This document shows positions 1 to 64,000 of a DNA stretch of 64,000 bases, in pieces. The stretch lies in assembly GCA_021816895.1 (NCBI GenBank), contig JAKAWW010000001.1, positions 493,067 to 557,066 on the forward strand, written 5' to 3'. The notes below the pieces were generated by a model. That model searched no databases and was not told the origin of the DNA. It saw only the letters and a list, made by a program, of their open reading frames with translations. Both the position numbers and the translations under genes were made by a program. Numbering within the stretch: the first letter of the stretch is position 1; the number at the start of each line of letters is the position of its first letter. This stretch comes from Candidatus Micrarchaeota archaeon. Lineage in GTDB: Archaea; Micrarchaeota; Micrarchaeia; Micrarchaeales; Micrarchaeaceae.

Positions 1-163
1 ATACCGAATTGCCATTCTTATACGTCCACGGTGTTTTTATAATAAGGGTCTCTCTCCTGTCATCATATCTTGCATACACAATGGGCACATCTATCTCTTT
101 GCGCACAACATGGCTGTCTGCTATGCTCTTCCACGTGGAATCTACGCTCCTCTCCATAGCCAT
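1..163 (-). CDS. hypothetical protein, N-terminal fragment running off the left edge
   Basis: Hand translation of the minus strand from the ATG (complement of 161-163) gives MAMERSVDSTWKSIADSHVVRKEIDVPIVYARYDDRRETLIIKTPWTYKNGNSV and is still open at position 1. No motif recognised. Confidence 0.25.
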   Translation of the reverse strand, partial: MAMERSVDSTWKSIADSHVVRKEIDVPIVYARYDDRRETLIIKTPWTYKNGNSV

Positions 164-202
164 AGTACCAATGATATATGACTGTCCATATATTTAAACG
201 CA

Positions 203-1159
203 GTGCCTTCAGGTACAAAAAGTTTAAAAATGTTTGCCGCTAAATATCAAATCGGTGGAACGGATACGGAAACCATAAATGTTGGATACCATGCTGTTAA
301 GCGCTACAACGCTGCAAGTAACTTAATCCGCACAGAAGCGTACAACATGCATGACATAGGTATAGAGCTTGAAAGAATGCTTAACTCTTTGAAGTACTTT
401 GATAGGCAGAGGCTTTTCCTTGAAAACGACGAAATGGTCAAAGCAGCAGAGCTTGGCATAATTGCATTCGGCATATCTTCAAGGCACCCGCTGACAAAGT
501 CGTATCAGATAGATATGAGGTATGAAGCAGAAGAGAGTTATGTGCTCACAGATATTGTTGGCTCCAGACACAGGACTATGAGATTCTATCCTGAAACAAT
601 ATTAGATAGCGTTCTAGTCAGTGCTGAAAAGATTCAGGCGCATGTCAGTAGCAATGAGCTTTTGCTACTGGGCATGTTCAAAAGCGGTGTTTTCCTATCT
701 GCAATCAGCAAGTTCTTTGAGCTAGGCGTCGATATGTACGATCCGGTAAACTTGTTCATTGTTGAATCATTTGCAGCTGCACTGACTGACATAGTGCACC
801 AGATGACAGGTGCATATGCCGATCTATACGGCATGCGCCAATTCAACCGCAGAGAAGTCAAAGACACAATTCGCAACGGCGATGTAGAAGATATTGCCAT
901 ATTATGGGCATTGAAAAGCGAGCTTGAGAGAGATGATGTTGATTCAGATATTGACAATGATTACCTCGTTGCCAGCAATCTGATATTCGGATACTTGTAT
1001 TTCATGATGGAATATGACAGGAGCAACAATACCGAACGGCTGTTTGACACCGCGCTTGAAATGATAAATTCCAAGTTATCCGCAGAGGATTTCATAAGCA
1101 GGTATAATATGCTTGGCGAGGAGTACGATATGTACTATGCTATAAGCATTCGCAAATAA
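203..1159 (+). CDS. hypothetical protein (318 aa ORFan)
   Basis: Long ORF with balanced soluble-protein composition. The antisense ORF 634-957 is Ser/Leu-rich. Start is uncertain (GTG at 203 or ATG at 230). No family recognised. Confidence 0.5.
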   Translation: MPSGTKSLKMFAAKYQIGGTDTETINVGYHAVKRYNAASNLIRTEAYNMHDIGIELERMLNSLKYFDRQRLFLENDEMVKAAELGIIAFGISSRHPLTKSYQIDMRYEAEESYVLTDIVGSRHRTMRFYPETILDSVLVSAEKIQAHVSSNELLLLGMFKSGVFLSAISKFFELGVDMYDPVNLFIVESFAAALTDIVHQMTGAYADLYGMRQFNRREVKDTIRNGDVEDIAILWALKSELERDDVDSDIDNDYLVASNLIFGYLYFMMEYDRSNNTERLFDTALEMINSKLSAEDFISRYNMLGEEYDMYYAISIRK

Positions 1160-1963
1160 TCAGAGGTGCGCCAGTTTTTTCGCTATGCCCAAGAATTCCT
1201 CTTTTATGCTTTCATCGTTTACTACAGGAACGGTGCCCCTGTCGCTAAAGTAGTTGAATTTTTCATTTTTCATTACGCTGCCAAGCACTTCGCATTCCAG
1301 CGCGCCGGACACCTCCATTTTGCCATTGCCACTGCCATCCGACATATTCTCTATTACGCCGAGGAGTGCTATCCCCAACCTCTTGGCCATCCTGCCTGAT
1401 CTTATGGCGTTCGTGCTTGCTATATGCTGCGGCGTAGTGACAAGAACGAAGCCGTCAAGGTCAAGGCTCTGCATTATGGAGAGCGGCGCATCGCTTGTGC
1501 CTGGAGGCAAATCAACTATCAGGTAATCGAGCTCTTCCCATTTCGTGTTTTGTAGGAATTCGTTTATCATCTTTGCTATCAGCGGCCCGCGCCATATAAC
1601 CGGCTTCTTTATGTCATCAATGAACATTGCGGTGGATATGACCTTCACGCCGTTTACATCTACGGGTTTTAGCGGATATGACTCGTCATATTTCTGGTCT
1701 ATGCCTAAAAACATTGTAATGTTAGGGCAGTCTATATCAGCATCAAGTAAGCCCACCTTGAAGCCGAGCATGTTCAGTGCATAAGCGAGATTCACAGATA
1801 CGGTTGTCTTGCCCACTCCGCCCTTCGCGCTGTATACGCCAATCTTGTGCTTAACTCCTTTCAGTGCCTCCTTGACGCGCCTTTTCTGCTCTAGCAATTG
1901 AAGCATTATCGGGTTCGTTATGTCCGCCCCTCCCTTGATAGAAGTTCCGCTACCTTCTGCCAT
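1160..1963 (-). CDS. Mrp/NBP35 (ApbC-type) Fe-S cluster carrier ATPase
   Basis: Deviant Walker A GVYSAKGGVGKTTVSVNLAYAL, then DADIDCPN and LIVDLPPGTSD, which are typical of the Mrp/MinD-family P-loop ATPases. Confidence 0.85.
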   Translation of the reverse strand: MAEGSGTSIKGGADITNPIMLQLLEQKRRVKEALKGVKHKIGVYSAKGGVGKTTVSVNLAYALNMLGFKVGLLDADIDCPNITMFLGIDQKYDESYPLKPVDVNGVKVISTAMFIDDIKKPVIWRGPLIAKMINEFLQNTKWEELDYLIVDLPPGTSDAPLSIMQSLDLDGFVLVTTPQHIASTNAIRSGRMAKRLGIALLGVIENMSDGSGNGKMEVSGALECEVLGSVMKNEKFNYFSDRGTVPVVNDESIKEEFLGIAKKLAHL

Positions 1964-2039
1964 GTCAAATCACTCAATATAAAGCGCTATATCATATTGG
2001 CACGTTAGCTTTATATATGTAAACTGCTTAACTCCGATT

Positions 2040-2480
2040 ATGATGTACAAAGCATTTTTGGTTTTCGCAATAGCAGCCATACTGCTGTCAAGCAGCTCAA
2101 GCGGCATAATCAGCGGCATAATAAGCTTTTTTGATAGCCTCTTCCATAGCAGCACCACATTGGCATTCAGCAGCTACCCATCGCACCTTACAGTCTATTT
2201 TAACAATCCAAGCCAGTTTATAATAGGGCTAAATGGCCGCACCGTTATAAACAGCACCAACACTACCGTACCAATGGACAACGGCCGCTATTCATTCGAC
2301 ATCGGCTCTGTTAGTGTTGCAAACAACGTCGCGCATACAAAGCTGTACATATACAACCTTTCAATAATTAATACAACTGCAATCATATCCGTTAAAAGCA
2401 ACGATTCGGTGCAGTACCTTAACATCGGCAATGGCACTTTCTCTATAGGAATGTCCGGGCAGCTGGTAAACCAGTCATAA
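2040..2480 (+). CDS. secreted or membrane-anchored hypothetical protein
   Basis: N-terminal hydrophobic segment MMYKAFLVFAIAAILLSSSSSG. Several N-x-S/T sequons. No family recognised. Confidence 0.4.
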   Translation: MMYKAFLVFAIAAILLSSSSSGIISGIISFFDSLFHSSTTLAFSSYPSHLTVYFNNPSQFIIGLNGRTVINSTNTTVPMDNGRYSFDIGSVSVANNVAHTKLYIYNLSIINTTAIISVKSNDSVQYLNIGNGTFSIGMSGQLVNQS

Positions 2481-2481
2481 C

Positions 2482-2949
2482 ATGGCGGGCATTTCAATGG
2501 AAGAATACTTTATATATACAGACGGCGCAGCACGCGGCAATCCAGGCGCAAGTGCATCTGGTTTCATCGTAATCAAGGGCGGCAGGGTAATAGCCAGGAA
2601 GGAAGTTTACAACGGAATAGCCACTAACAACTATGCGGAGTACAATGCAATAATAGAGGCGCTCAAGTGGTGCCTTGAAAACACAGATGCCGCTAACGCT
2701 AACTTACATGTGTCATCGGACAGCGAGCTCGTGGTGAGGCAGCTAACAGGCGCGTACAAGCTGAAATCAAAGGCGCTGATGCTGCCCAACAAAAAAGCGA
2801 GAGAGCTAGCCGGCAAGTTCAACAGCGTGAGCTTCAATAACGTGAGGAGGGAAGAGAAGCATGTGGCTGCCGTTGACAAAGCCATAAACGTGTTGCTTGA
2901 CAGCATTTCGAAAAAAACCATGGAAACAGGGAAAAAAGAAAAATATTAA
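2482..2949 (+). CDS. rnhA: ribonuclease HI
   Basis: YTDGAARGNPGASASGF, NNYAEYNAIIEALKW and SDSELVVRQLTGAYK match the RNase H type 1 DEDD-fold motifs. Confidence 0.8.
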   Translation: MAGISMEEYFIYTDGAARGNPGASASGFIVIKGGRVIARKEVYNGIATNNYAEYNAIIEALKWCLENTDAANANLHVSSDSELVVRQLTGAYKLKSKALMLPNKKARELAGKFNSVSFNNVRREEKHVAAVDKAINVLLDSISKKTMETGKKEKY

Positions 2950-2999
2950 ATATTGGCTAATAGTATACTATGTATTGCTTATAAAATGGTGGATGCTTA

Positions 3000-4514
3000 A
3001 TGGCCGATTCATCGCAGAACCCCGCAGAGCAGAAGACCGAGGTAAACCCAGAGGCCAAAGAGCACTGGAGGAAGGGAAACCAGCTTTTTGAAGAGAGCAA
3101 GTTCGCCGAATCAATAAGCGAATACAACGAGGCGCTAAAGATCAAGGATGACTATGCTGATGCGTATTTCAACAGGGCTCTTGCCGAGCGCGTAAACCAC
3201 AGCTATAATGAGGCAAAGAAAGACCTTGAGAGGGTCATGGAGCTGCAACCCAACAGCCCTGATGCCCCGCTGCTTATGGGAGACATAGCTGAATCAAATA
3301 ACGACTTTATAGGCGCAAGGTACTGGTATGAGAAGGCGCTCTCGGTTGACCCGAATTATAGCGAAGCGAAGAACAGGCTGGAGCACATAGACGCCCTGAT
3401 ACACTTTACCGAAGAACCGGCAGGCAAGGGCGGCCAAGTTGCCGCGCAAAAGATGAACGAAACGGTGGAAACAGCTGTAATAGAGGAAGGCCAGATAAAA
3501 AAGCTGCCTTTCTACAAGTCCAACATAAAGTTTGATTCTGTAATAGGCCTGAAGAAGGCGAAGCAGTACCTGAAAGACAACATAGTGCTTGCAATGCTTA
3601 GGCCAGACCTATTCAAGAAATATGGGAAGAAGATGGGTGTGGGCCTGCTTCTCTACGGACCGCCAGGAACGGGAAAAACACACATGGTTAACGCTGTTGC
3701 GGGCGAAGCAGGAGCCAACGTCATTATCGCTCAGATAAACCAGATTGTTGATATGTATACGGGCAACACGGAGAAGAACCTGCATGCAGTATTCGATCAG
3801 GCCAGGAAGAACACGCCGTGCATTGTCGCCTTTGACGAGGTCGATGCTATGGGTGTGAAAAGGTCAAGCGGCGGCGAAGGCGGCGAAAGCTCTGCGATGA
3901 GGCTTGCGGTAAACGCCTTCCTGAGCGAGATGAACGGCATAGAGAAGAATCCTGAGGGCATATATGTGATAGGCACGACGAACCAGCCGTGGGACATCGA
4001 TCCGGCGCTGAAGAGGAGCGGCAGGTTCGGTGACACCCTTTACATAGGCCCCCCAAATTACCACGACAGGAAAGAGCTGTTCAAGTTTTACGTGAGGAAC
4101 AAGCCGCACGGTCGGCTGAGCTATGGCAGGCTTGCAAGGGCCACGACTGGGTTCTCCCCTGCAGATATAGAGCATCTCGTTGAAAGAGCTGTAATGAGGC
4201 CACTTCTGCATGAGTACGAGACAAGCAAGGGCAGGCAACTCATCGACAAAGACATACTTGCAGTCTTCAAGGACAAGGATTTTGGCGGCAGCTCGCTTGA
4301 CGAATGGTACACAATGGTAAAGAAGGATGTGATAAGCAAGACAGAGACACAGATTGTCGACGGGAAGAAACAGGAAGTGGTCAAAGAGGGCAAGCTCGAA
4401 GCACAGGAAAAGGTTCTTTACAAGGCGATGATAAAGGACATTAAAAAGAACACGACCGGCTGGCGCATAACCATCAAGAAACTCACAAGATGGTGGGCGC
4501 TGCACATTGCATGA
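3000..4514 (+). CDS. TPR-repeat / AAA+ ATPase fusion protein
   Basis: N-terminal TPR-like repeats (WRKGNQLFEESKFAESISEYNEALKI, YFNRALA, ARYWYEKALSVDPNY). Followed by an AAA module with Walker A LLLYGPPGTGKTH, Walker B IVAFDEVD and a second region of homology TTNQPWDIDPALKRSGRF. Confidence 0.8.
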   Translation: MADSSQNPAEQKTEVNPEAKEHWRKGNQLFEESKFAESISEYNEALKIKDDYADAYFNRALAERVNHSYNEAKKDLERVMELQPNSPDAPLLMGDIAESNNDFIGARYWYEKALSVDPNYSEAKNRLEHIDALIHFTEEPAGKGGQVAAQKMNETVETAVIEEGQIKKLPFYKSNIKFDSVIGLKKAKQYLKDNIVLAMLRPDLFKKYGKKMGVGLLLYGPPGTGKTHMVNAVAGEAGANVIIAQINQIVDMYTGNTEKNLHAVFDQARKNTPCIVAFDEVDAMGVKRSSGGEGGESSAMRLAVNAFLSEMNGIEKNPEGIYVIGTTNQPWDIDPALKRSGRFGDTLYIGPPNYHDRKELFKFYVRNKPHGRLSYGRLARATTGFSPADIEHLVERAVMRPLLHEYETSKGRQLIDKDILAVFKDKDFGGSSLDEWYTMVKKDVISKTETQIVDGKKQEVVKEGKLEAQEKVLYKAMIKDIKKNTTGWRITIKKLTRWWALHIA

Positions 4515-4885
4515 TGCTTAATTTGTATGGTGTAGACGTGCAGCATAGCGCTTTGATCAAAAAACTTGGGGATTATGGCCTTACCGACTTTCAGAGGGCA
4601 GTGCTTATAGAAACTATGAAAATCCCAAAAGGGCAGACAATATCATACAAGGAGCTTGCCAGGCGCATAAATCACCCTAATGCTTACAGGGCAGTCGGCA
4701 CTGCCCTGAAGAAAAATCCTCTACCAGTAAAGATACCGTGCCACCGCGTAATAAGGTCAAACGGCAGCATAGGCAACTACTCGGGCGGAGGCACGCCCAA
4801 GAAGCTCGCGCTTCTGCTCAGCGAAGCCAAAGGCAAGCATTTGCAAAAGTTCAAATCGGAATTGAAGATATTAAACAAAAAATGA
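4511..4885 (+). CDS. ogt: methylated-DNA--protein-cysteine methyltransferase (short, C-terminal-domain type)
   Basis: Active-site motif IPCHRVIRSNGSIGNYSGG and an upstream ISYKELA helix. Start taken at the internal Met (MMLNL) that overlaps the stop of the upstream gene. Confidence 0.8.
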   Translation: MMLNLYGVDVQHSALIKKLGDYGLTDFQRAVLIETMKIPKGQTISYKELARRINHPNAYRAVGTALKKNPLPVKIPCHRVIRSNGSIGNYSGGGTPKKLALLLSEAKGKHLQKFKSELKILNKK

Positions 4886-5694
4886 GATTTATATACCTCG
4901 AGACCAATAATAATATCATGCCTAAATCACTATTAAAAGGCTTGCAAATTAGAGAGGAAAACAATGTTTCCGCTGTCTATGCAAGGCTGCTGCGCAATGT
5001 CGTATACCCTATAGTCCAGGATAGCCCAGAAACCTGCGGCAACACCTGCCTGCTTTCACTTGCACCCAGCGAAAAATACCTTGAAAAAGCTTACAAGGAT
5101 CTCATCATGGACAAGGACAAATGGCTTGTTTATGTAGACGGCAAGAAGACGGGCATGGATCCGTATACCCTTGCAAGCCTGGCCCGAACCTATTATAAAA
5201 GACTGCTAAGGTATTATTACAATGTCTCTGCTTATGTTGACAAAAGCGAGATAGAATCCATATATAACGGGAAAAACACGAGGAACGGAGTAATCCTGGA
5301 CGGCGAGGCGCTTAAAGAAGATGAGAAAAGGCTGCTCGATAGCGGGGTTGCGCTATTTAATAGAAAGCTGTCCCTGGATGAAATCTTCGAAAAGGTCGAA
5401 AATGGCGCTCATGTCATAATGCGCCTGCCTGGGCTTGTAGGCCATTGGGTTGTAATAGACGGCGGGCTGAATGTCGTATTTTCCGGCGCAGGCGGCAAAA
5501 AAATAGTGCCCGTGGTCATGGACCCTCTTGAGGGCAAATACATATACGATGAAAAAATCAACGATTACATTGCGCACATTGTACTTATGTTTGCCGGATT
5601 TGGCAGTAATGAAACCTTTACCGCCATAATAGCAGAGCCGCCAGTCCAAAAGAAGGTGACATACCTATTGCGCAAAGATTCTTATCCTGGCTGA
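4882..5694 (+). CDS. C39-like (papain-fold) cysteine peptidase domain protein
   Basis: QDSPETCGNTCLLSL places a Gln 6 residues before the Cys, GHWVVIDG supplies the His, and VVMDPLEG the Asp. Together these fit the peptidase C39 triad pattern. The ATG at 4882 overlaps the ogt stop (ATGA). The upstream part of ORF 4738-5694 is an out-of-frame overlap with ogt. Confidence 0.55.
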   Translation: MRFIYLETNNNIMPKSLLKGLQIREENNVSAVYARLLRNVVYPIVQDSPETCGNTCLLSLAPSEKYLEKAYKDLIMDKDKWLVYVDGKKTGMDPYTLASLARTYYKRLLRYYYNVSAYVDKSEIESIYNGKNTRNGVILDGEALKEDEKRLLDSGVALFNRKLSLDEIFEKVENGAHVIMRLPGLVGHWVVIDGGLNVVFSGAGGKKIVPVVMDPLEGKYIYDEKINDYIAHIVLMFAGFGSNETFTAIIAEPPVQKKVTYLLRKDSYPG

Positions 5695-5739
5695 TATCCA
5701 CTAGACCGCAGAAAGGGGCATTGCATGTTCGCTACGGCC

Positions 5740-7698
5740 CTATGCACTCCTGGAGTAGACATACCTTAGGCCGATGTCCTCTATTATGTCCAAAACGTCT
5801 ATCGATTTGTCAGTTGCGAGCTCAAGCCATTCATATATCTCCTTGTATTCTATCATCTTCTTTGCGCCCATCTTTGAAGCGTGCTCAAGCGCCTTCCTGA
5901 GCAGCAAGTCGGCGTCGTTTTCAAGCGAGCTTGCGCGCGCATGCACCTCTTCTATGCCGCTCATGCTGTTGCTGCTTTCTACGCTTGCCAGGGCCTTAAG
6001 GCCGGCGCTTACCTGCTCAGCGCACTTGCTTACGAGCACCGCCAATTCATGCATGTACCAATCTGGTTTCCTTATGCTGTAGATCAGTATCCTTGAAGCC
6101 ACAGCTTCCTCAATGTCCACTATGTCGTCTATCCTCTTAGCGAGGTGCGAGATGTCATCATATATGGAAGGGTTTATGCTTAGTGATGTTATGGACTCAA
6201 AAATGTTCTTCACGTTCATGTCTGCATTGTGCTCGTCGTTTTTTATCATTTCGAAAAGGCTCTCTGCGTCAATTGTGACGTTCGAGAGCGCCTGCTCAGA
6301 TATCTTTGCAGCGCTCTCGGCATGACCGGATAGTTCTGAAAGCTCATTTGACAGCGTGTCGGTGACAAGGTGAAGCTCAAACTCTCTTGATGTTATTTCA
6401 AGAGACTTGCGCTTTGTCTCGGGCAGCAATGCCAGCGTTTCAATGCTGCCTATCAATGCCACGCCGCCAAGAATCGCAAGCAGCGTGAATTTTCCCAGCG
6501 TCAATATTATTATTGGAAAGAGCAGCGCAGATATCGTGGCGCCCAGCTTGCCCATCGTGGCCGCAAAGCCATGCCCCCTTGTCCTGTATTCGGTCGGATA
6601 GAGCTCTACCGGGTAAACATAGGTGGTGGTGTTTGGGCCGTAGTTTGTAAAGAAAAACGACAATCCGTATATGGCGAAGAACATGACAGGTATTGCCTTT
6701 AGCATCTGGCTCCCAAAAGCGGCTATAGCGAGAAAGCACAATGCGACAAGGAAGAATCCTATTATTTGCATCGATCTCCTGCCCTGCCTGTCTATCAGTG
6801 CCACAGCAACCCAATAGCCGGGCACGGCAAATGCAAGGAGCAGCAAGGCAGAAGTCTCTATCGAGGAAAGTGTTCCTGTTATGCCTACGAGCGTGGCTAT
6901 GTATGGCGTGAATATCCCAGTGCCATAATATGTTACATCAACAAGGAACCACGAAAGCGCAGTGCCTACAAGCACGCTTGGCCTCTTTCGTGCAATCGAA
7001 TAAAAGCTTGCCTGCTTTTTTGCTGCCCTGCGCTTGACAAGCTCATTGTACCAGGGCGTTTCGTTCAGCTTCTTCCTTACGGGTATCGCTATTAAGGCTG
7101 GCACGGCTCCAAATGCAAGCAGAAGCCTCCATGCTAGCCCGTATGACACGCCACCGTAGAGTAAGCCAAGCGCAAGGAGTATGCCTGCCACAATGCCGAA
7201 GCCCTGCATTGCAAAGGTCGATGCAACAAGAGCGCCGCGATTTGACTTGTTGGAATATTCGGCTACTATCGTAGAGCTTAATGGATAATCGCCGCCAATA
7301 GCTATGCCTAGCAGTAGCCTCCACAAAATGAGCTCGATAAGGCTTCCGGAAAGCGCCGAGCCTACCGCAGCAATTGCAAGAATGGACACTGTTATCCAAT
7401 AAAGCCTTCTCCTTCCAAACTTGTCCCCGAAGTAGCCGAACACCATTGGTCCAATTACGGCACCAAAAAGAGCAGAGCTGGCAAGCATTCCAAGAGTAAG
7501 CGGATTTGTTGCAAAAACGCCTTTGATAAGTATAAGTATGACGCCTATTATAAAGAGATCATACGCGTCAGTAAAGAAGCTTATGCCCGATATAAGCATT
7601 ATCTTTATGTGGTGGCTGCTGAGCTTCTCCTCTTCCAAATCAGCAATAGTTGATCCCACAGAAAACCCCTTAATACACTTGTGTATGCTAGCTAGCAA
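5740..7698 (-). CDS. MFS transporter fused to a C-terminal DUF47/PhoU-like domain
   Basis: The N-terminal ~450 aa has 12-TMS MFS character (DAYDLFIIGV, GDKFGRRRLYW). The C-terminal ~200 aa is soluble and helical with repeated E-x-x-A-D type motifs (DEHNADMNVKN, ENDADLLLRKALE) as in DUF47/PhoU_div proteins. Confidence 0.75.
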   Translation of the reverse strand: MLASIHKCIKGFSVGSTIADLEEEKLSSHHIKIMLISGISFFTDAYDLFIIGVILILIKGVFATNPLTLGMLASSALFGAVIGPMVFGYFGDKFGRRRLYWITVSILAIAAVGSALSGSLIELILWRLLLGIAIGGDYPLSSTIVAEYSNKSNRGALVASTFAMQGFGIVAGILLALGLLYGGVSYGLAWRLLLAFGAVPALIAIPVRKKLNETPWYNELVKRRAAKKQASFYSIARKRPSVLVGTALSWFLVDVTYYGTGIFTPYIATLVGITGTLSSIETSALLLLAFAVPGYWVAVALIDRQGRRSMQIIGFFLVALCFLAIAAFGSQMLKAIPVMFFAIYGLSFFFTNYGPNTTTYVYPVELYPTEYRTRGHGFAATMGKLGATISALLFPIIILTLGKFTLLAILGGVALIGSIETLALLPETKRKSLEITSREFELHLVTDTLSNELSELSGHAESAAKISEQALSNVTIDAESLFEMIKNDEHNADMNVKNIFESITSLSINPSIYDDISHLAKRIDDIVDIEEAVASRILIYSIRKPDWYMHELAVLVSKCAEQVSAGLKALASVESSNSMSGIEEVHARASSLENDADLLLRKALEHASKMGAKKMIEYKEIYEWLELATDKSIDVLDIIEDIGLRYVYSRSA

Positions 7699-7728
7699 AA
7701 TAAATATCTTCCTGCGCCTTAACGCGCC

Positions 7729-8076
7729 TCATGCAATCTTATATACGTTGCTTCCTTCCTTAACAGGGCACCTTACGAGTATGCCTACAGATTCTCCAGC
7801 TTCGGCAGTGCTTACGTCCTTCCTTTCGATCTGCATGCTCTGTATTCGCTGCCTTATGGCTTCCTCCCTGTCCCCTATCTCTATTATGTCGCCTACGCTT
7901 ATGCCCGATTCAAGCTTAATTGCCGCCACGCCAAGCTTTGAGAAGTACCTTTCAACCGTGCCGACAGGCTCCCTGCTTGGTTCGCTGTCTAAACGGTTGG
8001 CATTTCGTGCCATCCGCTGCTCCTTCTCTTCCTGCGCCTTTATCAGGCTGTCAAGGTCATAGTTTTTCTTTTTCAT
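7729..8076 (-). CDS. small protein with a translation-factor domain-2-like beta-barrel
   Basis: VGTVERYFSKLGVAAIKLESGISVGDIIEIG...AEAGESVGILV resembles the EF-Tu/IF2 domain 2 pattern. Start is uncertain (8076 or 8100). Confidence 0.4.
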   Translation of the reverse strand: MKKKNYDLDSLIKAQEEKEQRMARNANRLDSEPSREPVGTVERYFSKLGVAAIKLESGISVGDIIEIGDREEAIRQRIQSMQIERKDVSTAEAGESVGILVRCPVKEGSNVYKIA

Positions 8077-8407
8077 CCCATACCCCTTTTGCTTTATCAT
8101 CTACTATCGGTAATATCATTCGCATAGGTAAATTACCTATCTTCCTTGGGAGAATGCGCTGCATTTCACCACTAGGTGGAACAACATAAATTTCATCCTG
8201 AATTCCTATGATTGTTTGCCCACCTGAAAGGCTTGAAGGCTGCAATTTCTCCAGTTCTTTAAAATTTTTTAAAGCAGCCTGTTTAGCCAATTCGTATGTC
8301 TTGAATGAGCCTATGCTATACCAGCTGTCATCTAATCGGTCATAGCCCACTACCTGAAAAACGATCCTCTCTACCTTTGCAGTTTTTGTTACCACATAAC
8401 CACCCAA
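8057..8407 (-). CDS. hypothetical protein
   Basis: 116-aa ORF co-directional with its neighbours. No motif recognised. Confidence 0.35.
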   Translation of the reverse strand: MGGYVVTKTAKVERIVFQVVGYDRLDDSWYSIGSFKTYELAKQAALKNFKELEKLQPSSLSGGQTIIGIQDEIYVVPPSGEMQRILPRKIGNLPMRMILPIVDDKAKGVWDEKEKL

Positions 8408-8629
8408 TATTTTATTATCAGGATGCCAAGCTTTATATATCTTTTATCAATGGGCAGAACAAGGAATATTTGCCAGAAAAGACCGCGCTTACGCTACCCG
8501 TTATGTGTACAGAATAGTGCGCTCTGCAGCGCACTACCCTACCTTAGCAGGATCCGGATACCATAGCCACAAATAAAAAAGCGAAATATAGCAAAATCAG
8601 GTAGTCTAGATTCTATAGCTCATATCGGA

Positions 8630-8821
8630 TTAGAGTTTTCTTACGTTCTTTGCCCTTGGCCCGCGGTCTCCAGCTTCGACTTCGTATTCTACACTGTCTC
8701 CTACTGCCAATGTGGCTCCGTCAAGGATTGCTGTGCTGTGCACATACACATCTTTGCCGTCATCTCCTGTGATGAATCCGAAACCCCTTGCGGAGTTGAA
8801 CATTTTCACTTTTCCTTTCAT
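8630..8821 (-). CDS. csp: cold-shock domain protein (CspA family)
   Basis: 63 aa. KGKVKMFNSARGFGFITGDDGKDVYVHSTAI contains the RNP1 (GFGFI) and RNP2 (VYVH) motifs. Confidence 0.9.
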   Translation of the reverse strand: MKGKVKMFNSARGFGFITGDDGKDVYVHSTAILDGATLAVGDSVEYEVEAGDRGPRAKNVRKL

Positions 8822-8968
8822 TTTATCACGTTAATATATGAATTTAATAGATATTTATAGATATGCATCTGGGTTTCTTTAGGGCATATTGGGGAAAAGT
8901 ACCGCTGCTTAAATGCTCTTTGCATTCTGGCATAAAGCCAAAAAATTGCATGGACAAAATGCAGGAAG

Positions 8969-9547
8969 CTATTTGCCTGTGAAGAGATGGTCAAGCTTTC
9001 TTAAAAGCTTGTAAATGTTGCTGTCGATGCTCCACGAATCTCCTATCTTGTCTTCACGAATAAGGTCAAATATCTCTTTTAATATTTCAAGTTCCTCGCT
9101 TGTCAAAGGCCGCGTTTTCCCTGTTTCCTTATCTGTCACGCTTCCCTCAATTAATATTTTACCATATTCATCGTCTAGCATATTTAAGCCTTGGCGTTCT
9201 GTCCTGGGGAGTAGTACCTTCTTTTCACCAAAAAGCATATTTCTCAGGCTTATAAGTCCAGCAACTTCATCATTCGTTGGCTTCCGGCTGACCTTTGTGC
9301 TTTCCCTGTACATCAGGGTTATCCCTCTTATCTCGCTCTTGGCCTTTGAGGTGCTGAACTCTACCTCTATGTGTGTTACGCCTGCCCCGAACATCTTTTC
9401 AAGCATCTCCGCTACGGTAGCAAACATGTGATTATCTTCCATCTTGTTCTCAATTTCCGAGTTTCGTTTTGACAGGATTGCCAGCCTCGAATCAAGGGCT
9501 ATTGACAGATACTCCTTCCACGCACCTTTTTTTGCATCTACCTCCAT
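8969..9547 (-). CDS. hypothetical protein
   Basis: 192-aa ORF rich in charged residues. The antisense ORF 9015-9431 is Ser/Leu-rich and was rejected. No family recognised. Confidence 0.5.
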   Translation of the reverse strand: MEVDAKKGAWKEYLSIALDSRLAILSKRNSEIENKMEDNHMFATVAEMLEKMFGAGVTHIEVEFSTSKAKSEIRGITLMYRESTKVSRKPTNDEVAGLISLRNMLFGEKKVLLPRTERQGLNMLDDEYGKILIEGSVTDKETGKTRPLTSEELEILKEIFDLIREDKIGDSWSIDSNIYKLLRKLDHLFTGK

Positions 9548-9732
9548 GTTAGCACCCCCATATTACAAAACCATATGCTACTAAAAGCTAATAATTTTTC
9601 TATCAGATTGGCACATGCATAACATTCACGACAGTTGTGACCTCCTCCAACCCATAAATGGTGTGGGATTTCCCACTCACTTTGTTAACTTGCTGTTTTT
9701 TGGCTGCTGCAATCAGGATTTCCCTCTTTTGG

Positions 9733-10389
9733 TCAAAACTCAATGCTTTCTCTTATCTCTTTCAAGGCATCTTGGTCATTTGTCGCTACATACGGGGATA
9801 AGTCAAGGTCCCTCGGGCTTTTGGAGAGCCTCTTGCTAAATATGTGCCTTAGTTCATTTCCGACAGCGCTGTCGTAGCTCTCCCATTTTATACCAAGCGA
9901 TTCTACATACTCGCGCTCTATTTTTGTGGCAATGGTGTGGGCATACTGGTAGTCATAGGCATCATCGATAAGCCACTTCTCCACGAGCTCATGGTGTATG
10001 GCAATGCTCATCACAAGGTCTATTGTTTTACCTTCTATGGCGATGGCCTTAGGAAGATCCCTGTCGATGTATATTGTCTTTCCATCTTTAGAATAGCCGC
10101 CTGTATATTTTATGTCGTAATCGGAATTGACTTTTATGTCATTGTTGTCTTGCCTTTTGATTATTTCACCTACTACTTTGCCATCTAGATAAACCTCTTT
10201 GGTGCCGTCATTCTGCACTTTAGAGTCAAATTGGCATTCTATTGTTGAGGAAAATATAATGCATGTCGGAGCCGTAAAGTTTATCGCCTTTATAAAGAAG
10301 TTCTTGCCGTTACCTGCTGCATTACCAGCATTTCCGTTTGCAACGCCGTTGCCCTTCTGGCGGTGCTCGATTACTTCGTATGTATACAT
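9733..10389 (-). CDS. hypothetical protein
   Basis: 218-aa ORF with an N-terminal Gly/Asn/Ala low-complexity stretch and an IAIHHELVEKW segment. No confident family. Confidence 0.5.
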   Translation of the reverse strand: MYTYEVIEHRQKGNGVANGNAGNAAGNGKNFFIKAINFTAPTCIIFSSTIECQFDSKVQNDGTKEVYLDGKVVGEIIKRQDNNDIKVNSDYDIKYTGGYSKDGKTIYIDRDLPKAIAIEGKTIDLVMSIAIHHELVEKWLIDDAYDYQYAHTIATKIEREYVESLGIKWESYDSAVGNELRHIFSKRLSKSPRDLDLSPYVATNDQDALKEIRESIEF

Positions 10390-10481
10390 GTTGCTGCACT
10401 AAGATAAGATTGTGCCATAAATTATAAATAATCTTGTGGGATTTTGCGGTTCTGTAATAGTGCAGCTAGTGTGCATAGTCT

Positions 10482-10949
10482 CTAATTGGCTGCGCTTTCC
10501 GAAGATTCGATGAACTGTATCACCTCGTCAGCGTGGCCTTTTGGCGATACTTTTTCGAATATTTTTACAATCTTGCCGCTGGGACCTATAATGTAGGTAT
10601 TCCTCAGTGTGCCGTATCCAAAAATGCCCCTGTTGCCATATGCGCCGTATGCTTTTATGATCCTGCTTTCCGGATCAGAAAGCAGCAGAAAATTAAGATC
10701 ATACTTGTCCTTGAACTTTGCATGAGATTTCAGATCGTCCTTACTTATCCCTACAACCTCTGCACCAAGTTTCCTTATATCCGCAACTTTCTTGTTGAAT
10801 TCATTTGCTTCTATTGTGCATCCAGGTGTGTTGTCCTTCGGATAAAAGTATAATACTAGGTACTTGCCACTGAATTCCCCAAGCGTGTGCTTTTTGCCAT
10901 CTGAGCCATCAAGCTCAAAATCTATCGCTTTGTCGCCCTCCTTTACCAT
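10482..10949 (-). CDS. bcp: peroxiredoxin, Bcp type
   Basis: YFYPKDNTPGCTIEA contains the peroxidatic Cys motif (TPGCT) and sits in a thioredoxin-fold context. Confidence 0.85.
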   Translation of the reverse strand: MVKEGDKAIDFELDGSDGKKHTLGEFSGKYLVLYFYPKDNTPGCTIEANEFNKKVADIRKLGAEVVGISKDDLKSHAKFKDKYDLNFLLLSDPESRIIKAYGAYGNRGIFGYGTLRNTYIIGPSGKIVKIFEKVSPKGHADEVIQFIESSESAAN

Positions 10950-11250
10950 AGTTTCACCAATACTCTGTAAAAAGTTAAGTTAATAAAACATAGCAAAAAA
11001 AGCTTTACCTTAGCATAAAAATTTGTAGTTATTAACAAAATTGATGGGAAATCCAACCCGTTTTATGAGAGGGAGGATATAAAATTTGATAAAAAACTTG
11101 GGGAAAAAGCAGCAAAAGCATGCATAAAGTTAAGCATAAGGTTAATGATATTTCAGAATACTCCTTGAGTATTATAATGATCTAATGACAATCATGAATA
11201 CTTTATGCTAGCAAGCTGAGTGAAGTTATAAATATATAGTAAGAATCAAT

Positions 11251-11649
11251 ATGCATGGTGGTATGGTGCCAACAACGACAGTCAATACAAGCGTGGAGAA
11301 GTTGGGCAAGATATCCCAGGGGATAATGGACGAGAAAGTTTGGATGATATCAAAGAATTTTGACCCCAACATAATAAAGTACACAGAAGATGTGTTCGAG
11401 CAGGTAAATATGGCCCATTTAGCATGGCCGAGTGAAAATGCAGTAGATATGGTGAACATAGCCATAGAAAAGCTGTCCGCCCTTGTCAGCTTTCTGGACG
11501 ATAAATCCATAAAGGCGAGCAACAGCAAAGAAACCCGACAGCATATAGCCGAGCTTTACAGTTTAGCTGGCGACTTGGCATATATAATAGGGGCAGATGT
11601 TACAGGAGAAAATCTTAAATACAATGCAGACGCAGTACGGAATGAATAG
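11251..11649 (+). CDS. hypothetical protein
   Basis: 132-aa ORF following a 300-bp AT-rich spacer. No motif recognised. Confidence 0.4.
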   Translation: MHGGMVPTTTVNTSVEKLGKISQGIMDEKVWMISKNFDPNIIKYTEDVFEQVNMAHLAWPSENAVDMVNIAIEKLSALVSFLDDKSIKASNSKETRQHIAELYSLAGDLAYIIGADVTGENLKYNADAVRNE

Positions 11650-12014
11650 GCACTAGTACTGGATTGGTTACCCTGCTGGTATCCGGGGGCGTTCAGAGTA
11701 GGTATGCTCTTCGTGATGGTTAACATAGCAAATCTTGTCGGCGGCCCGCTACGCTTAAACCTGACCATAATACTTTATTCTCTGCTCGCTTTCGTGGCAC
11801 TATTCCCTGGTATTTATCTATCTATTGCAACACTTTCCTTAGCTATAAAAAAGGTGAGCTTGACAAGAGGGTCATGGACACTCTCAAGTTTGGCCTATGA
11901 GACCACATTGAGATTTTTTAATGTTGAGCTTTACAATGCTTGCCATGTATCCCAAAACCCGAAGAGGCAAAAAGCATAAATATCTGGATGACATCACATT
12001 AAGGGGGATATTAT

Positions 12015-12812
12015 ATGGCAACCAAGAGGGCAGATGCAGAGAAAGACAAAATGCAGCATGATGCGCAATCCAGTAGGGACGAGGCGCTGAAATCATGGCA
12101 GAACCTATATCCTGACCTGCTCAAGGCAGTCGGCACTGGCGACAGTATGGCGCTCGACAAAGCATACGAAGCCGTCAGGTTATGGAAGGAAAAGTACCAG
12201 AACACGGTTGGAGTTCTCAATGCGGAGGAAAAGAAGGGGATGAGAGATGAGCTGGACCTTGTGTTCGACAAGGCGAAGCTCCTGAGGAAGGCGGCCAGCA
12301 TAATGAAAGGTCCCTTCTCGGACGTGGGCAAGAACGCGGCAGCGGCCAAGAGTGCGCTCAACATGCTGCTCAGGGCACTTGACACGGAAAACAAGCTGGC
12401 GATCGATGCCGCAGCTACCAAGGCATTGCCTGTGTTAGGAAGATTCCTTGACTCGACACGCGTCAGACCACTTCTCACGGGCAAGATTAACCTGGACATG
12501 AGGGAGTTCCGACCTGATGAGTACAAGAATACGCTGGCCAGGGGCTTCCGTCCTATTGATATGTTGAGGTGGAACACGAACGGTGTAACATTCTGGAGAC
12601 AGGATGAAAACTGCTACGCCGTGACCAATTCTACACCTAAGTACAGCCTCACATGGGAACAACTCAACATTATGGCTGCCACCAAAATGACATGGTCCAT
12701 AGGCCCGTTCGTGATAAGGCATGAGGACGCTGTCAAGCTCCTGGGGCTGAAAGGTATAAGCTACACGAATATGGCGGATGCAAAAGTGGTGGAAAAGATC
12801 ATGAGTGCATGA
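12015..12812 (+). CDS. hypothetical protein (GC-rich ORFan)
   Basis: 265-aa ORF with balanced composition. The antisense ORF 12011-12577 is Ser/Leu/Ala-rich and was rejected. No motif recognised. Confidence 0.55.
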   Translation: MATKRADAEKDKMQHDAQSSRDEALKSWQNLYPDLLKAVGTGDSMALDKAYEAVRLWKEKYQNTVGVLNAEEKKGMRDELDLVFDKAKLLRKAASIMKGPFSDVGKNAAAAKSALNMLLRALDTENKLAIDAAATKALPVLGRFLDSTRVRPLLTGKINLDMREFRPDEYKNTLARGFRPIDMLRWNTNGVTFWRQDENCYAVTNSTPKYSLTWEQLNIMAATKMTWSIGPFVIRHEDAVKLLGLKGISYTNMADAKVVEKIMSA

Positions 12813-12913
12813 ACGCCGATTTCCAGGCAGAGTAGAGATCAAAGAAATGAGGCCAAAGCCGTACAAAGATAATTTATTATATTTAAAATGAAGAAAGTAT
12901 TAATGAGGCAGGA

Positions 12914-13507
12914 GTGCTTATGTTAGACGATTTGACATTTCTTGAAGAGGGAGAATTTACACGTATAAATGAAACCATAAGGAAAAAGGCTCTTGAGCTT
13001 ACAGCTGGTAAAAGTGATAAAGAAAAAGTTTTTGCAATATCCAACTTCCTTCTATCAAACTTACAGATGAAACCATTTGATTTAAGCATTTTCAGGAAGC
13101 GCACTGGCTCTGAAATTTTTGAATCGGGATTTTCTACAGGTTGCACGGATACTGCGCTTGTTTTTATAGTACTAAACAGGGCTTCAGGCATACCAACGAA
13201 ATATGCAGAGACATTGTGGGTAGATTGGCTCTCCGGGAAAATTCCAGCAAAACCTGTAGAGGGGCACATTTTTGTAGACGTAAAGCTTGATGGCAAATGG
13301 TTTGCATACGAGCCCTTGAGGGGCTTTACGCCAAATAATCAATACATCCTTATGGGCAGGCATTATAGCGAAGTTGGCAAAGGGCTCGATTTCTCAGCAA
13401 TTTACCTCAAAACGGAGAGTGGCTACAGCAGTAAGCCGATAAATTTGCAGAGCATAGAACAGCTTATGAAATTAAGAAAAAATACAGCTAAACTGCCGAT
13501 TTTATGA
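12914..13507 (+). CDS. transglutaminase-like cysteine protease domain protein
   Basis: GCTDTALVFIVLNRASGIPTKY supplies the catalytic Cys context, and EGHIFVDVKLDGKWFAYEP supplies the His and an acidic residue. Confidence 0.7.
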   Translation: MLMLDDLTFLEEGEFTRINETIRKKALELTAGKSDKEKVFAISNFLLSNLQMKPFDLSIFRKRTGSEIFESGFSTGCTDTALVFIVLNRASGIPTKYAETLWVDWLSGKIPAKPVEGHIFVDVKLDGKWFAYEPLRGFTPNNQYILMGRHYSEVGKGLDFSAIYLKTESGYSSKPINLQSIEQLMKLRKNTAKLPIL

Positions 13508-14253
13508 AGATAAAGAATGCATTTGACGAGGATATTGACCTTATTGTGGAAGGAAATAGTGAATCAGATACAACCATAATATTCGTTCATGGCTTCGGCA
13601 CAAACAAAGACGAAGGCGGTGGGCTTTTCATAGATATTGCCCATTCGCTTTCAGATCGCTTCAGGCTAGTGAGGTTCGATTTCACTGGTTATGGCATGAG
13701 TGAAGGTAGGCAAGAAGACACAAGTCTGGCCAAGGAAGCGTCAGATCTCAACAGTGTGCTAGGGTTCGCGCGTGAGAAATACGGTAATAGGATTTGGCTG
13801 ATTGGTATGTCTCTGGGTTGTTATGTGATAGCATTGCTGTCTCCCGATGGCATTTCAAAAACGGTCTTCATTTCTCCGCCAGATTCTAGTCAGGTCATCA
13901 CTGCAGAAAGGCTTGCCAAGAGAATCAAATCCCGTAATGGAGGAGTTGTGGATTATAATGGAATTAGCATCTACTCTAGATCAAGCGGCGAGACGCAAAA
14001 GATAGGCCCCGCTTTCTGGAAATCACTTGATGAATTTAATGCTGAAGCGGCAATTTCTGCATATTCGCGTAAAACAGACCTTATAACAATAATACCTGTG
14101 CATGACGAGATCTTTGAACGCAAGAATATGGATATTTACGATAAGGTATCTTCAAGTTGCATCAGGATGAAGGGCAATCATGCTTTCACTGTTAAGGAAG
14201 AAAGAGAAGCGTTAGTATCAAAGATCGCAGATATATTTAGTATGTTGGTTTGA
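13504..14253 (+). CDS. alpha/beta-fold hydrolase
   Basis: FVHGFGTNKDEGG and the nucleophile elbow GMSLGCY (GxSxG). ATGA overlap with the upstream gene. Confidence 0.75.
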   Translation: MKIKNAFDEDIDLIVEGNSESDTTIIFVHGFGTNKDEGGGLFIDIAHSLSDRFRLVRFDFTGYGMSEGRQEDTSLAKEASDLNSVLGFAREKYGNRIWLIGMSLGCYVIALLSPDGISKTVFISPPDSSQVITAERLAKRIKSRNGGVVDYNGISIYSRSSGETQKIGPAFWKSLDEFNAEAAISAYSRKTDLITIIPVHDEIFERKNMDIYDKVSSSCIRMKGNHAFTVKEEREALVSKIADIFSMLV

Positions 14254-14672
14254 TGAAAGTGCTTTTCATATGCAAGGCAAATGTCGGCAGGAGCCAGATG
14301 GCTGAAGCGATCTTCAACAGCTTGGCTAATAGTAAAGCAATATCTAGCAGTGCTGGAGTAGATCCAGGTAGCTATGAAGGTAAAAGGATAGTTGAGGCAG
14401 GCCCTAATGTAACTGCGTGTATGAAGGACATAGGGTTGGATGTATCCGATAAGGTATCAAAGAAGCTTACTGAATCTATGGCTAACGATGCAGATATTAT
14501 TGTGGCGATGGTAAGCAAGAACATGCTGCCTTCTTATCTGCAAAGCTCAGCTAAACTGATACTGTGGGATATAAAAGATCCTAAATTTATGGACTACACG
14601 GGGCATGTTGAAATAAGGAACCAGATATACGAGAAAGTCAAAGAGCTTGTAAAAGAGTTGAATTTGAATTAA
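14253..14672 (+). CDS. low-molecular-weight protein-tyrosine phosphatase family protein (copy 1)
   Basis: P-loop VLFICKANVGRSQMAE (C-x5-R-S) and a downstream DP motif (WDIKDP). The ATG overlaps the upstream TGA by 1 nt. Confidence 0.8.
   Translation: MKVLFICKANVGRSQMAEAIFNSLANSKAISSSAGVDPGSYEGKRIVEAGPNVTACMKDIGLDVSDKVSKKLTESMANDADIIVAMVSKNMLPSYLQSSAKLILWDIKDPKFMDYTGHVEIRNQIYEKVKELVKELNLN
14538..14629 (+). repeat. direct repeat A (inside the 3' end of LMW-PTP gene 1)
   Basis: Hand alignment gives 90 of 92 nt identical to 18460-18551. Confidence 0.9.
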
Positions 14673-14743
14673 CGCAAATGGTTTTAGGATTTATATTAAT
14701 ATATCAGAATATCTAATTAGGTAATATTTAACTATGTGGTTCA

Positions 14744-15193
14744 ATGAAGATTCTTTTTGTATGCATAGAAAATGTGAACAGAAGCCAAATAGCAGAAGCT
14801 ATATTCAATAAGCTGTCCAAAAAGAACACTGCACTGAGTGCTGGCGTGGCGCCAAAAACTGTTGGATTGCTCAAAAATGCGTATAACGAGAAAAGGGGAA
14901 CATATCCGCCGATAGTACCAATGAAAGAGCTTGGATATGATCTATCTAAAAATAAGATAAAAAAGCTGAACAAAAAGATGGCGGATGACGCCAACAAGAT
15001 AATCTTCATGTTCAAGAGAGAAAAACATGAGAATGAAATACCAAAATATGCGATTAGAAAGCGGGATGTTGAGTTCTGGGAGATACCAGGATTTAAGACC
15101 GGTCTCTCCTTTGGAGAATACTCCAGGATGGAAAAAATCAGGATAAAGCAGGTGGAGAGACGCGTAAGAGACCTGGTAGCAAGGATCGGTTAG
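14744..15193 (+). CDS. low-molecular-weight protein-tyrosine phosphatase family protein (copy 2)
   Basis: P-loop ILFVCIENVNRSQIAE (C-x5-R-S). Paralogous to the upstream gene. Confidence 0.75.
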   Translation: MKILFVCIENVNRSQIAEAIFNKLSKKNTALSAGVAPKTVGLLKNAYNEKRGTYPPIVPMKELGYDLSKNKIKKLNKKMADDANKIIFMFKREKHENEIPKYAIRKRDVEFWEIPGFKTGLSFGEYSRMEKIRIKQVERRVRDLVARIG

Positions 15194-15227
15194 AATGACA
15201 TCTGTCTGCTATTTGTAAACCATGAAG
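15165..15227 (+). repeat. direct repeat B (spans the stop codon of LMW-PTP gene 2)
   Basis: Hand alignment gives 61 of 63 nt identical to 17472-17534. Confidence 0.9.
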
Positions 15228-15228
15228 C

Positions 15229-15267
15229 CCAAAGAGCTTGTAAAAGAACGAATTTGAATTAGCGCAG
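15229..15267 (+). pseudogene. relic of the last ~13 codons of a PTP1-type gene
   Basis: ccaaagagcttgtaaaagaacgaatttgaattagcgca aligns to 14638-14676 (tcaaagagcttgtaaaagagttgaatttgaattaacgca), the end of gene 1, with a few mismatches. No ORF is attached. Confidence 0.6.
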
Positions 15268-15427
15268 ATAACAAAAAGTTGAATTTCAAGAGGGCGGTTT
15301 TATAACGAGCTTTTTAAGGAACTGAATTCCAGACTTAAAAGCTTTAAATAGAGAATTTTATGCGCATTTTAGTAAAGCGAACATATAAATATCTAAACAA
15401 AAAAGGTTTTATAAGGCGGGTGATCGA

Positions 15428-15946
15428 TTGGCAACGCATGAAATTGATAGATCTCAAAAAGCATTAGGCGCCTGTGGCGAAACAGATATAGACACAAACA
15501 CAAGATTATTGTTAGAAGGTATATTTGCAGAAAGCGTTCTTTATTTGACCGATAATAGCCCAGTGGTGAAATCAAAAGAGCGGATAGTAGATAAGCTAAC
15601 AACATTCGTAGAAAATATATCTGCTGGGATGGCCATAATAGACGATATGTCGGCAAAAGATAAGCCAATTAGTCTGCCCTCGAATTTTAGTGATGCGTTG
15701 CATGCAGTGTTCATTGCATACGATTACGTAATGAGAATTACACCAAAAGCAAGTTTTCTTCGCTCTAAGAAGTCAGACACTTCCCTCATGGAACGTTTTA
15801 TCGAGCAAATGAAGGTAGAGGTTGAATATTTGAAGAACGTGGAACTGGGAAAAGTTGAGCCTGACAAGGTAAAGACGGTTAGGGCTTTCTATGAGGAAAG
15901 ATTTAAGAAGGCCGTAAGCGAGTTACCAGTACCTAGGCTTGATTAA
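15428..15946 (+). CDS. hypothetical protein
   Basis: 172-aa ORF that needs a TTG start. No motif recognised. Confidence 0.35.
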   Translation: MATHEIDRSQKALGACGETDIDTNTRLLLEGIFAESVLYLTDNSPVVKSKERIVDKLTTFVENISAGMAIIDDMSAKDKPISLPSNFSDALHAVFIAYDYVMRITPKASFLRSKKSDTSLMERFIEQMKVEVEYLKNVELGKVEPDKVKTVRAFYEERFKKAVSELPVPRLD

Positions 15947-16039
15947 TTAAGCATCAACCGCATTTTCACCAAATAAACAGCCGTATAGCATTAACTCGAA
16001 CACAAAGAAAGTAATGAAATACTTGGGCATTGATCTTTA

Positions 16040-16070
16040 CCAATATTTTAGAATTTCTATGACGGTGTTA
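16040..16070 (+). repeat. relic resembling the HAD/deaminase gene junction
   Basis: ccaatattttagaatttctatgacggtgtta compared with 19301-19333 ccaaatatttttagaatttccatgaaagtgtta. Two 1-nt indels and three substitutions. Confidence 0.45.
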
Positions 16071-16165
16071 ACTTTATAAAAATCTCTCCCCTATTCTTAT
16101 GTCTAGGATTTCTAAAATTATGTTTGATACTAAATACAATAAATTCCGTTAATCTTAATACTGTT

Positions 16166-16702
16166 TTAGTCTCGCTTTCGTAGGATCTCGGAACCAAAGT
16201 ATTCTACTGCTATATCATATCCTAATATTGCCACTGCAGCATCCCCTCCTTTTTCTGTAAGCCATACCTCTGCGTTGCCATCAAATTTATCCATTGTTTC
16301 GCTGCCAAAGTCAACAAAGTGGTTTTGCTTGAGATAGGATAATGTATCTGCTATGATTGCTTCAAGTTGATATTTACTGAGCAGGGGGTCTTTTGCATAA
16401 TCTTTAAGTATCTCGAATATCTTGCTTGCCTTTATAGAAAAGCTTTCAATTTTATTGCCAATCGGCATGGAGCCCAATCCTTCACGTTCTAAAATCGGGG
16501 CTTCTATATATGGTGCCAAGAGCGCTGTCATAATGCTTATGGCCTTCTCCTTGCCCGCCTTGTTGAAATCATCAATTAAGTGCATGCCATGAATTGCTTT
16601 ATCTATTATCTTCTCTTTTGGGGGTAATGATATATCCCAGCTTTTTGTCTCATTGCCTGTGGGTTGCTTCTCTTTATACACAATATCACCAAGTTTAATC
16701 AA
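16166..16702 (-). CDS. hypothetical protein
   Basis: 178-aa ORF. No motif recognised. Confidence 0.45.
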   Translation of the reverse strand: MIKLGDIVYKEKQPTGNETKSWDISLPPKEKIIDKAIHGMHLIDDFNKAGKEKAISIMTALLAPYIEAPILEREGLGSMPIGNKIESFSIKASKIFEILKDYAKDPLLSKYQLEAIIADTLSYLKQNHFVDFGSETMDKFDGNAEVWLTEKGGDAAVAILGYDIAVEYFGSEILRKRD

Positions 16703-16852
16703 TTAAGTAAGGATTTTCAAATATTTAATTGTTATCCCTTTCAGACCGCGTCCAATAATTCCGGTATTATAATAAACCTGAGGATTTATAAAAATCCCCT
16801 AATATTACTGAAGTATATTATGTTTTAATGATACCATTTAAAAGTTGATGAA

Positions 16853-17308
16853 ATGGAGATAATAAGAGCGAACAGAGTAAACAAGTACATTACGGATGCA
16901 CTGAGAATAGCACACAGCCTCAAGGAATGGTTCAACGAGAACGGGGTGAAAAGCATGGAGGCTGATCTTTTCTTTGATAACTTAATAGTAGCAGTGGAAG
17001 GAAATGAGACCATCGGCTTTGCCTGCTACAGTTCTTATGATGGGATAATGCAATTGATTTGGCTAGCTGTCGAAAGAGGCTATCAAGGTAGGGGTGTAGG
17101 TACAAAGCTTCTCAATTGGGTGGAAGATGAGGCAAGAAGCCACGGTATTGCGCTTATACAAGTGGAGACACTCCCTGACGAGCACAGCTATGAGCCCTAC
17201 AAGCTTACAAGGAAGTTCTATTACAACAATGGATTTGTCAGGGTAGCTTATAAGAAAGCGAGGCTTGAGGGATGGGACGACCAAGTAGTCCTGGAAAAGA
17301 GACTATAG
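16853..17308 (+). CDS. GNAT-family N-acetyltransferase
   Basis: LAVERGYQGRGVGTKLLNWVEDEARSHG is the acetyl-CoA-binding motif A (Q/R-x-x-G-x-G/A). Confidence 0.8.
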   Translation: MEIIRANRVNKYITDALRIAHSLKEWFNENGVKSMEADLFFDNLIVAVEGNETIGFACYSSYDGIMQLIWLAVERGYQGRGVGTKLLNWVEDEARSHGIALIQVETLPDEHSYEPYKLTRKFYYNNGFVRVAYKKARLEGWDDQVVLEKRL

Positions 17309-17471
17309 GAGGCATTGGCGTACCATGTCGGATCGCGGCCGTAAAACGCAATCAAAAAGTAAAGACGCGCAAAAGAAAGGGCAATAATACCAGTGCGCTT
17401 CAATGACTATTCTGACATTTTGTGGTATATTTGTAACAAAGAGAAGACAGCCTTCACTGCGGCTACCTCCA

Positions 17472-17534
17472 TAAGAGACCTGGTAGCAAGGATCTGTTAG
17501 AATGACATCTGTCCGCTATTTGTAAACCATGAAG
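17472..17534 (+). repeat. direct repeat B' (orphan copy of the LMW-PTP gene 2 terminus)
   Basis: 61 of 63 nt identical to 15165-15227 and not attached to an ORF. It is followed at 17540-17554 by gaattaacacagata, which matches 15256-15270. Confidence 0.9.
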
Positions 17535-17628
17535 ATCATGAATTAACACAGATAGTTTTAGAAGCTTACATGAGTATGTCAGATGAGCGATAGTAATCTA
17601 TAAATATAATAAAAACAGAAATCATATT

Positions 17629-18426
17629 GTGACATTCATGGAGGCTAATAAAGATACTGAAAAATCAAAATTAACTGAGCGACAAATGCTTGATTTTATT
17701 GCAAATACTTCAAATATAGAGGGGATTCGCAAACTTGGCATTGGCGATTTTCCAGCTAATGAAATAATACACAATTCAAAGGCGGAATCTGGAACCATAA
17801 ACCTCAATAAAGTATATATAGAACCTTTCTACAGGATGTGCACGAGCGATAGAGAACTGGGGCTTGCCGTAGGGTTCACGTTCTGGCACTCTATCGTAAC
17901 AGATAGAATAAGGACAACGACACTCATTTCCCTATTATTGGACGGAGTAAAGCTTTCAAATGAAGCACGTGAGTATTTTAACGATATATTGGCAAAAGCA
18001 ATCAATGTATCAAACGAGCGTGAGATACTTGGAAAAGCTCCCGAAAACATTAAAGAAGAAGTGGGCAACGCGTTCAACGCCATAAAAAATAAGTATCGAT
18101 TGCAATTGGAAATTGCCACCCAAGCCGAAGTGATTAAGGGCATCAACAGGAAAGACACAGTAAAGAACATAGTTAATGACCTTGCTGTGACAACTGTAGC
18201 TTCCAATCCTAAAGAAAAGCCTACAAGTGAGGCAGTAAGTAGGAATTTTAATGAATACTATGCTGCAGAAAAGTGGAAAGACAAGGAATTTATGGCCGTA
18301 GTGGGTAGGCTGAATCCTATAGCTATTGAGGTTGTTGAGGATGTATCAAGCGCAGCCAATTATTACAACGATATTATTAATGCAGCAGTGGAGCGTGCAA
18401 GGCAGATAGAGGGAAAATATCTATGA
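17629..18426 (+). CDS. hypothetical protein
   Basis: 265-aa ORF (GTG at 17629 or ATG at 17638). No motif recognised. Confidence 0.45.
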   Translation: MTFMEANKDTEKSKLTERQMLDFIANTSNIEGIRKLGIGDFPANEIIHNSKAESGTINLNKVYIEPFYRMCTSDRELGLAVGFTFWHSIVTDRIRTTTLISLLLDGVKLSNEAREYFNDILAKAINVSNEREILGKAPENIKEEVGNAFNAIKNKYRLQLEIATQAEVIKGINRKDTVKNIVNDLAVTTVASNPKEKPTSEAVSRNFNEYYAAEKWKDKEFMAVVGRLNPIAIEVVEDVSSAANYYNDIINAAVERARQIEGKYL

Positions 18427-18459
18427 GCGATTGGTCGACTGTGTGAAGGTTTTATTTAC

Positions 18460-18551
18460 CTGCAAAGCTCAGCTAAACTGATACTGTGGGATATAAAAGA
18501 TCCTAAATTTATAGACTACACGGGGCATTTTGAAATAAGGAACCAGATATA
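18460..18551 (+). repeat. direct repeat A' (orphan copy of the LMW-PTP gene 1 3' region)
   Basis: 90 of 92 nt identical to 14538-14629. Lies in an intergenic spacer with no upstream PTP reading frame. Confidence 0.9.
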
Positions 18552-18595
18552 TTGATAATGTTAAAATAATTAGAATCCACGGAATAGATGAATGA

Positions 18596-19300
18596 ATGAA
18601 ATGTCTTGTAATTTTTGACTTGGATGAAGTGCTCGTGAAGAAAGGTAGTTACAATGCGCTAGGCAACCGGATACCTTTTGCAGTAAACAAAGTATTTGGA
18701 ACTGACGTGAGCATGGAGATGTTTCCTGATCTTTCCACTAAAAACACTAGAGGACTGACTGATACATTCATTTTGCTGAAGTTAGCAGAGCATGCCTGCG
18801 TAAAAAGAAGCATTGCCATTAATCACTTAAAGGAATTGTACAAAGCCGAGGCAGAGTATTCAAAGCGCCATATGAGAGAGCACAAAGCTTCGCTATATAA
18901 AGGCGTGAAGCATCTTCTTAAGAGATTGACTAAAGAGGGGTATGTTGTGTGCCTAGCAACAGGTAATATAGAGCCCGTAGCAAGGCTAAAGCTTAGGAAG
19001 TACGGCATTAATGGATTCTTCAAGTTCGGAGGTTTCGGCACACGCCTCAAGCGAGCAGGCATAATAAGGGATGCAATCAAAAATGCAGAGAAGAGGTATG
19101 GTAAGATAAGCAAGAGGAATATTTTTTACCTAGGCGATTCTCCACGAGGTGTCGATGGTGGAAAAGATGTGGGGGTTAATACGATAGCTGTAGCCACTGG
19201 AAAGTACACAATGAAAGAACTTGCTAAAGAAAAACCAGATTACCTGCTGAAGGACCTTTCAGATACAAAAAGGGTAATGAAAATACCTGGGCAATGTTGA
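18596..19300 (+). CDS. HAD-superfamily hydrolase
   Basis: Motif I VIFDLDEVLV (DxD). ATGN and GDSPRGVDGG fit motifs II-IV. Confidence 0.75.
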   Translation: MKCLVIFDLDEVLVKKGSYNALGNRIPFAVNKVFGTDVSMEMFPDLSTKNTRGLTDTFILLKLAEHACVKRSIAINHLKELYKAEAEYSKRHMREHKASLYKGVKHLLKRLTKEGYVVCLATGNIEPVARLKLRKYGINGFFKFGGFGTRLKRAGIIRDAIKNAEKRYGKISKRNIFYLGDSPRGVDGGKDVGVNTIAVATGKYTMKELAKEKPDYLLKDLSDTKRVMKIPGQC

Positions 19301-19321
19301 CCAAATATTTTTAGAATTTCC

Positions 19322-19798
19322 ATGAAAGTGTTAGATGATCAAATGGCTTACGAAAAAATTATGCACTTTGTAATATACAAGGCACTAAGAAGCGTAAAGC
19401 AAAACAAGAAAGCAAAGTTTGCCGCGTGTGTCGTAAAAGGATCAAGAATCATATCTCTGGGCTACAATACAACATCCATCGATCATGACATTGTTGCGCA
19501 TGCAGAGATAAATGCAATAAGGAGCGCATCAAAGAAACTCGGGTTGGAACACCATGGAAGCCTACTGGGCTTTACGCTATACTCTACATGCGAACCTTGC
19601 AGCATGTGCTTTGCCGCCAGCAAGTATGCCGGCATTAAGAAAATAGTCTATGGGATAAGCCTGAATGACCTCTCAAAACTCGACGCAGGGAAAAAGCTAA
19701 GGCCGCGTAAACAACACAGCTACATGAAGGATGAGATAGAGATGGTTGGAGGGGTTCTGAGGCAGGAATGCTGTGATCTTTTCAGCAGGTTTCATTAG
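19322..19798 (+). CDS. CMP/dCMP-type zinc deaminase (TadA / guanine deaminase-like)
   Basis: HAEINAI and TCEPCSMC form the H-A-E ... P-C-x-x-C zinc-binding signature. Confidence 0.8.
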   Translation: MKVLDDQMAYEKIMHFVIYKALRSVKQNKKAKFAACVVKGSRIISLGYNTTSIDHDIVAHAEINAIRSASKKLGLEHHGSLLGFTLYSTCEPCSMCFAASKYAGIKKIVYGISLNDLSKLDAGKKLRPRKQHSYMKDEIEMVGGVLRQECCDLFSRFH

Positions 19799-20234
19799 AA
19801 TGAAAAAATACCAACACTGTGCATATTAGAATAGAGTTTCATCATAATGAAATGAAAATACGCTTTTCAAAAAGCATTCATTCCGAATTTATGGAAAACA
19901 AGGCTTGCTGGTTAAGCAAGCTGTATTGCGTGCCAAAAGAGCAATGGAAAATTGGTTTTTCCTCGAGAGGCGTTTTTTGGCTCATAATTATGGAATAATG
20001 ATGAATGCTATCCATTTTATTGAAAATTTCTAACGTTTATAGCACTCTCCCATTTTTTCCTTGATATGCACTCATTTAAAGCAGTTCGACGACAAAGATT
20101 TGCACGCATTTGAGCACTATTGGAAGATCTCAAGGCAGGCCGAAAAAATGCCCATAGCAAAGAAAGCACACAAGGAAAGCGAAATTAAAAGAATACTCAA
20201 AATATATTAGATTTACTAATATTATCTAAGAACA

Positions 20235-20696
20235 TTACTTTCTTATGCCCACACCATGCGGCTTTCTGCTTGCAATCTGCTTGTTCACGCTCTCTACTAA
20301 ATACACTGTGAACTTCACTACTTCATTTTCCATCGATAACTCTTCGCTATATGAACCATTAGAAATAGACGCGAATTTGATTGTTATCTTTCCTCCATCT
20401 CTAGAGAAACGTGTAGATCCCCATAGCTCTTTCCAAAAACCATCATTATTGCCATTTGTTTTTTCTACAATTTCTTTCCCAATGTTCTCAATTTCTTTGT
20501 CACTCAAAGTTGTTTCTTCGCCACTCGATCCCTTCAGTACAATAACTACCGCTACCTTATAGGGAACATCCACGTCCTGCTCAGATCGGAAAAAACTGAA
20601 TCTTATCTGGCCATGTGCATATTTTGATTTAATTTCAGTTTTCACTTCTTCTGCTTCTAAAGCATTTTTTGCACTTGCATACATTTTCTCACCCAT
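20235..20696 (-). CDS. hypothetical protein
   Basis: 153-aa ORF. No motif recognised. Confidence 0.45.
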   Translation of the reverse strand: MGEKMYASAKNALEAEEVKTEIKSKYAHGQIRFSFFRSEQDVDVPYKVAVVIVLKGSSGEETTLSDKEIENIGKEIVEKTNGNNDGFWKELWGSTRFSRDGGKITIKFASISNGSYSEELSMENEVVKFTVYLVESVNKQIASRKPHGVGIRK

Positions 20697-20839
20697 ATAA
20701 ATTACACCGTTCCTTATATTTAAATGCTGTTAATTTTTGCATTTCTTTAATGCTGTTTGAACTAATTTAAATAATACTAAAAATATGTTAGATTAACTAA
20801 TTATTTTTTAGTATTGTCGTTCACAAATAAAAATCTTGA

Positions 20840-21340
20840 TTACTCTTCACTGCTTGGAGTATTGTAGTATTCTACAAGCAGCTTTTCAGCGATCTTGAAT
20901 AAGACATTTGCCCAAATCTCCCCTGGATATTTGTATTTAAGATTTTTTCTCCATTCATTATCGAGTATGCTATCACTTGAATCTCCCTCGAAAGCTTCTC
21001 CAAAGCACCATAATACCTCATACTTGTCGAGAACACCTAAAAGCTTTTGGTTTTCAGGATTTACGTATGTATACTCTTCTTTTTTTGGCAACCGTTGTTT
21101 TATGATACTAACGAGCTCTTTTTCGTAATTCATCTTGTCACTATTAATTTCCTCTATGCGCACAGCCAGCGCATTTATAAAACTAGAAGCTATCTCTCGA
21201 TGGTTCTTTAAATAACCTATTATGAATTTTTCAGCCTCTTTTTCCTTATCTAAACGATAGTCTCTAACTTCTCTTACAATGCTCGCTATATCATTGGATT
21301 GATTTCTTACCTCATCCTTATCTACTCTGATTTCGGGCAT
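20840..21340 (-). CDS. hypothetical protein
   Basis: 166-aa ORF. No motif recognised. Confidence 0.45.
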   Translation of the reverse strand: MPEIRVDKDEVRNQSNDIASIVREVRDYRLDKEKEAEKFIIGYLKNHREIASSFINALAVRIEEINSDKMNYEKELVSIIKQRLPKKEEYTYVNPENQKLLGVLDKYEVLWCFGEAFEGDSSDSILDNEWRKNLKYKYPGEIWANVLFKIAEKLLVEYYNTPSSEE

Positions 21341-21454
21341 ACAGTCACCTTAGAGTAAGCATGTGAGGAATGAGATATATAAACATATTGAATTTTTGTA
21401 ATTTGTTAAGAAGTTTTTGAAGTTTTTGAAAAGCGAACAAAAATTTTGACTTAC

Positions 21455-21668
21455 AGAATCCATAGCGAAAGCCCACCTCTTTCAAAGGTGGGATGAATGC
21501 GAAACACATAAATTATTAATTGTAGCTAAATATATAATATGATAGTGAAGTAAATGAAATTAACTCAGGTTGTAAAGGTAGAAGGCGATTATGAAATGAT
21601 GCCAACGGTTGAAACGAACCTTGAAACCGTGAGGAACCCCACAGAATTTATTCGTGGGAAGATGTCAG
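21455..21668 (+). mobile_element. MITE, an internally deleted derivative of the tnpB unit of the IS200/IS605 element at 42948-44309
   Basis: The left ~143 nt align to 42948-43091, including the LE hairpin and the first 15 tnpB codons. The right ~72 nt align to 44238-44309, including the RE hairpin. The junction is at about 21597. Hairpins lie at 21472-21492 and 21638-21658. Confidence 0.8.
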
Positions 21669-21916
21669 TCCCTTAGCCAACCTTTGCGAAAGTCGTTTGA
21701 TGCGTATTCGGAAAACACTACGGCTTCTTTAAGCATGGCTTTGAATATGTCTAGATTGACAAATTTATTTAAAAACGCTTGCTCCTTCTTGATGAATACG
21801 TCTGTGCTGCTTTTATACTTATCTAGCGATAAAAGTGCGTTTATGTCATCAGCATGCTTCTTCTTGTTGTAGCCGTGATCATTTGCATAAGCTAAAACCT
21901 TAAGGATTACTAACAT
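21665..21916 (-). CDS. hypothetical protein (possibly truncated by the MITE)
   Basis: 83-aa ORF. Its stop codon (complement of 21665-21667) lies inside the last 4 nt of the MITE. Confidence 0.35.
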   Translation of the reverse strand: MLVILKVLAYANDHGYNKKKHADDINALLSLDKYKSSTDVFIKKEQAFLNKFVNLDIFKAMLKEAVVFSEYASNDFRKGWLRD

Positions 21917-21981
21917 TTTTGCGGTTTTTATGATTTGAAAAATAAAGATAGCACAATTTTTGCTCTATGCATAACATACTA

Positions 21982-22602
21982 CTAGCGCTTATCCGATTTG
22001 GTTGAATCATTGCGGTTATCAGTGCGCAACGTTACCGGGATTATCTCTTTCCTTACCTCTATAAGTATCTCTTCCGTATCCCCCTTCATATCTGATATAA
22101 GCTTGACGGCCTTGAAACCACCAAGATAGTATTTTTGCATATCAATGTATTCATCCAAGATGGGCAATTTTGATAATCTAAGCAAGGCAAACTTCACATA
22201 CCCTTTCTGGGTAACGCAGTATGCAATTGCAGTGCCGACGAAATTGGCATTGAAATCGTCGCTTTTGTACCCTGGAATCATGTGCATTACAGCATCAGAC
22301 ATGATTTTCAAGGTGAGTGCATCGTATATTGTATCAAGAGAGAGATCGCTGTTCATGACCTGCTTGGCGTGGCGTGCTTTTTCCAGGATATCATTTGCGT
22401 CTATGTAGATCATATTGTCCTCAGGCTTCGAAAGCACATCCCTGCCTGCATTGTGCAATCCGTCCAGTATCTCTACATTAAAGGGTTTTATCTTTATATC
22501 AAAATTAGACCTTATGAAGCTAACTAGTATATCTGAAAGACTGTTGATCTCTTTGTCGCTAAATGGTCGCACGTGTTCTTCAAATGAGGTATTTTCAGCC
22601 AT
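21982..22602 (-). CDS. hypothetical protein
   Basis: 206-aa ORF. The antisense ORFs are low complexity. No motif recognised. Confidence 0.45.
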   Translation of the reverse strand: MAENTSFEEHVRPFSDKEINSLSDILVSFIRSNFDIKIKPFNVEILDGLHNAGRDVLSKPEDNMIYIDANDILEKARHAKQVMNSDLSLDTIYDALTLKIMSDAVMHMIPGYKSDDFNANFVGTAIAYCVTQKGYVKFALLRLSKLPILDEYIDMQKYYLGGFKAVKLISDMKGDTEEILIEVRKEIIPVTLRTDNRNDSTKSDKR

Positions 22603-22671
22603 TTTAACCTTATTGTATCAGTATACAAGCATTATTATTTATTTTCTTCAGGCTACGCAGCTTCATGTGCA

Positions 22672-23016
22672 CTACTCGCCGTATTCTGCATACATCTCAG
22701 CATCAAGCTGCTCTCTTAGGTCTTTGCCGAGCTCCTTTTTTCCAATCACATCTTCTACAGTGTTGCCATTCACGACAGAATACCTTATGCTGCCTTGTGA
22801 CATGGCGTACGATCCAGGGCACAATGTTCCTGCCTTAACTGCAATGGCGTCTACGCCCAGCCTAAGAATGTTGGCCATTGTGGCTTCTTTATTTCCAAAT
22901 CCCAGGTTGTCATTCTGGACAACGCTCCCGTCTGCTTCATTGTATACATATATGTATTCGGCTGCGTCAAGCGGTACAAGCTCTTTGTTCACGTTTACAG
23001 CAATTGCGATTTTCAT
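22672..23016 (-). CDS. NifX/NifB-like (dinitrogenase FeMo-cofactor-binding fold) small protein
   Basis: MKIAIAVN..., YIYVYNEADG and LGVDAIAVKAGTLCPG resemble the Nitro_FeMo-Co family layout. Start taken at the internal Met. Confidence 0.45.
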   Translation of the reverse strand: MKIAIAVNVNKELVPLDAAEYIYVYNEADGSVVQNDNLGFGNKEATMANILRLGVDAIAVKAGTLCPGSYAMSQGSIRYSVVNGNTVEDVIGKKELGKDLREQLDAEMYAEYGE

Positions 23017-23182
23017 TATATCACAATGAGCATTTTGCAGCAAAGTTTTTTAATGGGGCTAAATCAATCCTTTACTGCTGTAAATTTTTGTATTCAGTTC
23101 CTCTGTAACACCAAGAAGCAGACTTAAAGTTGACATACGTGTGTACTGATTGCAATATATGGCGTATTCTTTCTGCTGCAAG

Positions 23183-24109
23183 TCAAGTTTTGCCACCTTG
23201 CTTCTTTGTGTATTCCAGTATCTTGCTCAGTAGCGTGCTCTTGAGCTTTTCAAGATCCGTCTTGTCGTCTTTTATGCTCACGGTAACAGCTATGCCATAA
23301 GCAGTGCCTGATACATGCTCTATCGCTATCACAGTGCTGTTCTGAAGCACATTATGTTTCTTGAGCTCTGCAATGATGAGCCTTTTCATTGCGTCGAACT
23401 TGACGTCATTGCCTACCTCCACTTTGAACCTTAGTATTTTTTCCGCTGCCCTGTGGTGATTTATGACAAGCGCCTGGTTGAGTATGCCGTTTGGCACATA
23501 AAGCGGTGCGTGCACATCGCTTACAAGTTCTGTGTATAGCAAGCCTATCTTGGACACCTTTCCGCTGTATCCTGGAATAAATTCCTCGTGCGGATACGTA
23601 GATGGCATCTTATTGTATTGCCATGTTTGCACTGTTATATAATCGCCTGGCTCAAAAGGCTTTGCAATTATCATTGAAATGCCTGAGAATATGTTGCCCA
23701 GAGTAGATTGCGCCGCAAGGCCCAGCACTATGCCAAGAAAGCCGGCGCTTACCAGCAAGCCCGTGACATTGACATGCACCAGGTATAATGCTATGATTGC
23801 AACTATTGTATAGGAAACAATGCTGAAGAGCATCGATATGGTGCCCGCTTCCTGCTGCACGCCGTTGGCTTTTACATACTCTTTTATCGCTTTTGATATG
23901 AGCAGCGTTATACCTATGCCAAATGCAAGCGATAGTAAGGAGAGCACCCATGATTTAAGGCTGTTGCTCAGGTTCAAATATTCAAGAAGCGAATACAGGA
24001 TTACTATCAGCACTGCGCTTGCCACTATGAGCACAGCAAGGCGCACAAGCTCTCTGTTTCTTGAATTGCCCTCATTGTTGGCAGCATTTTTATGGTAGTC
24101 TTCATCCAT
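23183..24109 (-). CDS. small-conductance mechanosensitive channel (MscS family)
   Basis: Three or four N-terminal TMS, then QSTLGNIFSGISMIIAKPFEPGDYI, the conserved MscS TM3/beta-domain junction. Confidence 0.8.
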   Translation of the reverse strand: MDEDYHKNAANNEGNSRNRELVRLAVLIVASAVLIVILYSLLEYLNLSNSLKSWVLSLLSLAFGIGITLLISKAIKEYVKANGVQQEAGTISMLFSIVSYTIVAIIALYLVHVNVTGLLVSAGFLGIVLGLAAQSTLGNIFSGISMIIAKPFEPGDYITVQTWQYNKMPSTYPHEEFIPGYSGKVSKIGLLYTELVSDVHAPLYVPNGILNQALVINHHRAAEKILRFKVEVGNDVKFDAMKRLIIAELKKHNVLQNSTVIAIEHVSGTAYGIAVTVSIKDDKTDLEKLKSTLLSKILEYTKKQGGKT

Positions 24110-24283
24110 AATACCAATTTCTGCGCATCTTATTATAAACCTTTTTGAAAAATGTGCTATTGATGCAATAAATAAGCGCAAAATATATTACTCTTGCATT
24201 TTGCATATTTTGGCGTTTTCGACCAAACTTGTTTGGGAAAAAGTATATATAGCCTAGCAGCAGATTATCTTAGCAGTGGTGCT

Positions 24284-24735
24284 GTGGTTAACATTGGTTA
24301 CGTTGCGCCGGATTTCAAGCTGGTTGGCTCTGGTGTTAAGAAGCATACTATTAAGGAATTTGCTGGCAAGCTGTTGGTGTTGTATTTCTACCAGAAAGAC
24401 AATACACCTGGCTGCACGCTTGAAGCAAATGGATTCAACAAAAATATAAGCACAATAAACAAGCTTGGCGCTGAAATAGTGGGTATCGGCAAGGACAGCC
24501 TGGAGGTGCACAACAAATTTGGATCAAAGTGCAAGCTTAAATTTTTGCTGCTCTCTGATCCAGACTCCGGCATGATGAAAAATGCGACGCATACGGAAAG
24601 AAACTCACAAGAATGGTCACGCCGAGAAAGACATACATAATGGGCAAAGACGGTCGCATAGCCAAAATATTTCCAAAGGTAAACAATGTTGGGCATGTTA
24701 AAGATGTTATTGAAGCAATTAAGAGCTTGGTGTGA
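24284..24735 (+). pseudogene. bcp: Bcp-type peroxiredoxin paralogue interrupted by a frameshift in an A5 run
   Basis: Frame 1 encodes VVNIGYVAPDF...YFYQKDNTPGCTLEA...LLLSDPDSGMMK. The rest of the protein (CDAYGKKLTRMVTPRKTYIMGKDGRIAKIFPKVNNVGHVKDVIEAIKSLV) continues in the -1 frame after the A-run at 24578-24582. One extra A would restore a full-length protein. Confidence 0.7.
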
Positions 24736-26045
24736 ACTTGGCGCTGACCAATAGCAAAAAACCTGCAAATGATGAACACGCTGCATGGAATATCAATTAC
24801 GTGACGGTAACTTCAAAAGCAGCAATGCATCTTATCGATGAAATCTCACCAACTGGATATATATCCGCGGCCCCAAACTACAGCTGGTACAAGCCCCACT
24901 GGTTTAGGGATTCATCATGGGTTGCCATAGCGCTATTGACTTACTATAATTCGATGCGCAAAGACGATACGCTTGCAATTTCGGCGCTTAGTGCAGCCGA
25001 TAAGGTAATAAATTTCAATATAGAAGGGATAAGAAAATTCCTTGGAAGAATAAGCAAATTGGAAAGCATAAATTACGAAGATCATGAATTCTTCAACCTT
25101 AAATTCCACATGCCTTCAAGGTGCGGTCCAAACCATGAGTTCTTCAAAAGCGATACCATAGCCGACGAAGCTGAAAGCAATGTGAAGCACAGCTGGCTTA
25201 TGCAATATGATTCAATACCACTGATACTGCTGTCATTGCGGAAAAAACACGAATTGGTGGGGTTAAGCGAGAATGAAAAAGATTTCCTTGATAAGCACAT
25301 GGAAACAATCCTTAGATACCTAGGCAAGATTTATATTACCGAATGCCCAAGCATGTGGGAGATCAATGCAGACATGCTGCATGCATATAATGTTGCCGCT
25401 ATTCACTCAGCATTTGAATTTGCACATATGCTTTCACACAATCGCATAATACACTTAAGCAGTGGAAGTATTGAAGGAATAGAGAGGAAATACTTCAAGG
25501 AAGGTACGTTGGGATTTTTGAAGCAGTATTTTGTAAAAGACGGTATGCTTTACAGCGAGAAAAAGCCATTTGCCGAATCTCCGGAAACCTCTAAAGGATT
25601 TGATGGCTCTGAGATATTTGTCTTTAATTATTTTGGCATAAATGGCAAGACCTTGGGCGATGAAAAAATAGAAGAAATAACATTGCAAAAAATGCGAGAG
25701 GAGCTATTTGGGAATAATGTATTGCCGATACGCTTCAAGGGCGACATATATTTTACCGGAGGCAGGTGGCTGCTTCTTGGCCTTGAGTTTGCCAATTATT
25801 ATGCAATGCACGGGAGCATTGAAAAAGCAGAGGATATAATCGATTACATAGAGAAGAAATACAGCAATAGCTATCCTGAGCAGGAGATAGTAGATCCAGC
25901 AAGCCCTAGTATCGATCAGGGCAACTATTATGCGCTCAACAATTACAAGCCAATACAGGATCTTGCTTGGTCATATGCAAGCATGATTATCGCTGCTCTC
26001 AACGTAGAGAGTGAAAAGGCCAAGCAGCTTCTAAGAGGGTATTGA
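24732..26045 (+). CDS. glycoside hydrolase family 15-like (glucoamylase/trehalase-related) protein
   Basis: YKPHWFRDSSWVAIAL (the W-x-RD motif of the GH15 catalytic domain) within an alpha/alpha-toroid-like sequence. Start is uncertain (GTG at 24732 overlaps the bcp remnant stop). Confidence 0.65.
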   Translation: MNLALTNSKKPANDEHAAWNINYVTVTSKAAMHLIDEISPTGYISAAPNYSWYKPHWFRDSSWVAIALLTYYNSMRKDDTLAISALSAADKVINFNIEGIRKFLGRISKLESINYEDHEFFNLKFHMPSRCGPNHEFFKSDTIADEAESNVKHSWLMQYDSIPLILLSLRKKHELVGLSENEKDFLDKHMETILRYLGKIYITECPSMWEINADMLHAYNVAAIHSAFEFAHMLSHNRIIHLSSGSIEGIERKYFKEGTLGFLKQYFVKDGMLYSEKKPFAESPETSKGFDGSEIFVFNYFGINGKTLGDEKIEEITLQKMREELFGNNVLPIRFKGDIYFTGGRWLLLGLEFANYYAMHGSIEKAEDIIDYIEKKYSNSYPEQEIVDPASPSIDQGNYYALNNYKPIQDLAWSYASMIIAALNVESEKAKQLLRGY

Positions 26046-26057
26046 AACTTTACGATT

Positions 26058-27320
26058 TTAGTGCCTGCTTTTTTCTATGAACTGCTTTGCAAGATCGTAT
26101 AGCTCTTCATAGCTTGCCTTATTTTCCGTGGCACCGTCATTGAATGCCTGTACGCCTACCCCAGCAGCAACCCTGTAGAAGGCTTCATAATCGTCCATTC
26201 TTGGCACTATGTTGGTTGTACTCAGGCCTTTTTCTTCTGCGTACTTTGCAAGCTCCTCGGCCGCAGCTATGGCCATGCTGTCTGTGATGTACCTTGCCTG
26301 GACGTCAAATACGCCCCTAAATACTCCTGGAAACACTATGGAATTGTTGACTTGATTGGGCATGTCACTCCTTCCTGTAGCGAATATCTTCACGCCTGCT
26401 TTCTGGGCCTCTTCTTTTGATATCTCAGGCTGCGGATTGGCAAGCGCGAATACAACAGGATCGCTGTTCATCTTTCGTATCCATTCGCCTTTCAGTGTGC
26501 CCTGACTCGAGACCGAGGCGGCAATTATCGCATCTGCGCCGCTTATCGCTTCCTCAATGGAAGTAGCATTATACCTGTTAGTACTGCCAATTATCTCGTA
26601 TTTCTGCGGATTCGAAGATTTTAGCTGTTCAACATCTGCTCTGCCTTTGTGAAGCACGCCTTTTGAGTCTATGACAACTGCATTCGACTTGCCAAGCCCA
26701 TATTTCGAAAGCAGACGCAATATAGAGAGGTTTGCTGTGCCCGCACCGAACATCACAAGCTTTATGCTTTTTATGTCCTTGTTAACAATTTTGAGCGCGT
26801 TTATGAGTGCTGAAAGGGCCGCAGCTGCGGTGCCTTGGTTGTCATCATGCCATACAGGTATGCTAAGTTCCTTCTGCAGCCTTTCCAGTATTGCAAAAGA
26901 TTTAGGCGACTCTATGTCTTCTAGGTTTATCCCCCCAAAAGATGGTGCTATCGCTTTTACTGTTTCTACTATGTTATCTATAGAGGTTGTGCCAAGCGTT
27001 ATTGGCACTGCATCTACACCGCCAAGGTGCTTGAAAAGCAGCGCCTTGCCTTCCATAACAGGCATGGCCGCATCTGGGCCTATATTGCCCAATCCAAGCA
27101 CCCTTGTGCCATCGGTGACTATTGCTACCGTGTTCCACTTATATGTGTACATGCTAGCTTTGCTGCGGTCGCTGATTATTTCGCGCGATACTGCTGCAAT
27201 GCCAGGCGTGTAGATCACTGCAAAGTCATCGAATGACCTTATCCGCATCTTGGGCTTTATCGCTATCTTCCCTCTCAGCCTTTTTGATACGTTTATAGCC
27301 TTTTTGTCCAGTTTGTCCAT
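26058..27320 (-). CDS. NAD(P)-dependent malic enzyme
   Basis: YTPGIA, LGLGNIGPDAAMPVMEGKALLFKHLGGVDAVPI and FGAGTAN (Rossmann) are typical of short prokaryotic malic enzymes. Confidence 0.9.
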   Translation of the reverse strand: MDKLDKKAINVSKRLRGKIAIKPKMRIRSFDDFAVIYTPGIAAVSREIISDRSKASMYTYKWNTVAIVTDGTRVLGLGNIGPDAAMPVMEGKALLFKHLGGVDAVPITLGTTSIDNIVETVKAIAPSFGGINLEDIESPKSFAILERLQKELSIPVWHDDNQGTAAAALSALINALKIVNKDIKSIKLVMFGAGTANLSILRLLSKYGLGKSNAVVIDSKGVLHKGRADVEQLKSSNPQKYEIIGSTNRYNATSIEEAISGADAIIAASVSSQGTLKGEWIRKMNSDPVVFALANPQPEISKEEAQKAGVKIFATGRSDMPNQVNNSIVFPGVFRGVFDVQARYITDSMAIAAAEELAKYAEEKGLSTTNIVPRMDDYEAFYRVAAGVGVQAFNDGATENKASYEELYDLAKQFIEKSRH

Positions 27321-27469
27321 GTCTATCCCTGTAATGCTCTATAGTAAAATGTTCAAATTGCACTTTGTAGGAACCTACCTGTTTTGAAATTTAGCGCAAG
27401 CAAGGTTTTTATTACTAAACCAAATTTTATTTTATCTAAATCAAATTCCCACATTGCCAAAATATGAAT

Positions 27470-28069
27470 TTATTGCTGCAATATGTCAGCAAAATAGCCA
27501 GCAACCTTCCTGCCGAAGCTTACATTATAGGCTTTTAGGTATTTGTTAAGCCTATTCATGTCCAATTTGCTGATTGCCTCCCTTACCAGCTCTTTCCTTA
27601 TGCCAATCTTAAAATACTCCATGTCTATAAAGGTCTTTTCCAAGTCTGAAACCGGCACCCAAAAACTATCGTATTGCAATAGTTTATATCCGAAGAAATA
27701 TTTGCTTTTTATTCTCATTACCCTATAGTTCCTTCCTTCAAATGACCTTACACCAGTTCTTACACTCCTGATTGTCATCACTGCGTTATTTGCGCCTTGA
27801 GTTGAAAATCCCAACAGACTCAGTGCACTTTCCAGTCCATAATAGAACGGTTTGAATGCGAAACCGACAACAATTGTATCGTTGTGGAATGTATATACGC
27901 CTTTGCTAATTCTTTTTATTCTACCAGATCTGGCATATTTGTGGAGCATCAGGCGCAGGTATTCATAGCTCATACCGCTGCCCTCAAATGCAAGCATAAT
28001 GTCACCTATCGTGAATACAGGGAACTTGTTGTTATTGAACAACTTTTCAAATTCTTTTGCATACTTCAT
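27470..28069 (-). CDS. AbiEi-like antitoxin / wHTH regulator
   Basis: N-terminal FTIGDIM...LRLMLHKYARSGRIKRISKGVYTF matches the AbiEi wHTH signature (G-x-l-x-r-l-x-r-G-v-Y). Located 4 nt downstream of the NTase gene. Confidence 0.6.
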   Translation of the reverse strand: MKYAKEFEKLFNNNKFPVFTIGDIMLAFEGSGMSYEYLRLMLHKYARSGRIKRISKGVYTFHNDTIVVGFAFKPFYYGLESALSLLGFSTQGANNAVMTIRSVRTGVRSFEGRNYRVMRIKSKYFFGYKLLQYDSFWVPVSDLEKTFIDMEYFKIGIRKELVREAISKLDMNRLNKYLKAYNVSFGRKVAGYFADILQQ

Positions 28070-28072
28070 TAA

Positions 28073-28756
28073 CTACACCTTAATTCGCTTTTTGCGTGGC
28101 GTCCTGTTTTGCATAACGATTGATTTGCGCTTAATGCCTTCTACTAAAGTATTATAGCTAGGAGCGACACCTTCATAAACGACGTCATTTAATGAGCCTT
28201 TATCTATCGGAGGAACTATCACGTTTAGAAATGCCTTCAGCATACTTTTGGTCCTTGAACTTATCGCCTGCGTCGTTACAATGTAGTAGATGTCATACAG
28301 ATCTCGCTCGTATCTTCTGCTTTTGTAAGCGCTTATTTTTTCCAAGATGAAATCTTCTGCGCTTAAGGTATTCACAAACATGAGTGAGCCATCTGCTCTT
28401 TCATATTCCATCGGCACGCCCTTTACTTTGGTATTTAATGCCATCTCTAGTTTGATTTTTGCTTCGTTGTTAAATATGCTTATTGTATTGGCCATTAGTG
28501 CGCTGTAGCTCATAGAAAGGTTGCGTTTTGAGAGCTCCCATGTTAGCCTATTATAGATTTCTTCCTTCTGTAATTTTGATACATATATGTCTAAATCGTA
28601 AGAAAATCTCTTGCCATTATAGCAACGCCATATAGCTGTACCGCCATGCAAAACAATCTTGCTGTCCAATGCCAAAAGCGATTCCACCGCAAGATCTTGT
28701 ATTCTTGCTATTGCAACCTGCATATGCGATTTTAGCTTTATCTCTATTGGATCCAC
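28073..28756 (-). CDS. AbiEii/AbiGii-family nucleotidyltransferase toxin-like protein
   Basis: LHGGTAIWRCYNGKRFSYDLDIYV gives the pol-beta NTase G-G ... D-x-D. EKISAYKSRRYERDLYDIYYI gives the conserved R-D-l-Y-D motif. Confidence 0.65.
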   Translation of the reverse strand: MDPIEIKLKSHMQVAIARIQDLAVESLLALDSKIVLHGGTAIWRCYNGKRFSYDLDIYVSKLQKEEIYNRLTWELSKRNLSMSYSALMANTISIFNNEAKIKLEMALNTKVKGVPMEYERADGSLMFVNTLSAEDFILEKISAYKSRRYERDLYDIYYIVTTQAISSRTKSMLKAFLNVIVPPIDKGSLNDVVYEGVAPSYNTLVEGIKRKSIVMQNRTPRKKRIKV

Positions 28757-28911
28757 TTAATCACTCACCTTTCAGTTAATATTAATAAACGAAAGTTATA
28801 TAATTATATAACATTGGTATGATTAGCTTATGGAGTGAGGGAACTACTATGGTGCAGGCTGTTGGCTTTTATACTGCGGCAATTTTACTCTAAATCCTGG
28901 ATAGATGCCAA

Positions 28912-30345
28912 CTACGTGCTTTTCATGGCCTTGCCCCTGTTTTCACTGCCTCTTATATATGAGAAGATTCCTGCAAGAACGAGCATCGCCAAAAGCACTA
29001 TGAATGCCGCATGCATGCCAGACACAAAGCCCTTGCTTATGCCTCCTATGACTTTTGACGTTCCTGCAAATATCTCAAAAGCCAGATATCTTGGTATCGC
29101 AGAAGCGGCAGCTGCAAATGCTATGATAAAGCTGCCTATAAGGCCAAGGCTGCTGAAAAGCCTCAGGGTTCCAGAAGCGGCACCGCGAAGCTCGCCTACC
29201 ACATTAGCCATTACCGCACTGTTGTTAGAAGGCCAGAACATTGCCCCGCCAAACCCCGTTATTATTGTGCCTATAATTATGTAATAAGCAGGAGAAGAAA
29301 CCCCCAGCAATACAATATAGTAAAAGACGCCTGCAACCATGAACAGTATGCCTGTTGTGGCTATAGGCCTTGCGCCGTATTTATCAGACAGCCTTCCCAT
29401 ATACGGTGCAAGCACTCCGCTCACTATGTATCCAGGGAAGAGCAAAAGCGAGGCGTAAAATGGTGTATAGCCGCGAACGCCCTGGAGGTACATTATGAGC
29501 AAAAATGTAACACCCATAAATCCCAGGCCCTGAAATAGTGCTGCAAAAAGAGAATTCCTGAATATCTTGTTCGAAAACATGGAGAAGTTAATTGTAGGCA
29601 TCTTGACTTTCCTGTCTATTGCTGCAAAGATTGCAGCTGCAATTACACCAAGCACTGCAAGCGTTATGTTGATGCTTGTCATGCCTGCAGAAGCATAATT
29701 TATGCCTGCATAAGCAATAAGAGCAATTGCAGAACCCAATGCCACCATGCCTGGCATATCTACGGTATCTTTTGTCCTATTCGGATCCTTCACGTATTTC
29801 AGGCCGAGCAGCACTGCAATAATGCCTATAGGCACATTAATGAAGAATATATACCTATAACCTATGAATGTTGTTATCACACCACCCAGCAATATCCCTA
29901 AAAGCGCTCCTATGTTCCAGCTCATAGATGTGTACCCATAAGCCCTGCCTATCCTATGCCTTTCAAAAGTATCAGCGATGATGGCGCTGCTGTTAGAAGA
30001 TATGAGGGCTCCTCCTATGGCCTGTATGGCCCTAAAAGCGATCAGGCTCACATCGCTAGGCGCTATGCCGCACAGGAATGATGCAATAGTGAATATCGCA
30101 AAACCAAGATTGAACATCCTGCTCCTTCCATATATATCCCCAATTCGGCCTAATTGAGTTGAGAATATCGCCACAACAATAATGTAGATCAGTATAACCC
30201 ATATTATTGTCGAAATGCTCGAATGAAGGTCTGCAGTCATTGATGGGAACGCAAGCAGAACAATTGTAGAATCTATCGAAGCCATCAGAGTGCCGATTAC
30301 CACTACCGTGAGAATCATGTTTTCATGTGGATTTATGCTGGACAT
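28912..30345 (-). CDS. MFS transporter, 14-TMS DHA2 (EmrB/QacA-like) type
   Basis: About 14 hydrophobic segments. LGRIGDIYGRSRMF is MFS motif A. Start taken at the ATG (MSSINPH). Confidence 0.85.
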   Translation of the reverse strand: MSSINPHENMILTVVVIGTLMASIDSTIVLLAFPSMTADLHSSISTIIWVILIYIIVVAIFSTQLGRIGDIYGRSRMFNLGFAIFTIASFLCGIAPSDVSLIAFRAIQAIGGALISSNSSAIIADTFERHRIGRAYGYTSMSWNIGALLGILLGGVITTFIGYRYIFFINVPIGIIAVLLGLKYVKDPNRTKDTVDMPGMVALGSAIALIAYAGINYASAGMTSINITLAVLGVIAAAIFAAIDRKVKMPTINFSMFSNKIFRNSLFAALFQGLGFMGVTFLLIMYLQGVRGYTPFYASLLLFPGYIVSGVLAPYMGRLSDKYGARPIATTGILFMVAGVFYYIVLLGVSSPAYYIIIGTIITGFGGAMFWPSNNSAVMANVVGELRGAASGTLRLFSSLGLIGSFIIAFAAAASAIPRYLAFEIFAGTSKVIGGISKGFVSGMHAAFIVLLAMLVLAGIFSYIRGSENRGKAMKST

Positions 30346-30458
30346 AATATGTGCATGTTGTTTTGCATTTTTTTTGAGATAGAATAACAAAAACAACCTA
30401 TAAATAGCTATTGAAAATTTTTATTACTGATAATTCATTTTGGAGCAACTTCTACAAA

Positions 30459-30575
30459 CTACCATAGAAAAATCATAAACTCCTGCACAATGCCCTTCGG
30501 AGCAGGAGGTGCTGGCTTAGGCTCCAGTAGCACCCTTATCCTCTTCAGTTCTTGCAATAATTCATCGTTGTCCAT
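30459..30575 (-). CDS. small proline-rich ORF (38 aa), possibly a gene remnant
   Basis: Hand translation gives MDNDELLQELKRIRVLLEPKPAPPAPKGIVQEFMIFLW. Below the ORF-track cut-off and otherwise unsupported. Confidence 0.2.
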   Translation of the reverse strand: MDNDELLQELKRIRVLLEPKPAPPAPKGIVQEFMIFLW

Positions 30576-30692
30576 GCAATTCCCGTAATCATTGTTATGC
30601 CGTTTTATTAATATCTATATCTCAATCAAAAGATTGGCGCTATCATCAGTAAGCTTTTTGTGACAGCAGCAGGTTCCTCATTACCAGTAATG

Positions 30693-30801
30693 AGCCCCAA
30701 GGGGGAATTGAACCCTCGACCTCCTGTTTTCCAGCCTTCTTGGTTAAACTTCTTTCCAAGAAGTTTACGAGACAGGCGCTCTACCACTGAGCTACTGGGG
30801 C
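30693..30801 (-). tRNA. tRNA-Thr (anticodon CGU) with a 37-nt intron after position 37
   Basis: Reverse complement folds as GCCCCAG-TA-GCTC-AGTGGTA-GAGC-G-CCTGT-CTCGTA[intron]A-ACAGG-AGGTC-GAGGG-TTCAATT-CCCCC-TTGGGGC-T. The intron contains the helix CTTCTTGG/CCAAGAAG. There is one A:C mismatch in the T stem. CCA is not encoded. Confidence 0.8.
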
Positions 30802-30916
30802 TTTTGCAGTCTATTAAATAGTTAGATATAATTATAAATACAGTTTGGTAGCGTTGGTAACAATTCTGTGCACATGCTTTAAATAAGTAAAATCCATATT
30901 AAATTAGGGGGATTAT

Positions 30917-31639
30917 ATGGCTTTAAATGGAAAAAACGCGCTAGTTGTTGGAGTGGGCCCTGGCCTGGGGAGCGCTACGGCGTACATGCTACTTAAAGAC
31001 GGAGCCAAGGTTGCCATATGCTCAAGGACACAGGATAAAATAGAAGAGATAGCAAAATCATTATCAAAGTATGGCAAGGTCGAATACATAGTGGGCGACG
31101 CATCAACACAGAAAAGCGCTACAGAGATAATAAATCAGTCTGTGAAGAAACTTGGGAGTATAGACTTGCTCGTTCTTACTGTGGGTAATTACGTGTCAAC
31201 AAGCATTGGGAGTATAAATGAAAAGGATATAGACAACCTCTTTGGAGCCAACATAAAGGCGCCGCTGTTCTTGGTAGACGCGGCAAAGAGATTTATGAAA
31301 AGAGGTTCATCGATAGTCTTGGTATCTTCAGTATTTGGCCTTTATAAAAGCGGCAAGAATTCATTTGCATATTCTGCTGCAAAGGCAGGAGTGGCCAAGC
31401 TCGCAGAGACACTCGCCCAAGAGCTTGTGCTTGATGGCATACGGGTGAATGCGGTTGCGCCGCTCTCAATGCGCTTCGACTTCGAGCCTGAGCGGGATTG
31501 GAAGAAAGAGCGCAAACTTGGCGATTCGGAGTGCCCACCAGAGGATGTTGCAAGTGTCATAAGGTGGCTTGCTTCAGAAGAATCGGAATGGGTAGACGGA
31601 GTAACCATACCTGTTGACGGTGGAGCAAGGCTAAAGTAG
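30917..31639 (+). CDS. short-chain dehydrogenase/reductase (SDR)
   Basis: Cofactor motif ALVVGVGPGLGSA and catalytic YSAAKAG (Y-x3-K). Confidence 0.85.
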   Translation: MALNGKNALVVGVGPGLGSATAYMLLKDGAKVAICSRTQDKIEEIAKSLSKYGKVEYIVGDASTQKSATEIINQSVKKLGSIDLLVLTVGNYVSTSIGSINEKDIDNLFGANIKAPLFLVDAAKRFMKRGSSIVLVSSVFGLYKSGKNSFAYSAAKAGVAKLAETLAQELVLDGIRVNAVAPLSMRFDFEPERDWKKERKLGDSECPPEDVASVIRWLASEESEWVDGVTIPVDGGARLK

Positions 31640-31671
31640 CATCAAAAGGTGATATCACGAAAAGCAAAAAC

Positions 31672-32244
31672 GTGTATACCGAGTTGAATGACATTGTGGC
31701 GCCTGAACACGCCGCGCTAATCGTATGGGATGTGCAGAAGATGCTAGTTGATCGCATATTCAACAAAGATGAATTCCTGCAGAAGATAGGCAAGCTCATC
31801 GAGGCAGCGCGAAAAGCAGATGTGCCAGTATTCTTCACGAAGATAACGCCGCTGCCTGAAAGATTTGAATCTAAGGCGAGGCTTGCCGCAATGAAGAACT
31901 GGGGCACCATGAGCAACGACAAGAGCATGTTCGAGCTTGCTGTGCAACCAAACGAAAATGAGGTAGTAATCAACAAGAATACAGCAAGCATCTTCGTTGG
32001 CACGAACTTCGAGCTGATGGCAAGGAACGCAGGCATAGAAGCTCTTATATTTACAGGTATAGCGACCGAGATAGGCATAGAATCAAGCGCAAGGGATGCG
32101 CTTAACAGGGGCTTCTACGCTGTGGTGGCAAAGGATGCAGTGTCATCGGGCGACAAGGAGGCTCACGAGCGCTCGCTTGCAAACATGCAGAAGCTTTTGA
32201 CAATTGCAAGCTCTGAAGATATAGCAAAAGCGTGGGAAGCCTGA
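31672..32244 (+). CDS. isochorismatase-family cysteine hydrolase
   Basis: ALIVWDVQ and FTGIATEIGIESSARDA fit the family, though the Cys position reads I-G-I and needs an alignment check. Typical length of 190 aa. Confidence 0.7.
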   Translation: MYTELNDIVAPEHAALIVWDVQKMLVDRIFNKDEFLQKIGKLIEAARKADVPVFFTKITPLPERFESKARLAAMKNWGTMSNDKSMFELAVQPNENEVVINKNTASIFVGTNFELMARNAGIEALIFTGIATEIGIESSARDALNRGFYAVVAKDAVSSGDKEAHERSLANMQKLLTIASSEDIAKAWEA

Positions 32245-32274
32245 CCGCTTTGCTCTTCTTTTTCATCTTTGCAT

Positions 32275-33057
32275 TTATAGCTTGAACCTCGGCCCCTTCT
32301 CCTTCCCCATTGCTCCGAATGCGCCCAATGCCGCGCCTACGAGCCCTGCAGCTCCTCCGGCCTCTGATGCTGTCGGATTGCCGCCTGCCGTGCCTCTGGA
32401 TGAGCCCAAGCTTTCCGCAAGCCTCAGCCTTGATACACTGTGCATTATTATCTTTCCAGGGCCTTGGAATTTGGCCATCCAGAAGCCTTCTCCACCAACA
32501 AGTTCTGCCTTGATGCTTCCGACCTTGCCTAAATGTATCTGCATATCTCCGCTAAATACTGCAAGGTGCCCCGGATCAACATTCATTGTGGAGCCTGCTT
32601 CAAGATCGTATTCGATTATGTCCCCGCTTACGTGCACAAACACTACACATGGGCCGTCAAAGCGCTCAAGGAATACGCCGGCCCCGGCAGCTGCGCCCCT
32701 CCATGAAGCCTGCACATTAATCTTTGTAGGATCGTTTGTCGCGAGGAATGCAAAGTGCTCGACGTATATGGATTCGCCGTCCTTAAGCTCGATGACCTTG
32801 ACCTTGCCTGGTATGACTCCTGCTAGTGAAATGACGCCGTTGTCGCTCTGCGCTGTGCCTTCAAGCATGAAGACGCTTGTTCCTGCGAATGCCATTTCAG
32901 CGCCTTTCAGGAAGCCCGCGCCGCCGCCCCACTTTGCGTTGAGTGCTATGTTGTCGCTTCTGCTTGCCAATTTGCTGCCGTCAACATAAATCTTCTCCCC
33001 TGTATTGAGCTTTATGTTCACCATCTGCATCGATGATCCTATGATCTGATACTCCAT
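32275..33057 (-). CDS. AIM24/TIGR00266-family protein
   Basis: MEYQIIGSSMQMVNIKLNTGEKIYVDGSKLA and a Gly-rich tail match the DUF124/AIM24 pattern. The antisense ORF 32282-32989 is Pro/Ser/Ala-rich and was rejected. Confidence 0.65.
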   Translation of the reverse strand: MEYQIIGSSMQMVNIKLNTGEKIYVDGSKLASRSDNIALNAKWGGGAGFLKGAEMAFAGTSVFMLEGTAQSDNGVISLAGVIPGKVKVIELKDGESIYVEHFAFLATNDPTKINVQASWRGAAAGAGVFLERFDGPCVVFVHVSGDIIEYDLEAGSTMNVDPGHLAVFSGDMQIHLGKVGSIKAELVGGEGFWMAKFQGPGKIIMHSVSRLRLAESLGSSRGTAGGNPTASEAGGAAGLVGAALGAFGAMGKEKGPRFKL

Positions 33058-33165
33058 GATACCACCTATTTCATAAAGAAAGAAAAATTATTAAATGTGC
33101 CTAATGTCGCGCTGCCTTATAATGCCGATATGATTTAGTAGCATATTCCACAAAATTCCTATATA

Positions 33166-34287
33166 ATGATTAAAGCCTTTTGCCGCGCTTTTTGTAGTAT
33201 GTTTTTAATGTTGATGCTATATGGATATTTTTTGGCTGTTGTATTTGTAGCCGTAATCGCTTTGGATGCCAGAGGTATTGTTAACAAACGAGAGACATTC
33301 AAGAGCAGCGAACGCTATGAGCCCAGGGTATTGGTCATACTTCCTGCAAAAGGAACCGACCTTGACCAGAGGGGCAACTTTTTGTCGCTCGCTAAGCAGG
33401 ATTATGAAAATTATGATATTGTAGCCGTAGTTGATACGCCTGAAGACGAAGCCACAGAAACTGCAGCAGTTGCTGGAATCAAGGTAGAAGTGGCCAAAGG
33501 CAGATGCAAAAAGTGCAGCGGCAAGAACAAGGCTATTGCTTACGCGCTAAACAAATTCAAGAACTACGATGTGTATGTGATTGCTGATTCAGATATAAGG
33601 GCTGGCAAAGCATGGCTAAGAAAGCTAATAAAGCCGCTTGCCGATCCAGAGATAGGTACATCTACCACATTTCCTGCTTTTGTGCCGGTTGGCTATGGCT
33701 TTTGGTCATATACCAAAATGCTTTGGGGGCTTGTAGGGCAGAGTCTCATGAGCAGCAACAGAACGCGCTTCGGCTGGGGCGGGTCGCTCGCATTCAAGAA
33801 GGATCTTGTAGACAAAAGGCTCATGCGCCTGCTCGAAGAATCGAAATACGCGGTTTCGGACGACATCTGCATAACAAAGCGAACTAAAGAAAAGGGCTTC
33901 AAAATAGCATATGTAAAGGAGGCTGCGCCAATAGTGTACACAAGAGAAACAATGCACTCATTCATGGAATGGGCCAATAGGCAATCTGCACTGACGCTTT
34001 TGGGATACAGGGGCAACCTCTACATGGGCGTTGCGTATTATTCTTCTGAGCTCCTTCTCTTCGCTTCGGGAATTGTAATGGCTGTGCTTGTGAGCCCCTT
34101 GTACGCTGTGCTTTTGCTTCATTTCGCGATAAGCGAGTATAGAGCTTTTTCAAGAGCGCCAAAGATGAACGCAAGCATTTTTGTAATAGCGGCGTTCATG
34201 CCAGCGCTTTATCTATACAATCTCGTGAAAGCATCAAGGATGAAACGCATTGAATGGCGCGGCAGGAGTTACGCCATGCAGCATTAA
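33166..34287 (+). CDS. family 2 glycosyltransferase (membrane-bound, ceramide-glucosyltransferase-like layout)
   Basis: VLVILPAKG, IADSDI (DxD) and GWGGSLAF, with an N-terminal TMS and C-terminal TMSs. Confidence 0.7.
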   Translation: MIKAFCRAFCSMFLMLMLYGYFLAVVFVAVIALDARGIVNKRETFKSSERYEPRVLVILPAKGTDLDQRGNFLSLAKQDYENYDIVAVVDTPEDEATETAAVAGIKVEVAKGRCKKCSGKNKAIAYALNKFKNYDVYVIADSDIRAGKAWLRKLIKPLADPEIGTSTTFPAFVPVGYGFWSYTKMLWGLVGQSLMSSNRTRFGWGGSLAFKKDLVDKRLMRLLEESKYAVSDDICITKRTKEKGFKIAYVKEAAPIVYTRETMHSFMEWANRQSALTLLGYRGNLYMGVAYYSSELLLFASGIVMAVLVSPLYAVLLLHFAISEYRAFSRAPKMNASIFVIAAFMPALYLYNLVKASRMKRIEWRGRSYAMQH

Positions 34288-34330
34288 AACTGGTAATAAG
34301 AACAAAGCAAAACAAAAAAGAAGAAACAGA

Positions 34331-35428
34331 CTATATGCGCCTCCTGGACTTCATGTATGCATATGCCAGTATAAGGATTATTACTATTACTACAATCACG
34401 TATATGTACACATAGTAGCTGCTAGCGTGGCTTGGCGTTGCCACTGGAATAGTAGTTGAAGGAGCTACAGAGGTCGAAGGTGCCACGCTGGTACTTGCGC
34501 TTGTAGCTACTGGCACAGGCATCTCAAATACCCACATCACAGGCTTGAAGAAGACACTGTTTACCATTGATGTTGAATTCTTGTGCACCCAAGTATCTGC
34601 GAATGCATACTTTCCGCCCTTATATACTGTGCCATTCAATGTGCCACCCAAAAATGTCCAGCTGGTAACGTTTTCCCCTGCCTTAACCGTGCTTATTATA
34701 GCGTATGGCTTGCCGCTTGCATTCACGAATTCGATGGTTGGTGAGATCTTGCCGTTAACTTCAAAGGCATATGCGCCTACTGGCACGTAACTTGATTCGT
34801 TGGGCGGGCTGCCAAGATTTGAAACTGAAAACAGCGCAAGGGTGAAATTGTAGTTTTTGTAGGTGACATTATTTTCAAGCACGTATGTGCCAGGCCTTAT
34901 TGTAGCCATGATTGAGTTGTTCGCAACAGACAGCGTTGCGCCTGCGCTTCCATTTATTGGCAATGTCGTGGAATTGACGAGCATGAATAACGGCGTTGTA
35001 GAAGGCGCCACTGTAGTGGTTGCCACGCTTGTTGTTGCAGGCTGGCCTTGCACAGTAACACGCAATGGCACAGCAGCTATTGATGGGTCATCGCCAGTCG
35101 CATATACATATACTGTATAATTGCCCGGAGAAGCACTGCTTGATGCGCTTACCGTCATTGTGCCGCTATATGTCGGATCGCCGTATGTTGTAGAGAAGCT
35201 AGCGCTGATGCCCTGAGAGGAGAGCGTGCTCGCATTCTCAATGCCTATCGTGGTGCCCCATGTGGAGCCGCTGTAAAGCTTCACTGTATACTGGAGCTGC
35301 GCGCTTGAACCAGGAGCAACAGTTACGCTTGTGCTGCTCAGCTGTATTTCCGATTTTCCATAACCTTGAGCAAAAGCGATCGGCGCTGCTAGAAGCACCA
35401 ATGCCAATGCAAAAACAATAGCCTTCAT
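34331..35428 (-). CDS. secreted, C-terminally anchored surface (glyco)protein
   Basis: Signal peptide MKAIVFALALVLLAAPIAFAQG, many N-x-S/T sequons, a Ser/Thr/Pro linker with tandem STSVAP, and the C-terminal TMS YYVYIYVIVVIVIILILAYAY followed by KSRRRI. Confidence 0.6.
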   Translation of the reverse strand: MKAIVFALALVLLAAPIAFAQGYGKSEIQLSSTSVTVAPGSSAQLQYTVKLYSGSTWGTTIGIENASTLSSQGISASFSTTYGDPTYSGTMTVSASSSASPGNYTVYVYATGDDPSIAAVPLRVTVQGQPATTSVATTTVAPSTTPLFMLVNSTTLPINGSAGATLSVANNSIMATIRPGTYVLENNVTYKNYNFTLALFSVSNLGSPPNESSYVPVGAYAFEVNGKISPTIEFVNASGKPYAIISTVKAGENVTSWTFLGGTLNGTVYKGGKYAFADTWVHKNSTSMVNSVFFKPVMWVFEMPVPVATSASTSVAPSTSVAPSTTIPVATPSHASSYYVYIYVIVVIVIILILAYAYMKSRRRI

Positions 35429-35444
35429 ATACCCACCATCTTTG

Positions 35445-35603
35445 CTACTTGCCTTTCGCGTCAATCGCTATCCAGATCACGTCTGCTATGAATATGATTA
35501 TGCCCAATGCCAGCCAGATAGCAACTCTGTAGCTCGTAGCGGTCCAGTACAGGTCCGCTATCAGTATTATTATGCCTAAAACGACACCAAGTTTGTTGGC
35601 CAT
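35445..35603 (-). CDS. small two-TMS membrane protein (52 aa) with an internal duplication
   Basis: Hand translation gives MANKLGVVLGIIILIADLYWTATSYRVAIWLALGIIIFIADVIWIAIDAKGK. Below the ORF-track cut-off. Confidence 0.4.
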   Translation of the reverse strand: MANKLGVVLGIIILIADLYWTATSYRVAIWLALGIIIFIADVIWIAIDAKGK

Positions 35604-35661
35604 ATTAGGTTAAGCGTAGTATAGCTTTTAAAACGTTTCCAAAAAGGGCGTTTACGCCAAG

Positions 35662-36597
35662 TTAAGTCCTGCGTTTCTTTGACCGCTTTTTGCCGTATTT
35701 CAGTGCATATGCAAAGGTAAGCAGCTTTGCCGCAAACGGGACAATCCTTGGCGAAATACTGCCCATGCTATGCAGGGATTGCAGCTTCATCCGGTGCGCA
35801 ATTAAAAAATTTTTTATTGATGCTGCCTCATCGACACTAAGGCGCCATCCTGCCGCGCCTGCGTTTTCTTCTATGTGTGCTACGCTGCCTGCTTTTGGTA
35901 TTGCGAAAACATTGTCTCTTGAAATTAGGTAGTTGAGCGCGACCTGTGAGGCGCTCTTTGAGTGCCTTGCGCCTATGTCATTTAGAAACACCAGAAGATC
36001 CTTGTTCCATTTATCGAATATGGCGCCCCTCGCCAGTGGGCTGTATGCTATTACTGATATGTGCTCATCTTTGCAGTAGTCGATAAGCCCGTCCTCGATG
36101 TTGCGCACCATTATGCTGTATTCTACCTGGTTTGACACGATATCGTATTTTTTCATCGATTCCTGCGCTTCATTCAGTTCTTCAATAGAAAAATTACTCA
36201 CGCCTATATACCTTATCTTTCCATCGTCAACGAGCTTCTCCATGGCTTTCATCGTTTCGTTTATGGGTATTGAACTGTTTGGCCAGTGTATCTGGTACAG
36301 GTCAATGTGCTTCACATTCAGCCTTGAAAGGCTCGCGTTGCATGCTTTTATGACATCATTGTAATGAAGATGCTGCGGCGACACCTTTGTAGCCACAAAC
36401 ACCTGCCTGCCTTTTATGGCCTCGCCCACAAAAGCTTCATTTGCATACATTTCTGCCGTATCAACGAAGCTCATGCCCAAATCTATCGCTTTGCGGATTG
36501 CTGAAAGCTCATCGTTGTAGTGCGCCCCCATCTTCCACGTGCCGATACCTATCGCGGGTATCTTTTCTCCCGTTTTGCCCAGCTCCTTCGTTTCCAT
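35662..36597 (-). CDS. aldo/keto reductase
   Basis: LGKTGEKIPAIGIGTW, FVDTAEMY and LYQIHWP are AKR signature segments. Start taken at METKELG. There is a basic C-terminal extension. Confidence 0.85.
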   Translation of the reverse strand: METKELGKTGEKIPAIGIGTWKMGAHYNDELSAIRKAIDLGMSFVDTAEMYANEAFVGEAIKGRQVFVATKVSPQHLHYNDVIKACNASLSRLNVKHIDLYQIHWPNSSIPINETMKAMEKLVDDGKIRYIGVSNFSIEELNEAQESMKKYDIVSNQVEYSIMVRNIEDGLIDYCKDEHISVIAYSPLARGAIFDKWNKDLLVFLNDIGARHSKSASQVALNYLISRDNVFAIPKAGSVAHIEENAGAAGWRLSVDEAASIKNFLIAHRMKLQSLHSMGSISPRIVPFAAKLLTFAYALKYGKKRSKKRRT

Positions 36598-36746
36598 TGT
36601 AGGTACTTCTGAATTAACGTATAAAAGATTTGGCATTTTAGCGGCAATACGCAGCTGCATAATGCATCTGTCTTAGCATCCGCAGTAATCCGGTAAAGAA
36701 GCATTAGGGCAACATTTTTATTTGTTGAAATTTACTTCTTTGCATT

Positions 36747-37304
36747 ATGAAGATTTTAGTGTTTGGATTCTCACTGAGGAAAGGCTCGTTCTCTAGAACC
36801 ATAGCGGAAGCATGCGAGGAGCTAGCACCAAAAGGCACAGAGATAGAACTTTACGACATTGCAGACATACCGATATTCAATCAGGATTTGGAGCATTCTA
36901 TGCCTGAAAGCGTTATTCGCTTCAAAGATGCAATAAGAAACAGCGACGCGCTGCTCATAGTGATGCCCGAGTACAATTACTCTGTGCCGGGATACCTGAA
37001 AAATGCAATAGACTTTGCATCGAGGCCCCATCAAGACAACGTGTTTGCAGGCAAGCCAGTAGGCATAATATCGGAATCGACTGGTTTGCTTGGCGGCGCA
37101 AGGGCGCAATACCACATGCGCCAGTCTTTTGTGTTTTTAGAAGTGGTAGACATGAAAAAGCCTGAAGCTTTCATAACTTTTGCATCAGAAAAAATAAAGG
37201 ATGGAAAGGTAGTGGATGAAACCACAAAAGAGCACATATCAAAGTATATATCAGCACTGGCGGATTTTGCCAAGGCCAACGCGAATAGAAATAAAGTAGC
37301 ATAG
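36747..37304 (+). CDS. NADPH-dependent FMN reductase
   Basis: MKILVFGFSLRKGSFS and PEYNYSVPGYLKNAIDFAS are typical of the FMN_red family. Confidence 0.8.
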   Translation: MKILVFGFSLRKGSFSRTIAEACEELAPKGTEIELYDIADIPIFNQDLEHSMPESVIRFKDAIRNSDALLIVMPEYNYSVPGYLKNAIDFASRPHQDNVFAGKPVGIISESTGLLGGARAQYHMRQSFVFLEVVDMKKPEAFITFASEKIKDGKVVDETTKEHISKYISALADFAKANANRNKVA

Positions 37305-37333
37305 CTTTTATACATTGTAGCTTATATACGATT

Positions 37334-38167
37334 ATGCTTGTAGTGTATGAGGCTGTGCTGCTGCTCATAACAGCGCTTGTTGTAGGGGCAATAGGCAATC
37401 TTGTAGGGATAGGAGGCGGCGTGCTTATCATGGTAGTGCTGTTATTCCTGTTCAAGCTGAATCCACTAATTGCAGGCGGGCTAAGCCTTATTACGATACT
37501 AGCAAGCGCAACAGTGGGCTCTGTATCAAATGTGAGGCAGGAAGCCATAAGCAGAAGCCTGTTTGCGATGATCGCATTGTTTGCAGGCATTGGCGCGCTG
37601 GTGGGTTCCGTAAGCGTATATTATATAAGTACAAAGCCGTTCGAGCTGCTTTTCGGCTTTGTCAGCATAAGTATAGGCATGTTTTCAGTTTTGGCAACAA
37701 GAAGGGATACGCACAGGCTTTCAGGCTTAGACAAGAGCTTTAGCGCCGCAGACGCCTCAGAAAGGGATTATATGAAAAGGAGAAGTACCAGCAACAAGGC
37801 AGGCATAAGCGCAGTAGCAATAATTGCAGGCATAATCGCTGGTCTTTTTGGCATCGGCATTGGCGGCATCATGGGCACGTATTTGACAGCAATAAGGAAA
37901 GTGAATCCAAAGATCGCTTTTTCATCGGTGCTCGCTGCAATGATCGTGACGTCGCTATTGGGATCCCCATTGCATCTCTTTTCAGTGAAAATGGGCCTTG
38001 GAATAATAGCTTTCATTGTTGCGCTCGTTATTGGCGCTGCATGCGGCGCAATTATAGGCGCCTACACCTCAAGCAAGGTACGCTCTGGCAGGCTAAGGTT
38101 TATGCAAGGATACATAATAGTAGGGCTTGGCATTATCACTCTCTTCTTTTCGCTACTCAATTTCTAG
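37334..38167 (+). CDS. TauE/SafE-family anion exporter
   Basis: Eight TMS with duplicated GIGGG motifs (LVGIGGGVLIM and FGIGIGGIMG). Confidence 0.8.
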   Translation: MLVVYEAVLLLITALVVGAIGNLVGIGGGVLIMVVLLFLFKLNPLIAGGLSLITILASATVGSVSNVRQEAISRSLFAMIALFAGIGALVGSVSVYYISTKPFELLFGFVSISIGMFSVLATRRDTHRLSGLDKSFSAADASERDYMKRRSTSNKAGISAVAIIAGIIAGLFGIGIGGIMGTYLTAIRKVNPKIAFSSVLAAMIVTSLLGSPLHLFSVKMGLGIIAFIVALVIGAACGAIIGAYTSSKVRSGRLRFMQGYIIVGLGIITLFFSLLNF

Positions 38168-38805
38168 CGGCTTTTCCTTGAGTAAAATCCAGCCCATAGC
38201 AATACAATGCCTATCGCTTCAGCATAGTACAGAGTTGCCGGGAATTGCACTATGTAAAGCGTGCCTGCAATGCTTACTATTATAACTCCTGCAATTATAC
38301 TCAGCATCTTGACGTTCTTTGTGTGCTTATATGAGAGCGCGGCCATCACTATTATAGCCAATGCCGCCGGGAACGTGGCAACTGAGGATGCTGTCACAAC
38401 CAGGAGAGGCAGCACAGCGTAGACCACATAGCCCACAAGAATGTTACCGATGCTTGTTACTGCCAGTGAGTAGAGCACAAAAACCAATGACAACACGGTA
38501 AATATGTAATATGCCTGCCTTATGCGCCTGCTCTTTGCCAGTTGCACAGAACCAACCGCAAGAGCTGAAACAAGCGCTGCTACTATGAACAGGTATAGCT
38601 TTGCAAAAATGCCCGAGTATGCGCCTGCGGCGAAGAGCGCCTCCAGTAATGTGCCGAATGCAAACAGCGCTATGCCTGTGCCCCAAAAAAGGTAGTTTGA
38701 GCCCTTCTTTGCCCTGTAGTTCGAAAAGAGCAGTGCTGAGAGGATAGCGCTTAGCAGCGTTATTATCGAGGTAGATGCTATTACTATCGCCTGCATGTCA
38801 TTCAT
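38164..38805 (-). CDS. polytopic membrane protein, unknown function
   Basis: About 7 hydrophobic segments. Start taken at MNDMQAIV, 4 nt after the cytochrome b stop. Confidence 0.5.
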   Translation of the reverse strand: MNDMQAIVIASTSIITLLSAILSALLFSNYRAKKGSNYLFWGTGIALFAFGTLLEALFAAGAYSGIFAKLYLFIVAALVSALAVGSVQLAKSRRIRQAYYIFTVLSLVFVLYSLAVTSIGNILVGYVVYAVLPLLVVTASSVATFPAALAIIVMAALSYKHTKNVKMLSIIAGVIIVSIAGTLYIVQFPATLYYAEAIGIVLLWAGFYSRKSR

Positions 38806-38809
38806 ACTA

Positions 38810-40285
38810 TCACTTTTTCTTTTTGCGCATTTCGGGTATTGTGAACCTGTTCCAGAATATCTTGTAGAGCTTGAGCTTGTCCGGCACATCCCTCAGATAT
38901 GGTATGAAAGGAAGAAGAAGCAGCAGCAGCAATGCAGCTGTGGCGAGAATCCCGTTTTCCAGGTCGCCCCACCACGGCAAGCCGGATGTGGCTATCTCCA
39001 GATAGTTGTATGGTGCCATCCAGTAGCTCCCTACCTGCCACCACATGCCGCCTGCTTTTAGCATGCCCCACTGGTGGGTCCTGAGCCCATATATGCTAGC
39101 TGTGCTTTGAAGCTCCCTACTGTCAGAGAGAAACCTTATTACATAAGTATAATTGAGGCCGCTTGCGACCTCGCCCTGAAGGAGCTCCTGGTACGTGCCG
39201 GCCTGGGCCATCTTCACCAGTGTTGCTACTGATACTATCAACGGATTTGAGGAGTTGAAGGCACTCTGCATTGACCAGTTTTTGCTGAAGAACGCATATG
39301 CTTCCGCATAGCTGATGCTGCGCTCTTGCTGCCCTTCAGAAAGGTATTCAGCCATGGCGTTTTTTGCATTATATGATGAATTAATGTATGTGTCGTATGG
39401 CGCAACAACGTATACAAACGAGGTGTTGAATGTGTAAGGATCTATTGTATCAAGATATGTTGCAGTGTGGGAGCTCTGGTTCAGCTCGCTAAGAAGCGTT
39501 ACCGCCATTACGTTGGGGCTTGACTGTGCAATGCTCTGCATAGTGAGAGGGGGCACATAAGGAGCTCGAAGCAGCACCGCAAAAGCAAGCACGATTACCA
39601 GTATGTATGTCATTCGCTTGTACATTGCCTTGTGATCTGCCGGCACCATGCTATAAGGTATGTCGCTCCTATAGGGCTTGTTTAAGCCTTTGCTTTTGAC
39701 AAGCATGTAGTGTGTGAATATCAGCAAGCCAAGCAGTATAGGCACTATTGCAACATGCCAGCCAAGAAGCGCGCCATTGTTCAGCGGGTTGACCCAATAG
39801 CCCAAGCCAAGGCCATTCCACAGGTCTGCGCCTGCCTTGTCGTTCCACTGCGACACAAAGTCGCCCCTGAGCCCTATGCCAAATGCATATTCGAGCACAA
39901 CAAGCAGCAAAAGCACCACGCCTATCATCCAGACGAGCCTTTTCTGCTTGTAGGCAGAAGTAGAAAGCTGCACAAAGAAATGTATTAGCATAAGCGTTAC
40001 GAACGCTTCGGCTGCCCAGAGGTGTATGCTCCTTACAAATGTCCCTACAGTAGTGAGATCCCACCAATACGGACCAAACACGAGCATTATTATGCCGGTA
40101 AGCGCAAGCAGCGCGAAAAGCTCAAGTAGGTAAACGCCAATTGTGAAAAAGAAGTTGTTGCCGTATGAAGGCACTTCGTTTATGTAGAAGAACTTAACAA
40201 AGGACTTTAGCTCTGATTTTATCGAACTGCTGCCATTTGCTTCTGCGGCGCCTGAACCTGCACCCTGCCCGCTGGGCACGTCCAT
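38810..40285 (-). CDS. di-haem cytochrome b family protein with a large C-terminal extension
   Basis: Helix B SIHLWAAEAFVTLMLIHFF has 13 residues between its two His. Helix D GWHVAIVPILLGLLIFTHY has 14 residues between its two His. These are b6/Firmicute-type spacings. About 270 further residues end in a TMS. Confidence 0.65.
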   Translation of the reverse strand: MDVPSGQGAGSGAAEANGSSSIKSELKSFVKFFYINEVPSYGNNFFFTIGVYLLELFALLALTGIIMLVFGPYWWDLTTVGTFVRSIHLWAAEAFVTLMLIHFFVQLSTSAYKQKRLVWMIGVVLLLLVVLEYAFGIGLRGDFVSQWNDKAGADLWNGLGLGYWVNPLNNGALLGWHVAIVPILLGLLIFTHYMLVKSKGLNKPYRSDIPYSMVPADHKAMYKRMTYILVIVLAFAVLLRAPYVPPLTMQSIAQSSPNVMAVTLLSELNQSSHTATYLDTIDPYTFNTSFVYVVAPYDTYINSSYNAKNAMAEYLSEGQQERSISYAEAYAFFSKNWSMQSAFNSSNPLIVSVATLVKMAQAGTYQELLQGEVASGLNYTYVIRFLSDSRELQSTASIYGLRTHQWGMLKAGGMWWQVGSYWMAPYNYLEIATSGLPWWGDLENGILATAALLLLLLLPFIPYLRDVPDKLKLYKIFWNRFTIPEMRKKKK

Positions 40286-40386
40286 AGTTAGGATTCTTTC
40301 CAAAATGCTAAAAAGCTTTCTTTTGCATGCTCTTGAGAATTCTGGCAAAGATATAAATTATTGCACCGATCAGTATATGTGATTCC

Positions 40387-40959
40387 ATGGATGATAATGT
40401 CAGCAGCGCCAATAGCACAGTGGCGGCCGAAAGGCAGGCCAAAACCAAGAGCGGCGGGAAGAATACCTACATATATGTGGGAATCGCCATCATAGTTATC
40501 GTCGCAATAGTCGCGATATACGCGCTCTCTAGCAGCGTAAGCGGCGCTTCTGTTGTGCCAGGAGACAACGTAAGCGTTTATTACACAGGTAAATTCGTGA
40601 ATGGGACTGTTTTCAGCACAAATGTCGGGGGCGCTCCATTTAACTTTACCGTAGGGGCTGGCGAAACAATAACGGGATTTAACAATGCAGTGATGGGCAT
40701 GAAAGTGGGGGAGAACAAAACAGTTACGTTGCCGCCGAGCGAGGCTTATGGAGCAGTCAACCAGAGCCTTATAGTGGCAGTTCCGATAACTGATTTTGGA
40801 AATCAAACCCTGAAACAGGGAATGGCTATTAAAACAAGCAGCGGCTTGACCGGTGGGATAATAGGCATCAATGCCACCACAGTGATAGTAGACTTCAATC
40901 CGCCTCTGGCTGGCGATACTTTGGTGTTCCAGATACACCTCGTGTCAATAAGGAAATAG
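40387..40959 (+). CDS. membrane-anchored FKBP-type peptidyl-prolyl isomerase
   Basis: N-terminal TMS, then VSVYYTGKFVNGTVFSTN...FNFTVGAGETITGFNNAVMGMKVGE...PPSEAYG. The antisense ORF 40288-40938 was rejected. Confidence 0.85.
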   Translation: MDDNVSSANSTVAAERQAKTKSGGKNTYIYVGIAIIVIVAIVAIYALSSSVSGASVVPGDNVSVYYTGKFVNGTVFSTNVGGAPFNFTVGAGETITGFNNAVMGMKVGENKTVTLPPSEAYGAVNQSLIVAVPITDFGNQTLKQGMAIKTSSGLTGGIIGINATTVIVDFNPPLAGDTLVFQIHLVSIRK

Positions 40960-40986
40960 ACATAGGTAGTGCATATCGCTCCAATG

Positions 40987-41739
40987 CTAGTATCTTGGGA
41001 ACTTTTCCCGGAGCGCTTCGCTGCTCTCGCGCGCATGCTTTTGAAGCTCGCTCCTTATCTCTTCAATATCCTTTGAGATGCGCATGCACGCTCCGAACAG
41101 GTAGTTTATCTCGCTGATGGCTTGGCCTGCAATTGAATTATTATGGATTTTCTGCATTTTAGCTGCCTCTTTGTGCAGGCTGCGCACTTCTTTTTCCAGC
41201 CTGTAAAAGTCGCCAAATACTTTGTCGATTGCGATTTTTGATCTCTTCTTGTAATCGAGGAAGTTTTCTACTTCTTGCATGTAGAACCACTTTTCAACGG
41301 GTCCGTGGGAAAGCGAATTTTTGAGAGTCTCGTAATCTTTGTCGAGCTGCGCCGAGTATGAGGTTATCGCAGCGTTCATCATTATTGCCTTGCTCTTTTC
41401 TCCGTGTGTTTCTACGTATGCATGCTTGCTTAGGAACGCGTATGCTTCGTTTGCTCGCTTGGTTATGGCATTCGCATCGGGATTTTTGCTTATGTCAGGA
41501 TGATAGCGCTTTACCATGCCCCGATATGCATCTTTTATCGTTTTCTGGTCATCTGTAGGCGCTATGCCTAGCACTGCAAAGTATTCTAATTCCTTGCCAT
41601 TAATGCCAAACCCATCGGAAAGCTTCCCAAACGCTTCTTTTGCAGCCCCAACCCTCTTGGCAAATTTTTTAATTTTATTGCTGCGCCTTGCGTCAACCAA
41701 TCTGCCAAGCACTCCTTTTGCCTCCATTTTACCACTCAT
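40987..41739 (-). CDS. J-domain protein
   Basis: YFAVLGIAPTDDQKTIKDAYRGMVKRYHPDISKNP contains the HPD motif. The rest is unassigned. Confidence 0.7.
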   Translation of the reverse strand: MSGKMEAKGVLGRLVDARRSNKIKKFAKRVGAAKEAFGKLSDGFGINGKELEYFAVLGIAPTDDQKTIKDAYRGMVKRYHPDISKNPDANAITKRANEAYAFLSKHAYVETHGEKSKAIMMNAAITSYSAQLDKDYETLKNSLSHGPVEKWFYMQEVENFLDYKKRSKIAIDKVFGDFYRLEKEVRSLHKEAAKMQKIHNNSIAGQAISEINYLFGACMRISKDIEEIRSELQKHARESSEALREKFPRY

Positions 41740-41776
41740 ATTTGCATATTGTTATTTATAATTTGAGTGTTAATTT

Positions 41777-42289
41777 GTGCACATGTACGATTTGAGCAAC
41801 CATCCGCCAAGCGATGCCCTTCGCAAAGTATCACTGGCATTTATAATAGACAAGGAAAACAGGAAGCTGCTCCTTGCGATGAAAAAGCGCGGGTTTGGCA
41901 AGGACAGATGGAACGGCTATGGAGGTAAGCAGATCCAGGGCGAAAGCATAGAGGAAACAGCGATAAGGGAAACGAAGGAGGAGATAGGCATAGAGCCCAC
42001 AAAGATAGAGATGGTTGGCACGCTTAACTTCTTCTTTGAGAAAACGCCAAACGATGCGGATTGGAACCAACAAGTTGTGGTATTCATAATAAAAGAATGG
42101 AAGGGCATGCCTTCTGAAAGCGAGGAGATGAGGCCTGAATGGTTTGATATAGACAGGCTTCCTTTTGATTTTATGTGGGAGGATGACAAATACTGGCTGC
42201 CAAAAGTCCTAAGCGGCAAAAAAGTGGAAGGCACGTTCATATTTGATAATGACCAGAAGTTGCACGAGTTCGAAGTTAAGGAGCTATAG
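41777..42289 (+). CDS. NUDIX hydrolase (MutT-like)
   Basis: The Nudix box is GGKQIQGESIEETAIRETKEEIGI. Confidence 0.85.
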   Translation: MHMYDLSNHPPSDALRKVSLAFIIDKENRKLLLAMKKRGFGKDRWNGYGGKQIQGESIEETAIRETKEEIGIEPTKIEMVGTLNFFFEKTPNDADWNQQVVVFIIKEWKGMPSESEEMRPEWFDIDRLPFDFMWEDDKYWLPKVLSGKKVEGTFIFDNDQKLHEFEVKEL

Positions 42290-42319
42290 TGCAAGCTTTT
42301 TATTCGTAGGGCAAGAATA

Positions 42320-42339
42320 CCACGACTTTTAAGTCGTGG
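42320..42339 (+). other. LE-like hairpin 1 (upstream of tnpA)
   Basis: ccacgac-ttttaa-gtcgtgg followed by atgaat. The same stem consensus and trailing atgaat occur at 42966 and 21472. Confidence 0.65.
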
Positions 42340-42450
42340 ATGAATTGCACACTGCGATACGATAAATACTACTTCTTTTCTTGTGATATTCCGTTAATAG
42401 CAGCGTGCTGCAAATTTGCGCGGCACCGCGACTGCCAGAAACGTGAGCGT

Positions 42451-42873
42451 ATGAATGGCATAGCGAATGCAAAATATAAAGAACCATCTGCCAACGATGT
42501 TGGCCATCAGTACAACTTCCAACACCTTGTATTGGTTACGAAATACAGGTACAAAATGTTCAAGAACTCGAAAACTGTCGAGATAATACGGGATGCGCTT
42601 TATGACGCCGCAGAAAGACACGGTATGGCAATAAAAGAGATGTCTTTTGGCGACGACTATGCGCATGTCCATATGGAAGTCAGCATACCAAATACAATGT
42701 CAGTTTCGTATGCGGTGCAGTTGTTGAAGGGATACTCGTCATACAAAGTGTTCAAAGAAATGCCTCGACACATATTGCGCTATTTCCAAGGGCATTTTTG
42801 GACTGCCGGCTACAGCAATGGAAGTGTTGGTCCGAGAGATGAAAATACGCTACAGAACCACATCCGAAGGTAG
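42451..42873 (+). CDS. tnpA: IS200/IS605 TnpA (Y1 HUH transposase), catalytic Tyr apparently replaced
   Basis: YNFQHLVLVTKYRYKMF and the HUH motif AHVHMEV are present. The C-terminus reads TLQNHIRR where family members have x-x-Q-x-Y-I-x-x-Q. Confidence 0.8.
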   Translation: MNGIANAKYKEPSANDVGHQYNFQHLVLVTKYRYKMFKNSKTVEIIRDALYDAAERHGMAIKEMSFGDDYAHVHMEVSIPNTMSVSYAVQLLKGYSSYKVFKEMPRHILRYFQGHFWTAGYSNGSVGPRDENTLQNHIRR

Positions 42874-42965
42874 GATATCTCAGGACAACTGCATCTTGCC
42901 GTTTAACCAAAGTGATACTGCGACCTTTAGGCCGCAGAGAAGGTCATAGAATCTATAGCAGAAAG

Positions 42966-42986
42966 CCCACGATTTTCAATCGTGGG
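42966..42986 (+). other. LE-like hairpin 2 (upstream of tnpB, and the left end of the unit copied in the MITE)
   Basis: cccacga-ttttcaa-tcgtggg followed by atgaat. The MITE copy reads cccacct-ctttcaa-aggtggg, where two stem positions differ and both base pairs are kept. Confidence 0.75.
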
Positions 42987-43047
42987 ATGAATGCGAAACA
43001 CATAAATTATTAATTGTAGCTAAATATATAATATGATAGTGAAGTAA

Positions 43048-44265
43048 ATGAAATTAACTCAGATTGTAAAGGTAGAAGGAGATTATGAAATATTGGACAA
43101 TCTTGCAAAGATAACCAACGGCTTGTATAATTCTGCATTGTATGAAAGCAGCCAAAGATACAAGCGAGAGCAAAAGTTCTACTTCTACTACGATCTCTGT
43201 AATATACTAAAGAACAACACTCTCTATACCCTACTGCCTTCCCAAACCGCTCAGGCGGTATTGCAAAAAGTGGAAGGTGCAATAAAGTCATTCCTGAAAC
43301 TTCGCAGAAACAACGCAAATGCAGCATATCCAAAATACCACAAGAAGAACACAACATGGGTAATACCATTCAAATCGCAGCAGATAAAAATTGACGGAAA
43401 CATTTTGACAGTTCCAATGTCCATGAAGTATAGAGAAGAAAAGGGGCTGTCGCATATTGATCTCAAAATTCCCAATATGCGATATGACGGAATTGTGAAA
43501 TACATTGAATTGTATAAAACAGACAGATGGTATGCATCAATAGTGATTGACGTAAAAGAACAACAGGAATCTGTGCCAAAAGGCAATCTCTACATCGATC
43601 TCGGAGTTAGGAACCTCGCAACAGTATTCGATGGCAAAAAGGTTGCGATTTATTCAGGAGGAAAAACCAGTTCTACAAATAGGTATAGAAACAAAAAGAA
43701 TGCAGAACAACAGGCCATTCTTTCAACAATAGGGAAAAAGACAAGTAAAGAGAAGAGGCGAATTGCAAGAAAGGCGTTGCATCAATTGAAGCAGCAGCTG
43801 CACTCAATGACAAAGTCTATAGTACAAAAAGCAAAGGCCGAAAACAAAGGCATAGTTGTAGGGAATCTGTCACATGTAAGAGACAGCGCCAATTATAATG
43901 ACAATGCCAACCAGAAGATACATCAATGGCAGTTTGCTGAGATAACAAAACAACTCTTCTACAAGGCAAAGGAGTTTGGGATAAAGATAACGAAAATATC
44001 AGAGGAAGATACTTCAAAGACATGCGCACTGTGCGGCCAAGAAGCAAACGGAAGAGTGCACAGGGGATTGTATAGATGTAAACTATACGGCAAACAGTTC
44101 AACGCGGATGCGAATGGTGCGTTGAACATAATGAAAAGGTATCTCCAAATCCCATTGCAACAAGGCAGTGGGATAGGAGTAGTGGGTGTCCTGGCACACC
44201 CTGCGGTATACCGTTGGAATGAACACAGATGGTGTAATGATGCCAACGGTCGAAACGAACCTTGA
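43048..44265 (+). CDS. tnpB: TnpB (IS605 OrfB family RNA-guided nuclease homologue)
   Basis: RuvC-I YIDLGVRNLATV, zinc finger TSKTCALCG...HRGLYRC, and RuvC-III FNADANGALNI. The expected RuvC-II strand reads GIVVGNLSHV. Confidence 0.9.
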   Translation: MKLTQIVKVEGDYEILDNLAKITNGLYNSALYESSQRYKREQKFYFYYDLCNILKNNTLYTLLPSQTAQAVLQKVEGAIKSFLKLRRNNANAAYPKYHKKNTTWVIPFKSQQIKIDGNILTVPMSMKYREEKGLSHIDLKIPNMRYDGIVKYIELYKTDRWYASIVIDVKEQQESVPKGNLYIDLGVRNLATVFDGKKVAIYSGGKTSSTNRYRNKKNAEQQAILSTIGKKTSKEKRRIARKALHQLKQQLHSMTKSIVQKAKAENKGIVVGNLSHVRDSANYNDNANQKIHQWQFAEITKQLFYKAKEFGIKITKISEEDTSKTCALCGQEANGRVHRGLYRCKLYGKQFNADANGALNIMKRYLQIPLQQGSGIGVVGVLAHPAVYRWNEHRWCNDANGRNEP

Positions 44266-44309
44266 AACCGTGAGGAACCCCACAGAATTTATTCGTGGGA
44301 GGATGTCAG
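44140..44309 (+). ncRNA. candidate omega/right-end RNA scaffold of TnpB (extent is a guess)
   Basis: By analogy with characterised TnpB systems, the guide RNA scaffold overlaps the 3' end of tnpB and ends at the RE boundary. The RE hairpin 44279-44299 and the last 72 nt are conserved in the MITE. Confidence 0.35.
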
Positions 44310-44408
44310 GCATGGTATGTGGGCTTCAGAGCTTCACAAGGCAAGGACATTTACGTGCCATACCTGTCAAAATACGCAAAAGAATATTCTGGATACTGAG
44401 CCTTGCGC

Positions 44409-45353
44409 TCAGTCAATCCTGTCCACAGAATAAGGAAACATCTTTTCAACTTTTTTTGGTATCTCTTTTATAATTTTTTCTAGCTGCTTTTGGCATAATG
44501 CTGCGATTATCTCAGGCGGCTTGTTTACTTTGATTATGTAGTGCCCCTCTTCTGATATAACTGAAATCCTTCCTATAAGCGCATACGGCACCTCCATAGA
44601 GTTTATCATTTCATTTATCTGCTTCTCGTATTCACCGCTAACGGGCACATTCTTGATCCCATTATCTATGTACATGACTGAACTCCTGAATGTAGAATCA
44701 AGCATATACTTAAATGTCTGAAATTCCTTGCGCGTTGCGCGCAGCAAATTATTTAGCTGAAGCTTTTTCGCTTCTGATTGGCCTATCAGAGCCATGCTTT
44801 CGGTGCCTTCGGCATTCTTGTGGACATCAAATATGGAAAGCCTGAGCAAGTCCGCCTTGTTCTTGCTCCTGGCTATCGATAGAACGCACTCATAAATATT
44901 CGCGAAGCCCTGCTTCTCGCTTTCTGGAGCATGATGCTTTAGCATTGCGAGCTTATCGCCGCTATTAAGCGTGTCTATTGGCGGCCAGTAGCTTTCATAT
45001 GGGAATGCATGTGGATGCGAATGCACAAACATTACCGAATCATATCCAAAGCTTTTCTTATAAAAGGCAATTTCATTCTCCTCTTTGACAGCATCGGTGT
45101 TGACAAAAGTGCTTCCCCTAATGCGTACGCTGCTGCTTGGTACATATTTGTCAAATAGTATCTTTCCGTTAGAAGTGCGGCCAAATATAAAGCCAGCAGT
45201 CTCATAGTCCCTGTTCATATCCATTGCAAGCATATAGATTGCACTCCTACTTACTTCTATGTATGGATCGCTGCCTGTTTTATACGAAAATAGCATGTTT
45301 TCTGATATCTGCTCTAGTTTTATCCTTTTCTTGAGCTCTGCATAAGTATCCAT
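44409..45353 (-). CDS. JAB/MPN-like domain protein with an unknown C-terminal domain
   Basis: ETAGFIFGR provides the conserved Glu context and MFVHSHPHAFPYES provides H-x-H-x7-S. The usual S-x-x-D is not evident. The C-terminal ~170 aa are unassigned. Confidence 0.45.
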   Translation of the reverse strand: MDTYAELKKRIKLEQISENMLFSYKTGSDPYIEVSRSAIYMLAMDMNRDYETAGFIFGRTSNGKILFDKYVPSSSVRIRGSTFVNTDAVKEENEIAFYKKSFGYDSVMFVHSHPHAFPYESYWPPIDTLNSGDKLAMLKHHAPESEKQGFANIYECVLSIARSKNKADLLRLSIFDVHKNAEGTESMALIGQSEAKKLQLNNLLRATRKEFQTFKYMLDSTFRSSVMYIDNGIKNVPVSGEYEKQINEMINSMEVPYALIGRISVISEEGHYIIKVNKPPEIIAALCQKQLEKIIKEIPKKVEKMFPYSVDRID

Positions 45354-45468
45354 AATATTTTGTATGCCTTAGGTTGTATTTATAATTTGCTTTTTGTTGA
45401 ATTTTATCAGTAGTTAATTGAATAACTGCAAATTAGGGCATGAAATTTTGCAGCTAGCCAGCAGACAC

Positions 45469-46734
45469 CTACGCATTTTGAAACTTGGCGCTTGCTTGCT
45501 CCTTTACTATTTTGCCGTCTATGAGCACATATGCCACATTTGAAGGGTTTGCCGAATAGGCTATATTGTTCACTATATTTGACTTGTTTGAAGGCAGCAT
45601 GTTTGGAGTATCAATGCGCAAAAGTACAATGTCTGCAAGCTTTCCAATTTCTAGCGATCCGATATCCTCTCTTTTGATTGCTTTTGCTGCGTTTATGGTT
45701 ATCATGTCAAGCACTTCCTGCGCAGTTATTGCAGAAGCGTCGCCGTAAAGGCTTTTCATCGAAAGCGCAGAGAACTTCATTGCTTCAAACATGTTAAGGG
45801 AGTTGTTGCTGCCATTGCTATCAGTGCCAAGTGAAACGTTGATGCCCTTTTTGAGCATGTCACCTATTCGTGCACTGCCGCTGGCCAATTTAGAGTTGCT
45901 TATCTGATTCCATGACACGTTCACCCGCTTTGATGCTAGGAGCCCTATCTCTCTATCGGAAAGCCAGACACAGTGGGCTGCAAGCAACCTACTTGAGAGG
46001 AAACCTATTTTTGAGAGGTGCTCTACGGGCCTCTCCCCAGTCTTGCTTATTTCATCAGCAACCTCTTTCCTTGTTTCAGCCAGGTGCATATGCATCAGCG
46101 TTTTGTGCCGCTCTGAAATCTCTTTGGCCTTGGCAAGCGTTTCGTCGCTTGCGACATATATGCCCTGCACGCCTATAGATGGGCTTACGAGCCTGCTTCG
46201 CTTGTGAGTCATTATGAAGTGTTCCGCGTTCTTTACAGGGTTTCCTTTCTGAGTTGTGAACTGCTCGTCTAGCGTGACCCATGACAAGAATGCCCGCATG
46301 CCAAGCTTTTCTGCAGCCTTTGCTATTATGTCCTCCGAATAATACAGATCAACAAAAGATGTAATGCCTGAATCAATCATTTCGCGAATCCCCACAAGCG
46401 ATGAGTCATATAAGTCATTCTCGCTCCTCCCGGCATCATACTTGAAAGTTTTCTTGAGGAATCCGCCAAGGTTTATATCGTTAAGCATGCCCTTGAAGCG
46501 CGACATCGCTACATGTGTATGTGTATTTATGAATCCAGGCATTGCCGCCATGCCATGCGCATCTATCGTTTCATCGGCACCAAATTCCTTCTTGCCTATG
46601 TATGAGATTGTGTTCCCGCTTATGAGCATATTGCCCTTTGTGACCGATCGGCGAGCATCTTGCGTCACGATCAGTGCGTTCCTTATGAATATGGACATGC
46701 TATCACATTTTGGCAACTCATGAATTTGCGCCAT
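45469..46734 (-). CDS. amidohydrolase-superfamily deaminase (MTA/SAH deaminase-like)
   Basis: PGFINTHTHVAMS is the metal-binding H-x-H. HMHLAET and LGTDS are typical of the MtaD / chlorohydrolase group. Confidence 0.85.
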   Translation of the reverse strand: MAQIHELPKCDSMSIFIRNALIVTQDARRSVTKGNMLISGNTISYIGKKEFGADETIDAHGMAAMPGFINTHTHVAMSRFKGMLNDINLGGFLKKTFKYDAGRSENDLYDSSLVGIREMIDSGITSFVDLYYSEDIIAKAAEKLGMRAFLSWVTLDEQFTTQKGNPVKNAEHFIMTHKRSRLVSPSIGVQGIYVASDETLAKAKEISERHKTLMHMHLAETRKEVADEISKTGERPVEHLSKIGFLSSRLLAAHCVWLSDREIGLLASKRVNVSWNQISNSKLASGSARIGDMLKKGINVSLGTDSNGSNNSLNMFEAMKFSALSMKSLYGDASAITAQEVLDMITINAAKAIKREDIGSLEIGKLADIVLLRIDTPNMLPSNKSNIVNNIAYSANPSNVAYVLIDGKIVKEQASAKFQNA

Positions 46735-47800
46735 GCGCTATGCTGTTCCCAAGCCTCTTTAACGCGCCTGCTTTTTCCTTGCTTTCTATGTTTGCCCTGT
46801 CTATCGTGAGGCTAAGGCTTTCTATTAGCTCATCATAATGCTTTTTGCTTATCCGATACGGTATGCCGTCTTTGCCACCTACGTTATATGCGTAGAGCAC
46901 AGGATCGCGCTCTGCGAGCTCCTTGTTGTAGATAAGCGATGCTACAAGCGCCAGCGACTTTATTGTTTTCCTGCCTACACCCTTGACAAGCAGAAGCTCC
47001 TTGTAATCTTTAGGATCCAGTTCGTATGCCCTTTTTAGGGCTTCTGCGCCTTTCTTTGTAATGTCAAGCGCTGGCACTATCTCATGCCGTTCAGGGTACC
47101 TGCGCACCATGCGCGCCGCAATACCTGTGGTTTGATGCACCTCTTCAAGCGCATCGACAAGGCCGTGCCTTGCCCAGGTGTTGCTATCATAAGTAAGGTC
47201 GATCGTTTTCCTGCCCTCTTTTGTGCTCGCTTCAAGCCCAGAGTGAGGTTCTAATGCAAAATCTTCCCCTACAAAATCGCTGAGCCACTGGAAGCGCACA
47301 GCCATCGTGCCATTTTGTTCCATGCCCTGCTGTATAACGGCCCATTTACCGCTCCTTGAGAATATAAAAGAATGCTGGTAAATCGATATGTTGTCATATA
47401 TCATTGCTGCGTCTACCTTTGCGGAGAGCCTGCTGTATTCTATGAATTTGGGCGCGGTGCCAAGCATTGACAATCTTTCAGCGCCTGCCTCTATGTCTGC
47501 AGGGGTGTTGGTGCCAGCGTTGCCTTTGCCTCCAGCAACCACGAGGTCTTTGCTTTCCTTAAGTGCCATCTTTATCGCGCCCATTGTCACAGTAGTGACG
47601 CCGCTGCTGTGCCAGTCATAGCCAAGAGCGCAGGCTAAGGCCTGGAACCAGTTGCTATCGGCAAGCCTTGACAAAAGTTCATCAGCCCCGTATTCATCAA
47701 TTATTGCCTGGGATATCTTCCCGCCGAGCATTACCATTCTCGTGAAAAGCCATCTCGGTGCCCTGCCGCTATGCAAGGGCAGCACGGTAGCGCTGCGCAT
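46718..47800 (-). CDS. DUF763-family protein
   Basis: LPLHSGRAPRWLFTRM...SNWFQALACALGYDWHSSGVTTV matches my recollection of the DUF763 N-terminus. A C-terminal HhH-like LLLVKGVGRKTIKSLA is present. Confidence 0.65.
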   Translation of the reverse strand: MRSATVLPLHSGRAPRWLFTRMVMLGGKISQAIIDEYGADELLSRLADSNWFQALACALGYDWHSSGVTTVTMGAIKMALKESKDLVVAGGKGNAGTNTPADIEAGAERLSMLGTAPKFIEYSRLSAKVDAAMIYDNISIYQHSFIFSRSGKWAVIQQGMEQNGTMAVRFQWLSDFVGEDFALEPHSGLEASTKEGRKTIDLTYDSNTWARHGLVDALEEVHQTTGIAARMVRRYPERHEIVPALDITKKGAEALKRAYELDPKDYKELLLVKGVGRKTIKSLALVASLIYNKELAERDPVLYAYNVGGKDGIPYRISKKHYDELIESLSLTIDRANIESKEKAGALKRLGNSIAHGANS

Positions 47801-47886
47801 ATCTGTTGCTTAGTATGCAAAGCTTATATGTGTTGCATTGCTGATCGTGGCAGAGAGGTAATAATGGCGCCTGCTTGCCAAAAAGC

Positions 47887-48621
47887 TCAGCTTTCGCGCC
47901 ACCTGACAAAATACCTTGCTATTACCATGTATATTACAACCTCTGCCATAAGCACGCCCAGCATCGATAGCATCTTAGGCGCCAGGCCGAAGTAGCCCTG
48001 CGCGAGCACTGCAGCAGGCGTTGCAGGAGAGAGCGCAAGTATGTACAGCGCAATCTTTGGAAGGTATGTATACGGATAAAATGTGGGAGGTATCATTGTG
48101 AGCAGCGTGGATATTATTGCAGATATGCCCCACACATTCCTTACGTGCTTAACCCTGCTTGATATTATGAATGAGATTGCAGATGAGGAGACAAGCAGCA
48201 TGATCAGTATTGCTATAAGGAGAAGCACATTAAGAATTGTAAACATCTTCAGCACTATGCCCATTACGGCAAAAATGGCCAAGCCTGGCAGGGCAAATGC
48301 GGCATAGCTTATTGTAAGAGCAAGCATGTAGTCCATAGGCGTTATGCTCGTATCAACAAAAAGGTCCTGTATCCTTAGCTGCAGCCGCATGAACGCTGCA
48401 TCACCAGCACTTGAAAGCGAATTTGAAGCTATCATTATTATGAAGCCGCCGAGCACAGCATACTCTATTATGGCCCCGTGGCTTATTATGTATACTATGA
48501 AAAGTATCGTAAGTGGCATCATCAACGACACTATGACATAGGAATAGCTCCTCTTTAGCGTTGAGAAGCCGTAATACCAGCTCATTGCAGCTATGAACTT
48601 AGGATTCAAGGTAAACACCAT
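47887..48621 (-). CDS. ABC-2-type transporter permease
   Basis: Six hydrophobic segments. Overlaps the upstream ABC ATPase gene. Confidence 0.7.
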   Translation of the reverse strand: MVFTLNPKFIAAMSWYYGFSTLKRSYSYVIVSLMMPLTILFIVYIISHGAIIEYAVLGGFIIMIASNSLSSAGDAAFMRLQLRIQDLFVDTSITPMDYMLALTISYAAFALPGLAIFAVMGIVLKMFTILNVLLLIAILIMLLVSSSAISFIISSRVKHVRNVWGISAIISTLLTMIPPTFYPYTYLPKIALYILALSPATPAAVLAQGYFGLAPKMLSMLGVLMAEVVIYMVIARYFVRWRES

Positions 48622-49432
48622 TTACTATGAACAGATCTTCAAGTGTTATCTGCCTGGCGGTATAGCCTTTTTTCAGATAGGCATCGGCTTTGCCCACGCC
48701 CACATATGATATTCCAAGCCCGCCGACATTGTATGCCCCGCGCCTTGACGTACTTTCAATGCGTATTTTGCCATTGAACTTGCTCAGCAGGTCTTTTACA
48801 GAACCATGCTCCAGAACTTTTCCTGATTCTACCATTACAACATCATCTGCAAGATCCTGGGCTTCCTCCATGTAGTGTGTTGTTATGATCACACTGCCAT
48901 TGAGCTTCTTTATTGCAGACCACACCTCGAGCCTTGATATAGGGTCAAGCCCTGTGGTAGGCTCATCCATGAATGTTATTGCTGAATTGTATGCCAATGC
49001 CATCGCCACAAACACCTTGCGTTTCATGCCGCCGGAGAGCTCGTCAGCAGGCATGTTCGCTGCATCAGACATGCTCATTACTTTAAGCGCTCTTTTTGTG
49101 CGCTCAGAAGCACTACGCGCGTCCATGCCTTTTGCTATGAGGTACAGCTTTATCTGCTCATATGGGGTAAGCACGCTTATGGGGCTTGCCTCCTGCGGTA
49201 TGCTCACAATGGTCTTCCTAAGCCAGCCTGTGTCTTTTATCACATCGTGGCCGTCTATCTCTGCAGTGCCTTCCGTAGGCATAAGTTGCGTTGACAAAAT
49301 GCGCATCAATGTTGTCTTGCCGGCGCCGTTCCTGCCTATTATGGCGGTTATACGGCCCTTTAAGGTAAGGTCTATGCCCTTCAGCGCATGAACTTTGCCA
49401 TAGTCCTTTTTTAGCCCTTTTATCCTTATCAT
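48599..49432 (-). CDS. ABC transporter ATP-binding protein
   Basis: Walker A GRNGAGKTT, signature LSGGMKRK and Walker B ITFMDEPTTGLD. Confidence 0.9.
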   Translation of the reverse strand: MIRIKGLKKDYGKVHALKGIDLTLKGRITAIIGRNGAGKTTLMRILSTQLMPTEGTAEIDGHDVIKDTGWLRKTIVSIPQEASPISVLTPYEQIKLYLIAKGMDARSASERTKRALKVMSMSDAANMPADELSGGMKRKVFVAMALAYNSAITFMDEPTTGLDPISRLEVWSAIKKLNGSVIITTHYMEEAQDLADDVVMVESGKVLEHGSVKDLLSKFNGKIRIESTSRRGAYNVGGLGISYVGVGKADAYLKKGYTARQITLEDLFIVNGVYLES

Positions 49433-49458
49433 CGAATCTCCGCAAATTACGTTGAGCA

Positions 49459-50526
49459 CTATATGTTGGCTCCGGTAAGTATGATTGCTGTTTCCTCTCT
49501 TTTTATAGCATTGCTTAATTTGCCATACGCAGCAATGCCTGCTGCAGCGGCAAGCTCTATCTTGATGCCATATTCTTTGTAGAACCGATCCTGCTGCACT
49601 GCCATCTCATCGTCGCCCACCGCGACAAACATGCCGCCAGTGCTTTTTGCCGCTTCGATGGCCTGGCTGCCATATGTAGGCATGCCCACGGCTATCGCAT
49701 CTGCAAGAGTGCGCGGCCTTGTATATTTTATCTCTGAATTGCGCTTCATTGCATCCAGTATAGGGGAGCAAGCCGAAGCTTCGACACCGATGAGCCTTGG
49801 TAATGCCTTTGCAACGCGCGCCTTTTTCAGCATTGCATATGCCTTGTAAAGAGCGCTGAACAGCGTTGCGTTGCCTACAGGTACTATTATGTTCTTCAGC
49901 GAAGGCCTCTGCGCGAACAGCTCGTATGCGATTGTAGCCTGGCCTTCCTTGCGGTAACAGTAGTCGCCTCCAAGAAAGGCGTTGTTGCGCTTTGCATATT
50001 CTTCTGCATCTGCCTGGGCTTTTGTGAAATCGCCGTTGATCATGTGCAGCTCAGCGTCATGCGTGCTCCTTATGTCGATAAGCTTGTCGCGGTTTGCGCT
50101 CCTGCTTATGAATACCGCCGCCTCTATGCTGTAAAGCTTGGCGTAATACGCTATTGAATACGCCATGTTGCCTGTCGAAGCGCACACAATTTTACTGTAG
50201 CCGTATTCTTTCGCCTTGGCCACTTCAATAGCGGAGCCCCTGTCCTTGAACGATTTTGTTGGATTCTCGAACTCTAGCTTGAAGAACAGGCTGGAATTTT
50301 CGTGGCTCTTGATTAGCCTTGTCAGGCCTACCTCAAAGTGCTTGTATGCGCCCTTTGGCAGCATCGGCCCAAAATCCCAGAAATTCTTTGCATGTGCAAT
50401 GCCATTGCCATCTGCATCGCCCAGATATTCCACTTCGAGTATGCCCCCGCATGATGCGCATGTCTGCCTTTTGTATGAAGCCCTGTAGCTCTTCCTGCAT
50501 CTCATGCAGCGCAACCTGTATTCCAT
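49459..50526 (-). CDS. thrC: threonine synthase (short archaeal form with an N-terminal zinc ribbon)
   Basis: CMRCRK...CASCGG zinc ribbon, PLP-lysine motif ENPTKSFKDRGS and STGNMA. Confidence 0.85.
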   Translation of the reverse strand: MEYRLRCMRCRKSYRASYKRQTCASCGGILEVEYLGDADGNGIAHAKNFWDFGPMLPKGAYKHFEVGLTRLIKSHENSSLFFKLEFENPTKSFKDRGSAIEVAKAKEYGYSKIVCASTGNMAYSIAYYAKLYSIEAAVFISRSANRDKLIDIRSTHDAELHMINGDFTKAQADAEEYAKRNNAFLGGDYCYRKEGQATIAYELFAQRPSLKNIIVPVGNATLFSALYKAYAMLKKARVAKALPRLIGVEASACSPILDAMKRNSEIKYTRPRTLADAIAVGMPTYGSQAIEAAKSTGGMFVAVGDDEMAVQQDRFYKEYGIKIELAAAAGIAAYGKLSNAIKREETAIILTGANI

Positions 50527-50538
50527 TTTATCACCATG

Positions 50539-51570
50539 CTATTTTGAAGAATGCATTATCACTTTCTTGTAGAAGTCAAGCGTCTTTTCAGCGGCACTGG
50601 TCCAGCTGAAGCTCTTAGCATACATTATGGCGTCGTCGCTCAGCTCTGGCTTTTCCTTTGCCAAAAGCCCTATTGTTTTTGGAACGTCTTGCTTGCTGCA
50701 CTTTATTGCGTATCTTGCCACAGCTTTTGGTATCTGAGCATCCTTCAAAACAACCACAGGGGTGCCAACTGCCATTGATTCCAGTATCGTCAGCCCGAAG
50801 CCCTCTAGGGAGCTCAGATGGAGCAGCGCTATGCTTGTCTTCAGCTTGCTTATTATCTCTTTTGTGCTTGCCTGCACTATTACATGCACGCGCTTTGCGT
50901 TCATGTATTCGCTGCTTATCTGTTCTAATGGCGTCGGTGTGAATATGTACAGATCGTTAGCGCCCTTTGCGGCTTTTTCGAATGCGCTTATAAGCAACGG
51001 TATGTTCTTGTGCGGGTAGCGCACCGAGCCAATGTATACGAAATCCTTCCTGCCTGCATTATGCGAGACCCTCTCCTTTATGAACACGTCGTCTATGCCT
51101 TCGTGTATCACGGTTCTCAATTTATTGTCAAGATTGCCCAGGTAGCGCTCTACGTCATTTTTTGCCTCTTCGCTCGGGTATATTATGCCGTCTGCAGCAC
51201 CGGTGTTTTTGAGTGCAGGAAGCACAACCCCGAGCCAGTGGTAGAAGTCCTTTTTCAACGGATTGTAGGTCTTGTGCCGCTCAAAAACAGATGAATCGTG
51301 CCATGTGAGCACCTTTGGCGCCTTTGACAGAGGGAATGCCGCATTTGGGTACATCACATGCACAATGTCAACATTTTCCCTTATGCGCAAGCCTGCAAAA
51401 TAGCGCTTTAGGCCTTTTGCCATGTCGCCAAAAAAGTTGTCCGGTTTTCTCGATTCATAGGTAAATATCTTGTTTCCAGCGCGCAATTGAGTATAAAGCT
51501 CGTGCGCATACCTGCTTATGCCGTCTTTTGCAGAGAAATCGAAGTCGCTGCCCACCATTGCTATTCTCAT
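50539..51570 (-). CDS. GT4-family (GT-B) glycosyltransferase
   Basis: The C-terminal EGFGLTILESMAVGTPVV is the E-x7-E motif region. Confidence 0.8.
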   Translation of the reverse strand: MRIAMVGSDFDFSAKDGISRYAHELYTQLRAGNKIFTYESRKPDNFFGDMAKGLKRYFAGLRIRENVDIVHVMYPNAAFPLSKAPKVLTWHDSSVFERHKTYNPLKKDFYHWLGVVLPALKNTGAADGIIYPSEEAKNDVERYLGNLDNKLRTVIHEGIDDVFIKERVSHNAGRKDFVYIGSVRYPHKNIPLLISAFEKAAKGANDLYIFTPTPLEQISSEYMNAKRVHVIVQASTKEIISKLKTSIALLHLSSLEGFGLTILESMAVGTPVVVLKDAQIPKAVARYAIKCSKQDVPKTIGLLAKEKPELSDDAIMYAKSFSWTSAAEKTLDFYKKVIMHSSK

Positions 51571-51715
51571 ACAACCAGCTACTGCACACCTGCGCTTTCT
51601 TAGTTAAATTACGCGTATAGGTTTTTATTTTATGTGTTTACATGCTTTATGTGTGTTTTTCAATGATCGCGGCAAAGTCCGCACTAGCAGCAAAATCTGA
51701 TGGAATTACGATAGA

Positions 51716-51735
51716 TTTTTATATCTTATATAAGG
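51716..51735 (+). promoter_or_regulatory. candidate TATA-box region for the tuf-rps10 operon
   Basis: tttttatatcttatataagg lies about 115-130 nt upstream of the tuf ATG. A GGTGA Shine-Dalgarno-like element is at 51838-51842. No transcript data. Confidence 0.3.
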
Positions 51736-51848
51736 AATATTATAGAGCATTCTTTAGCTGTAAAAGGCGGTAGCAAGTGCCTTTCTCCTCTGTGAGGGAC
51801 AAATAAGGCAGTGTTAATGTCTATGCTAACATGCTAACGGTGAATTAA

Positions 51849-53120
51849 ATGGTAGACAAACCACATATGAACCTGATCTTTATAGGGCACGTTGACCATG
51901 GAAAGTCAACAACAGTAGGCAGACTGCTCTTCGAAAGCGGAGCTATAACGCAGAGAGATATTGATAAGTACAAGGATCTCACGCAGCAGTTCAACAGGCC
52001 TACATTCGAGTTCGCATTCGTAATGGACTCGCTCAAGGAAGAGCGCGAAAGAGGCATTACAATAGATATAGCGCACAGGGAGTTCCAAACGCCAAAATAC
52101 TACTTTACCATAATAGACGCACCAGGGCACAGGGACTTCGTAAAGAACATGATAACAGGAGCGAGCCAGGCTGACGCGGCAGTGCTAGTTGTCGCTGCAG
52201 ATGAAGGAGTAAGGCCGCAGACAAGGGAGCATGCGATACTGGCAAGCGTTCTTGGCATAGGCCAGGTAATAGTAGGCATAAACAAGATAGACAAGGTGAA
52301 CTTCGAGCAGCAGAAATACGAGGCTGTCAAGAAAGAGATGTCTGACCTGCTAAAGGTCCTCGGCTTCAAGGTGGACTCGATGCTTTTCGTACCATATTCT
52401 GCGCTTGAAGGCAGCAACGTGAAGACAAAGCCCGACAAGATGTCGTGGTACAACGGCCCGACGCTTCTTGAAGCTCTCGATACATTAAAGCTTCCTGAAA
52501 AGCCCACGAACCTGCCATTGAGGCTGCCCATACAGGACGTATTCAGCATCCCGGGCTTCGGCACCGTGCCAGTAGGCAGGGTAGAGACAGGCGTGCTTAA
52601 GGTTGGCGACAACATAACAATAATGCCAAGCGGGGTGAAGACAGACGTAAAGAGCATAGAGATGCACCACCAGCCGCTTCAGAAGGCAGAGCCAGGCGAC
52701 AATGTAGGCTTCAACATAAAGGGCATCGACAAGAAGGACATAAAGAGGGGAGACGTGGTAGGCCCTTCGAGCAACCCACCCACAGTGGCAGAGGAGTTTA
52801 CTGCACAGGTTGTAATATTGCACCACCCCAATGTGATAGCAAAAGGGTATACCCCCGTATTCCATATACATACAGCACAGGTGGCATGCACTATAACCGA
52901 GATACTTGAAAAGAAGGACCCAAAGACCGGGCAGGTAGTGGAGAAGAATCCTGAAACGATAAAGACCAACGACATCGCAATAGTGAAGGTAAAGCCAACA
53001 AAACCAGTCGCGCTTGAAAGGTACAACGACTTCAAGCAGCTTGGCAGGTTCGCGATAAGGGATATGGGCGAAACCATAGGCGCAGGAATCATCCTTGAAG
53101 TGAAGCCAAGGCAGCAGTAA
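51849..53120 (+). CDS. tuf: translation elongation factor EF-1alpha
   Basis: [17 protein letters not shown] and NKID GTPase motifs, with full-length similarity to the aEF-1alpha layout. Confidence 0.97.
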
Positions 53121-53128
53121 CAGTTGAT

Positions 53129-53440
53129 ATGATGACTTCAGCGATAATAAAGCTCGTAAGCACCAAATCCGAGGATATAGACAGCATAGCCAAGCAGATA
53201 TGCGAGATAGCGAAAACCTCCAGCATAAAATCAAGGGGCCCGATACCGCTGCCTACGCACAGGATATCGCAAACAGTGCGAAAGTCGCCATGCGGCTCGG
53301 GAAGCCACACCTACGAGAAATGGGAGATGCGCATACACAAAAGGCTCATAATCATAGAAGGCGACGAATCAGCGCTAAGGCAGGTAATGCGCCTCAAGGT
53401 CCCAGATACTGTGCAGATAGAGATAGGGCTCGCAGGCTAA
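53129..53440 (+). CDS. rps10: 30S ribosomal protein uS10
   Basis: GPIPLPT...SPCGSGSHTYEKWEMRIHKRLI is the uS10 core. The position immediately after tuf is the conserved archaeal order. Confidence 0.95.
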   Translation: MMTSAIIKLVSTKSEDIDSIAKQICEIAKTSSIKSRGPIPLPTHRISQTVRKSPCGSGSHTYEKWEMRIHKRLIIIEGDESALRQVMRLKVPDTVQIEIGLAG

Positions 53441-53473
53441 GAGCCCCTTATGCTTTATGCCTTCATTTTATAT

Positions 53474-53489
53474 TTCTTTTTGTGTTTTA
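53474..53489 (+). terminator. T-rich tract, candidate archaeal terminator between convergent genes
   Basis: tttctttttgtgtttta lies downstream of the rps10 stop. Archaeal termination commonly uses oligo-T. Confidence 0.3.
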
Positions 53490-53495
53490 TCTTGG

Positions 53496-54695
53496 CTAGA
53501 ACATCTCATGCCTGCCTTCTTGGATGCTCCTGCTCACTTCAACCATGTCTTTCAATGACTCTTCGGCAATATCATTGACTTTTGATTTTATGCTGCTGAA
53601 CTTCTCGCCTTTTTCGATTACTGCCTCTACATAAAGGCTTTTTGGATCATTTATGGGCCTGCCTATCTGCGAGACAAGCGAAACGTAGCACTCCTTTATC
53701 TGCGGATACTGGTTGGTGATATCGCTTGCAAGCTTATTTGCGAATATGTTGTATATCTTCCCGACGTGGTTTACAGGGTTCTTGCCTGCTGCGGCCTCAA
53801 GGGTCATGTGCCTGAATGGCGTGATGAGCCCGTTTACCCTGTTTCCCCGCCCTACCGAGCCGTCATCTCCAGCCTCGCAGCTGAGCCCCGATTTGGTAAG
53901 GTATACGCTGTTCTCCTTGTGCAAATCGCCGTTGTTGATCACTATGCTTATATCTTTGCCGGTTATGCGTGAAGCCCTCTTTTGTATGTCAGAAGCAATG
54001 CGCTCCTTCAGCCCAGCGTATTCGTCAATGCTTGCTATAAGCCCTGCCACGAACGCTATCGCTATGGTGAGCGTTATCTTGTTGCCGTCGCGTATGCCCA
54101 TCACCTTTATGTCTTCGCCCGCTGCGGGTACCTCTTTTTTGTATTCTTTGCTGTTCAAGAATCTTTCTGTTTCTAGCGTAAGCTTCTCTGTCTCGCTAAG
54201 CGGCGCAAACCCTATGCCCAATGAGGTATCATTGGAGAGGGGCACGTCATTGTGACGGGAAAATATGTGGTTCAGGTCAGACGAGCCTTTCTGTATCTTA
54301 GAATAGATCTTTACCTCGTTGTCGACATCAAGAAACCTTGTATGCGCTTTAAGGTAATCATAAGCTGCTTTTACCGCAATTGCATCGACATCGATGTGCT
54401 TGCCATCGAAGGAGCTTGCCGCCCTGCCGGCTATTATTACCTCTATGGGCCTTGTGATCTTGCCATAGCCGAACCTGGCTTCTGAGCTGCCGCCTATGAT
54501 GAGGCCCTTATCGACATTGTGGTGCAATACTGCGCCTGCGCGCTCCTTGTATGCCTTGACAAGCCCCAGGCTTGTGCTTTCCACAATGCCGTCTATCAGG
54601 CTATCAGGATGGCCGACACCTTTCCTTTCCACAAATTCCATTGCCTGGCTCTCAACAGGCTGTGAGCGCCGCTGCTCTACGCTTATGCTGCTCAT
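53496..54695 (-). CDS. S-adenosylmethionine synthetase, archaeal type
   Basis: ERKGVGHPDSLIDGI at the N-terminus and about 400 aa in length are characteristic of archaeal MAT. Confidence 0.9.
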   Translation of the reverse strand: MSSISVEQRRSQPVESQAMEFVERKGVGHPDSLIDGIVESTSLGLVKAYKERAGAVLHHNVDKGLIIGGSSEARFGYGKITRPIEVIIAGRAASSFDGKHIDVDAIAVKAAYDYLKAHTRFLDVDNEVKIYSKIQKGSSDLNHIFSRHNDVPLSNDTSLGIGFAPLSETEKLTLETERFLNSKEYKKEVPAAGEDIKVMGIRDGNKITLTIAIAFVAGLIASIDEYAGLKERIASDIQKRASRITGKDISIVINNGDLHKENSVYLTKSGLSCEAGDDGSVGRGNRVNGLITPFRHMTLEAAAGKNPVNHVGKIYNIFANKLASDITNQYPQIKECYVSLVSQIGRPINDPKSLYVEAVIEKGEKFSSIKSKVNDIAEESLKDMVEVSRSIQEGRHEMF

Positions 54696-54816
54696 TATAT
54701 CACATATTATTGCTTATAATGCTATATTTCATATATTAAATTGTTTGTGCTACGTATATTCATATAAGAATAAAATCCGGCGCAAAGGTTAAATAAGTAT
54801 ATGCAGCATTTTCATC

Positions 54817-55338
54817 ATGGAGTTTCCAGATTTGAATAGTATACGCATGAGAAGAAAAAGGGCAGGCACTACGCAGAAGGCTCTGGCAAAAGAAGCGGGT
54901 ATAAGCCAATCGATGCTCACGAAGATAGAGCGCGGCCTAGTGATGCCAAGCTATGGCACAGCCGTAGCAATATTCAATGCTCTTGAAAACAGGGAGCACA
55001 GCAGCGAAGAGCGGGCATTGCAGATAATGCACAGCAGGGTGATAACGCTCAAGCCTTCTGATACGGTCGAGAAGGCTGCAGAGCTTAGCAGAAGGCATGC
55101 AATATCGCAGTTTCCAGTAGTGCTGCACGGCAGCATTATTGGAAGCGTAAGCACAAGCGACATGCTCTGGGCTGAAAAAGGCAGCAAGATAAATCAGATA
55201 ATGGGAGAGCCATTCCCGATTGTAAGCAGGAGCACGCCGATAAGCAGCGTCAAGGTCCTGCTCAAGAATGCAAAAGCCGTGCTTGTAACGGGCAACGGGT
55301 CATTGCTAGGCATAATAACTGCAGACGATCTGCTATGA
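54817..55338 (+). CDS. XRE-type HTH + CBS-domain regulator
   Basis: The HTH is TQKALAKEAGISQSMLTKIERG. The C-terminal CBS pair contains HAISQFPVV and LLGIITADDLL. Confidence 0.75.
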   Translation: MEFPDLNSIRMRRKRAGTTQKALAKEAGISQSMLTKIERGLVMPSYGTAVAIFNALENREHSSEERALQIMHSRVITLKPSDTVEKAAELSRRHAISQFPVVLHGSIIGSVSTSDMLWAEKGSKINQIMGEPFPIVSRSTPISSVKVLLKNAKAVLVTGNGSLLGIITADDLL

Positions 55339-57090
55339 TGACTGCCTGCCTCTCGACTTTATCTCTAGTATCTTATTCATTAGTGCAATCTCGTCTTCGC
55401 TGAGCAGGCTAGAAAAATCATTTTTTAACATGTTTGCATCGTATTCGCCCATATCAGTATATAGCAGTTGGCCTTCCCTTACTTGCCGGCCATAGGTTGG
55501 CTCGTCCATCGAAATGGCTATGCGGTCGCCTTTCCTTGCTGTTTCTACAGGGGTCCCCTCGTTTTGCATCTCCTTCACTTTTCCCACGGCAATGCCAGCA
55601 GAGTTGATGAGCTTGTAGCCGGCCTTTAGCCTGCCACCAAGCACACTTATGCCGAAAATGGCCGGATGCGAAACCCTGAAGCAGGAATCTGGCAGCACTT
55701 CAATTTCTGCAGGCAACACAAGCCTGTCTTCGACCTTCTTTTCGAGCTCGTGCTTCATAGAGTCAGCAATTGCTTTATAGTCGTCTATGAGCTTGTATAT
55801 TATGTCGCTGCTTACGATGCTGACGTTGCTCATGTGCGCGGCTTCAAGCGCATCCTGGTCAATGCCAACATTGAATGCAAGCACTATTGCATCAAGGGGG
55901 CTTGCGGATTTCATTGCAAATGCATCTGCTATATCCCTCTTGGTCACGTTGCCTATGCCCTTCTTGCTTATCTTCACAGATGCGCCTGCCAGCAGCCTGG
56001 ATAGCGCTTCTATGCTGCCTATAGAATCTGCTTTTAGCACTATGCCTATATTGTCGACGTTAAAGATATCGCTTATCTCTGCGCTTATCTCCTTCACATA
56101 ATCATGGCCCTCGACAACCTGAAGTATCGGTGAACCCGGAAGCGCGTCATCCAGGCCGTTGCCGCCTATCTTGATGCCTGAGGCCGCGCTTGCGCTCTGA
56201 ACGTATTCGTACTGCTTGGCCTCGCCTATCTGCTGCAACGGCTTCGGCTTCAGCAGCGCTTTGACCTTCGCTGTCGCTATGCCGTTAGGCGTAGCGAACG
56301 CTATGTAGTCATTGGTGCTAAGAGTGCCGTCGTATATTATTGCATCGATGGTCATGCCAAGGCCCTTCTGCTCGCTTTTTTCCAGTATGCTCCCCCTTCC
56401 AGGGCCGTTCACCTCTATCGTTAGCTTCTCCTCGAGGAACTTCTGCGACAGGCCCGTTATGAGCATGAGCAGCTCGGCAATCCCTTCGCCGGTCTTGGCG
56501 CTTATCGGCACTATAGCTATCTCTTTCTGGAAGCTCGACACGCTTGTATAGAGATCGCTGTTGAAGCCCAAAGAGCTTAGCGATCCTATGAAATCGTAGA
56601 CCCTGTTCTGCAGCTCATTTGTCACGTAGTCGCTCTGCTTCTCAAGCGATTGCTGTATGCTGTTGAGCTTTGTATTGTGCCAGCCTGTAATAAGGTCAAC
56701 CTTGTTCGCAGCCACAATGAACGGCGTTTTATACTCCTTGAGTATGTTTACTGCCTCAATCGACTGGGGCTCGAACCCTTTTGTTACATCTACGACAAGC
56801 ACCGCTATGTCTGCAATGCTGCCCCCTCGCTTCCTCAAATTTGTGAATACTTCATGGCCAGGCGTGTCTATGAACAGGAGCCCTGGAATTGTAATCTTGA
56901 CGCCGAAGCTTTCCAGCAGCGGGCCGCAGATTTTTTCCACTACGGCTATGGGCACCTCGCTGGCGCCTATGTGCTGCGTTATGCCCCCGGCTTCCTTCGA
57001 AGCGATGGCTGAATTCCTTATCCTGTCGAGCAGCGTCGTCTTGCCATGGTCTACATGGCCCATTACAGATATGATAGGTTGCCTGATCAT
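55333..57090 (-). CDS. infB: translation initiation factor aIF5B (IF2 homologue)
   Basis: MGHVDHGKTTLLD, DTPGHEVF and NKVD motifs with four-domain length. Start taken at MIRQPI. Confidence 0.92.
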   Translation of the reverse strand: MIRQPIISVMGHVDHGKTTLLDRIRNSAIASKEAGGITQHIGASEVPIAVVEKICGPLLESFGVKITIPGLLFIDTPGHEVFTNLRKRGGSIADIAVLVVDVTKGFEPQSIEAVNILKEYKTPFIVAANKVDLITGWHNTKLNSIQQSLEKQSDYVTNELQNRVYDFIGSLSSLGFNSDLYTSVSSFQKEIAIVPISAKTGEGIAELLMLITGLSQKFLEEKLTIEVNGPGRGSILEKSEQKGLGMTIDAIIYDGTLSTNDYIAFATPNGIATAKVKALLKPKPLQQIGEAKQYEYVQSASAASGIKIGGNGLDDALPGSPILQVVEGHDYVKEISAEISDIFNVDNIGIVLKADSIGSIEALSRLLAGASVKISKKGIGNVTKRDIADAFAMKSASPLDAIVLAFNVGIDQDALEAAHMSNVSIVSSDIIYKLIDDYKAIADSMKHELEKKVEDRLVLPAEIEVLPDSCFRVSHPAIFGISVLGGRLKAGYKLINSAGIAVGKVKEMQNEGTPVETARKGDRIAISMDEPTYGRQVREGQLLYTDMGEYDANMLKNDFSSLLSEDEIALMNKILEIKSRGRQSS

Positions 57091-57157
57091 TGTGCCACCC
57101 GAAAAGTTGGCGCATATATGCATTTATGCATTGAATGTTAGGCATGCAAGCCTTTGA

Positions 57158-57229
57158 TGGGCCCGAGGAGAATCGGACTCCTAGTCTCCACCTTGTGAAG
57201 GTGGCGTCTTACCATTCGACCACAGGCCC
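57158..57229 (-). tRNA. tRNA-Val (anticodon CAC)
   Basis: Reverse complement folds as GGGCCTG-TG-GTC-GAATGGTAA-GAC-G-CCACC-TTCACAA-GGTGG-AGACT-AGGAG-TCCGATT-CTCCT-CGGGCCC-A. The stems are perfect. The T loop reads TCCGATT, so position 55 is C. Confidence 0.85.
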
Positions 57230-57295
57230 AAGCAGCACAGGGAATAATGCAGCTATAATAATTATATTTGTTCCTTTTTTAATAATGTTGGTACT

Positions 57296-57832
57296 ATGAG
57301 CAAATTCTACACAGGGCTTGGCGATACGGGCTATACGAACCTTATCAAGGCAGGCAAGATAAAGAAGAGCAGCAAGATTATAGAGGCGATAGGCAACATA
57401 GACGAGCTGAACAGCGCCATTGGCGTTGCGATAACGAACCTTACTACGGACAGAATTTCAAAAACCCTAAAGGACATTCAGAACATTCTTTTCATAATAG
57501 GCGCTGAGCTTGCGACACCGAGCTCGGAAAGCGCAGTAAAAAGGAAGATCGGCGAGCATGACGTGAAGGCGCTGGAGGAGCATATAGAAGAGCTCGGCTC
57601 TGCCGTTAGCATTGACAGGTTTGTCCTGCCTGGAGGCTCGATAGGAGCATCATGCCTGCACCTTGCGAGATCGATATGCAGGCGCGCGGAGCGCTCGGTC
57701 ATAGCCCTTGGCAATATTGAAGAGCACAGGCACATGATAAGCTACATGAACAGGCTTTCGTCTTACCTGTTCGTCGCTGCCCTTTATGTGAACAAGCTTG
57801 AAGGAGTAGACGAGAGCAGCCCCACTTATTGA
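57296..57832 (+). CDS. ATP:cob(I)alamin adenosyltransferase, PduO type
   Basis: FYTGLGDTGYTNL...IEAIGNIDELNSAIG and FVLPGGS are typical PduO/MMAB motifs. Confidence 0.85.
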   Translation: MSKFYTGLGDTGYTNLIKAGKIKKSSKIIEAIGNIDELNSAIGVAITNLTTDRISKTLKDIQNILFIIGAELATPSSESAVKRKIGEHDVKALEEHIEELGSAVSIDRFVLPGGSIGASCLHLARSICRRAERSVIALGNIEEHRHMISYMNRLSSYLFVAALYVNKLEGVDESSPTY

Positions 57833-58374
57833 GGAGGCTGTTCATTGCCGGCTTCTGCATGCTTTAGGGCTTCGCTGCTTATGCTTTTCAGCTCGTCCTT
57901 GCTTATGTTGAAGTACTCGAGGAATTTTTTCGTTGTGGCGAGCTTCTTTGACCTTCCGATCCTCACTGCGCTTATGAAGCCTTTTTCGACAAGCTCCTTT
58001 ACATAGTCGTAAACGGTGGTGCCGAAAGCCTTGACCACATCGCTCTGCATTACAGGGCCGTTTTTGCCAACATATGCAAGTATCCTGAGAGCACCTTTGG
58101 TTATGTCGGGCGCACCTGCAATGCTGTTTACCTTTCCCATATAAGGGCCTTTTACGCCCATTATGTAGCTGTCTCCAAGTGCAGATATCTCAAGGGCGCC
58201 GTCCCTTTTCTTGTACTCTTCTATAAGCTCGCCCATCAAGGCCTTGACATATCCTATCGAAGCTATGCCTAGAAGGTTGGAAAGCTCGTCTATGCTCATC
58301 GCGTGTCCCGATACGAAAAGCGCAGCTTCAGCCACCTTTTTGTGCTCGCTCCTTGCGTCAGGCATTCTTACCAT
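57826..58374 (-). CDS. scpB: segregation and condensation protein B
   Basis: VAEAALFVSGHAMSIDELSNLLG and tandem wHTH organisation. Overlaps the scpA stop. Confidence 0.8.
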   Translation of the reverse strand: MVRMPDARSEHKKVAEAALFVSGHAMSIDELSNLLGIASIGYVKALMGELIEEYKKRDGALEISALGDSYIMGVKGPYMGKVNSIAGAPDITKGALRILAYVGKNGPVMQSDVVKAFGTTVYDYVKELVEKGFISAVRIGRSKKLATTKKFLEYFNISKDELKSISSEALKHAEAGNEQPPQ

Positions 58375-59062
58375 CGTTGAGCATTATGAATATATCGCCG
58401 AAGAACGCGTCCTGCACCATCATGAGCCTGCCCCTGTGCATCAAAAGCAGCAAAGGCACAAAAAGATCGAGCAGCACGCTTTCTGGGCTCTTGTAGCCAA
58501 TCGCAAGGCTCGCAAACGTAGCCATGTTCTTCGTGTCCACCATGCCCTTTACCTCGTTGTACACCTGGTCGAGCTTTGCGTCTATATCTTCAGTGTTTAT
58601 TGATATACCGGTAAATATTTTCTGCTGCACCGGGGCGCGCGGGGCCGATTGTTGCATGCGCATCACTTCGCTGAGCGCATCAATAAGCTCCGTTAAAGTT
58701 ATGCGCTTGCCGGGCTGCAGCCTCAGCCTTGATGCAAGCGCAGGCACTTCTGGCACCTGCCTCTGCGGCACTGATTCAATGCCTGGCTGAGGCTCTTCGC
58801 TTTCAATCAGTACCAGCATCTCGCTCTTCATGCGCAAAAGTATCGAAGCTGCAAGTATTATATTGGCCGGCACATGCAGATCAAGCACTTTCATGCTGCG
58901 CACGGCATTCATGTAACGGTCTGCTATCTCAGAGATGTCTATGTCCCACGGGTCGAGCCTGTTCTTGTCCACAAGGTCAATCAGCACTTCGCGCCATGTC
59001 GCATTCCTGACGAAGCTCTCCAGATCGATGACGCTGCCTCTGTATACCTCTACTGAAGGCAT
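58358..59062 (-). CDS. scpA: segregation and condensation protein A (kleisin)
   Basis: LIDLVDKNRLDPWDIDISEIADRYM...ILAASILLRMKSEML is the ScpA N-terminal signature. Confidence 0.8.
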   Translation of the reverse strand: MPSVEVYRGSVIDLESFVRNATWREVLIDLVDKNRLDPWDIDISEIADRYMNAVRSMKVLDLHVPANIILAASILLRMKSEMLVLIESEEPQPGIESVPQRQVPEVPALASRLRLQPGKRITLTELIDALSEVMRMQQSAPRAPVQQKIFTGISINTEDIDAKLDQVYNEVKGMVDTKNMATFASLAIGYKSPESVLLDLFVPLLLLMHRGRLMMVQDAFFGDIFIMLNDGKNA

Positions 59063-59158
59063 CTATAACTACCCTGATCGCTAATAGGAAATGAAATGCA
59101 AAATATTTATGCCTATTGCTCGTTATCGGCAAAAATAGTTGCGCACTTGGGAACAGCG

Positions 59159-60214
59159 TCATTGCTTGGTAATCTCAAAATCCACTACCACTTCAACTTC
59201 AGTTGCTGAGTACGGCCTCACTATGCGCTCGCCGACGATCTTAGCCTTGTATCCGTGCTCGTCTGCGTGCTCGGCAAGCTTTTTGCGCACATCTTCGAAT
59301 GGCGCATCTGCAGGTGCAAAGGCGTATATGTGGACAAAGGCGTGCTTTTTAGCGACGACAAATGCTTGGTCTAGGAATAGCGTGCTCGTCTTTGGCATGG
59401 GCATTACGATCCGGTCGGCATAGCGCTTATAGGCCATGCTTTCTTTCCTTACGTCTCCCAGAACAGGCTTCACGTTGCCAACTTTATTTATGGCTATGTT
59501 GCCCTTCATGTATTCGTATGCGCGCCTGTTCAGCTCTATCGCGACAACATTTGCGTTTTTGTGGCGCTTCGCTATCTCTATCGCAAATGGGCCCACCCCT
59601 GCGAACATTACCATTACGCGCTCTTTATCTGCGGTAATGTTGCAAAGCCTGGAGCGCTCATATGAGAGCCTGTTTGAGAAGAAAACCTTCCTCACATCGA
59701 ACACGAAGGTGCAGCCATTCTCACGGTAACGCGCCACGAATGTCTTCTCGCCTGCTATGTATTTAAGCTTTCTAAGCCTGTACACGCCGTGAACAGGGCC
59801 TGCCTTCTTCAGCACCGTCTTTATGTTCTTGTTAGAAGCTATGAGCGCATTTGCTATCGCCTTCTCCTTATTTGCAAGCTTGTCGTCTATCTCTATTATT
59901 GCGATATTGCCCAGGAGGTCATAGCCCCTTGCCAGCCCCTTTGCCTCGCTTGCGGTAAGAATCTTCTTCAGCGTGCCCTCAAAGCCTTCACGCTCATGCC
60001 TCTTTGAATGCTTCATCCTGACAAGCTTGGCGCCTTTTATGCTCTTGATGAAATTTTTTGGCGTTTTCCCTGCACGCGACGCAGCATTGCACAATGGGAA
60101 ATAAACATAACCATTATTATACTTTACACTAGCATTATTATCAAGCATATTTGCCTTCCTTAAGGCTTTTTTTGCGCTCTCGGCATGGCGCGCAACAACT
60201 TTTACAAATAACAT
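59159..60214 (-). CDS. tRNA (guanine37-N1)-methyltransferase Trm5 family
   Basis: The SAM-binding motif is VMVMFAGVGPFAIEIA and the catalytic-loop context is RIVMPMP. Length is 351 aa. Confidence 0.8.
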   Translation of the reverse strand: MLFVKVVARHAESAKKALRKANMLDNNASVKYNNGYVYFPLCNAASRAGKTPKNFIKSIKGAKLVRMKHSKRHEREGFEGTLKKILTASEAKGLARGYDLLGNIAIIEIDDKLANKEKAIANALIASNKNIKTVLKKAGPVHGVYRLRKLKYIAGEKTFVARYRENGCTFVFDVRKVFFSNRLSYERSRLCNITADKERVMVMFAGVGPFAIEIAKRHKNANVVAIELNRRAYEYMKGNIAINKVGNVKPVLGDVRKESMAYKRYADRIVMPMPKTSTLFLDQAFVVAKKHAFVHIYAFAPADAPFEDVRKKLAEHADEHGYKAKIVGERIVRPYSATEVEVVVDFEITKQ

Positions 60215-60310
60215 AGGAACACTGCAGTCATAAGCACAAGCCTAGGGAAACAAATATAAATTGTATATAAAAATATATAAGGGTAACATATAAGAATAGC
60301 GAGTGGTATC

Positions 60311-60757
60311 GTGTATTTCGTAGTAAAGGTAACCGCAGGCCAGGAGCGCATAATCGCCAATATATTGCAGAACAAGAACACAAAGGAAGACAGCGGCATC
60401 TATTCCATAATGGTCGTTGAAGGAATGCGCGGCTACATCATAGTTGAAGCTGAGGAAGAGGCAAAGCTGAAGGCTTTCATAACAAAGGACCGCAACATAC
60501 GCGGCATACTTCCGAAGCCGCTCAGCGACGATGACATAAACAAGTTCATCGAAGCAACCGGCAAGGCCATGAACATAGAGAAAGGGGATATTGTTGAATT
60601 CACAACAGGCCCGTTCAAGGGCTACAAGGCGAAGGTGCTCAAGACGGACGAGATAAAGGACGACATTACGGTAGAGCTTATGGATGTCGTTGTATCAATA
60701 CCGGTTACTACAAAGAGGAGCAGTGCCAAGATAGTCCAAAAAGCCGAGAAGGCATAA
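60311..60757 (+). CDS. spt5: transcription elongation factor Spt5 (archaeal NusG)
   Basis: The NGN domain is YFVVKVTAGQERIIANIL...GYIIVEA. The KOW domain is GDIVEFTTGPFKGYKAKV. Conserved position upstream of rpl11. Confidence 0.9.
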   Translation: MYFVVKVTAGQERIIANILQNKNTKEDSGIYSIMVVEGMRGYIIVEAEEEAKLKAFITKDRNIRGILPKPLSDDDINKFIEATGKAMNIEKGDIVEFTTGPFKGYKAKVLKTDEIKDDITVELMDVVVSIPVTTKRSSAKIVQKAEKA

Positions 60758-60772
60758 TGATTGCGTGATTTC

Positions 60773-61240
60773 ATGGGTGAAGTTGTAATAAACGGACTTA
60801 TAGAAGGCGGCAAGGCAACAGGCGGGCCGCCTTTCGGCCCTGCGCTTGGGCCGCTTGGGGTCAACATAAACGCCATAATAACAGAGATAAACAAGAAGAC
60901 GGAGCAATTCGCAGGCATAAAGATGCCTGTGAAGGTTGTTGTCGATACCACCACAAAGCAGTTCAAGGTGGAGATAGGCGCGCCGCCAACAAGTGCCTTA
61001 ATACTCAAAGAACTGGGAGCGCAGAGCGGCGCAAAGGGCAAAGACGAAACCATTGGCAACCTCACCATCGACCAGGTAAAGAAAATCGCCACTTCGAAGG
61101 AAGCATCACTCTATGGGAAAAGCTTGGCAGAAAAAGTGAAGCAGGTGCTCGGAACATGCAAGAGCATGGGCGTCAAGGTCGAAAACGAGGACCCCAAGGC
61201 AGTCATAGCAAAGGTCAATAGCGGCGAGATAAAGGTATAG
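60773..61240 (+). CDS. rpl11: 50S ribosomal protein uL11
   Basis: GGKATGGPPFGPALGPLGVNINAI is the uL11 N-terminal signature. Start taken at the ATG (MGEVV). Confidence 0.93.
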   Translation: MGEVVINGLIEGGKATGGPPFGPALGPLGVNINAIITEINKKTEQFAGIKMPVKVVVDTTTKQFKVEIGAPPTSALILKELGAQSGAKGKDETIGNLTIDQVKKIATSKEASLYGKSLAEKVKQVLGTCKSMGVKVENEDPKAVIAKVNSGEIKV

Positions 61241-61249
61241 GCACGTTCC

Positions 61250-61927
61250 ATGGCAAAGCCTATTGAGATATACAGGCTTCTATTGAAGAGGTTTGGCTTT
61301 CTCAACTGGTGGCCAGGCGAAACCAGCTTCGAAGTGCTTGTAGGCGCCATACTTACACAGCAGACCTCATGGAAGAACGTCGAGAAAGCGATTGCCAGCC
61401 TGAAGAAAGAGCAGTGCTTGAGCCTTGAATGCCTTGCCAGCATTAATATAAAAAGCCTGGAGAAGCTCATAAGGCCTTCTGGTTACTACAAGCAGAAGGC
61501 GCGCCGATTGAAGGATATATGCTCTAGCATAAAAGATGAATACGGCAGCATTGACAAACTTTTCAGCCTTGATGCGCAAGCGCTTAGGAAAAAGCTTCTC
61601 TCCTATAAAGGCATAGGCAATGAAACCGCAGATTCCATAGTTCTTTACGCGGCGAACAAGCCGATCTTCGTGATAGACGCATACACAAAACGCATAATGC
61701 GCCGCATCAATAAAATGCCAATTGACATAAGCTATGACTCCTTGCAAGAGTATTTTGAAAAAAATGTAAAGAGGGACTTGGAGCTCTACAAGGACATGCA
61801 CGCGCAGTTCGTTGAGCTAGGCAAGAGCTACTGCAAGACAATACCGCTTTGCGACAACTGCCCCGCAAACAATATATGCGCATATTATGAGAGTGCAAGA
61901 AGCGCCAAGCAGGCAAGACATGCTTGA
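61250..61927 (+). CDS. endonuclease III-related HhH-GPD DNA glycosylase family protein
   Basis: ILTQQTSWKNV, the HhH LLSYKGIGNETADSIVLY, and the C-terminal Fe-S cluster loop CKTIPLCDNCPANNIC. Confidence 0.8.
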   Translation: MAKPIEIYRLLLKRFGFLNWWPGETSFEVLVGAILTQQTSWKNVEKAIASLKKEQCLSLECLASINIKSLEKLIRPSGYYKQKARRLKDICSSIKDEYGSIDKLFSLDAQALRKKLLSYKGIGNETADSIVLYAANKPIFVIDAYTKRIMRRINKMPIDISYDSLQEYFEKNVKRDLELYKDMHAQFVELGKSYCKTIPLCDNCPANNICAYYESARSAKQARHA

Positions 61928-61981
61928 TGGCAATCACCAAAAAACTTATAAACTAGTCAGGTCATATAGTAAGGTGGTCAA

Positions 61982-62581
61982 ATGAACATAATTGAGGATT
62001 TCAAGAAGGCGCTTGGAATAATGAGGCATCCCAGCTCTGTGAAAACCCCGATGAGCATGCTTGACGCCCTGAGCTTTTATTATGGCGCAAGCATAATACC
62101 CCTAATAGCGGTAATAGTTGTCGGCCTGGTGCTTTCTTTTGCAATTGGCGCAGGCCTGCTGCTTTTAACCTATCTTGTTTTGCCGGTGTTAGAGCTTCTC
62201 GTGATAGTTCCAATAGGCATTATAGTTGATGCTGCCCTTTACCAGCTTTTTGCGGTAAGGCTATTCAAGGTGTGGCATAAGCCGTACAATAACACCCTTA
62301 CGGCCACCACCTTTGCTGTGTTCCCGTCAATAATGCTCCTGTGGGGCTATAACATACCGGTGGTGGGCAGCGCATTTAGCATAGTAGCTGCAATATGGGC
62401 ATTCATAATACTCATAATATCAATGGCAAATATGCAGCAGGTGAGCGGTTTGAGGGCGTTTGGAGGTCTGTTGCTCACTGGCGTGATCATAGGCATCATA
62501 GTGCTCTTGGTGTTCCTTGCAGGGATAGCAAGCTTTGGAGCGCTGCTACATGGCGTTAGCCCGATTGGAGCCCCCATCTAG
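61982..62581 (+). CDS. polytopic membrane protein (Yip1-like layout)
   Basis: Five hydrophobic segments after a short soluble N-terminus. The family assignment is tentative. Confidence 0.45.
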   Translation: MNIIEDFKKALGIMRHPSSVKTPMSMLDALSFYYGASIIPLIAVIVVGLVLSFAIGAGLLLLTYLVLPVLELLVIVPIGIIVDAALYQLFAVRLFKVWHKPYNNTLTATTFAVFPSIMLLWGYNIPVVGSAFSIVAAIWAFIILIISMANMQQVSGLRAFGGLLLTGVIIGIIVLLVFLAGIASFGALLHGVSPIGAPI

Positions 62582-62706
62582 ATTGCTCTATTTTTCTCTC
62601 TTTTTCTTTTTGCTTCTTTTTAGCATTCGTTTTGTGGCTTTAGATAAATAAAGAAAGCTTATCTAAGCAGTGCTCAGGCATATATTTTTCTCTTTTGCCT
62701 CAAAGA

Positions 62707-62752
62707 AATTGCGCTTCATATATGCACATAATTGCGCTTCATATATGCACAT
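62707..62752. repeat. perfect tandem duplication of a 23-nt unit
   Basis: aattgcgcttcatatatgcacat occurs twice back to back, between convergent gene ends. Confidence 0.9.
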
Positions 62753-62776
62753 GTATGCAGTTTGAGAACTTGGGGA

Positions 62777-64000
62777 CTACTGCTTGAACAGTAGTGTGAC
62801 ATAGGCGCACTGGGTGCCCTGATCGCCGTTGTGCACGATGTAATAGCCAGGATATTCGCTTGGCGCAACCCAAACGTTCAGCGCTTCGCCGTTAAGGCAT
62901 TCATATTCTGGATTGCTTGTGTAAAAGTTGCTCAACATTCCGATATCTACAGCATCTGGAAGGTCTTCTATTGTTCTTGGTGGCGTGTATGTAAGGATAA
63001 TAGCGGATCCGTTATAGATGCCGCTGTACTGGTAGCTATTCGGGTTTGTTACGTTGCCAGAAGGCGCTGTGGATGCCGATGAAATTGTGGTAGTTATTGT
63101 TGGGATTACGGTTGTTGTATCATATGCAGGCCCTGAACCAGTTACAAATCCCATGTAGGCATTTCCTGTGATGTTGTTAGCACTGCTGCCGTAAAGCGCA
63201 TATAGCTGCGCATATATGTTCCCATATATGATGAAATTTGAAGCGTTGAAAGAAACATGGGCAAGCTGCCCTGAGTTGAGCCCATTGATAAGGACGTATG
63301 AAGCACCCCCCGGCGGGCAAGTGCTTGGCGTTGAGCCATAAGGTATGGTATAGTTTGACGGGGTGAGGCATATTACAGCGTAAGGCCAGTTGCTGCCTGT
63401 GCTCTGCCCAACGGTAGCAGAGAAAGTGTCGCCAACAAGGCTTTGGTTCTGGCATGCATAGCCAAACTGAGCAATGCAGCTAAGCTGCTGAGAGGTTGAG
63501 ACTGTACCTGTGCCATAGCCTGAGCCCAAGCCGCTCGTAAGGCTTGTGTTCACTATAGGCCCAGGTAACGTAGCTATGCTGGGATTCGTATTTGTGTTCA
63601 GGCTTACCTCATTCAATGATATCGCTATCTTGGTAGGGCTTGTCTTGTTGGTGCTTGCAATGCTTATGCTTATGTTCAATGGCAAACCGTATTGCAGCGA
63701 TACGCAGCTAGATATGTTGTACGTAAAGTTGTCAGGGCCTGATGAAAGCGGCACGAGCGAATATGCGCTAGTAAAGTTGGAAGGCAGGCTTACCTTGCCT
63801 GCGCCTTCCATTAGGTAGCAAGATTGCTTGTTGTATGAAGCCTCTTTAACCCCTTCTATAGTAATGTTCAGCTCTTTCTCTATGTAGGTTGTGTTGATAG
63901 ACGTTATAGATGCAGTGTTGATAGATGCTATTGATGCATTTTGAGTACTCTTTGTGCATTTGAAGCCGCTTGCACCTGCGAGTAGGGACAATGAAGACGT
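62777..64000 (-). CDS. secreted Ser/Thr/Asn-rich surface protein, 5' end beyond the window
   Basis: The reading frame stays open to position 64000. Many N-x-S/T sequons. No family recognised. Confidence 0.55.
   Translation of the reverse strand, partial: TSSLSLLAGASGFKCTKSTQNASIASINTASITSINTTYIEKELNITIEGVKEASYNKQSCYLMEGAGKVSLPSNFTSAYSLVPLSSGPDNFTYNISSCVSLQYGLPLNISISIASTNKTSPTKIAISLNEVSLNTNTNPSIATLPGPIVNTSLTSGLGSGYGTGTVSTSQQLSCIAQFGYACQNQSLVGDTFSATVGQSTGSNWPYAVICLTPSNYTIPYGSTPSTCPPGGASYVLINGLNSGQLAHVSFNASNFIIYGNIYAQLYALYGSSANNITGNAYMGFVTGSGPAYDTTTVIPTITTTISSASTAPSGNVTNPNSYQYSGIYNGSAIILTYTPPRTIEDLPDAVDIGMLSNFYTSNPEYECLNGEALNVWVAPSEYPGYYIVHNGDQGTQCAYVTLLFKQ

What the first reader, a model, noticed from the sequence alone, without database searches (positions are those of the whole stretch)
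14538..18551. Nested direct repeats made of LMW-PTP gene 3' ends bracket blocks of ORFans
A 92-nt piece of the 3' end of LMW-PTP gene 1 (14538-14629) recurs at 18460-18551 with only 2 mismatches by hand alignment, and the second copy has no ORF attached. A 63-nt piece spanning the stop codon of LMW-PTP gene 2 (15165-15227) recurs at 17472-17534, also with 2 mismatches. The order is A, B ... B', A'. That is nested rather than tandem, so simple tandem duplication of the gene pair does not explain it. A third relic of a PTP1-type gene tail sits at 15229-15267. The inner block (15.2-17.5 kb) holds two ORFans and a GNAT gene. The outer block adds PTP gene 2 and another ORFan. This is the footprint expected from successive site-specific integrations into gene 3' ends, where each integration duplicates the att sequence and restores the gene, or from an undescribed cassette-shuffling process. 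No integrase or recombinase gene is present in the window.
Basis: partly seen in the sequence, partly recalled or inferred. Interest (0 to 1): 0.75.

Follow-up and report, generated by a model that had tools for sequence, protein, structure and literature searches.

The report
Gene-end scars in a shuffling archaeal gene array
The repeated phosphatase gene ends are real, but they look like scars of recombination-driven gene gain and loss in an unusually fluid array of small enzyme genes in an uncultivated archaeon, not like attachment sites of integrase-driven mobile elements.

Summary
A (14534-14629) recurs at 18456-18551 (93/96 identical). B (15165-15227) recurs at 17472-17534 (61/63). The same sequence appears in at least 12 independent assemblies.

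The inner pair marks a real insertion. In the closest relative (L029/L030), PTP2-B runs directly into the sequence that follows B' in the window. The 2.3-kb block is therefore absent there as a unit.

The outer pair does not fit an att model. A' is an internal gene fragment that stops 43 nt before the stop codon, whereas all 21 relatives examined keep the long tail.

No tyrosine or serine recombinase is found among the 59 window ORFs scanned. Phosphatase stubs in relatives break at many different points.

The region is a co-oriented array of small enzyme genes in Micrarchaeota/Marsarchaeota-labelled MAGs. Gene order differs in nearly every relative. Boundaries between co-oriented array genes commonly carry a conserved ~25-nt motif (J), and other gene stubs are common.

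Best reading: homology-driven insertion-duplication and decay scars, with confidence about 0.55. An integrase acting in trans, or a dedicated J-site system, is not excluded.

The parts
14253..14672 (+). LMW-PTP gene 1 (PTP1), intact, with the native long C-terminal tail
   Evidence: Pfam LMWPc E=1.3e-19. Relatives end the same way.
14534..14629 (+). Repeat A, an internal 3' part of PTP1 (codons about 95-126)
14630..14709 (+). T1: last 14 codons of PTP1, the stop codon and junction motif J (14674-14709)
14744..15193 (+). LMW-PTP gene 2 (PTP2), intact
   Evidence: Pfam LMWPc. 93-94.5% DNA identity to L029/L030.
15165..15227 (+). Repeat B: last 29 nt of PTP2 including the stop, plus 34 nt downstream
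15228..17471 (.). Inserted block, absent between B and T3 in L029/L030. It is a mosaic: a PTP1-tail relic (T2), a spacer homologous to L295, the 172-aa gene, a HAD-tail/J relic, the 178-aa gene (-), a GNAT gene and a 163-nt unique spacer.
15230..15269 (+). T2: relic of a PTP1-type gene tail directly after B, followed by a degenerate J
   Evidence: 88% to 14639-14679; 0/2000 shuffles reach the score
15428..15946 (+). 172-aa gene of unknown function. It is a mobile member of the array gene pool.
   Evidence: 80-86% DNA identity in L021 and L295, in different neighbourhoods
16002..16071 (+). Relic of the HAD 3' end, J and the deaminase start. It travels with the 172-aa cassette.
   Evidence: matches 19265-19333, 0/2000 shuffles. 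Also present in L021 and L295. J hit 16042-16071.
16166..16702 (-). 178-aa ORFan, the only minus-strand gene in the array
   Evidence: no Pfam, PADLOC, PDB or viral hits; one weak PHROG match of unknown function (E=2.4e-4). AF2 model pLDDT 44.
16853..17308 (+). GNAT acetyltransferase gene
   Evidence: Pfam. 75% DNA identity to L024.
17472..17534 (+). Repeat B': orphan PTP2 3' end with two private substitutions
17535..17584 (+). T3 plus a degenerate J: the native downstream sequence of PTP2. It is identical to L029/L030 for 29 nt.
17638..18426 (+). 262/265-aa ORFan
   Evidence: No homologue other than itself in the protein search of the 5.8-billion-sequence collection. No family or PDB hits. 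AF2 model pLDDT 39.5.
18456..18551 (+). Repeat A': orphan internal PTP1 fragment. All three differences from A are derived in A'. Two of the 16 population SNPs fall inside it.
18596..19300 (+). HAD hydrolase gene. In relative L298 it directly follows PTP2.
   Evidence: Pfam. L298 junction.
19265..19336 (+). Native HAD tail, J and deaminase start junction
19322..19798 (+). Cytidine/deoxycytidylate deaminase gene, the last gene of the array
   Evidence: Pfam
19790..20025 (+). Conserved non-coding 'end block', found after the last co-oriented array gene in 12 related loci (the L019, L021, L024, L026, L028 and L034-L038 types and L068)

Best explanation
The repeats are recombination scars in a hyper-fluid, co-oriented array of small enzyme genes: LMW-PTPs, an alpha/beta hydrolase, a deaminase, HAD, GNAT, P-loop kinases, NUDIX and ORFans. 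The array sits in the chromosome of an uncultivated small-genome archaeon, in MAGs labelled Micrarchaeota or Marsarchaeota.

Shown:
- The ancestral arrangement was PTP2-B-T3-J.
- A 2.3-kb mosaic block, bounded by 63 bp of the PTP2 3' end, is present in the window lineage and absent in the closest relative.
- Gene ends and gene starts of several array genes survive as stubs next to the J motif.
- Gene order differs in almost every relative.

Inferred:
- The block was added by homology-driven insertion-duplication. A DNA fragment from a co-occurring sister lineage carried the conserved PTP2 end followed by its own version of the downstream region (T2...). It recombined by a single crossover (Campbell-type), or by one homologous plus one illegitimate join, within B. 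That left B followed by the donor allele (T2) and B' followed by the recipient allele (T3).
- A' is the decaying remnant of a second, recently duplicated or imported PTP1 copy. It sits where relatives have an intact PTP1-type gene after PTP2, and it was cut on both sides by later replacements (the 265-aa ORFan on the left, the HAD cassette on the right).
- No dedicated integrase is needed. The conserved gene ends and the shared J motif provide the homology.
For: 1. Empty site. L029 1616-1717 and L030 478-579 match window 17472-17563 and are attached to an intact PTP2 that is 93-94.5% identical to the window gene.
2. The sequences after B and after B' are both PTP1-tail-plus-J relics with different deletion end points (T2 and T3). 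That is what is expected for donor and recipient alleles of one locus.
3. The orphan copies carry all the derived substitutions: 2 in B' and 3 in A'. A' holds 2 of the 16 SNPs that separate the two population haplotypes across 9.3 kb. Both facts fit neutral decay.
4. The order B' then A' equals the native order PTP2 then PTP1b in L029. The 172-aa cassette natively precedes a PTP2 in L295.
5. PTP stubs in relatives have variable break points, at aa 17, 29, 39, 59, 72, 95 and 108. Stubs of other genes also occur: a deaminase 5' end fused to an AAA18 3' end in L021, a HAD tail in the window, L021 and L295, and a kinase 5' end in L295.
6. Gene order differs among relatives that share 72-94% identical PTPs.
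7. No tyrosine or serine recombinase among the window ORFs scanned. The blocks have no viral, plasmid or phage relatives.
8. Potential donor haplotypes co-occur with the window population in the same metagenomes: ERZ27237044, ERZ27237177 and ERZ27237019.
9. Long gene-3'-end duplications also flank inserts elsewhere in the clade: 180 nt of an MFS gene in L021, and 200 nt in L037 with diverged homologous flanks.
Against: - The donor haplotype (PTP2-B-T2-172aa...) was not found, and no circular or intermediate form was seen.
- L029's state could in principle be derived, by recombination between B and B'. The younger age of the duplication relative to the window/L029 split argues against this only weakly.
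- A' is 97% identical to A, whereas PTP1b of L029 is only 81% identical to PTP1. The 'second PTP1 copy' must therefore be recent or gene-converted, which is an extra assumption.
- A simple Campbell event at A would require a recipient whose PTP1 ended at ...NQIY, and no such gene was seen.
- A' ends at PTP1 position 14629 and T2 starts at about 14635-14639. This near-complementarity is not explained by the model.
- Only 64 kb of the genome could be checked for recombinases.
Confidence: 0.55

Rival explanations
1. Site-specific integration. One or two small non-autonomous integrative elements use the 3' ends of PTP2 (and PTP1) as attB. They are mobilised in trans by an integrase encoded elsewhere, so B/B' (and A/A') are attL/attR.
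For: - B/B' bracket a contiguous block, with an empty site in L029/L030.
- The repeat covers the gene's stop codon, so the gene stays intact.
- 63 bp lies within the 29-69 bp range reported for crenarchaeal att sites, and 14 of 68 thaumarchaeal elements integrate into 3'-distal parts of protein genes (PMC6563490).
- Degraded elements and scattered partial targets without integrases are known from tycheposon islands (bioRxiv 10.1101/2020.12.28.424599).
Against: - No integrase among the window ORFs scanned.
- The block holds no mobility or replication genes and is itself a mosaic of array-gene stubs.
- A' lacks the native gene end.
- Break points of PTP stubs vary.
- The arms next to B and B' are homologous relics of the same kind, which att arms need not be.
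- No relatives in viral, phage or plasmid collections.
- No excision variants in 12 or more assemblies.
Confidence: 0.17
2. Purely intragenomic history. A tandem segmental duplication of the PTP1-PTP2 region was followed by deletions and gene replacements, with no imported DNA. A' and B' are what is left of the second copies.
For: - A' shares a lineage-specific substitution with the resident PTP1 and is 97% identical to it, against 82-92% to orthologues.
- Both pairs are about 3% diverged.
- Stubs of many genes show that deletion is frequent.
Against: - Tandem duplication of PTP1-PTP2 predicts the order A, B, A', B', not A, B, B', A'.
- The block between B and B' is most similar to cassettes found in other lineages, in other neighbourhoods (L021, L295, L024).
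- B is followed by T2 but B' by the ancestral T3. This needs several precisely placed deletions.
Confidence: 0.15
3. A dedicated cassette system. The conserved J core (about TTAGAATTTCTATGAAAGTGTTGGA) at cassette boundaries is the recombination site of an unknown recombinase that excises and re-inserts gene-plus-J cassettes. The PTP stubs are by-products.
For: - J has 39 hits in 240 kb of related loci. All are on the gene strand and all lie between array genes. There are 4 hits in the window, all within 14.6-19.4 kb and none in the other 59 kb.
- The 5' flank of J follows the upstream gene and the 3' flank follows the downstream gene.
- Homology blocks between relatives end in or just after J.
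- Gene order is permuted among close relatives.
Against: - No recombinase lies next to any array.
- J has no hairpin potential, with z-scores from -1.5 to +1.6.
- In instances where a start codon closely follows J, its TTTTAGAA lies about 22-30 nt upstream of that start codon. That fits an archaeal TATA box for leaderless mRNAs, so conservation may simply reflect a shared promoter or operator.
- The A/A' and B/B' boundaries are not at J.
Confidence: 0.1
4. Assembly or binning artefact: chimeric joins of co-occurring strains.
For: Related haplotypes co-occur in the same samples.
Against: Identical structure at 100% or 99.83% identity in 12 independent assemblies from different samples and pipelines. 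Contigs reach 940 kb.
Confidence: 0.02

Closest known systems
Integrated mobile elements of archaea that target the 3'-distal part of protein-coding genes (tyrosine-recombinase iMGEs; PMC6563490)
   Same: Direct repeats made of a gene's 3' end bracket an inserted block. The target gene stays intact. An empty site exists in a related genome (inner pair).
   Different: - No integrase and no element-type genes.
- The repeats are long (63 and 96 bp) and their boundaries are not reused.
- The outer orphan copy is not a displaced native gene end.
- The insert is a mosaic of stubs from the same array.
Tycheposon-seeded genomic islands of Prochlorococcus (bioRxiv 10.1101/2020.12.28.424599)
   Same: An island of cargo genes in which partial copies of the target are scattered, read there as remnants of older integrations. 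Many remnants lack integrases.
   Different: The target there is a tRNA or tmRNA with an att of about 40 nt and recognisable tyrosine recombinases. Here the partial copies are protein-gene fragments with variable end points, and no recombinase was found.
Integron cassette arrays, including those reported in Archaea (PMC9668308)
   Same: Co-oriented small genes, many of unknown function, plus GNAT and toxin-antitoxin genes. A conserved element commonly sits at junctions between co-oriented genes. Order is shuffled between relatives.
   Different: - No IntI next to any array.
- J does not fold like attC.
- J sits at promoter distance from start codons.
- Most array genes are housekeeping-like enzymes shared across the clade.
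Insertion-duplication (Campbell-type) integration and homology-facilitated illegitimate recombination. These are described from bacterial transformation genetics (my own knowledge, not checked in the library).
   Same: One homologous anchor is enough. The anchor ends up duplicated on both sides of the added DNA. Repeat length equals the shared homology and varies from event to event.
   Different: Not documented for DPANN archaea or as a natural source of island growth. The donor molecule here is hypothetical.
Flexible ('additive') genomic islands with gene remnants in streamlined microbes (for example PMC10872708)
   Same: A fixed chromosomal location, high turnover between close relatives, low G+C content, and many genes of unknown function.
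   Different: Here a conserved 25-nt motif commonly marks boundaries between co-oriented genes, a conserved non-coding block closes the array, and stubs of the same few genes recur.

Membership tests
Integrase-mediated integrative element (att sites in a gene 3' end) | A tyrosine or serine recombinase encoded in or next to the element | tested here: not met
   Pfam scans of 59 window ORFs, including every ORF of 180 aa or more that is not nested in a longer one, found none. They found only IS200 TnpA (42340-42873) and TnpB (43048-44265). The rest of the genome could not be searched.
Integrase-mediated integrative element (att sites in a gene 3' end) | Direct repeats (attL/attR) flanking one contiguous insert, with an empty site in a relative | tested here: met
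   Met for B/B': L029/L030 have PTP2-B-T3 contiguous. For A/A' no empty site bounded by the repeat was found. L298 lacks 15202-18595 but also lacks PTP1, and its junction shows the microhomology GAATGA.
Integrase-mediated integrative element (att sites in a gene 3' end) | The distal repeat is the displaced native gene end followed by native downstream DNA | tested here: inconclusive
   True for B' (T3 is identical to the L029 downstream sequence). False for A', which ends 43 nt before the stop, while all 21 relatives examined keep the long tail.
Integrase-mediated integrative element (att sites in a gene 3' end) | The same crossover core is reused by independent events | tested here: not met
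   PTP stubs in relatives begin or end at aa 17, 29, 39, 59, 72, 95 and 108. The LigT insertion in L029/L036 is flanked by copies of 14508-14653 that are only 82% identical.
Integrase-mediated integrative element (att sites in a gene 3' end) | Excised circles or population polymorphism at the boundaries | tested here: not met
   12 assemblies are identical in structure. Raw reads were not available.
Integron | An IntI integrase with attI at one end of the array | tested here: not met
   Gene lists for 10 kb on either side of the arrays in the window, L019, L021 and L026 show no recombinase.
Integron | attC sites: imperfect inverted repeats that fold as single strands | tested here: not met
   Nine J-containing spacers folded as DNA gave MFE values from -0.8 to -5.7 kcal/mol and z-scores from -1.55 to +1.61.
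Integron | Co-oriented cassettes separated by a recurring site, with order varying between relatives | tested here: met
   J motif at boundaries between co-oriented genes, all on the gene strand. Different orders in the window and in L019, L021, L026, L028, L029, L295, L296 and L298.
Gene-family decay (relics of paralogous copies) | Orphan fragments correspond to intact paralogues at the same relative position in related genomes | tested here: met
   In L029, PTP2-B-T3-J is followed by an intact PTP1b. In L295, the 172-aa gene and J are followed by an intact PTP2.
Gene-family decay (relics of paralogous copies) | Orphan copies evolve without constraint | tested here: met
   All 5 differences are derived in the orphan copies. 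2 of 16 haplotype SNPs fall in the 96 nt of A'. The numbers are small.
Insertion-duplication by homologous recombination | The repeat equals the homology shared by donor and recipient and is followed on the two sides by diverged alleles of the same locus | tested here: met
   B is followed by T2 and B' by T3. Both are PTP1-tail-plus-J relics with different deletion end points. L037 shows the same signature.
Insertion-duplication by homologous recombination | A donor molecule or haplotype carrying B-T2 and the block | tested here: not met
   Not found in the loci reached. The one metagenome scan used a 16-mer that gave only chance hits.

The most novel reading that the evidence does not exclude
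The array may be a previously undescribed cassette platform of Micrarchaeota-like archaea. Genes would move as gene-plus-J units by recombination at the 25-nt J core, through an unknown recombinase or through very short-homology recombination. A conserved non-coding end block would anchor the array. The phosphatase and other gene stubs would be footprints of cassette entry into resident cassettes.
Probability: 0.12. Interest if true: 0.75.

Novelty: new variant of a known kind. Interest (0 to 1): 0.45.

Why it matters
If the reading is right, small-genome symbiotic archaea can add and swap genes at a fixed locus without any mobile-element machinery. They would use only conserved gene ends and a shared intergenic motif as homology. 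That would show how ORFans and accessory enzymes enter streamlined genomes. It would also warn that 'gene 3' end direct repeats' are not by themselves proof of integrase-mediated elements. The J-punctuated array and its end block are concrete, testable objects for promoter or operator function and for recombination.

Tried and rejected
1. Metagenome scan for the B end with the 16-mer TTTGTAAACCATGAAG. All 120 or more hits were chance matches, so the single scan was wasted. The same pattern in viral contigs also gave only chance hits, and a 20-mer from A gave none.
2. Viral-contig searches with PTP2, the 178-aa protein and the 172-aa protein found no relatives. blastn of 15228-18455 against plasmids and phages found no match.
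3. The ORFans had no informative PHROG or PADLOC hits and no PDB sequence hits. Single-sequence AlphaFold models had pLDDT 39-44, too poor for fold search.
4. The idea that the 34 nt after the PTP2 stop is a relic of the HAD 5' end is not significant (388/2000 shuffles reach the score). Only the 6-nt microhomology GAATGA is shared.
5. The idea that the 44 nt after A' is a decayed PTP1 tail is not significant (1526/2000).
6. An attC-like structure for J is rejected.
7. An RNA structure for the end block has only weak support: consensus energy -2.7 kcal/mol, 3 covarying pairs, and no Rfam match above noise.
8. A model in which A' and T2 were once contiguous and the blocks were circularly permuted. 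The end points are complementary within 4-9 nt, but T2 is 88% identical to PTP1 and A' is 97%, and the model needs several precisely placed events. It is left as unexplained.
9. Paralogy between the two 265-aa ORFs (12015-12812 and 17629-18426): none.
10. Literature search for such arrays in Micrarchaeota found nothing relevant.

Full report
**Observation**

The two repeat pairs exist as described. A (14534-14629) and A' (18456-18551) share 93 of 96 nt. B (15165-15227) and B' (17472-17534) share 61 of 63 nt. Both parent genes are LMW phosphatases (Pfam LMWPc).

A lies inside PTP1 (14253-14672), at codons about 95-126. B covers the last 29 nt of PTP2 (14744-15193), including the stop, plus 34 nt downstream.

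Two further pieces of a PTP1-type tail are present. T2 (15230-15269) follows B directly and is 88% identical to 14639-14679. T3 (17539-17583) follows B' directly and is 78% identical to 14665-14708.

The 5.9 kb from 13500 to 19400 is 100% or 99.83% identical in 12 independent assemblies from NCBI MAGs, ENA metagenomes and one JGI metagenome. All have the same gene order. The structure is therefore real, but it is also fixed. The only structural variation in this population is the presence or absence of TnpB elements.

**Organism and setting**

- The window is chromosomal. It carries EF-1alpha, aIF5B, SAM synthetase, ScpA/B and Trm5.
- It is archaeal. It has a tRNA spanning 109 nt, consistent with an intron.
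- The MAGs carry the labels 'Candidatus Marsarchaeota' or 'Candidatus Micrarchaeota'.
- The stretch 13-22 kb has 35-40% G+C, against 43-50% elsewhere.
- Pfam scans of 59 window ORFs, including every ORF of 180 aa or more that is not nested in a longer one, found no tyrosine or serine recombinase. They did find an IS200 TnpA (42340-42873) next to a TnpB (43048-44265). That element type does not make long direct repeats (my own knowledge).

**The outer orphan copy is not a displaced gene end**

Read in frame, A' gives YLQSSAKLILWDIKDPKFIDYTGHFEIRNQIY followed at once by a stop. All 21 PTP1 relatives whose sequences were examined (52-90% identical; 19 full length, 2 with only the C-terminal part) continue past ...IY for about 13-25 more residues. 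Those above 75% identity end in EKVKELVKELNLN-like tails. The long tail is therefore native. A' is an internal fragment cut on both sides.

All three differences between A and A' are derived in A'; the orthologues agree with A. A' also shares a lineage-specific G with the resident PTP1. A' is 97% identical to A but only 82-92% identical to orthologues. It is therefore a young copy of this lineage's PTP1, or was gene-converted by it.

Two of the 16 SNPs that separate the two population haplotypes across 9.3 kb fall within its 96 nt. That fits an unconstrained relic.

**The inner pair marks a real insertion**

The closest PTP2 relatives are L029 and L030. Their PTP2 protein is 94% identical, and their DNA is 93-94.5% identical over window 14604/14688-15227.

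In them, PTP2-B is followed directly by ATCATGAATTAACACAGATAGTTTTAGAA. This is exactly the sequence that follows B' in the window. The block 15228-17534 is therefore absent there as a unit.

B' carries the two private substitutions, and B agrees with L030. The duplication (about 3% on one branch) looks younger than the window/L029 split (about 6-7%). On that basis the empty state is probably ancestral.

After T3-J, L029 continues with an intact PTP1-type gene (PTP1b, fused to a LigT domain). The window continues with a 262/265-aa ORFan and then A'.

**The inserted block is a mosaic of array pieces**

- The 172-aa gene with its flanks (15371-16060) is 80-86% identical to L021 and L295. In L021 it lies before a PTP 5' stub and the transglutaminase-like gene. 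In L295 it lies directly before an intact PTP2.
- Window 15314-15370 matches the spacer of L295 that precedes a P-loop kinase stub.
- Window 16002-16070 is a relic of the HAD tail-J-deaminase start junction (19265-19333). No shuffle out of 2000 reached its score. L021 and L295 carry the same relic after their 172-aa genes.
- The GNAT gene matches L024 at 75%.
- The 178-aa gene, the 163-nt spacer before B', and the 262/265-aa gene have no DNA match in any related locus held. The 262/265-aa protein has no homologue other than itself in the protein search of the 5.8-billion-sequence collection.

**The wider picture: a fluid array**

In relatives, PTP1 and PTP2 sit in a co-oriented run of small genes whose order changes from genome to genome.

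| Locus | Gene order |
|---|---|
| Window | transglutaminase-like, hydrolase, PTP1, PTP2, ..., HAD, deaminase |
| L028/L032 | transglutaminase-like, wHTH, PTP1, hydrolase, deaminase, NUDIX |
| L019 | deaminase, AAA_18, hydrolase, PTP1, 292 aa |
| L026 | hydrolase, PTPx, deaminase, (kinase -), AAA_18, PTP1 |
| L021 | 172-aa homologue, PTP stub, transglutaminase-like, PTP1, antitoxin, PIN, stubs, PTPx |
| L029 | PTP1 5' part, GNAT, PTP1 3' stub, PTP2, PTP1b::LigT, PTP1 3' fragment, 292 aa |
| L298 | hydrolase, PTP2, HAD |
| L296 | VapB, PIN, PTP2, hydrolase |

Phosphatase stubs are common, and they break at aa 17, 29, 39, 59 (5' stubs) and 72, 95, 108 (3' stubs). Stubs of other genes occur too.

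In L298, PTP2 is followed two nucleotides after its stop by the HAD start. Window 15202-18595, and also PTP1, are absent there. The junction shares GAATGA with both window flanks, so it could equally be a deletion.

**The junction motif J**

A motif with core about TTAGAATTTCTAT[G/T]AAAGTGTTGGA lies between co-oriented array genes.

- An nhmmer profile finds four copies in the window (14674, 16042, 17549, 19302). All are on the + strand, and there is none in the other 59 kb.
- It finds 39 copies in 240 kb of related loci. All are on the gene strand and all lie between array genes, including in a distant relative with only 51% PTP1 identity.
- The 5' side of J varies with the upstream gene and the 3' side with the downstream gene.
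- J has no hairpin potential.
- In instances where a start codon closely follows J, its TTTTAGAA sits about 22-30 nt before that start codon. This is the position of an archaeal TATA box for leaderless transcripts (inference from general knowledge).
- T1, T2 and T3 are simply 'PTP1 tail plus J'.

Every array examined ends with a conserved non-coding block (window 19790-20025). Its RNA-structure support is weak.

**Mechanism**

*Against integrase-mediated att sites:*
- no integrase in the window or beside any array;
- no mobility genes in the blocks, and no viral, plasmid or phage relatives;
- variable break points;
- A' lacks the native gene end.

*In favour of homology-driven addition:*
- The sequences after B and after B' are two versions of the same kind of relic (PTP1 tail plus J) with different deletion end points. 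This is expected if B-T2 is a donor allele and B'-T3 the recipient allele, joined by a single crossover in the conserved PTP2 end.
- Related haplotypes co-occur with the window population in the same samples.
- Long 3'-end duplications flank inserts at other genes in the clade. In L021, 180 nt of an MFS gene flank a wHTH/membrane gene. In L037, 200 nt flank an insert, with downstream flanks that are homologous but diverged.

The relic order B' then A' matches the native order PTP2 then PTP1b in L029. The 'nested' pattern can therefore be read as an intact PTP1-PTP2 pair followed by the remains of a PTP2-PTP1 pair.

*What stays unexplained:*
- the donor was not found;
- A' is too similar to A to be an old paralogue;
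- A' ends (14629) almost exactly where T2 begins (about 14635-14639).

**Comparison with known systems**

The inner pair works like an att duplication, and a trans-acting integrase cannot be excluded. The membership tests for integrase elements and for integrons fail on the recombinase, the reuse of one crossover point, the attC structure and the native-end criterion for A'.

The closest functional analogues are:
- additive flexible genomic islands;
- tycheposon-type islands with scattered partial targets;
- archaeal elements that target gene 3' ends;
- insertion-duplication recombination, known from bacterial genetics (own knowledge).

**Verdict**

The specific interpretation of successive site-specific integrations is not supported for the outer pair and is unproven for the inner pair. 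The broader suggestion of cassette shuffling is plausible.

Confidence in recombination scars in a J-punctuated fluid array is about 0.55. The locus is moderately interesting, mainly for the array, its motif and its turnover.

Noticed in passing
window 14674-14709, 16042-16071, 17549-17584, 19302-19336; also L019, L021, L026, L028, L029, L032, L034, L038, L296: A conserved junction motif J (core about TTAGAATTTCTATGAAAGTGTTGGA) lies between co-oriented genes of the array. It has 39 hits in 240 kb, all on the gene strand, and none elsewhere in the 64-kb window. It is probably a shared promoter or operator, but could be a recombination site.
   Followed up: partly
window 19790-20025: A non-coding block of about 170-240 nt is conserved at 71-81% in 12 related loci, always after the last co-oriented array gene, whatever gene follows. 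Reading frames are broken in relatives. RNA-structure support is weak and no Rfam family matches.
   Followed up: partly
window 42340-44309 and 21467-21668: An IS200/IS605-type pair: TnpA (Y1_Tnp, 42340-42873) and TnpB (43048-44265). A MITE-like derivative at 21467-21668 keeps 131 nt and 82 nt of the TnpB element's ends (95% and 94% identical) but lacks the gene.
   Followed up: partly
L002, L003, L006, L009 (about window 11.9 kb) and L005 (about window 21.5 kb): The only structural polymorphism in the near-clonal population is the presence or absence of TnpB copies. A 401-aa TnpB lies upstream of the 265-aa gene in some assemblies. A full 405-aa TnpB sits at the MITE-like site in L005.
   Followed up: no
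L021 13211-13390 and 14335-14514: A 180-nt direct repeat (96% identical) is made of the 3' end of an MFS transporter gene plus 46 nt downstream. It brackets a single inserted gene, a 244-aa wHTH/membrane protein with weak Pfam hints. This is the same signature as B/B', at an unrelated gene.
   Followed up: partly
L037 4330-4529 and 7369-7568: A 200-nt direct repeat (98.5% identical) covers the 3' end of a 137-aa gene. It brackets about 2.8 kb that includes a DDE transposase. The sequences beyond the stop codon are homologous but only about 65% identical.
   Followed up: partly
L029 219-1136 and 1760-2936 (also L036): In a relative, one PTP1 gene is split by a GNAT gene (5' part 219-445, 3' stub 1055-1136). 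Another PTP1-type gene is fused in frame to a LigT/2'-5' RNA ligase domain and followed by a further PTP1 3' fragment that is only 82% identical.
   Followed up: partly
window 18551 versus 15230: A' ends at the PTP1-equivalent position 14629, and the T2 relic begins at about 14635-14639. The two relics are complementary within a few nucleotides, although their divergence from PTP1 differs (3% versus 12%). No model tested accounts for this.
   Followed up: partly
window 30693-30801 (-): A tRNA match spanning 109 nt, consistent with an intron (Rfam 54.7 bits), which ARAGORN missed. tRNA-Val(CAC) lies at 57156-57230 (-).
   Followed up: no
window 27470-28756 (-): An AbiEi/AbiEii toxin-antitoxin pair. 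Homologous AbiEii genes lie near the arrays of L019.
   Followed up: no
record titles of L032-L038, L068 and P0001: Close relatives (79-88% identical PTP1) are labelled Candidatus Micrarchaeota in some records and Candidatus Marsarchaeota in others, so the phylum label of this MAG is uncertain.
   Followed up: no
window 13000-22000: A low-G+C stretch (35-40%, against 43-50% elsewhere) covers the whole array and the ORFans on the minus strand beyond it (20235-22602).
   Followed up: no

Follow-up and report, generated by a model that had tools for sequence, protein, structure and literature searches.

A probable terminal-only remnant of a tnpB-only IS200/IS605 element in a Micrarchaeota genome, with the stop codon of a convergent reading frame in its tip

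Classical MITEs carry terminal inverted repeats, are usually bordered by target duplications and occur in multiple copies. Single-strand 'peel and paste' transposition, typical of the IS200/IS605 family, has its mechanistic paradigm in IS608 (ISHp608) of Helicobacter pylori, and recognition by the Y1 transposase TnpA on single-stranded DNA is the established reason for selection on hairpin stems. The guides of IS608 reportedly pair with the cleavage motifs TTAC and TCAA, and TCAA is said to be its right cleavage motif, both statements being ascribed to Barabas et al. 2008. The guide tetranucleotides of IS608 are AAAG on the left (G_L) and GAAT on the right (G_R) (PMC3597680). [quoted passage not shown] Full and deleted forms occur there at the same position in different strains, and where the short form stands alone at a site, in-place deletion and mobilisation are indistinguishable (PMC3119063, Dyall-Smith et al. 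2011). Geobacillus stearothermophilus harbours PATE-like elements beside tnpB-only elements, mobilised in trans by TnpA, and PATEs 'often encode omega-RNAs' (PMC10055086, Meers et al. 2023).

How does the short element at 21455-21668 of the 64-kb window, as we call the whole stretch of DNA analysed, compare with these systems? It consists of the first 143 nt and the last 71 nt of a 1362-bp tnpB-only IS200/IS605 element, and a full-length copy of this kind lies in the same window next to a tnpA-only unit:

42297..42947, + strand: IS200-like tnpA-only unit abutting the full-length tnpB element, its end set by stand-alone tnpA units elsewhere
42451-42873, + strand: tnpA, with the catalytic Tyr changed to His and a premature stop
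42948..44309, + strand: full-length 1362-bp tnpB-only insertion sequence, ends taken from 69 related loci
43048-44265, + strand: tnpB, 405 aa, Pfam OrfB_IS605 and Cas12f1-like_TNB
~44134-44309, + strand: candidate guide-RNA scaffold, from the consensus of family members

The unit at 42948-44309 codes for a single protein, which we identify as TnpB because of its OrfB_IS605 and Cas12f1-like TNB domains, and since the boundaries of similarity are exact in all related loci, the 1362 bp constitute a discrete mobile element. We consider it probable that the 214-bp element is a terminal-only remnant of an IS1341-type (tnpB-only) member of this family. The exact TnpB and its neighbouring genes are present in the metagenome-assembled genome (MAG) GCA_021844905.1, and its relatives found by protein search in species-representative genomes come nearly all from Candidatus Micrarchaeota or Micrarchaeia MAGs. 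A 24-nt left-end pattern gave no match in the contigs of the representative genomes; a DNA pattern of the right end recovered 46 further metagenome contigs with family right ends. The IS1341-type family of Micrarchaeota (DPANN) is delimited to the base, with its TTAC target, its hairpins and a candidate scaffold of ~176 nt.

Alignment bears out the composition given in the preliminary description, a fusion of the left and right ends of the tnpB unit at a short microhomology. The left part, 21455-21597, aligns to 42948-43091 (131-nt ungapped core, 95% identity) and the right part, 21598-21668, to 44239-44309 (82-nt block, 94% identity). The two blocks meet at an AAT common to both breakpoints, which lies within an imperfect 11-nt repeat (GATTATGAAAT vs GATGGTGTAAT); the junction reads GAAAT/GATGCC (25-nt junction sequence GGCGATTATGAAATGATGCCAACGG), and the missing interior amounts to 1147 bp, equivalent to 43092-44238. 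The left spacer has one A fewer than that of the 42948 copy (AGC-GAAAG vs AGCAGAAAG). Too short for a transposase, the element codes for nothing beyond a 40-aa fusion micro-ORF, which is annotated as a gene in several assemblies and is a by-product of the deletion. At least 8 independent assemblies, made from different samples, contain the 214-bp sequence at 100% identity, and several assemblies break at it. Its parts are the following:

21451..21454, + strand: TTAC target and left cleavage motif, directly 5' of the element
21455..21597, + strand: left-end part, 143 nt, aligned to 42948-43091 and to the full-length copies L080, L101 and L103
inside 21455..21597, + strand: 17-nt left spacer with a private 1-nt deletion, from alignment
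21468-21471, + strand: AAAG at the position of the IS608 left guide, inside the left-end part
21472..21492, + strand: left subterminal hairpin CCCACCT/CTTTCAA/AGGTGGG on the top strand, presumed TnpA binding site (pattern, fold, covariation)
inside the left-end part, + strand: AT-rich presumed tnpB promoter region and the first 14 tnpB codons, ATG at 21554
21554..21676, + strand: 40-aa fusion micro-ORF, tnpB codons 1-14 continued in another frame across the right end and into the flank
21595..21597, + strand: AAT microhomology at the deletion junction, from alignment
21598..21668, + strand: right-end part, 71 nt, tip GAAGATGTCAG; of the scaffold it keeps the terminal hairpin region and just the 3' strands of helices 1 and 5
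21634-21637, + strand: GAAC preceding the right hairpin, where IS608 has its right guide
21638..21658, + strand: right subterminal hairpin CCCAC(A)GAAT/TT/ATTCGTGGG with a bulged A (pattern, fold, helix 7 covariation)
21665..21668, + strand: right cleavage motif TCAG, complement CTGA
21665..21916, - strand: convergent 83-aa orphan ORF with its stop codon in the element tip; no Pfam match

The exact ends and the target motif, which the preliminary description had left to be defined, emerge from the family comparison. Homology stops precisely at the bases equivalent to 42948 and 44309 in the 69 related loci, and we take the ends as real element ends for this reason. TTAC stands upstream of 17 of the 18 distinct left-end variants, so that the TTAC pointed out earlier as the left flank at 21451-21454 is the target motif of the family. 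The right tip is GATGTCAG, as in the 214-bp element, or GATGTCAA in 19 of 20 right ends compared, the remaining one (L024) being GGGCGCCAG. Left and right flanks are otherwise unrelated across the family loci, so that no target duplication is made. The outermost bases of the 214-bp element, AGAATCC... and ...GATGTCAG, are not inverted repeats; it carries instead an imperfect palindrome close to either end, both of them on the + strand.

In these respects the element follows IS608 closely. TTAC is the target 5' of the left end in both, AAAG lies directly 5' of the left hairpin, the right motif starts with TCA, and there are two imperfect hairpins on one strand, one of them with a bulged base. 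Directly 5' of the right hairpin stands GAAC here and GAAT in IS608. By analogy, the presumed pairings AAAG:TTAC and GAAC:TCAG would fit the IS608 rule, the last pair of GAAT/TCAA being changed from A:T to G:C. Unlike IS608, which combines tnpA and tnpB in one unit, the present family has its tnpB-only and tnpA-only units as separate elements. A two-gene element of IS605/IS608 type with an internal left end was considered for the 42948 copy and rejected, as homology to stand-alone tnpA units, which lack tnpB, stops exactly at 42947 (...TCAT).

Lacking both inverted terminal repeats and a target duplication, the 214-bp element fits the PATE ('terminal-only IS605') class, which it also resembles in its near-terminal palindromes, in being too short for a transposase and in the deletion of an IS1341-type core between short repeats. 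It differs from the Haloquadratum elements in that its host is a DPANN archaeon (Micrarchaeota) and not a haloarchaeon, in that the deletion used a 3-nt (imperfect 11-nt) microhomology inside tnpB rather than the hairpin repeats, and in being single-copy. With MITEs it shares its shortness, its non-coding character and its relation to an autonomous or semi-autonomous insertion sequence, whereas terminal inverted repeats, a target duplication and multiple copies are absent. It is thus a further example of the known PATE-like remnants, now in a DPANN archaeon, and not a MITE in the strict sense; we advise annotating it as a terminal-only IS200/IS605 remnant (PATE-like).

The hairpins deserve separate treatment, because the preliminary description had read covariation in the left stem as a sign of functional selection on the short element. 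Both sequences are as described there: CCCACCT-CTTTCAA-AGGTGGG in the 214-bp element stands against CCCACGA-TTTTCAA-TCGTGGG in the 42948 copy, and both changed stem pairs are still Watson-Crick. Right-end hairpins of the form CCCAC(A)GAAT..ATTCGTGGG lie near each right end, and the motif CCCAC-N11-GTGGGA has 10 matches on both strands vs 0.21 expected. Single-strand DNA folding recovers all four hairpins, the left one at 21472-21492 with -7.0 kcal/mol. Among 14 distinct left-end variants, 92% of the cells of the 7-bp left stem are paired and four of the seven pairs show double changes; none of 500 shuffles reaches the observed covariation score, and register-shifted controls fall to 32-58% paired. 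The right-end hairpins vary with compensation too (GAAT..ATTC, GAC..GTC, CTATC..GATAG). The hairpin stems are clearly under selection. The CCCACCT..AGGTGGG variant, however, is already carried by full-length copies in sister strains, and the compensated pairs therefore mark two full-length subfamilies and did not originate in the 214-bp element. What stands of the earlier reading is selection on the stem. The difference is inherited variation between full-length subfamilies, maintained by selection for a stem to which the transposase presumably binds, and should not be read as element-specific evolution.

Where, then, did the 214-bp element come from? Sister alleles were sought by looking up in public assemblies the two genes that flank it. 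Over the comparable bases, the full-length copy L103 differs from it at 1 position (left part only), L080 by 2 substitutions and an indel and L101 at 5 positions, whereas the window copy at 42948 shows 10 substitutions and an indel. The left junction (...GACTTAC / AGAATCCATAGC-GAAAG) is identical in L103 and L101, where the element is full-length and shares with the short one the private 1-nt spacer deletion and the left hairpin. In L080 it is the right junction, that with the 83-aa gene, which is identical; the element there is full-length too and ends in the same rare tip GGGAAGATGTCAG. Because these same-site full-length copies differ at only 1-5 positions and already have the compensated hairpin, the tnpB unit 21 kb away, proposed earlier as the parent, is by sequence comparison a cousin and not the parent.

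The sister alleles are not simple. No full-length element between both flanks of the 214-bp site was present in the assemblies examined: L101 and L102 have a right flank other than that at the site, and the right flank of L103 is different or unknown. L101 is a mosaic, its positions 35-558 being identical to the window copy at 42948, and on its left L080 is flanked by the TTAC of window positions 11931-11934, so that 9.5 kb are missing. Judged from these sequences, family copies evidently recombine and exchange flanks between strains, and the alleles L101, L103 and L080 could themselves be recombinants of a resident short element with full-length copies elsewhere. Several observations concern this neighbourhood. 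In L080 (ERZ27237019, 4100-5252) the full-length element joins TTAC 11931-11934, a site unoccupied in the window, straight to window position 21669; deletion, an excised circle and misassembly could not be told apart as the cause of the missing 9.5 kb. The segment concerned, 11935-21454, has lower GC and a strongly positive GC skew, and contains internal repeats (14534-14629/18456-18551 and 15165-15227/17472-17534). L080 and L102 fit poorly as reciprocal products of one crossover, since the right flank of L102 is unlike the window from 11935 onward and the samples are multi-strain. At the 83-aa gene junction of L082 (2749-2927), the last 38-45 nt match the right tip of the 214-bp element and the upstream part encodes a different TnpB C-terminus (...HANANASFNIAKR...), so that L082 represents a recombinant or else another member of the family inserted at this TTAC.

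We propose that a full-length copy of about 1.36 kb, of the CCCACCT..AGGTGGG subfamily, would have inserted 3' of TTAC 21451-21454, a target that overlapped the G-TAA with which the convergent 83-aa ORF ended on the opposite strand. In our reconstruction the insertion would have exchanged the stop of this ORF (TAA to TGA, with E to D at the last residue) and kept its length. A later deletion of 1147 bp between short imperfect repeats sharing AAT, most likely in place, would then have taken nearly all of tnpB and the 5' two-thirds of the guide-RNA scaffold.

The preliminary description had called the element a MITE, which implies a multi-copy, mobilised form, and had left the number of copies to a wider search. 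The junction of the 214-bp element was found nowhere else in the 64-kb window, which is the part of the ~0.94-Mb contig covered by the direct DNA search, nor at any of the 69 family loci from other genomes and metagenomes, nor in viral contigs. A collection of 15 billion protein sequences contains only one cluster with the micro-ORF junction, in a search that sees those copies in which the micro-ORF was called as a gene. The junction pattern thus occurs only in loci of the element's own genomic site, and the label MITE does not hold. Since the derivative exists at this one site only, in-place deletion is a likelier origin than transposition as a MITE, and we favour it with reasonable confidence over arrival as a short element; we see no sign that the 214-bp remnant was ever moved.

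The family has, on the other hand, produced a spectrum of decay products (48, 214, ~298, 356 and 420 bp), which bears on the principal alternative. Beyond the 214-bp form these are the following, each with a junction of its own:

L045: short derivative with a different junction, 420 bp
L016: short derivative with a different junction, 356 bp
L030 2517-2815, L046 1060-1358, L053 1440-1737, L055 178-474 and L040 (reverse) ~11572-11863: derivatives of ~298 bp
L063 ~2627-2678: 48-nt mini element with TTAC, left spacer, single hairpin and right tip AGGATGTCAG

The hairpin-fused mini element of L063 is the equivalent of the 52-bp terminal-only PATEs of Haloquadratum. The ~298-bp protein-less family occurs at no fewer than three (at least 3) different TTAC sites and retains ~110 nt of the left end together with the complete ~176-nt right-end scaffold, which makes it a good candidate for a PATE that carries only the guide RNA and depends on TnpB supplied in trans.

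Could the 214-bp form have travelled as well? As a true MITE or PATE it would have arisen by deletion elsewhere and been moved in trans by TnpA to its present TTAC, the full-length alleles at the site being formed later by recombination. We regard this as an unlikely history, although one with several points in its favour. Its ends, hairpins and cleavage motifs are all intact, the family does spawn mobile short forms of the ~298-bp type, intact tnpA homologues are present in the same communities, and the mosaic L101 and the copies L080 and L102, which resemble flank-swapped recombinants with swapped right-tip variants, indicate the kind of recombination that it demands. Yet neither a donor nor a sibling with the 214-bp junction appears in the window, the family loci, the viral contigs or the protein collection, and the full-length L103 shares the same left flank and left end, private deletion included, through position 131. 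A very short crossover window would therefore be needed, unless the partner copy had the same variants. Under deletion in place, too, a Y1 transposase of the IS608 type could in principle still mobilise the remnant in trans, by peel-and-paste, if the analogy holds: the two subterminal hairpins, the two cleavage motifs and the tetranucleotides at both guide positions, all that such an enzyme requires, have been retained. The left spacer is 1 nt short.

The only tnpA in the 64-kb window, 42451-42873, would hardly provide such a transposase. Alignment to ISDra2 TnpA places His where the catalytic Tyr is expected; all nine close homologues (9/9) have LQNYIRRQDISGQ... (LQNYIRRQ) at the position where the window reads LQNHIRR-stop. 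A CAG-to-TAG change removes the last 11 residues, and the frame downstream still reads DISGQLHLAV. From its sequence this tnpA is judged inactive. Homologues that are intact and 74-89% identical occur in related MAGs as well as in the samples themselves. The tnpA unit ends with ...GGTCAT at 42947 and the tnpB element begins at the next base; this tandem abutment is why the left flank of the 42948 copy is TCAT and not TTAC.

A function for the remnant in its present place is far less probable still. Under domestication, the promoter and right end would have been kept for a short RNA, either antisense to the 3' end of the 83-aa gene or a minimal guide, or as a terminator of that gene. Whether any guide could be made depends on the scaffold. 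When the last ~176 nt are folded to a consensus from 14 diverse family members, seven helices are predicted with 97% of cells paired, and 14 of the 43 pairs show double (compensated) changes, a level reached by 0 of 500 shuffles and with shifted registers falling to 39-50% paired, where the structure was predicted on the same alignment as it was tested on and part of it overlaps coding sequence. In location and form this modelled region matches the scaffold of a TnpB guide RNA (omega-RNA) and is a candidate for it. The covariation support comes mainly from a divergent subfamily (L025, L028, L033, L038, L041, L042, L049, L054, L056, L067, L068 and L070), in which only the last ~54 nt are shared at the DNA level and the upstream helices are kept through compensated changes. 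As in Geobacillus, the scaffold shares sequence with the 3' end of tnpB and with the right end, and protein-less short forms share the ends of the full element; the difference is that the 214-bp element has only 71 of the ~176 scaffold nt, whereas the ~298-bp family retains all.

With ~105 scaffold nt lost, the 214-bp element has no 5' strands for helices 1 and 5 and nothing of helices 2, 3, 4 and 6; the terminal hairpin region alone survives. Having just these last 71 nt, the element cannot make a complete guide RNA. All six scaffold helices upstream of the terminal hairpin region being broken or gone thus speaks against domestication, as do the sister strains with other alleles at the site and an Rfam scan of the 214-bp element that returned a chance match only (SCARNA7, E = 0.24). 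The AT-rich region upstream of the tnpB ATG is indeed intact and directed into the convergent gene, and the element is fixed and invariant in at least two strain lineages, but this invariance is uninformative because the strain flanks differ by only ~0.3% as well.

A local segmental duplication with different boundaries, or an artefact of assembly, put together from parts of the 42948-44309 copy, for which one might cite the two copies of each end in the window and the assemblies that break at the element, can be dismissed in view of the 10 differences and indel from that copy, the identical sequence in independent assemblies and boundaries that coincide to the base with the family ends and the TTAC target.

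What did the insertion do to the neighbouring gene? As noted in the preliminary description, the last 4 nt of the element contain the stop of the ORF at 21665-21916: its TGA, read from 21916 to 21665, is the complement of 21665-21667, and 21668 provides the third base of the last sense codon. The suggestion that the insertion may have truncated this gene is contradicted by reconstruction, as is an extension. When the element is removed and the flanks are rejoined, the minus strand reads ...AGG GAG TAA (...LRE-stop, 83 aa), the original TAA lying in GTAA, the complement of TTAC 21451-21454. With the element present the frame ends ...LRD-TGA, and E to D at the last residue is the only change, at unaltered length. 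The length was kept because the family makes no target duplication and the right tip reads C-TGA. A search for an empty-site allele through orthologues of the 83-aa ORF found none, the ORF being an orphan with two alleles that both end in LRD, and the pre-insertion sequence is therefore a reconstruction and not an observed one. The ORF should not be annotated as truncated.

The arrangement is not confined to this site. Convergent frames of at least 100 codons run into the element at 12 of 56 distinct right-flank sites; ten of them lie in the frame closed by the tip TGA, with one in each of the other two (binomial p = 5e-4 vs one third), and at a threshold of 60 codons the tip TGA closes 18 of 27 convergent frames. 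In the same sequences, TTAC sites that coincide with the TAA stop of such a frame make up a baseline of 38/2525 (1.5%), over which stop-codon sites are enriched ~12-fold (p ~1e-8). The right tip thus supplies the stop of a convergent gene in 10-18 of the 56 family sites (18-32%). The affected genes are genuine ones and include those for a class II Asp/Asn-type tRNA synthetase, a PNP_UDP_1 phosphorylase, a HAD hydrolase, a sulfatase, a family 4 glycosyltransferase and EF-1beta.

The likely cause is twofold: the two cleavage motifs resemble each other mechanistically (T-T/C-A-N), and insertions into compact genomes are subject to purifying selection. An insertion placed exactly at the TAA of a convergent gene leaves no seam, as the right tip restores a stop, and this helps to explain the persistence of these elements in very compact genomes. 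It is conceivable, though we would not presume it, that this is a general property of TTAC-targeting IS200/IS605 elements, in which both motifs would be stop codons in the same register of the complementary strand, TTAC giving G-TAA and TCAG or TCAA giving C-TGA or T-TGA. If so, the 3' ends of genes, essential ones included, would be safe havens for such elements, and the guide segment, that is, the flank past the right end, would be antisense to the last codons of the convergent gene. A limited literature search returned no link of TTAC-targeting IS200/IS605 elements to stop codons, and this regularity is the only part of the present observations that may be new.

Two further traces of the family may be mentioned. 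A scan of the window for additional solo ends, defined by a hairpin plus tip, returned only the right end of the tnpA unit. A hairpin-like CCAACCCATAAATGGTGTGGGA at 9646-9668 has one mismatch to the family hairpin motif and is followed on the minus strand by AGGAGGTCAC, which resembles the right-end tip; it may be a decayed solo end or a product of chance. In L013 (343-375) a right end ...GATGTCAG is succeeded directly by a left-end-like GGAATGATTAGCAGAAAACC..., a tandem arrangement like the abutment of the tnpA and tnpB units in the window.

Follow-up and report, generated by a model that had tools for sequence, protein, structure and literature searches.

The gene at positions 43048–44265 (plus strand) of the window, i.e. 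of the whole 64,000-nucleotide stretch of DNA that was analysed, very probably codes for a TnpB, i.e. an RNA-guided DNA endonuclease, belonging to the alternative-glutamate class (Ealt, TnpB2 or RIIr) and carried by a tnpB-only element of the IS200/IS605 family. The position that is occupied in canonical enzymes by the RuvC-II glutamate holds a glycine (Gly272), and a glutamate placed further along the protein (Glu319) is conserved almost without exception. The residue counts given in this text refer to a set of 230 sequences, made up of the query and of 229 homologues, none shorter than 330 aa, collected in two database searches. Comparison of these sequences identifies Gly272 as a trait of the clade, and neither a chance nor a private mutation, since Gly is present at this position in 229 of them. 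The Gly272/Glu319 arrangement is already known, as the hallmark of a large published branch of TnpB proteins. Judged by its sequence, the nuclease gene of this copy is intact, and its Gly is no mark of a dead enzyme.

The tnpB gene and its RuvC site

The gene is the sole long ORF of the locus and codes for a protein of 405 aa, which was assigned to TnpB by curated family models, all with scores above their cut-offs: Pfam OrfB_IS605 (PF01385; 52.8 bits, cut-off 30.5) and Cas12f1-like_TNB (PF07282; 56 bits, cut-off 26.3), and NCBIfam NF040570 (guided_TnpB, the RNA-guided endonuclease TnpB family; 176.7 bits, cut-off 100). Alignment of the right ends revealed that the TGA stop codon usual in relatives is CGA in this gene, which adds four codons. 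The dN/dS ratios between tnpB copies range from 0.06 to 0.14 (0.11 in comparison with a 97%-identical copy), which indicates that TnpB is under purifying selection.

Two of the RuvC motifs are intact, as had been stated in a preliminary description of this DNA made from the sequence. The motif IDLGVRN (residues 183–189) contains Asp184 (43597–43599), the catalytic Asp of RuvC-I, which is of the D-hydrophobic-G and not the DPG type (Asp in 229/230), and NADANG (residues 352–357), a RuvC-III motif of the NADXN form, contains the catalytic Asp354 (44107–44109; Asp in 227/230). The same description had found no Glu in the stretch GIVVGNLSHV, and the alignments bear this out. In a phmmer alignment with the ISDra2-like nuclease 9yyg, "kgivvGNl" is paired with "qiiavEDl", and in the alignment of a profile of 85 homologues with Cas12f structures "gtiVvGdl" is paired with "GTIQMEDL"; Gly272-Asn273 (43861–43866; within IVVGNL, residues 269–274) thus lie opposite the canonical E-D. 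In these alignments "vsEsdTSktC" stands opposite the canonical "I(D/N)PxxTSQRC", with Glu319 on the canonical Pro. The preliminary description had conceded that its by-eye assignment would be wrong if a profile alignment placed a Glu at the canonical RuvC-II position; no such Glu appeared in either the sequence or the profile alignments with solved structures.

Glu319 (44002–44004), the first acidic residue of ISEEDTS (residues 317–323; E319, E320 and D321), is conserved in 228 of the 230 sequences. It is located 47 residues after Gly272, 35 residues before Asp354 and six residues before C326xxC329 (E-x6-CxxC). A 56-aa fragment beginning at G311 was aligned to residues 459–510 of 9b0l_P, from the structure of the Fanzor2 protein ApmFz2, which puts E319, residue 9 of the fragment, on 467 and D354 on 501 (alignment coordinates), and the whole-profile match to 9b0l (residues 5–375 versus 135–513) agrees with this placement of E319. 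The triad reported for ApmFz2 is D324/E467/D501, with Glu467 "shifted 50 residues" (PMC11832414). Yoon et al. (2023, NAR; PMC10711439) used the term Ealt for a Glu that precedes the zinc finger by six residues, and gave a search pattern, D{P}G-x(120,160)-E-x6-CxxC-x(12,18)-C...-x(4,8)-D, which fits residues 184–354 of our protein once its fourth Cys is relaxed. The DPG (pro-Fanzor) version of this pattern gave no match in this TnpB.

The AlphaFold2 model, built from 85 sequences (mean pLDDT 88.6), has the WED-REC-RuvC-TNB fold, and its best PDB matches in Foldseek were Cas12f, ISDra2 TnpB, ISFba1 TnpB and Fanzor2 9b0l (TM about 0.6–0.7; E values from 1e-20 to 1e-13, and 1.7e-13 for 9b0l). In the model Gly272 ends a strand (267–273) and Glu319 directly follows another (314–318), the topology around Glu319 being that described for the rearranged RuvC site. 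This placement of Glu319 and its alignment with the catalytic Glu467 of 9b0l agree with each other, and Glu319 may come close to Asp184 and Asp354. In canonical enzymes the Glu is located on the fourth strand, in the position taken here by Gly272; the RuvC site of this TnpB would comprise Asp184 from the first strand, Glu319 from just after the fifth strand and Asp354 from NADANG, with Glu319 as the probable catalytic glutamate.

The mention, in the preliminary description, of lineages with a relocated RuvC-II Glu was correct, as several such lineages have been published (PMC10691335, PMC10530073, PMC10711439, PMC11832414). Altae-Tran et al. (2023, PNAS; PMC10691335) described large clades, among them the largest, with Gly in place of the RuvC-II Glu and a compensating Glu located as in RuvX, i.e. 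on beta-5 and not on beta-4; according to these authors, the NADXN form of RuvC-III marks derived TnpBs, and the zinc finger has been lost or mutated in some branches. The protein analysed here resembles these RIIr clades (e.g. RIIr-5) in having Gly for Glu, a Glu at the end of the fifth strand, NADXN, a length of about 400 aa and Y1-type IS200/IS605 ends, as well as in the mutation or loss of the finger in some branches, but differs from them in the three-Cys finger of its subfamily.

Jiang et al. (2023, Sci Adv; PMC10530073) located the alternative Glu of TnpB2 "approximately 45 residues away", and showed that TvTnpB of Thermoplasma volcanium (E323) performs omega-RNA-guided, TAM-dependent (NTGAC) cleavage of dsDNA with no collateral activity, and that the E467A substitution abolishes the activity of a mimivirus Fanzor nuclease (ApmFNuc). 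By its published description, TvTnpB is likewise an archaeal IS605-family TnpB, with E323 in place of our E319; however, its TAM is NTGAC, and not TTAC as proposed below, and its tnpA is present within the same element. By analogy with such published relatives, the subfamily analysed here may be expected to cleave DNA. The similarity to Ealt proteins and Fanzor2 extends to the Glu six residues before CxxC, to the triad (D324/E467/D501 versus D184/E319/D354) and to the spacing, the 47 residues found here comparing with about 45 in TnpB2 and 50 in ApmFz2, and the 35 residues between E319 and D354 with 34 between Glu467 and Asp501. In contrast to pro-Fanzors and Fanzor2, this TnpB has D-L-G and not DPG in RuvC-I, is flanked by IS200/IS605 hairpin ends and not by those of IS607, and has no N-terminal extension or NLS; therefore, it is not a pro-Fanzor.

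Domain order and fold are shared with the canonical ISDra2 TnpB (PDB 8EXA/8H1J) and with Cas12f, and canonical TnpBs also have an omega-RNA encoded by the 3' end of the gene together with the right end, and a TAM identical to the target site of the transposon. The canonical enzymes differ in carrying the Glu on the fourth strand (VEDL/MEDL), Pro at the position of E319 and a full C4 finger, and RuvC-III of typical TnpBs reads DRDXN, and not NADXN as in this protein. Both forms are represented in the same 0.93-Mb genome, in which one other TnpB is canonical (IAYEEL ... NPRYTT ... DRDIN) and another has the G...E pattern (IIIGRL ... DESNTT), which identifies the two patterns as alternatives.

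The degenerate zinc finger

The TNB zinc finger (44023–44088, plus strand) is degenerate: it reads C326-x2-C329 ... H338 ... C344-K-L-Y347 (CALCG, residues 326–330; RVHRG, 336–340; YRCKLY, 342–347) and retains three of the four Cys of the CxxC ... CxxC (C4) type, with Tyr347 in place of the fourth. The second Cys pair is thus incomplete, as had been noticed earlier. In the set of 230 sequences, 85 have CxxC...CxxC, 65 have three Cys, 76 are devoid of the finger and 4 are unclassified; the finger-less sequences show that the zinc finger is dispensable in this clade, in keeping with the literature. The residues R336-x-x-R339-G340 are conserved in finger-less members too, and thus probably have another role.

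The finger had been called "CCHC-like" in the preliminary description. His or Cys is present at position 338 in 49 of the 65 three-Cys sequences, compared with 26 of the 85 C4 and 9 of the 76 finger-less ones, a distribution that is confounded by phylogeny, and several of the sequences with Lys338 carry His at position 348. The pattern at these two positions hints faintly at ligand replacement, in which the lost fourth Cys may be substituted either by the His or Cys of position 338 or by a His at position 348. A predicted hairpin (336–338/341–344), deduced from the AlphaFold2 secondary structure, places residue 338 away from C344, which argues against His338 as the fourth ligand. In this subclade of acid-mine archaea, the three-Cys finger may nonetheless form a functional CCHC or CCCH site.

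The element, its probable omega-RNA and its surroundings

The gene lies within a tnpB-only (IS1341-type) element of 1362 bp (42948–44309, plus strand), the limits of which were set by its similarity to copies at four other, unrelated sites, a similarity that begins at 42948 and stops at 44309; in all of the copies the flanks diverge exactly after ...GTCAG. The left end (LE; 42948–42997) contains a subterminal hairpin, CCCACGATTTTCAATCGTGGG (42966–42986), followed by ATGAATGCG. About 25 copies keep this hairpin, and substitutions in its stem compensate each other, as in CCCACCTC...AGGTGGG. The right end (RE) contains the hairpin CCCACAGAATTTATTCGTGGG (44279–44299), and the element terminates with ...GGATGTCAG. 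The hairpins of both ends have the form CCCAC...GTGGG, and the stems show compensatory changes between copies. In about 20 other copies and MITE derivatives from related genomes the LE is directly preceded by TTAC, an IS608-type target. The asymmetric ends, subterminal hairpins, lack of inverted repeats and insertion 3' of TTAC (not at this copy) are those of the IS200/IS605 family, and genes of Y1 TnpA transposases accompany relatives. We infer that TTAC also serves as the TAM of this TnpB.

A probable omega-RNA scaffold (44110–44309, plus strand) overlaps the 3' end of tnpB and the RE. The Rfam model sot0042 (IS1341 sense-overlapping transcript) matched positions 44137–44299 with 32.9 bits (E 3.8e-6), which is short of its gathering score of 88. 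RNAalifold analysis of the last ~200 nt of seven elements (whose proteins are 48–100% identical) yielded 42 base pairs, 18 of them with compensatory changes. In these respects the element resembles the IS1341-type elements of Halobacterium salinarum (Gomes-Filho et al. 2015, PMC4615843; RF02656), which also contain only tnpB and a structured ncRNA (sotRNA) overlapping its 3' end, although the low Rfam score makes the RNA a distant relative of the sotRNA and not a member of the Rfam family.

The putative guide segment, GCATGGTATGTGGGCTTCAG (44310–44329, plus strand), is the flank read through from the RE, its length being taken from characterized TnpBs. No second TTAC-flanked site matching this guide (GCATGGTATGTGGGCT...) was found in the genome. 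Among metatranscriptomes belonging to the same study, a contig was found that matches positions 44280–44309 only and diverges beyond them; it therefore derives from another copy and is no sign of expression of this one. Transcription would run past the RE into the flanking DNA, the read-through forming the guide, and the RNP complex would cut DNA with a match to the guide beside 5'-TTAC. As the insertion target, TTAC would be re-created upon excision of the element, and cleavage at the re-created site would favour re-copying of the element, as in the homing model of Meers et al. (PMC10055086).

The copy analysed here is preceded by TCAT, and not by TTAC, because it adjoins the RE of a separate tnpA-only unit (about 42304–42947), whose terminal ...GGTCAT abuts the AGAATC... 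of the LE of the tnpB unit. In 12 other copies with this type of tnpA-unit LE, the LE directly follows TTAT, and the RE type ends with ...GGTCAT before three different flanks. The genome has no full-length Y1 transposase gene other than the neighbouring tnpA, the product of which has His at the position of the catalytic Tyr of a relative's TnpA (LQNHIRR* versus KRYIEKQ), which suggests that it is probably dead. With His for the catalytic Tyr in the neighbouring TnpA, and with no TTAC on the left, the tnpB copy has probably lost its mobility in this genome. No other full-length copy is present there, and what remains of the family is a MITE of 214 bp, a left end on its own and a fragment of a right end.

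The pair of tnpA and tnpB units is located at a synteny break, within a former membrane-protein gene, the 3' remnant of which (44310–44399) is colinear with the end of an intact ORF in a congener. One relative has rearranged synteny, and in another colinearity is confined to the sequence on the right of the RE; no clean empty site was found in these two genomes. The abutment of RE and LE without TTAC could, as a tentative and rather doubtful interpretation, represent an RE-to-LE joint made by TnpA, i.e. a snapshot of the assembly of a composite IS605-type (tnpA plus tnpB) element. If true, the joint would show that composite elements are built from IS200-like and IS1341-like modules sharing similar hairpins.

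Alternative interpretations and significance

Of the two options left by the preliminary description, an inactive nuclease or a relocated Glu, the second stood and the first did not, and of the two sites proposed for the Glu, ISEEDTS, with its first Glu, was retained and QFAEITK was not. The latter contains Glu298 (43939–43941; FAEI, residues 296–299), which headed the earlier list and is acidic, in a helix that follows the fourth strand. Its role as the relocated glutamate was nevertheless ruled out and deserves hardly any credence: position 298 is not conserved (Lys in 65, Glu in 50 and Gln in 30 of the 230 sequences), the residue lies in the middle of a helix (289–309), and its counterpart in the alignment with 9yyg, an ISDra2-like enzyme that retains the canonical catalytic Glu, is the non-catalytic Glu of "WGEF". 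Residue 273 (Asp or Asn) was likewise rejected as an additional catalytic residue, since members of the clade carry D, Y, N, K or H at this position (Asp in 124, Tyr in 44 and Asn in 26 of the 230 sequences). A somewhat less remote, though still very improbable, reading is that the protein is a nuclease-dead derivative which has lost the RuvC-II Glu and acts as a TldR-like RNA-guided repressor. The canonical RuvC-II position is indeed devoid of an acidic residue, and domesticated dead TnpBs are known (PMC10691335). However, the loss is compensated by the near-invariant Glu319 with Asp184 and Asp354 intact, the gene resides inside a mobile element with LE and RE that is found in many unrelated contexts and occupies no fixed regulatory locus, and enzymes of the same arrangement cleave DNA. 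Thus, neither the loss of the triad nor the fixed, non-mobile context of TldR-like proteins is observed, and an active, alternative-glutamate nuclease is preferred.

This conclusion concerns the protein, and the individual copy could have had a different fate. It is conceivable, although we consider it unlikely, that the family is active but that this copy is a stranded and decaying relic, incapable of transposition and with a possibly impaired TnpB. Its status as the sole full-length copy, accompanied only by the derivatives listed above, the TCAT on its left, the His in the only full-length Y1 transposase, the guide lacking a TTAC-flanked target, the loss of the stop codon and the D273N change (most relatives having D) are all consistent with such a fate. 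On the other hand, the ORF runs uninterrupted through all 405 aa and keeps D184, E319 and D354, the dN/dS ratio against the 97%-identical copy is low, position 273 is variable in the clade (with N in 26 homologues), and a copy that no longer moves need not have lost its nuclease activity.

Members of this family should not be taken for "nuclease-dead" on account of a Gly at the canonical RuvC-II position. Beyond correct annotation the significance of the finding is slight, as it adds one more archaeal TnpB with an alternative glutamate. The published alternative-glutamate members are active and were reported to be without collateral cleavage of ssDNA, and the protein of 405 aa, with a scaffold of ~200 nt ending at the RE terminus and a TAM inferred to be TTAC, is a candidate for genome editing, originating from an acid-mine-drainage archaeon with a genome of 0.93 Mb. 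The probably dead TnpA, the MITE derivatives, the abutment of RE and LE, and the sharing of ends by different TnpB families are informative, if unsurprising, with respect to the dynamics of IS200/IS605 elements in small archaeal genomes.

Two abutting mobile units

Analysis of the insertion revealed base-to-base contact between two separately mobile units, the tnpA unit (window 42304-42947) and the tnpB unit (42948-44309). Following the tetranucleotide TTAT, the order is left end LE_A, tnpA and right end RE_A (terminating in GGTCAT), then left end LE_B (starting with AGAATC), tnpB and right end RE_B (terminating in GTCAG). The two left ends are alike (CCACGACTTTTAAGTCGTGG ATGAATTGC in LE_A and CCCACGATTTTCAATCGTGGG ATGAATGCG in LE_B). 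In the sister family P0024 (loci L046-L048), tnpA and tnpB lie within one unit and overlap by 4 nt. The RE_A/LE_B junction could be an RE-LE joint produced by TnpA.

The IS200-type TnpA gene adjoining the tnpB element (42451-42873, + strand) encodes an intact HUH motif (HVHMEV). Its product ends in TLQNHIRR, while the related TnpA of locus L047 reads VIKRYIEKQWDNV at the corresponding place; this comparison indicates that the catalytic Tyr has been replaced by His and that the protein has a short C-terminus. The genome has no other full-length Y1 transposase gene, and a 61-aa fragment lies at position 286750.

Insertion site and right flank

The IS pair has truncated a membrane-protein gene, whose 3' remnant (44310-44399, + strand; 29 codons and a stop, AWYVGFRASQGKDIYVPYLSKYAKEYSGY*) directly follows the right end. 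In the congener G002 (contig C17), the colinear place is occupied by an uninterrupted ORF end. The window lacks the upstream part of the truncated gene, and the related genome G001 shows rearranged synteny, so the IS pair lies at a rearrangement breakpoint. Between the IS right end and an amidohydrolase gene lies an ORF of 314 aa (44409-45353, − strand), for which no Pfam or NCBIfam match was found. The G002 sequence colinear with 44310-44411 is placed directly after the amidohydrolase gene, which points to either an insertion of this ORF in the window genome or a deletion in G002.

Dispersed ends and MITEs

Short matches to the tnpB-element ends (left, approx. 50 nt; right, approx. 38 nt) are dispersed in numerous related genomes (among G001-G030) that belong to the same family and order, as are LE_A-type ends (approx. 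50 nt, 94-98% identity). Some of them pair as MITEs of 275-470 bp (e.g. G008 C14 2623-2898 and G003 C33 2916-3382). The window itself contains a 214-bp MITE derived from the tnpB element (21455-21668, + strand). It joins a 144-bp segment, made up of the left end and the initial 44 nt of tnpB (94% identity), to the final 77 bp of the right end (96% identity). Of the putative omega-RNA scaffold, it retains just the 3' third. TTAC stands before this MITE and a different flank (TCCCTTAGCC...) after it.

For one 469-nt RNA-derived contig from metatranscriptome run X2 (word depth 161), the match is confined to the final 30 nt of the right end (44280-44309), beyond which the contig passes into a different flank (TCTTCAAACGGCACG...). 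The RNA data of the same study thus contain a right-end/flank junction from another copy.

Outside the window, at 900497-900599, 283002-283149 and 226100-226143 of contig C1 of the source genome, there are a solo, TTAC-flanked left end and a right-end fragment of the tnpB element, as well as the right end of L005, an unrelated TnpB element with the canonical Glu, whose hairpin and terminus are almost identical (CCCACGATTTCGATCGTGGGAGGATGTCAC). TnpA-recognition ends are thus common to different TnpB families in this genome.
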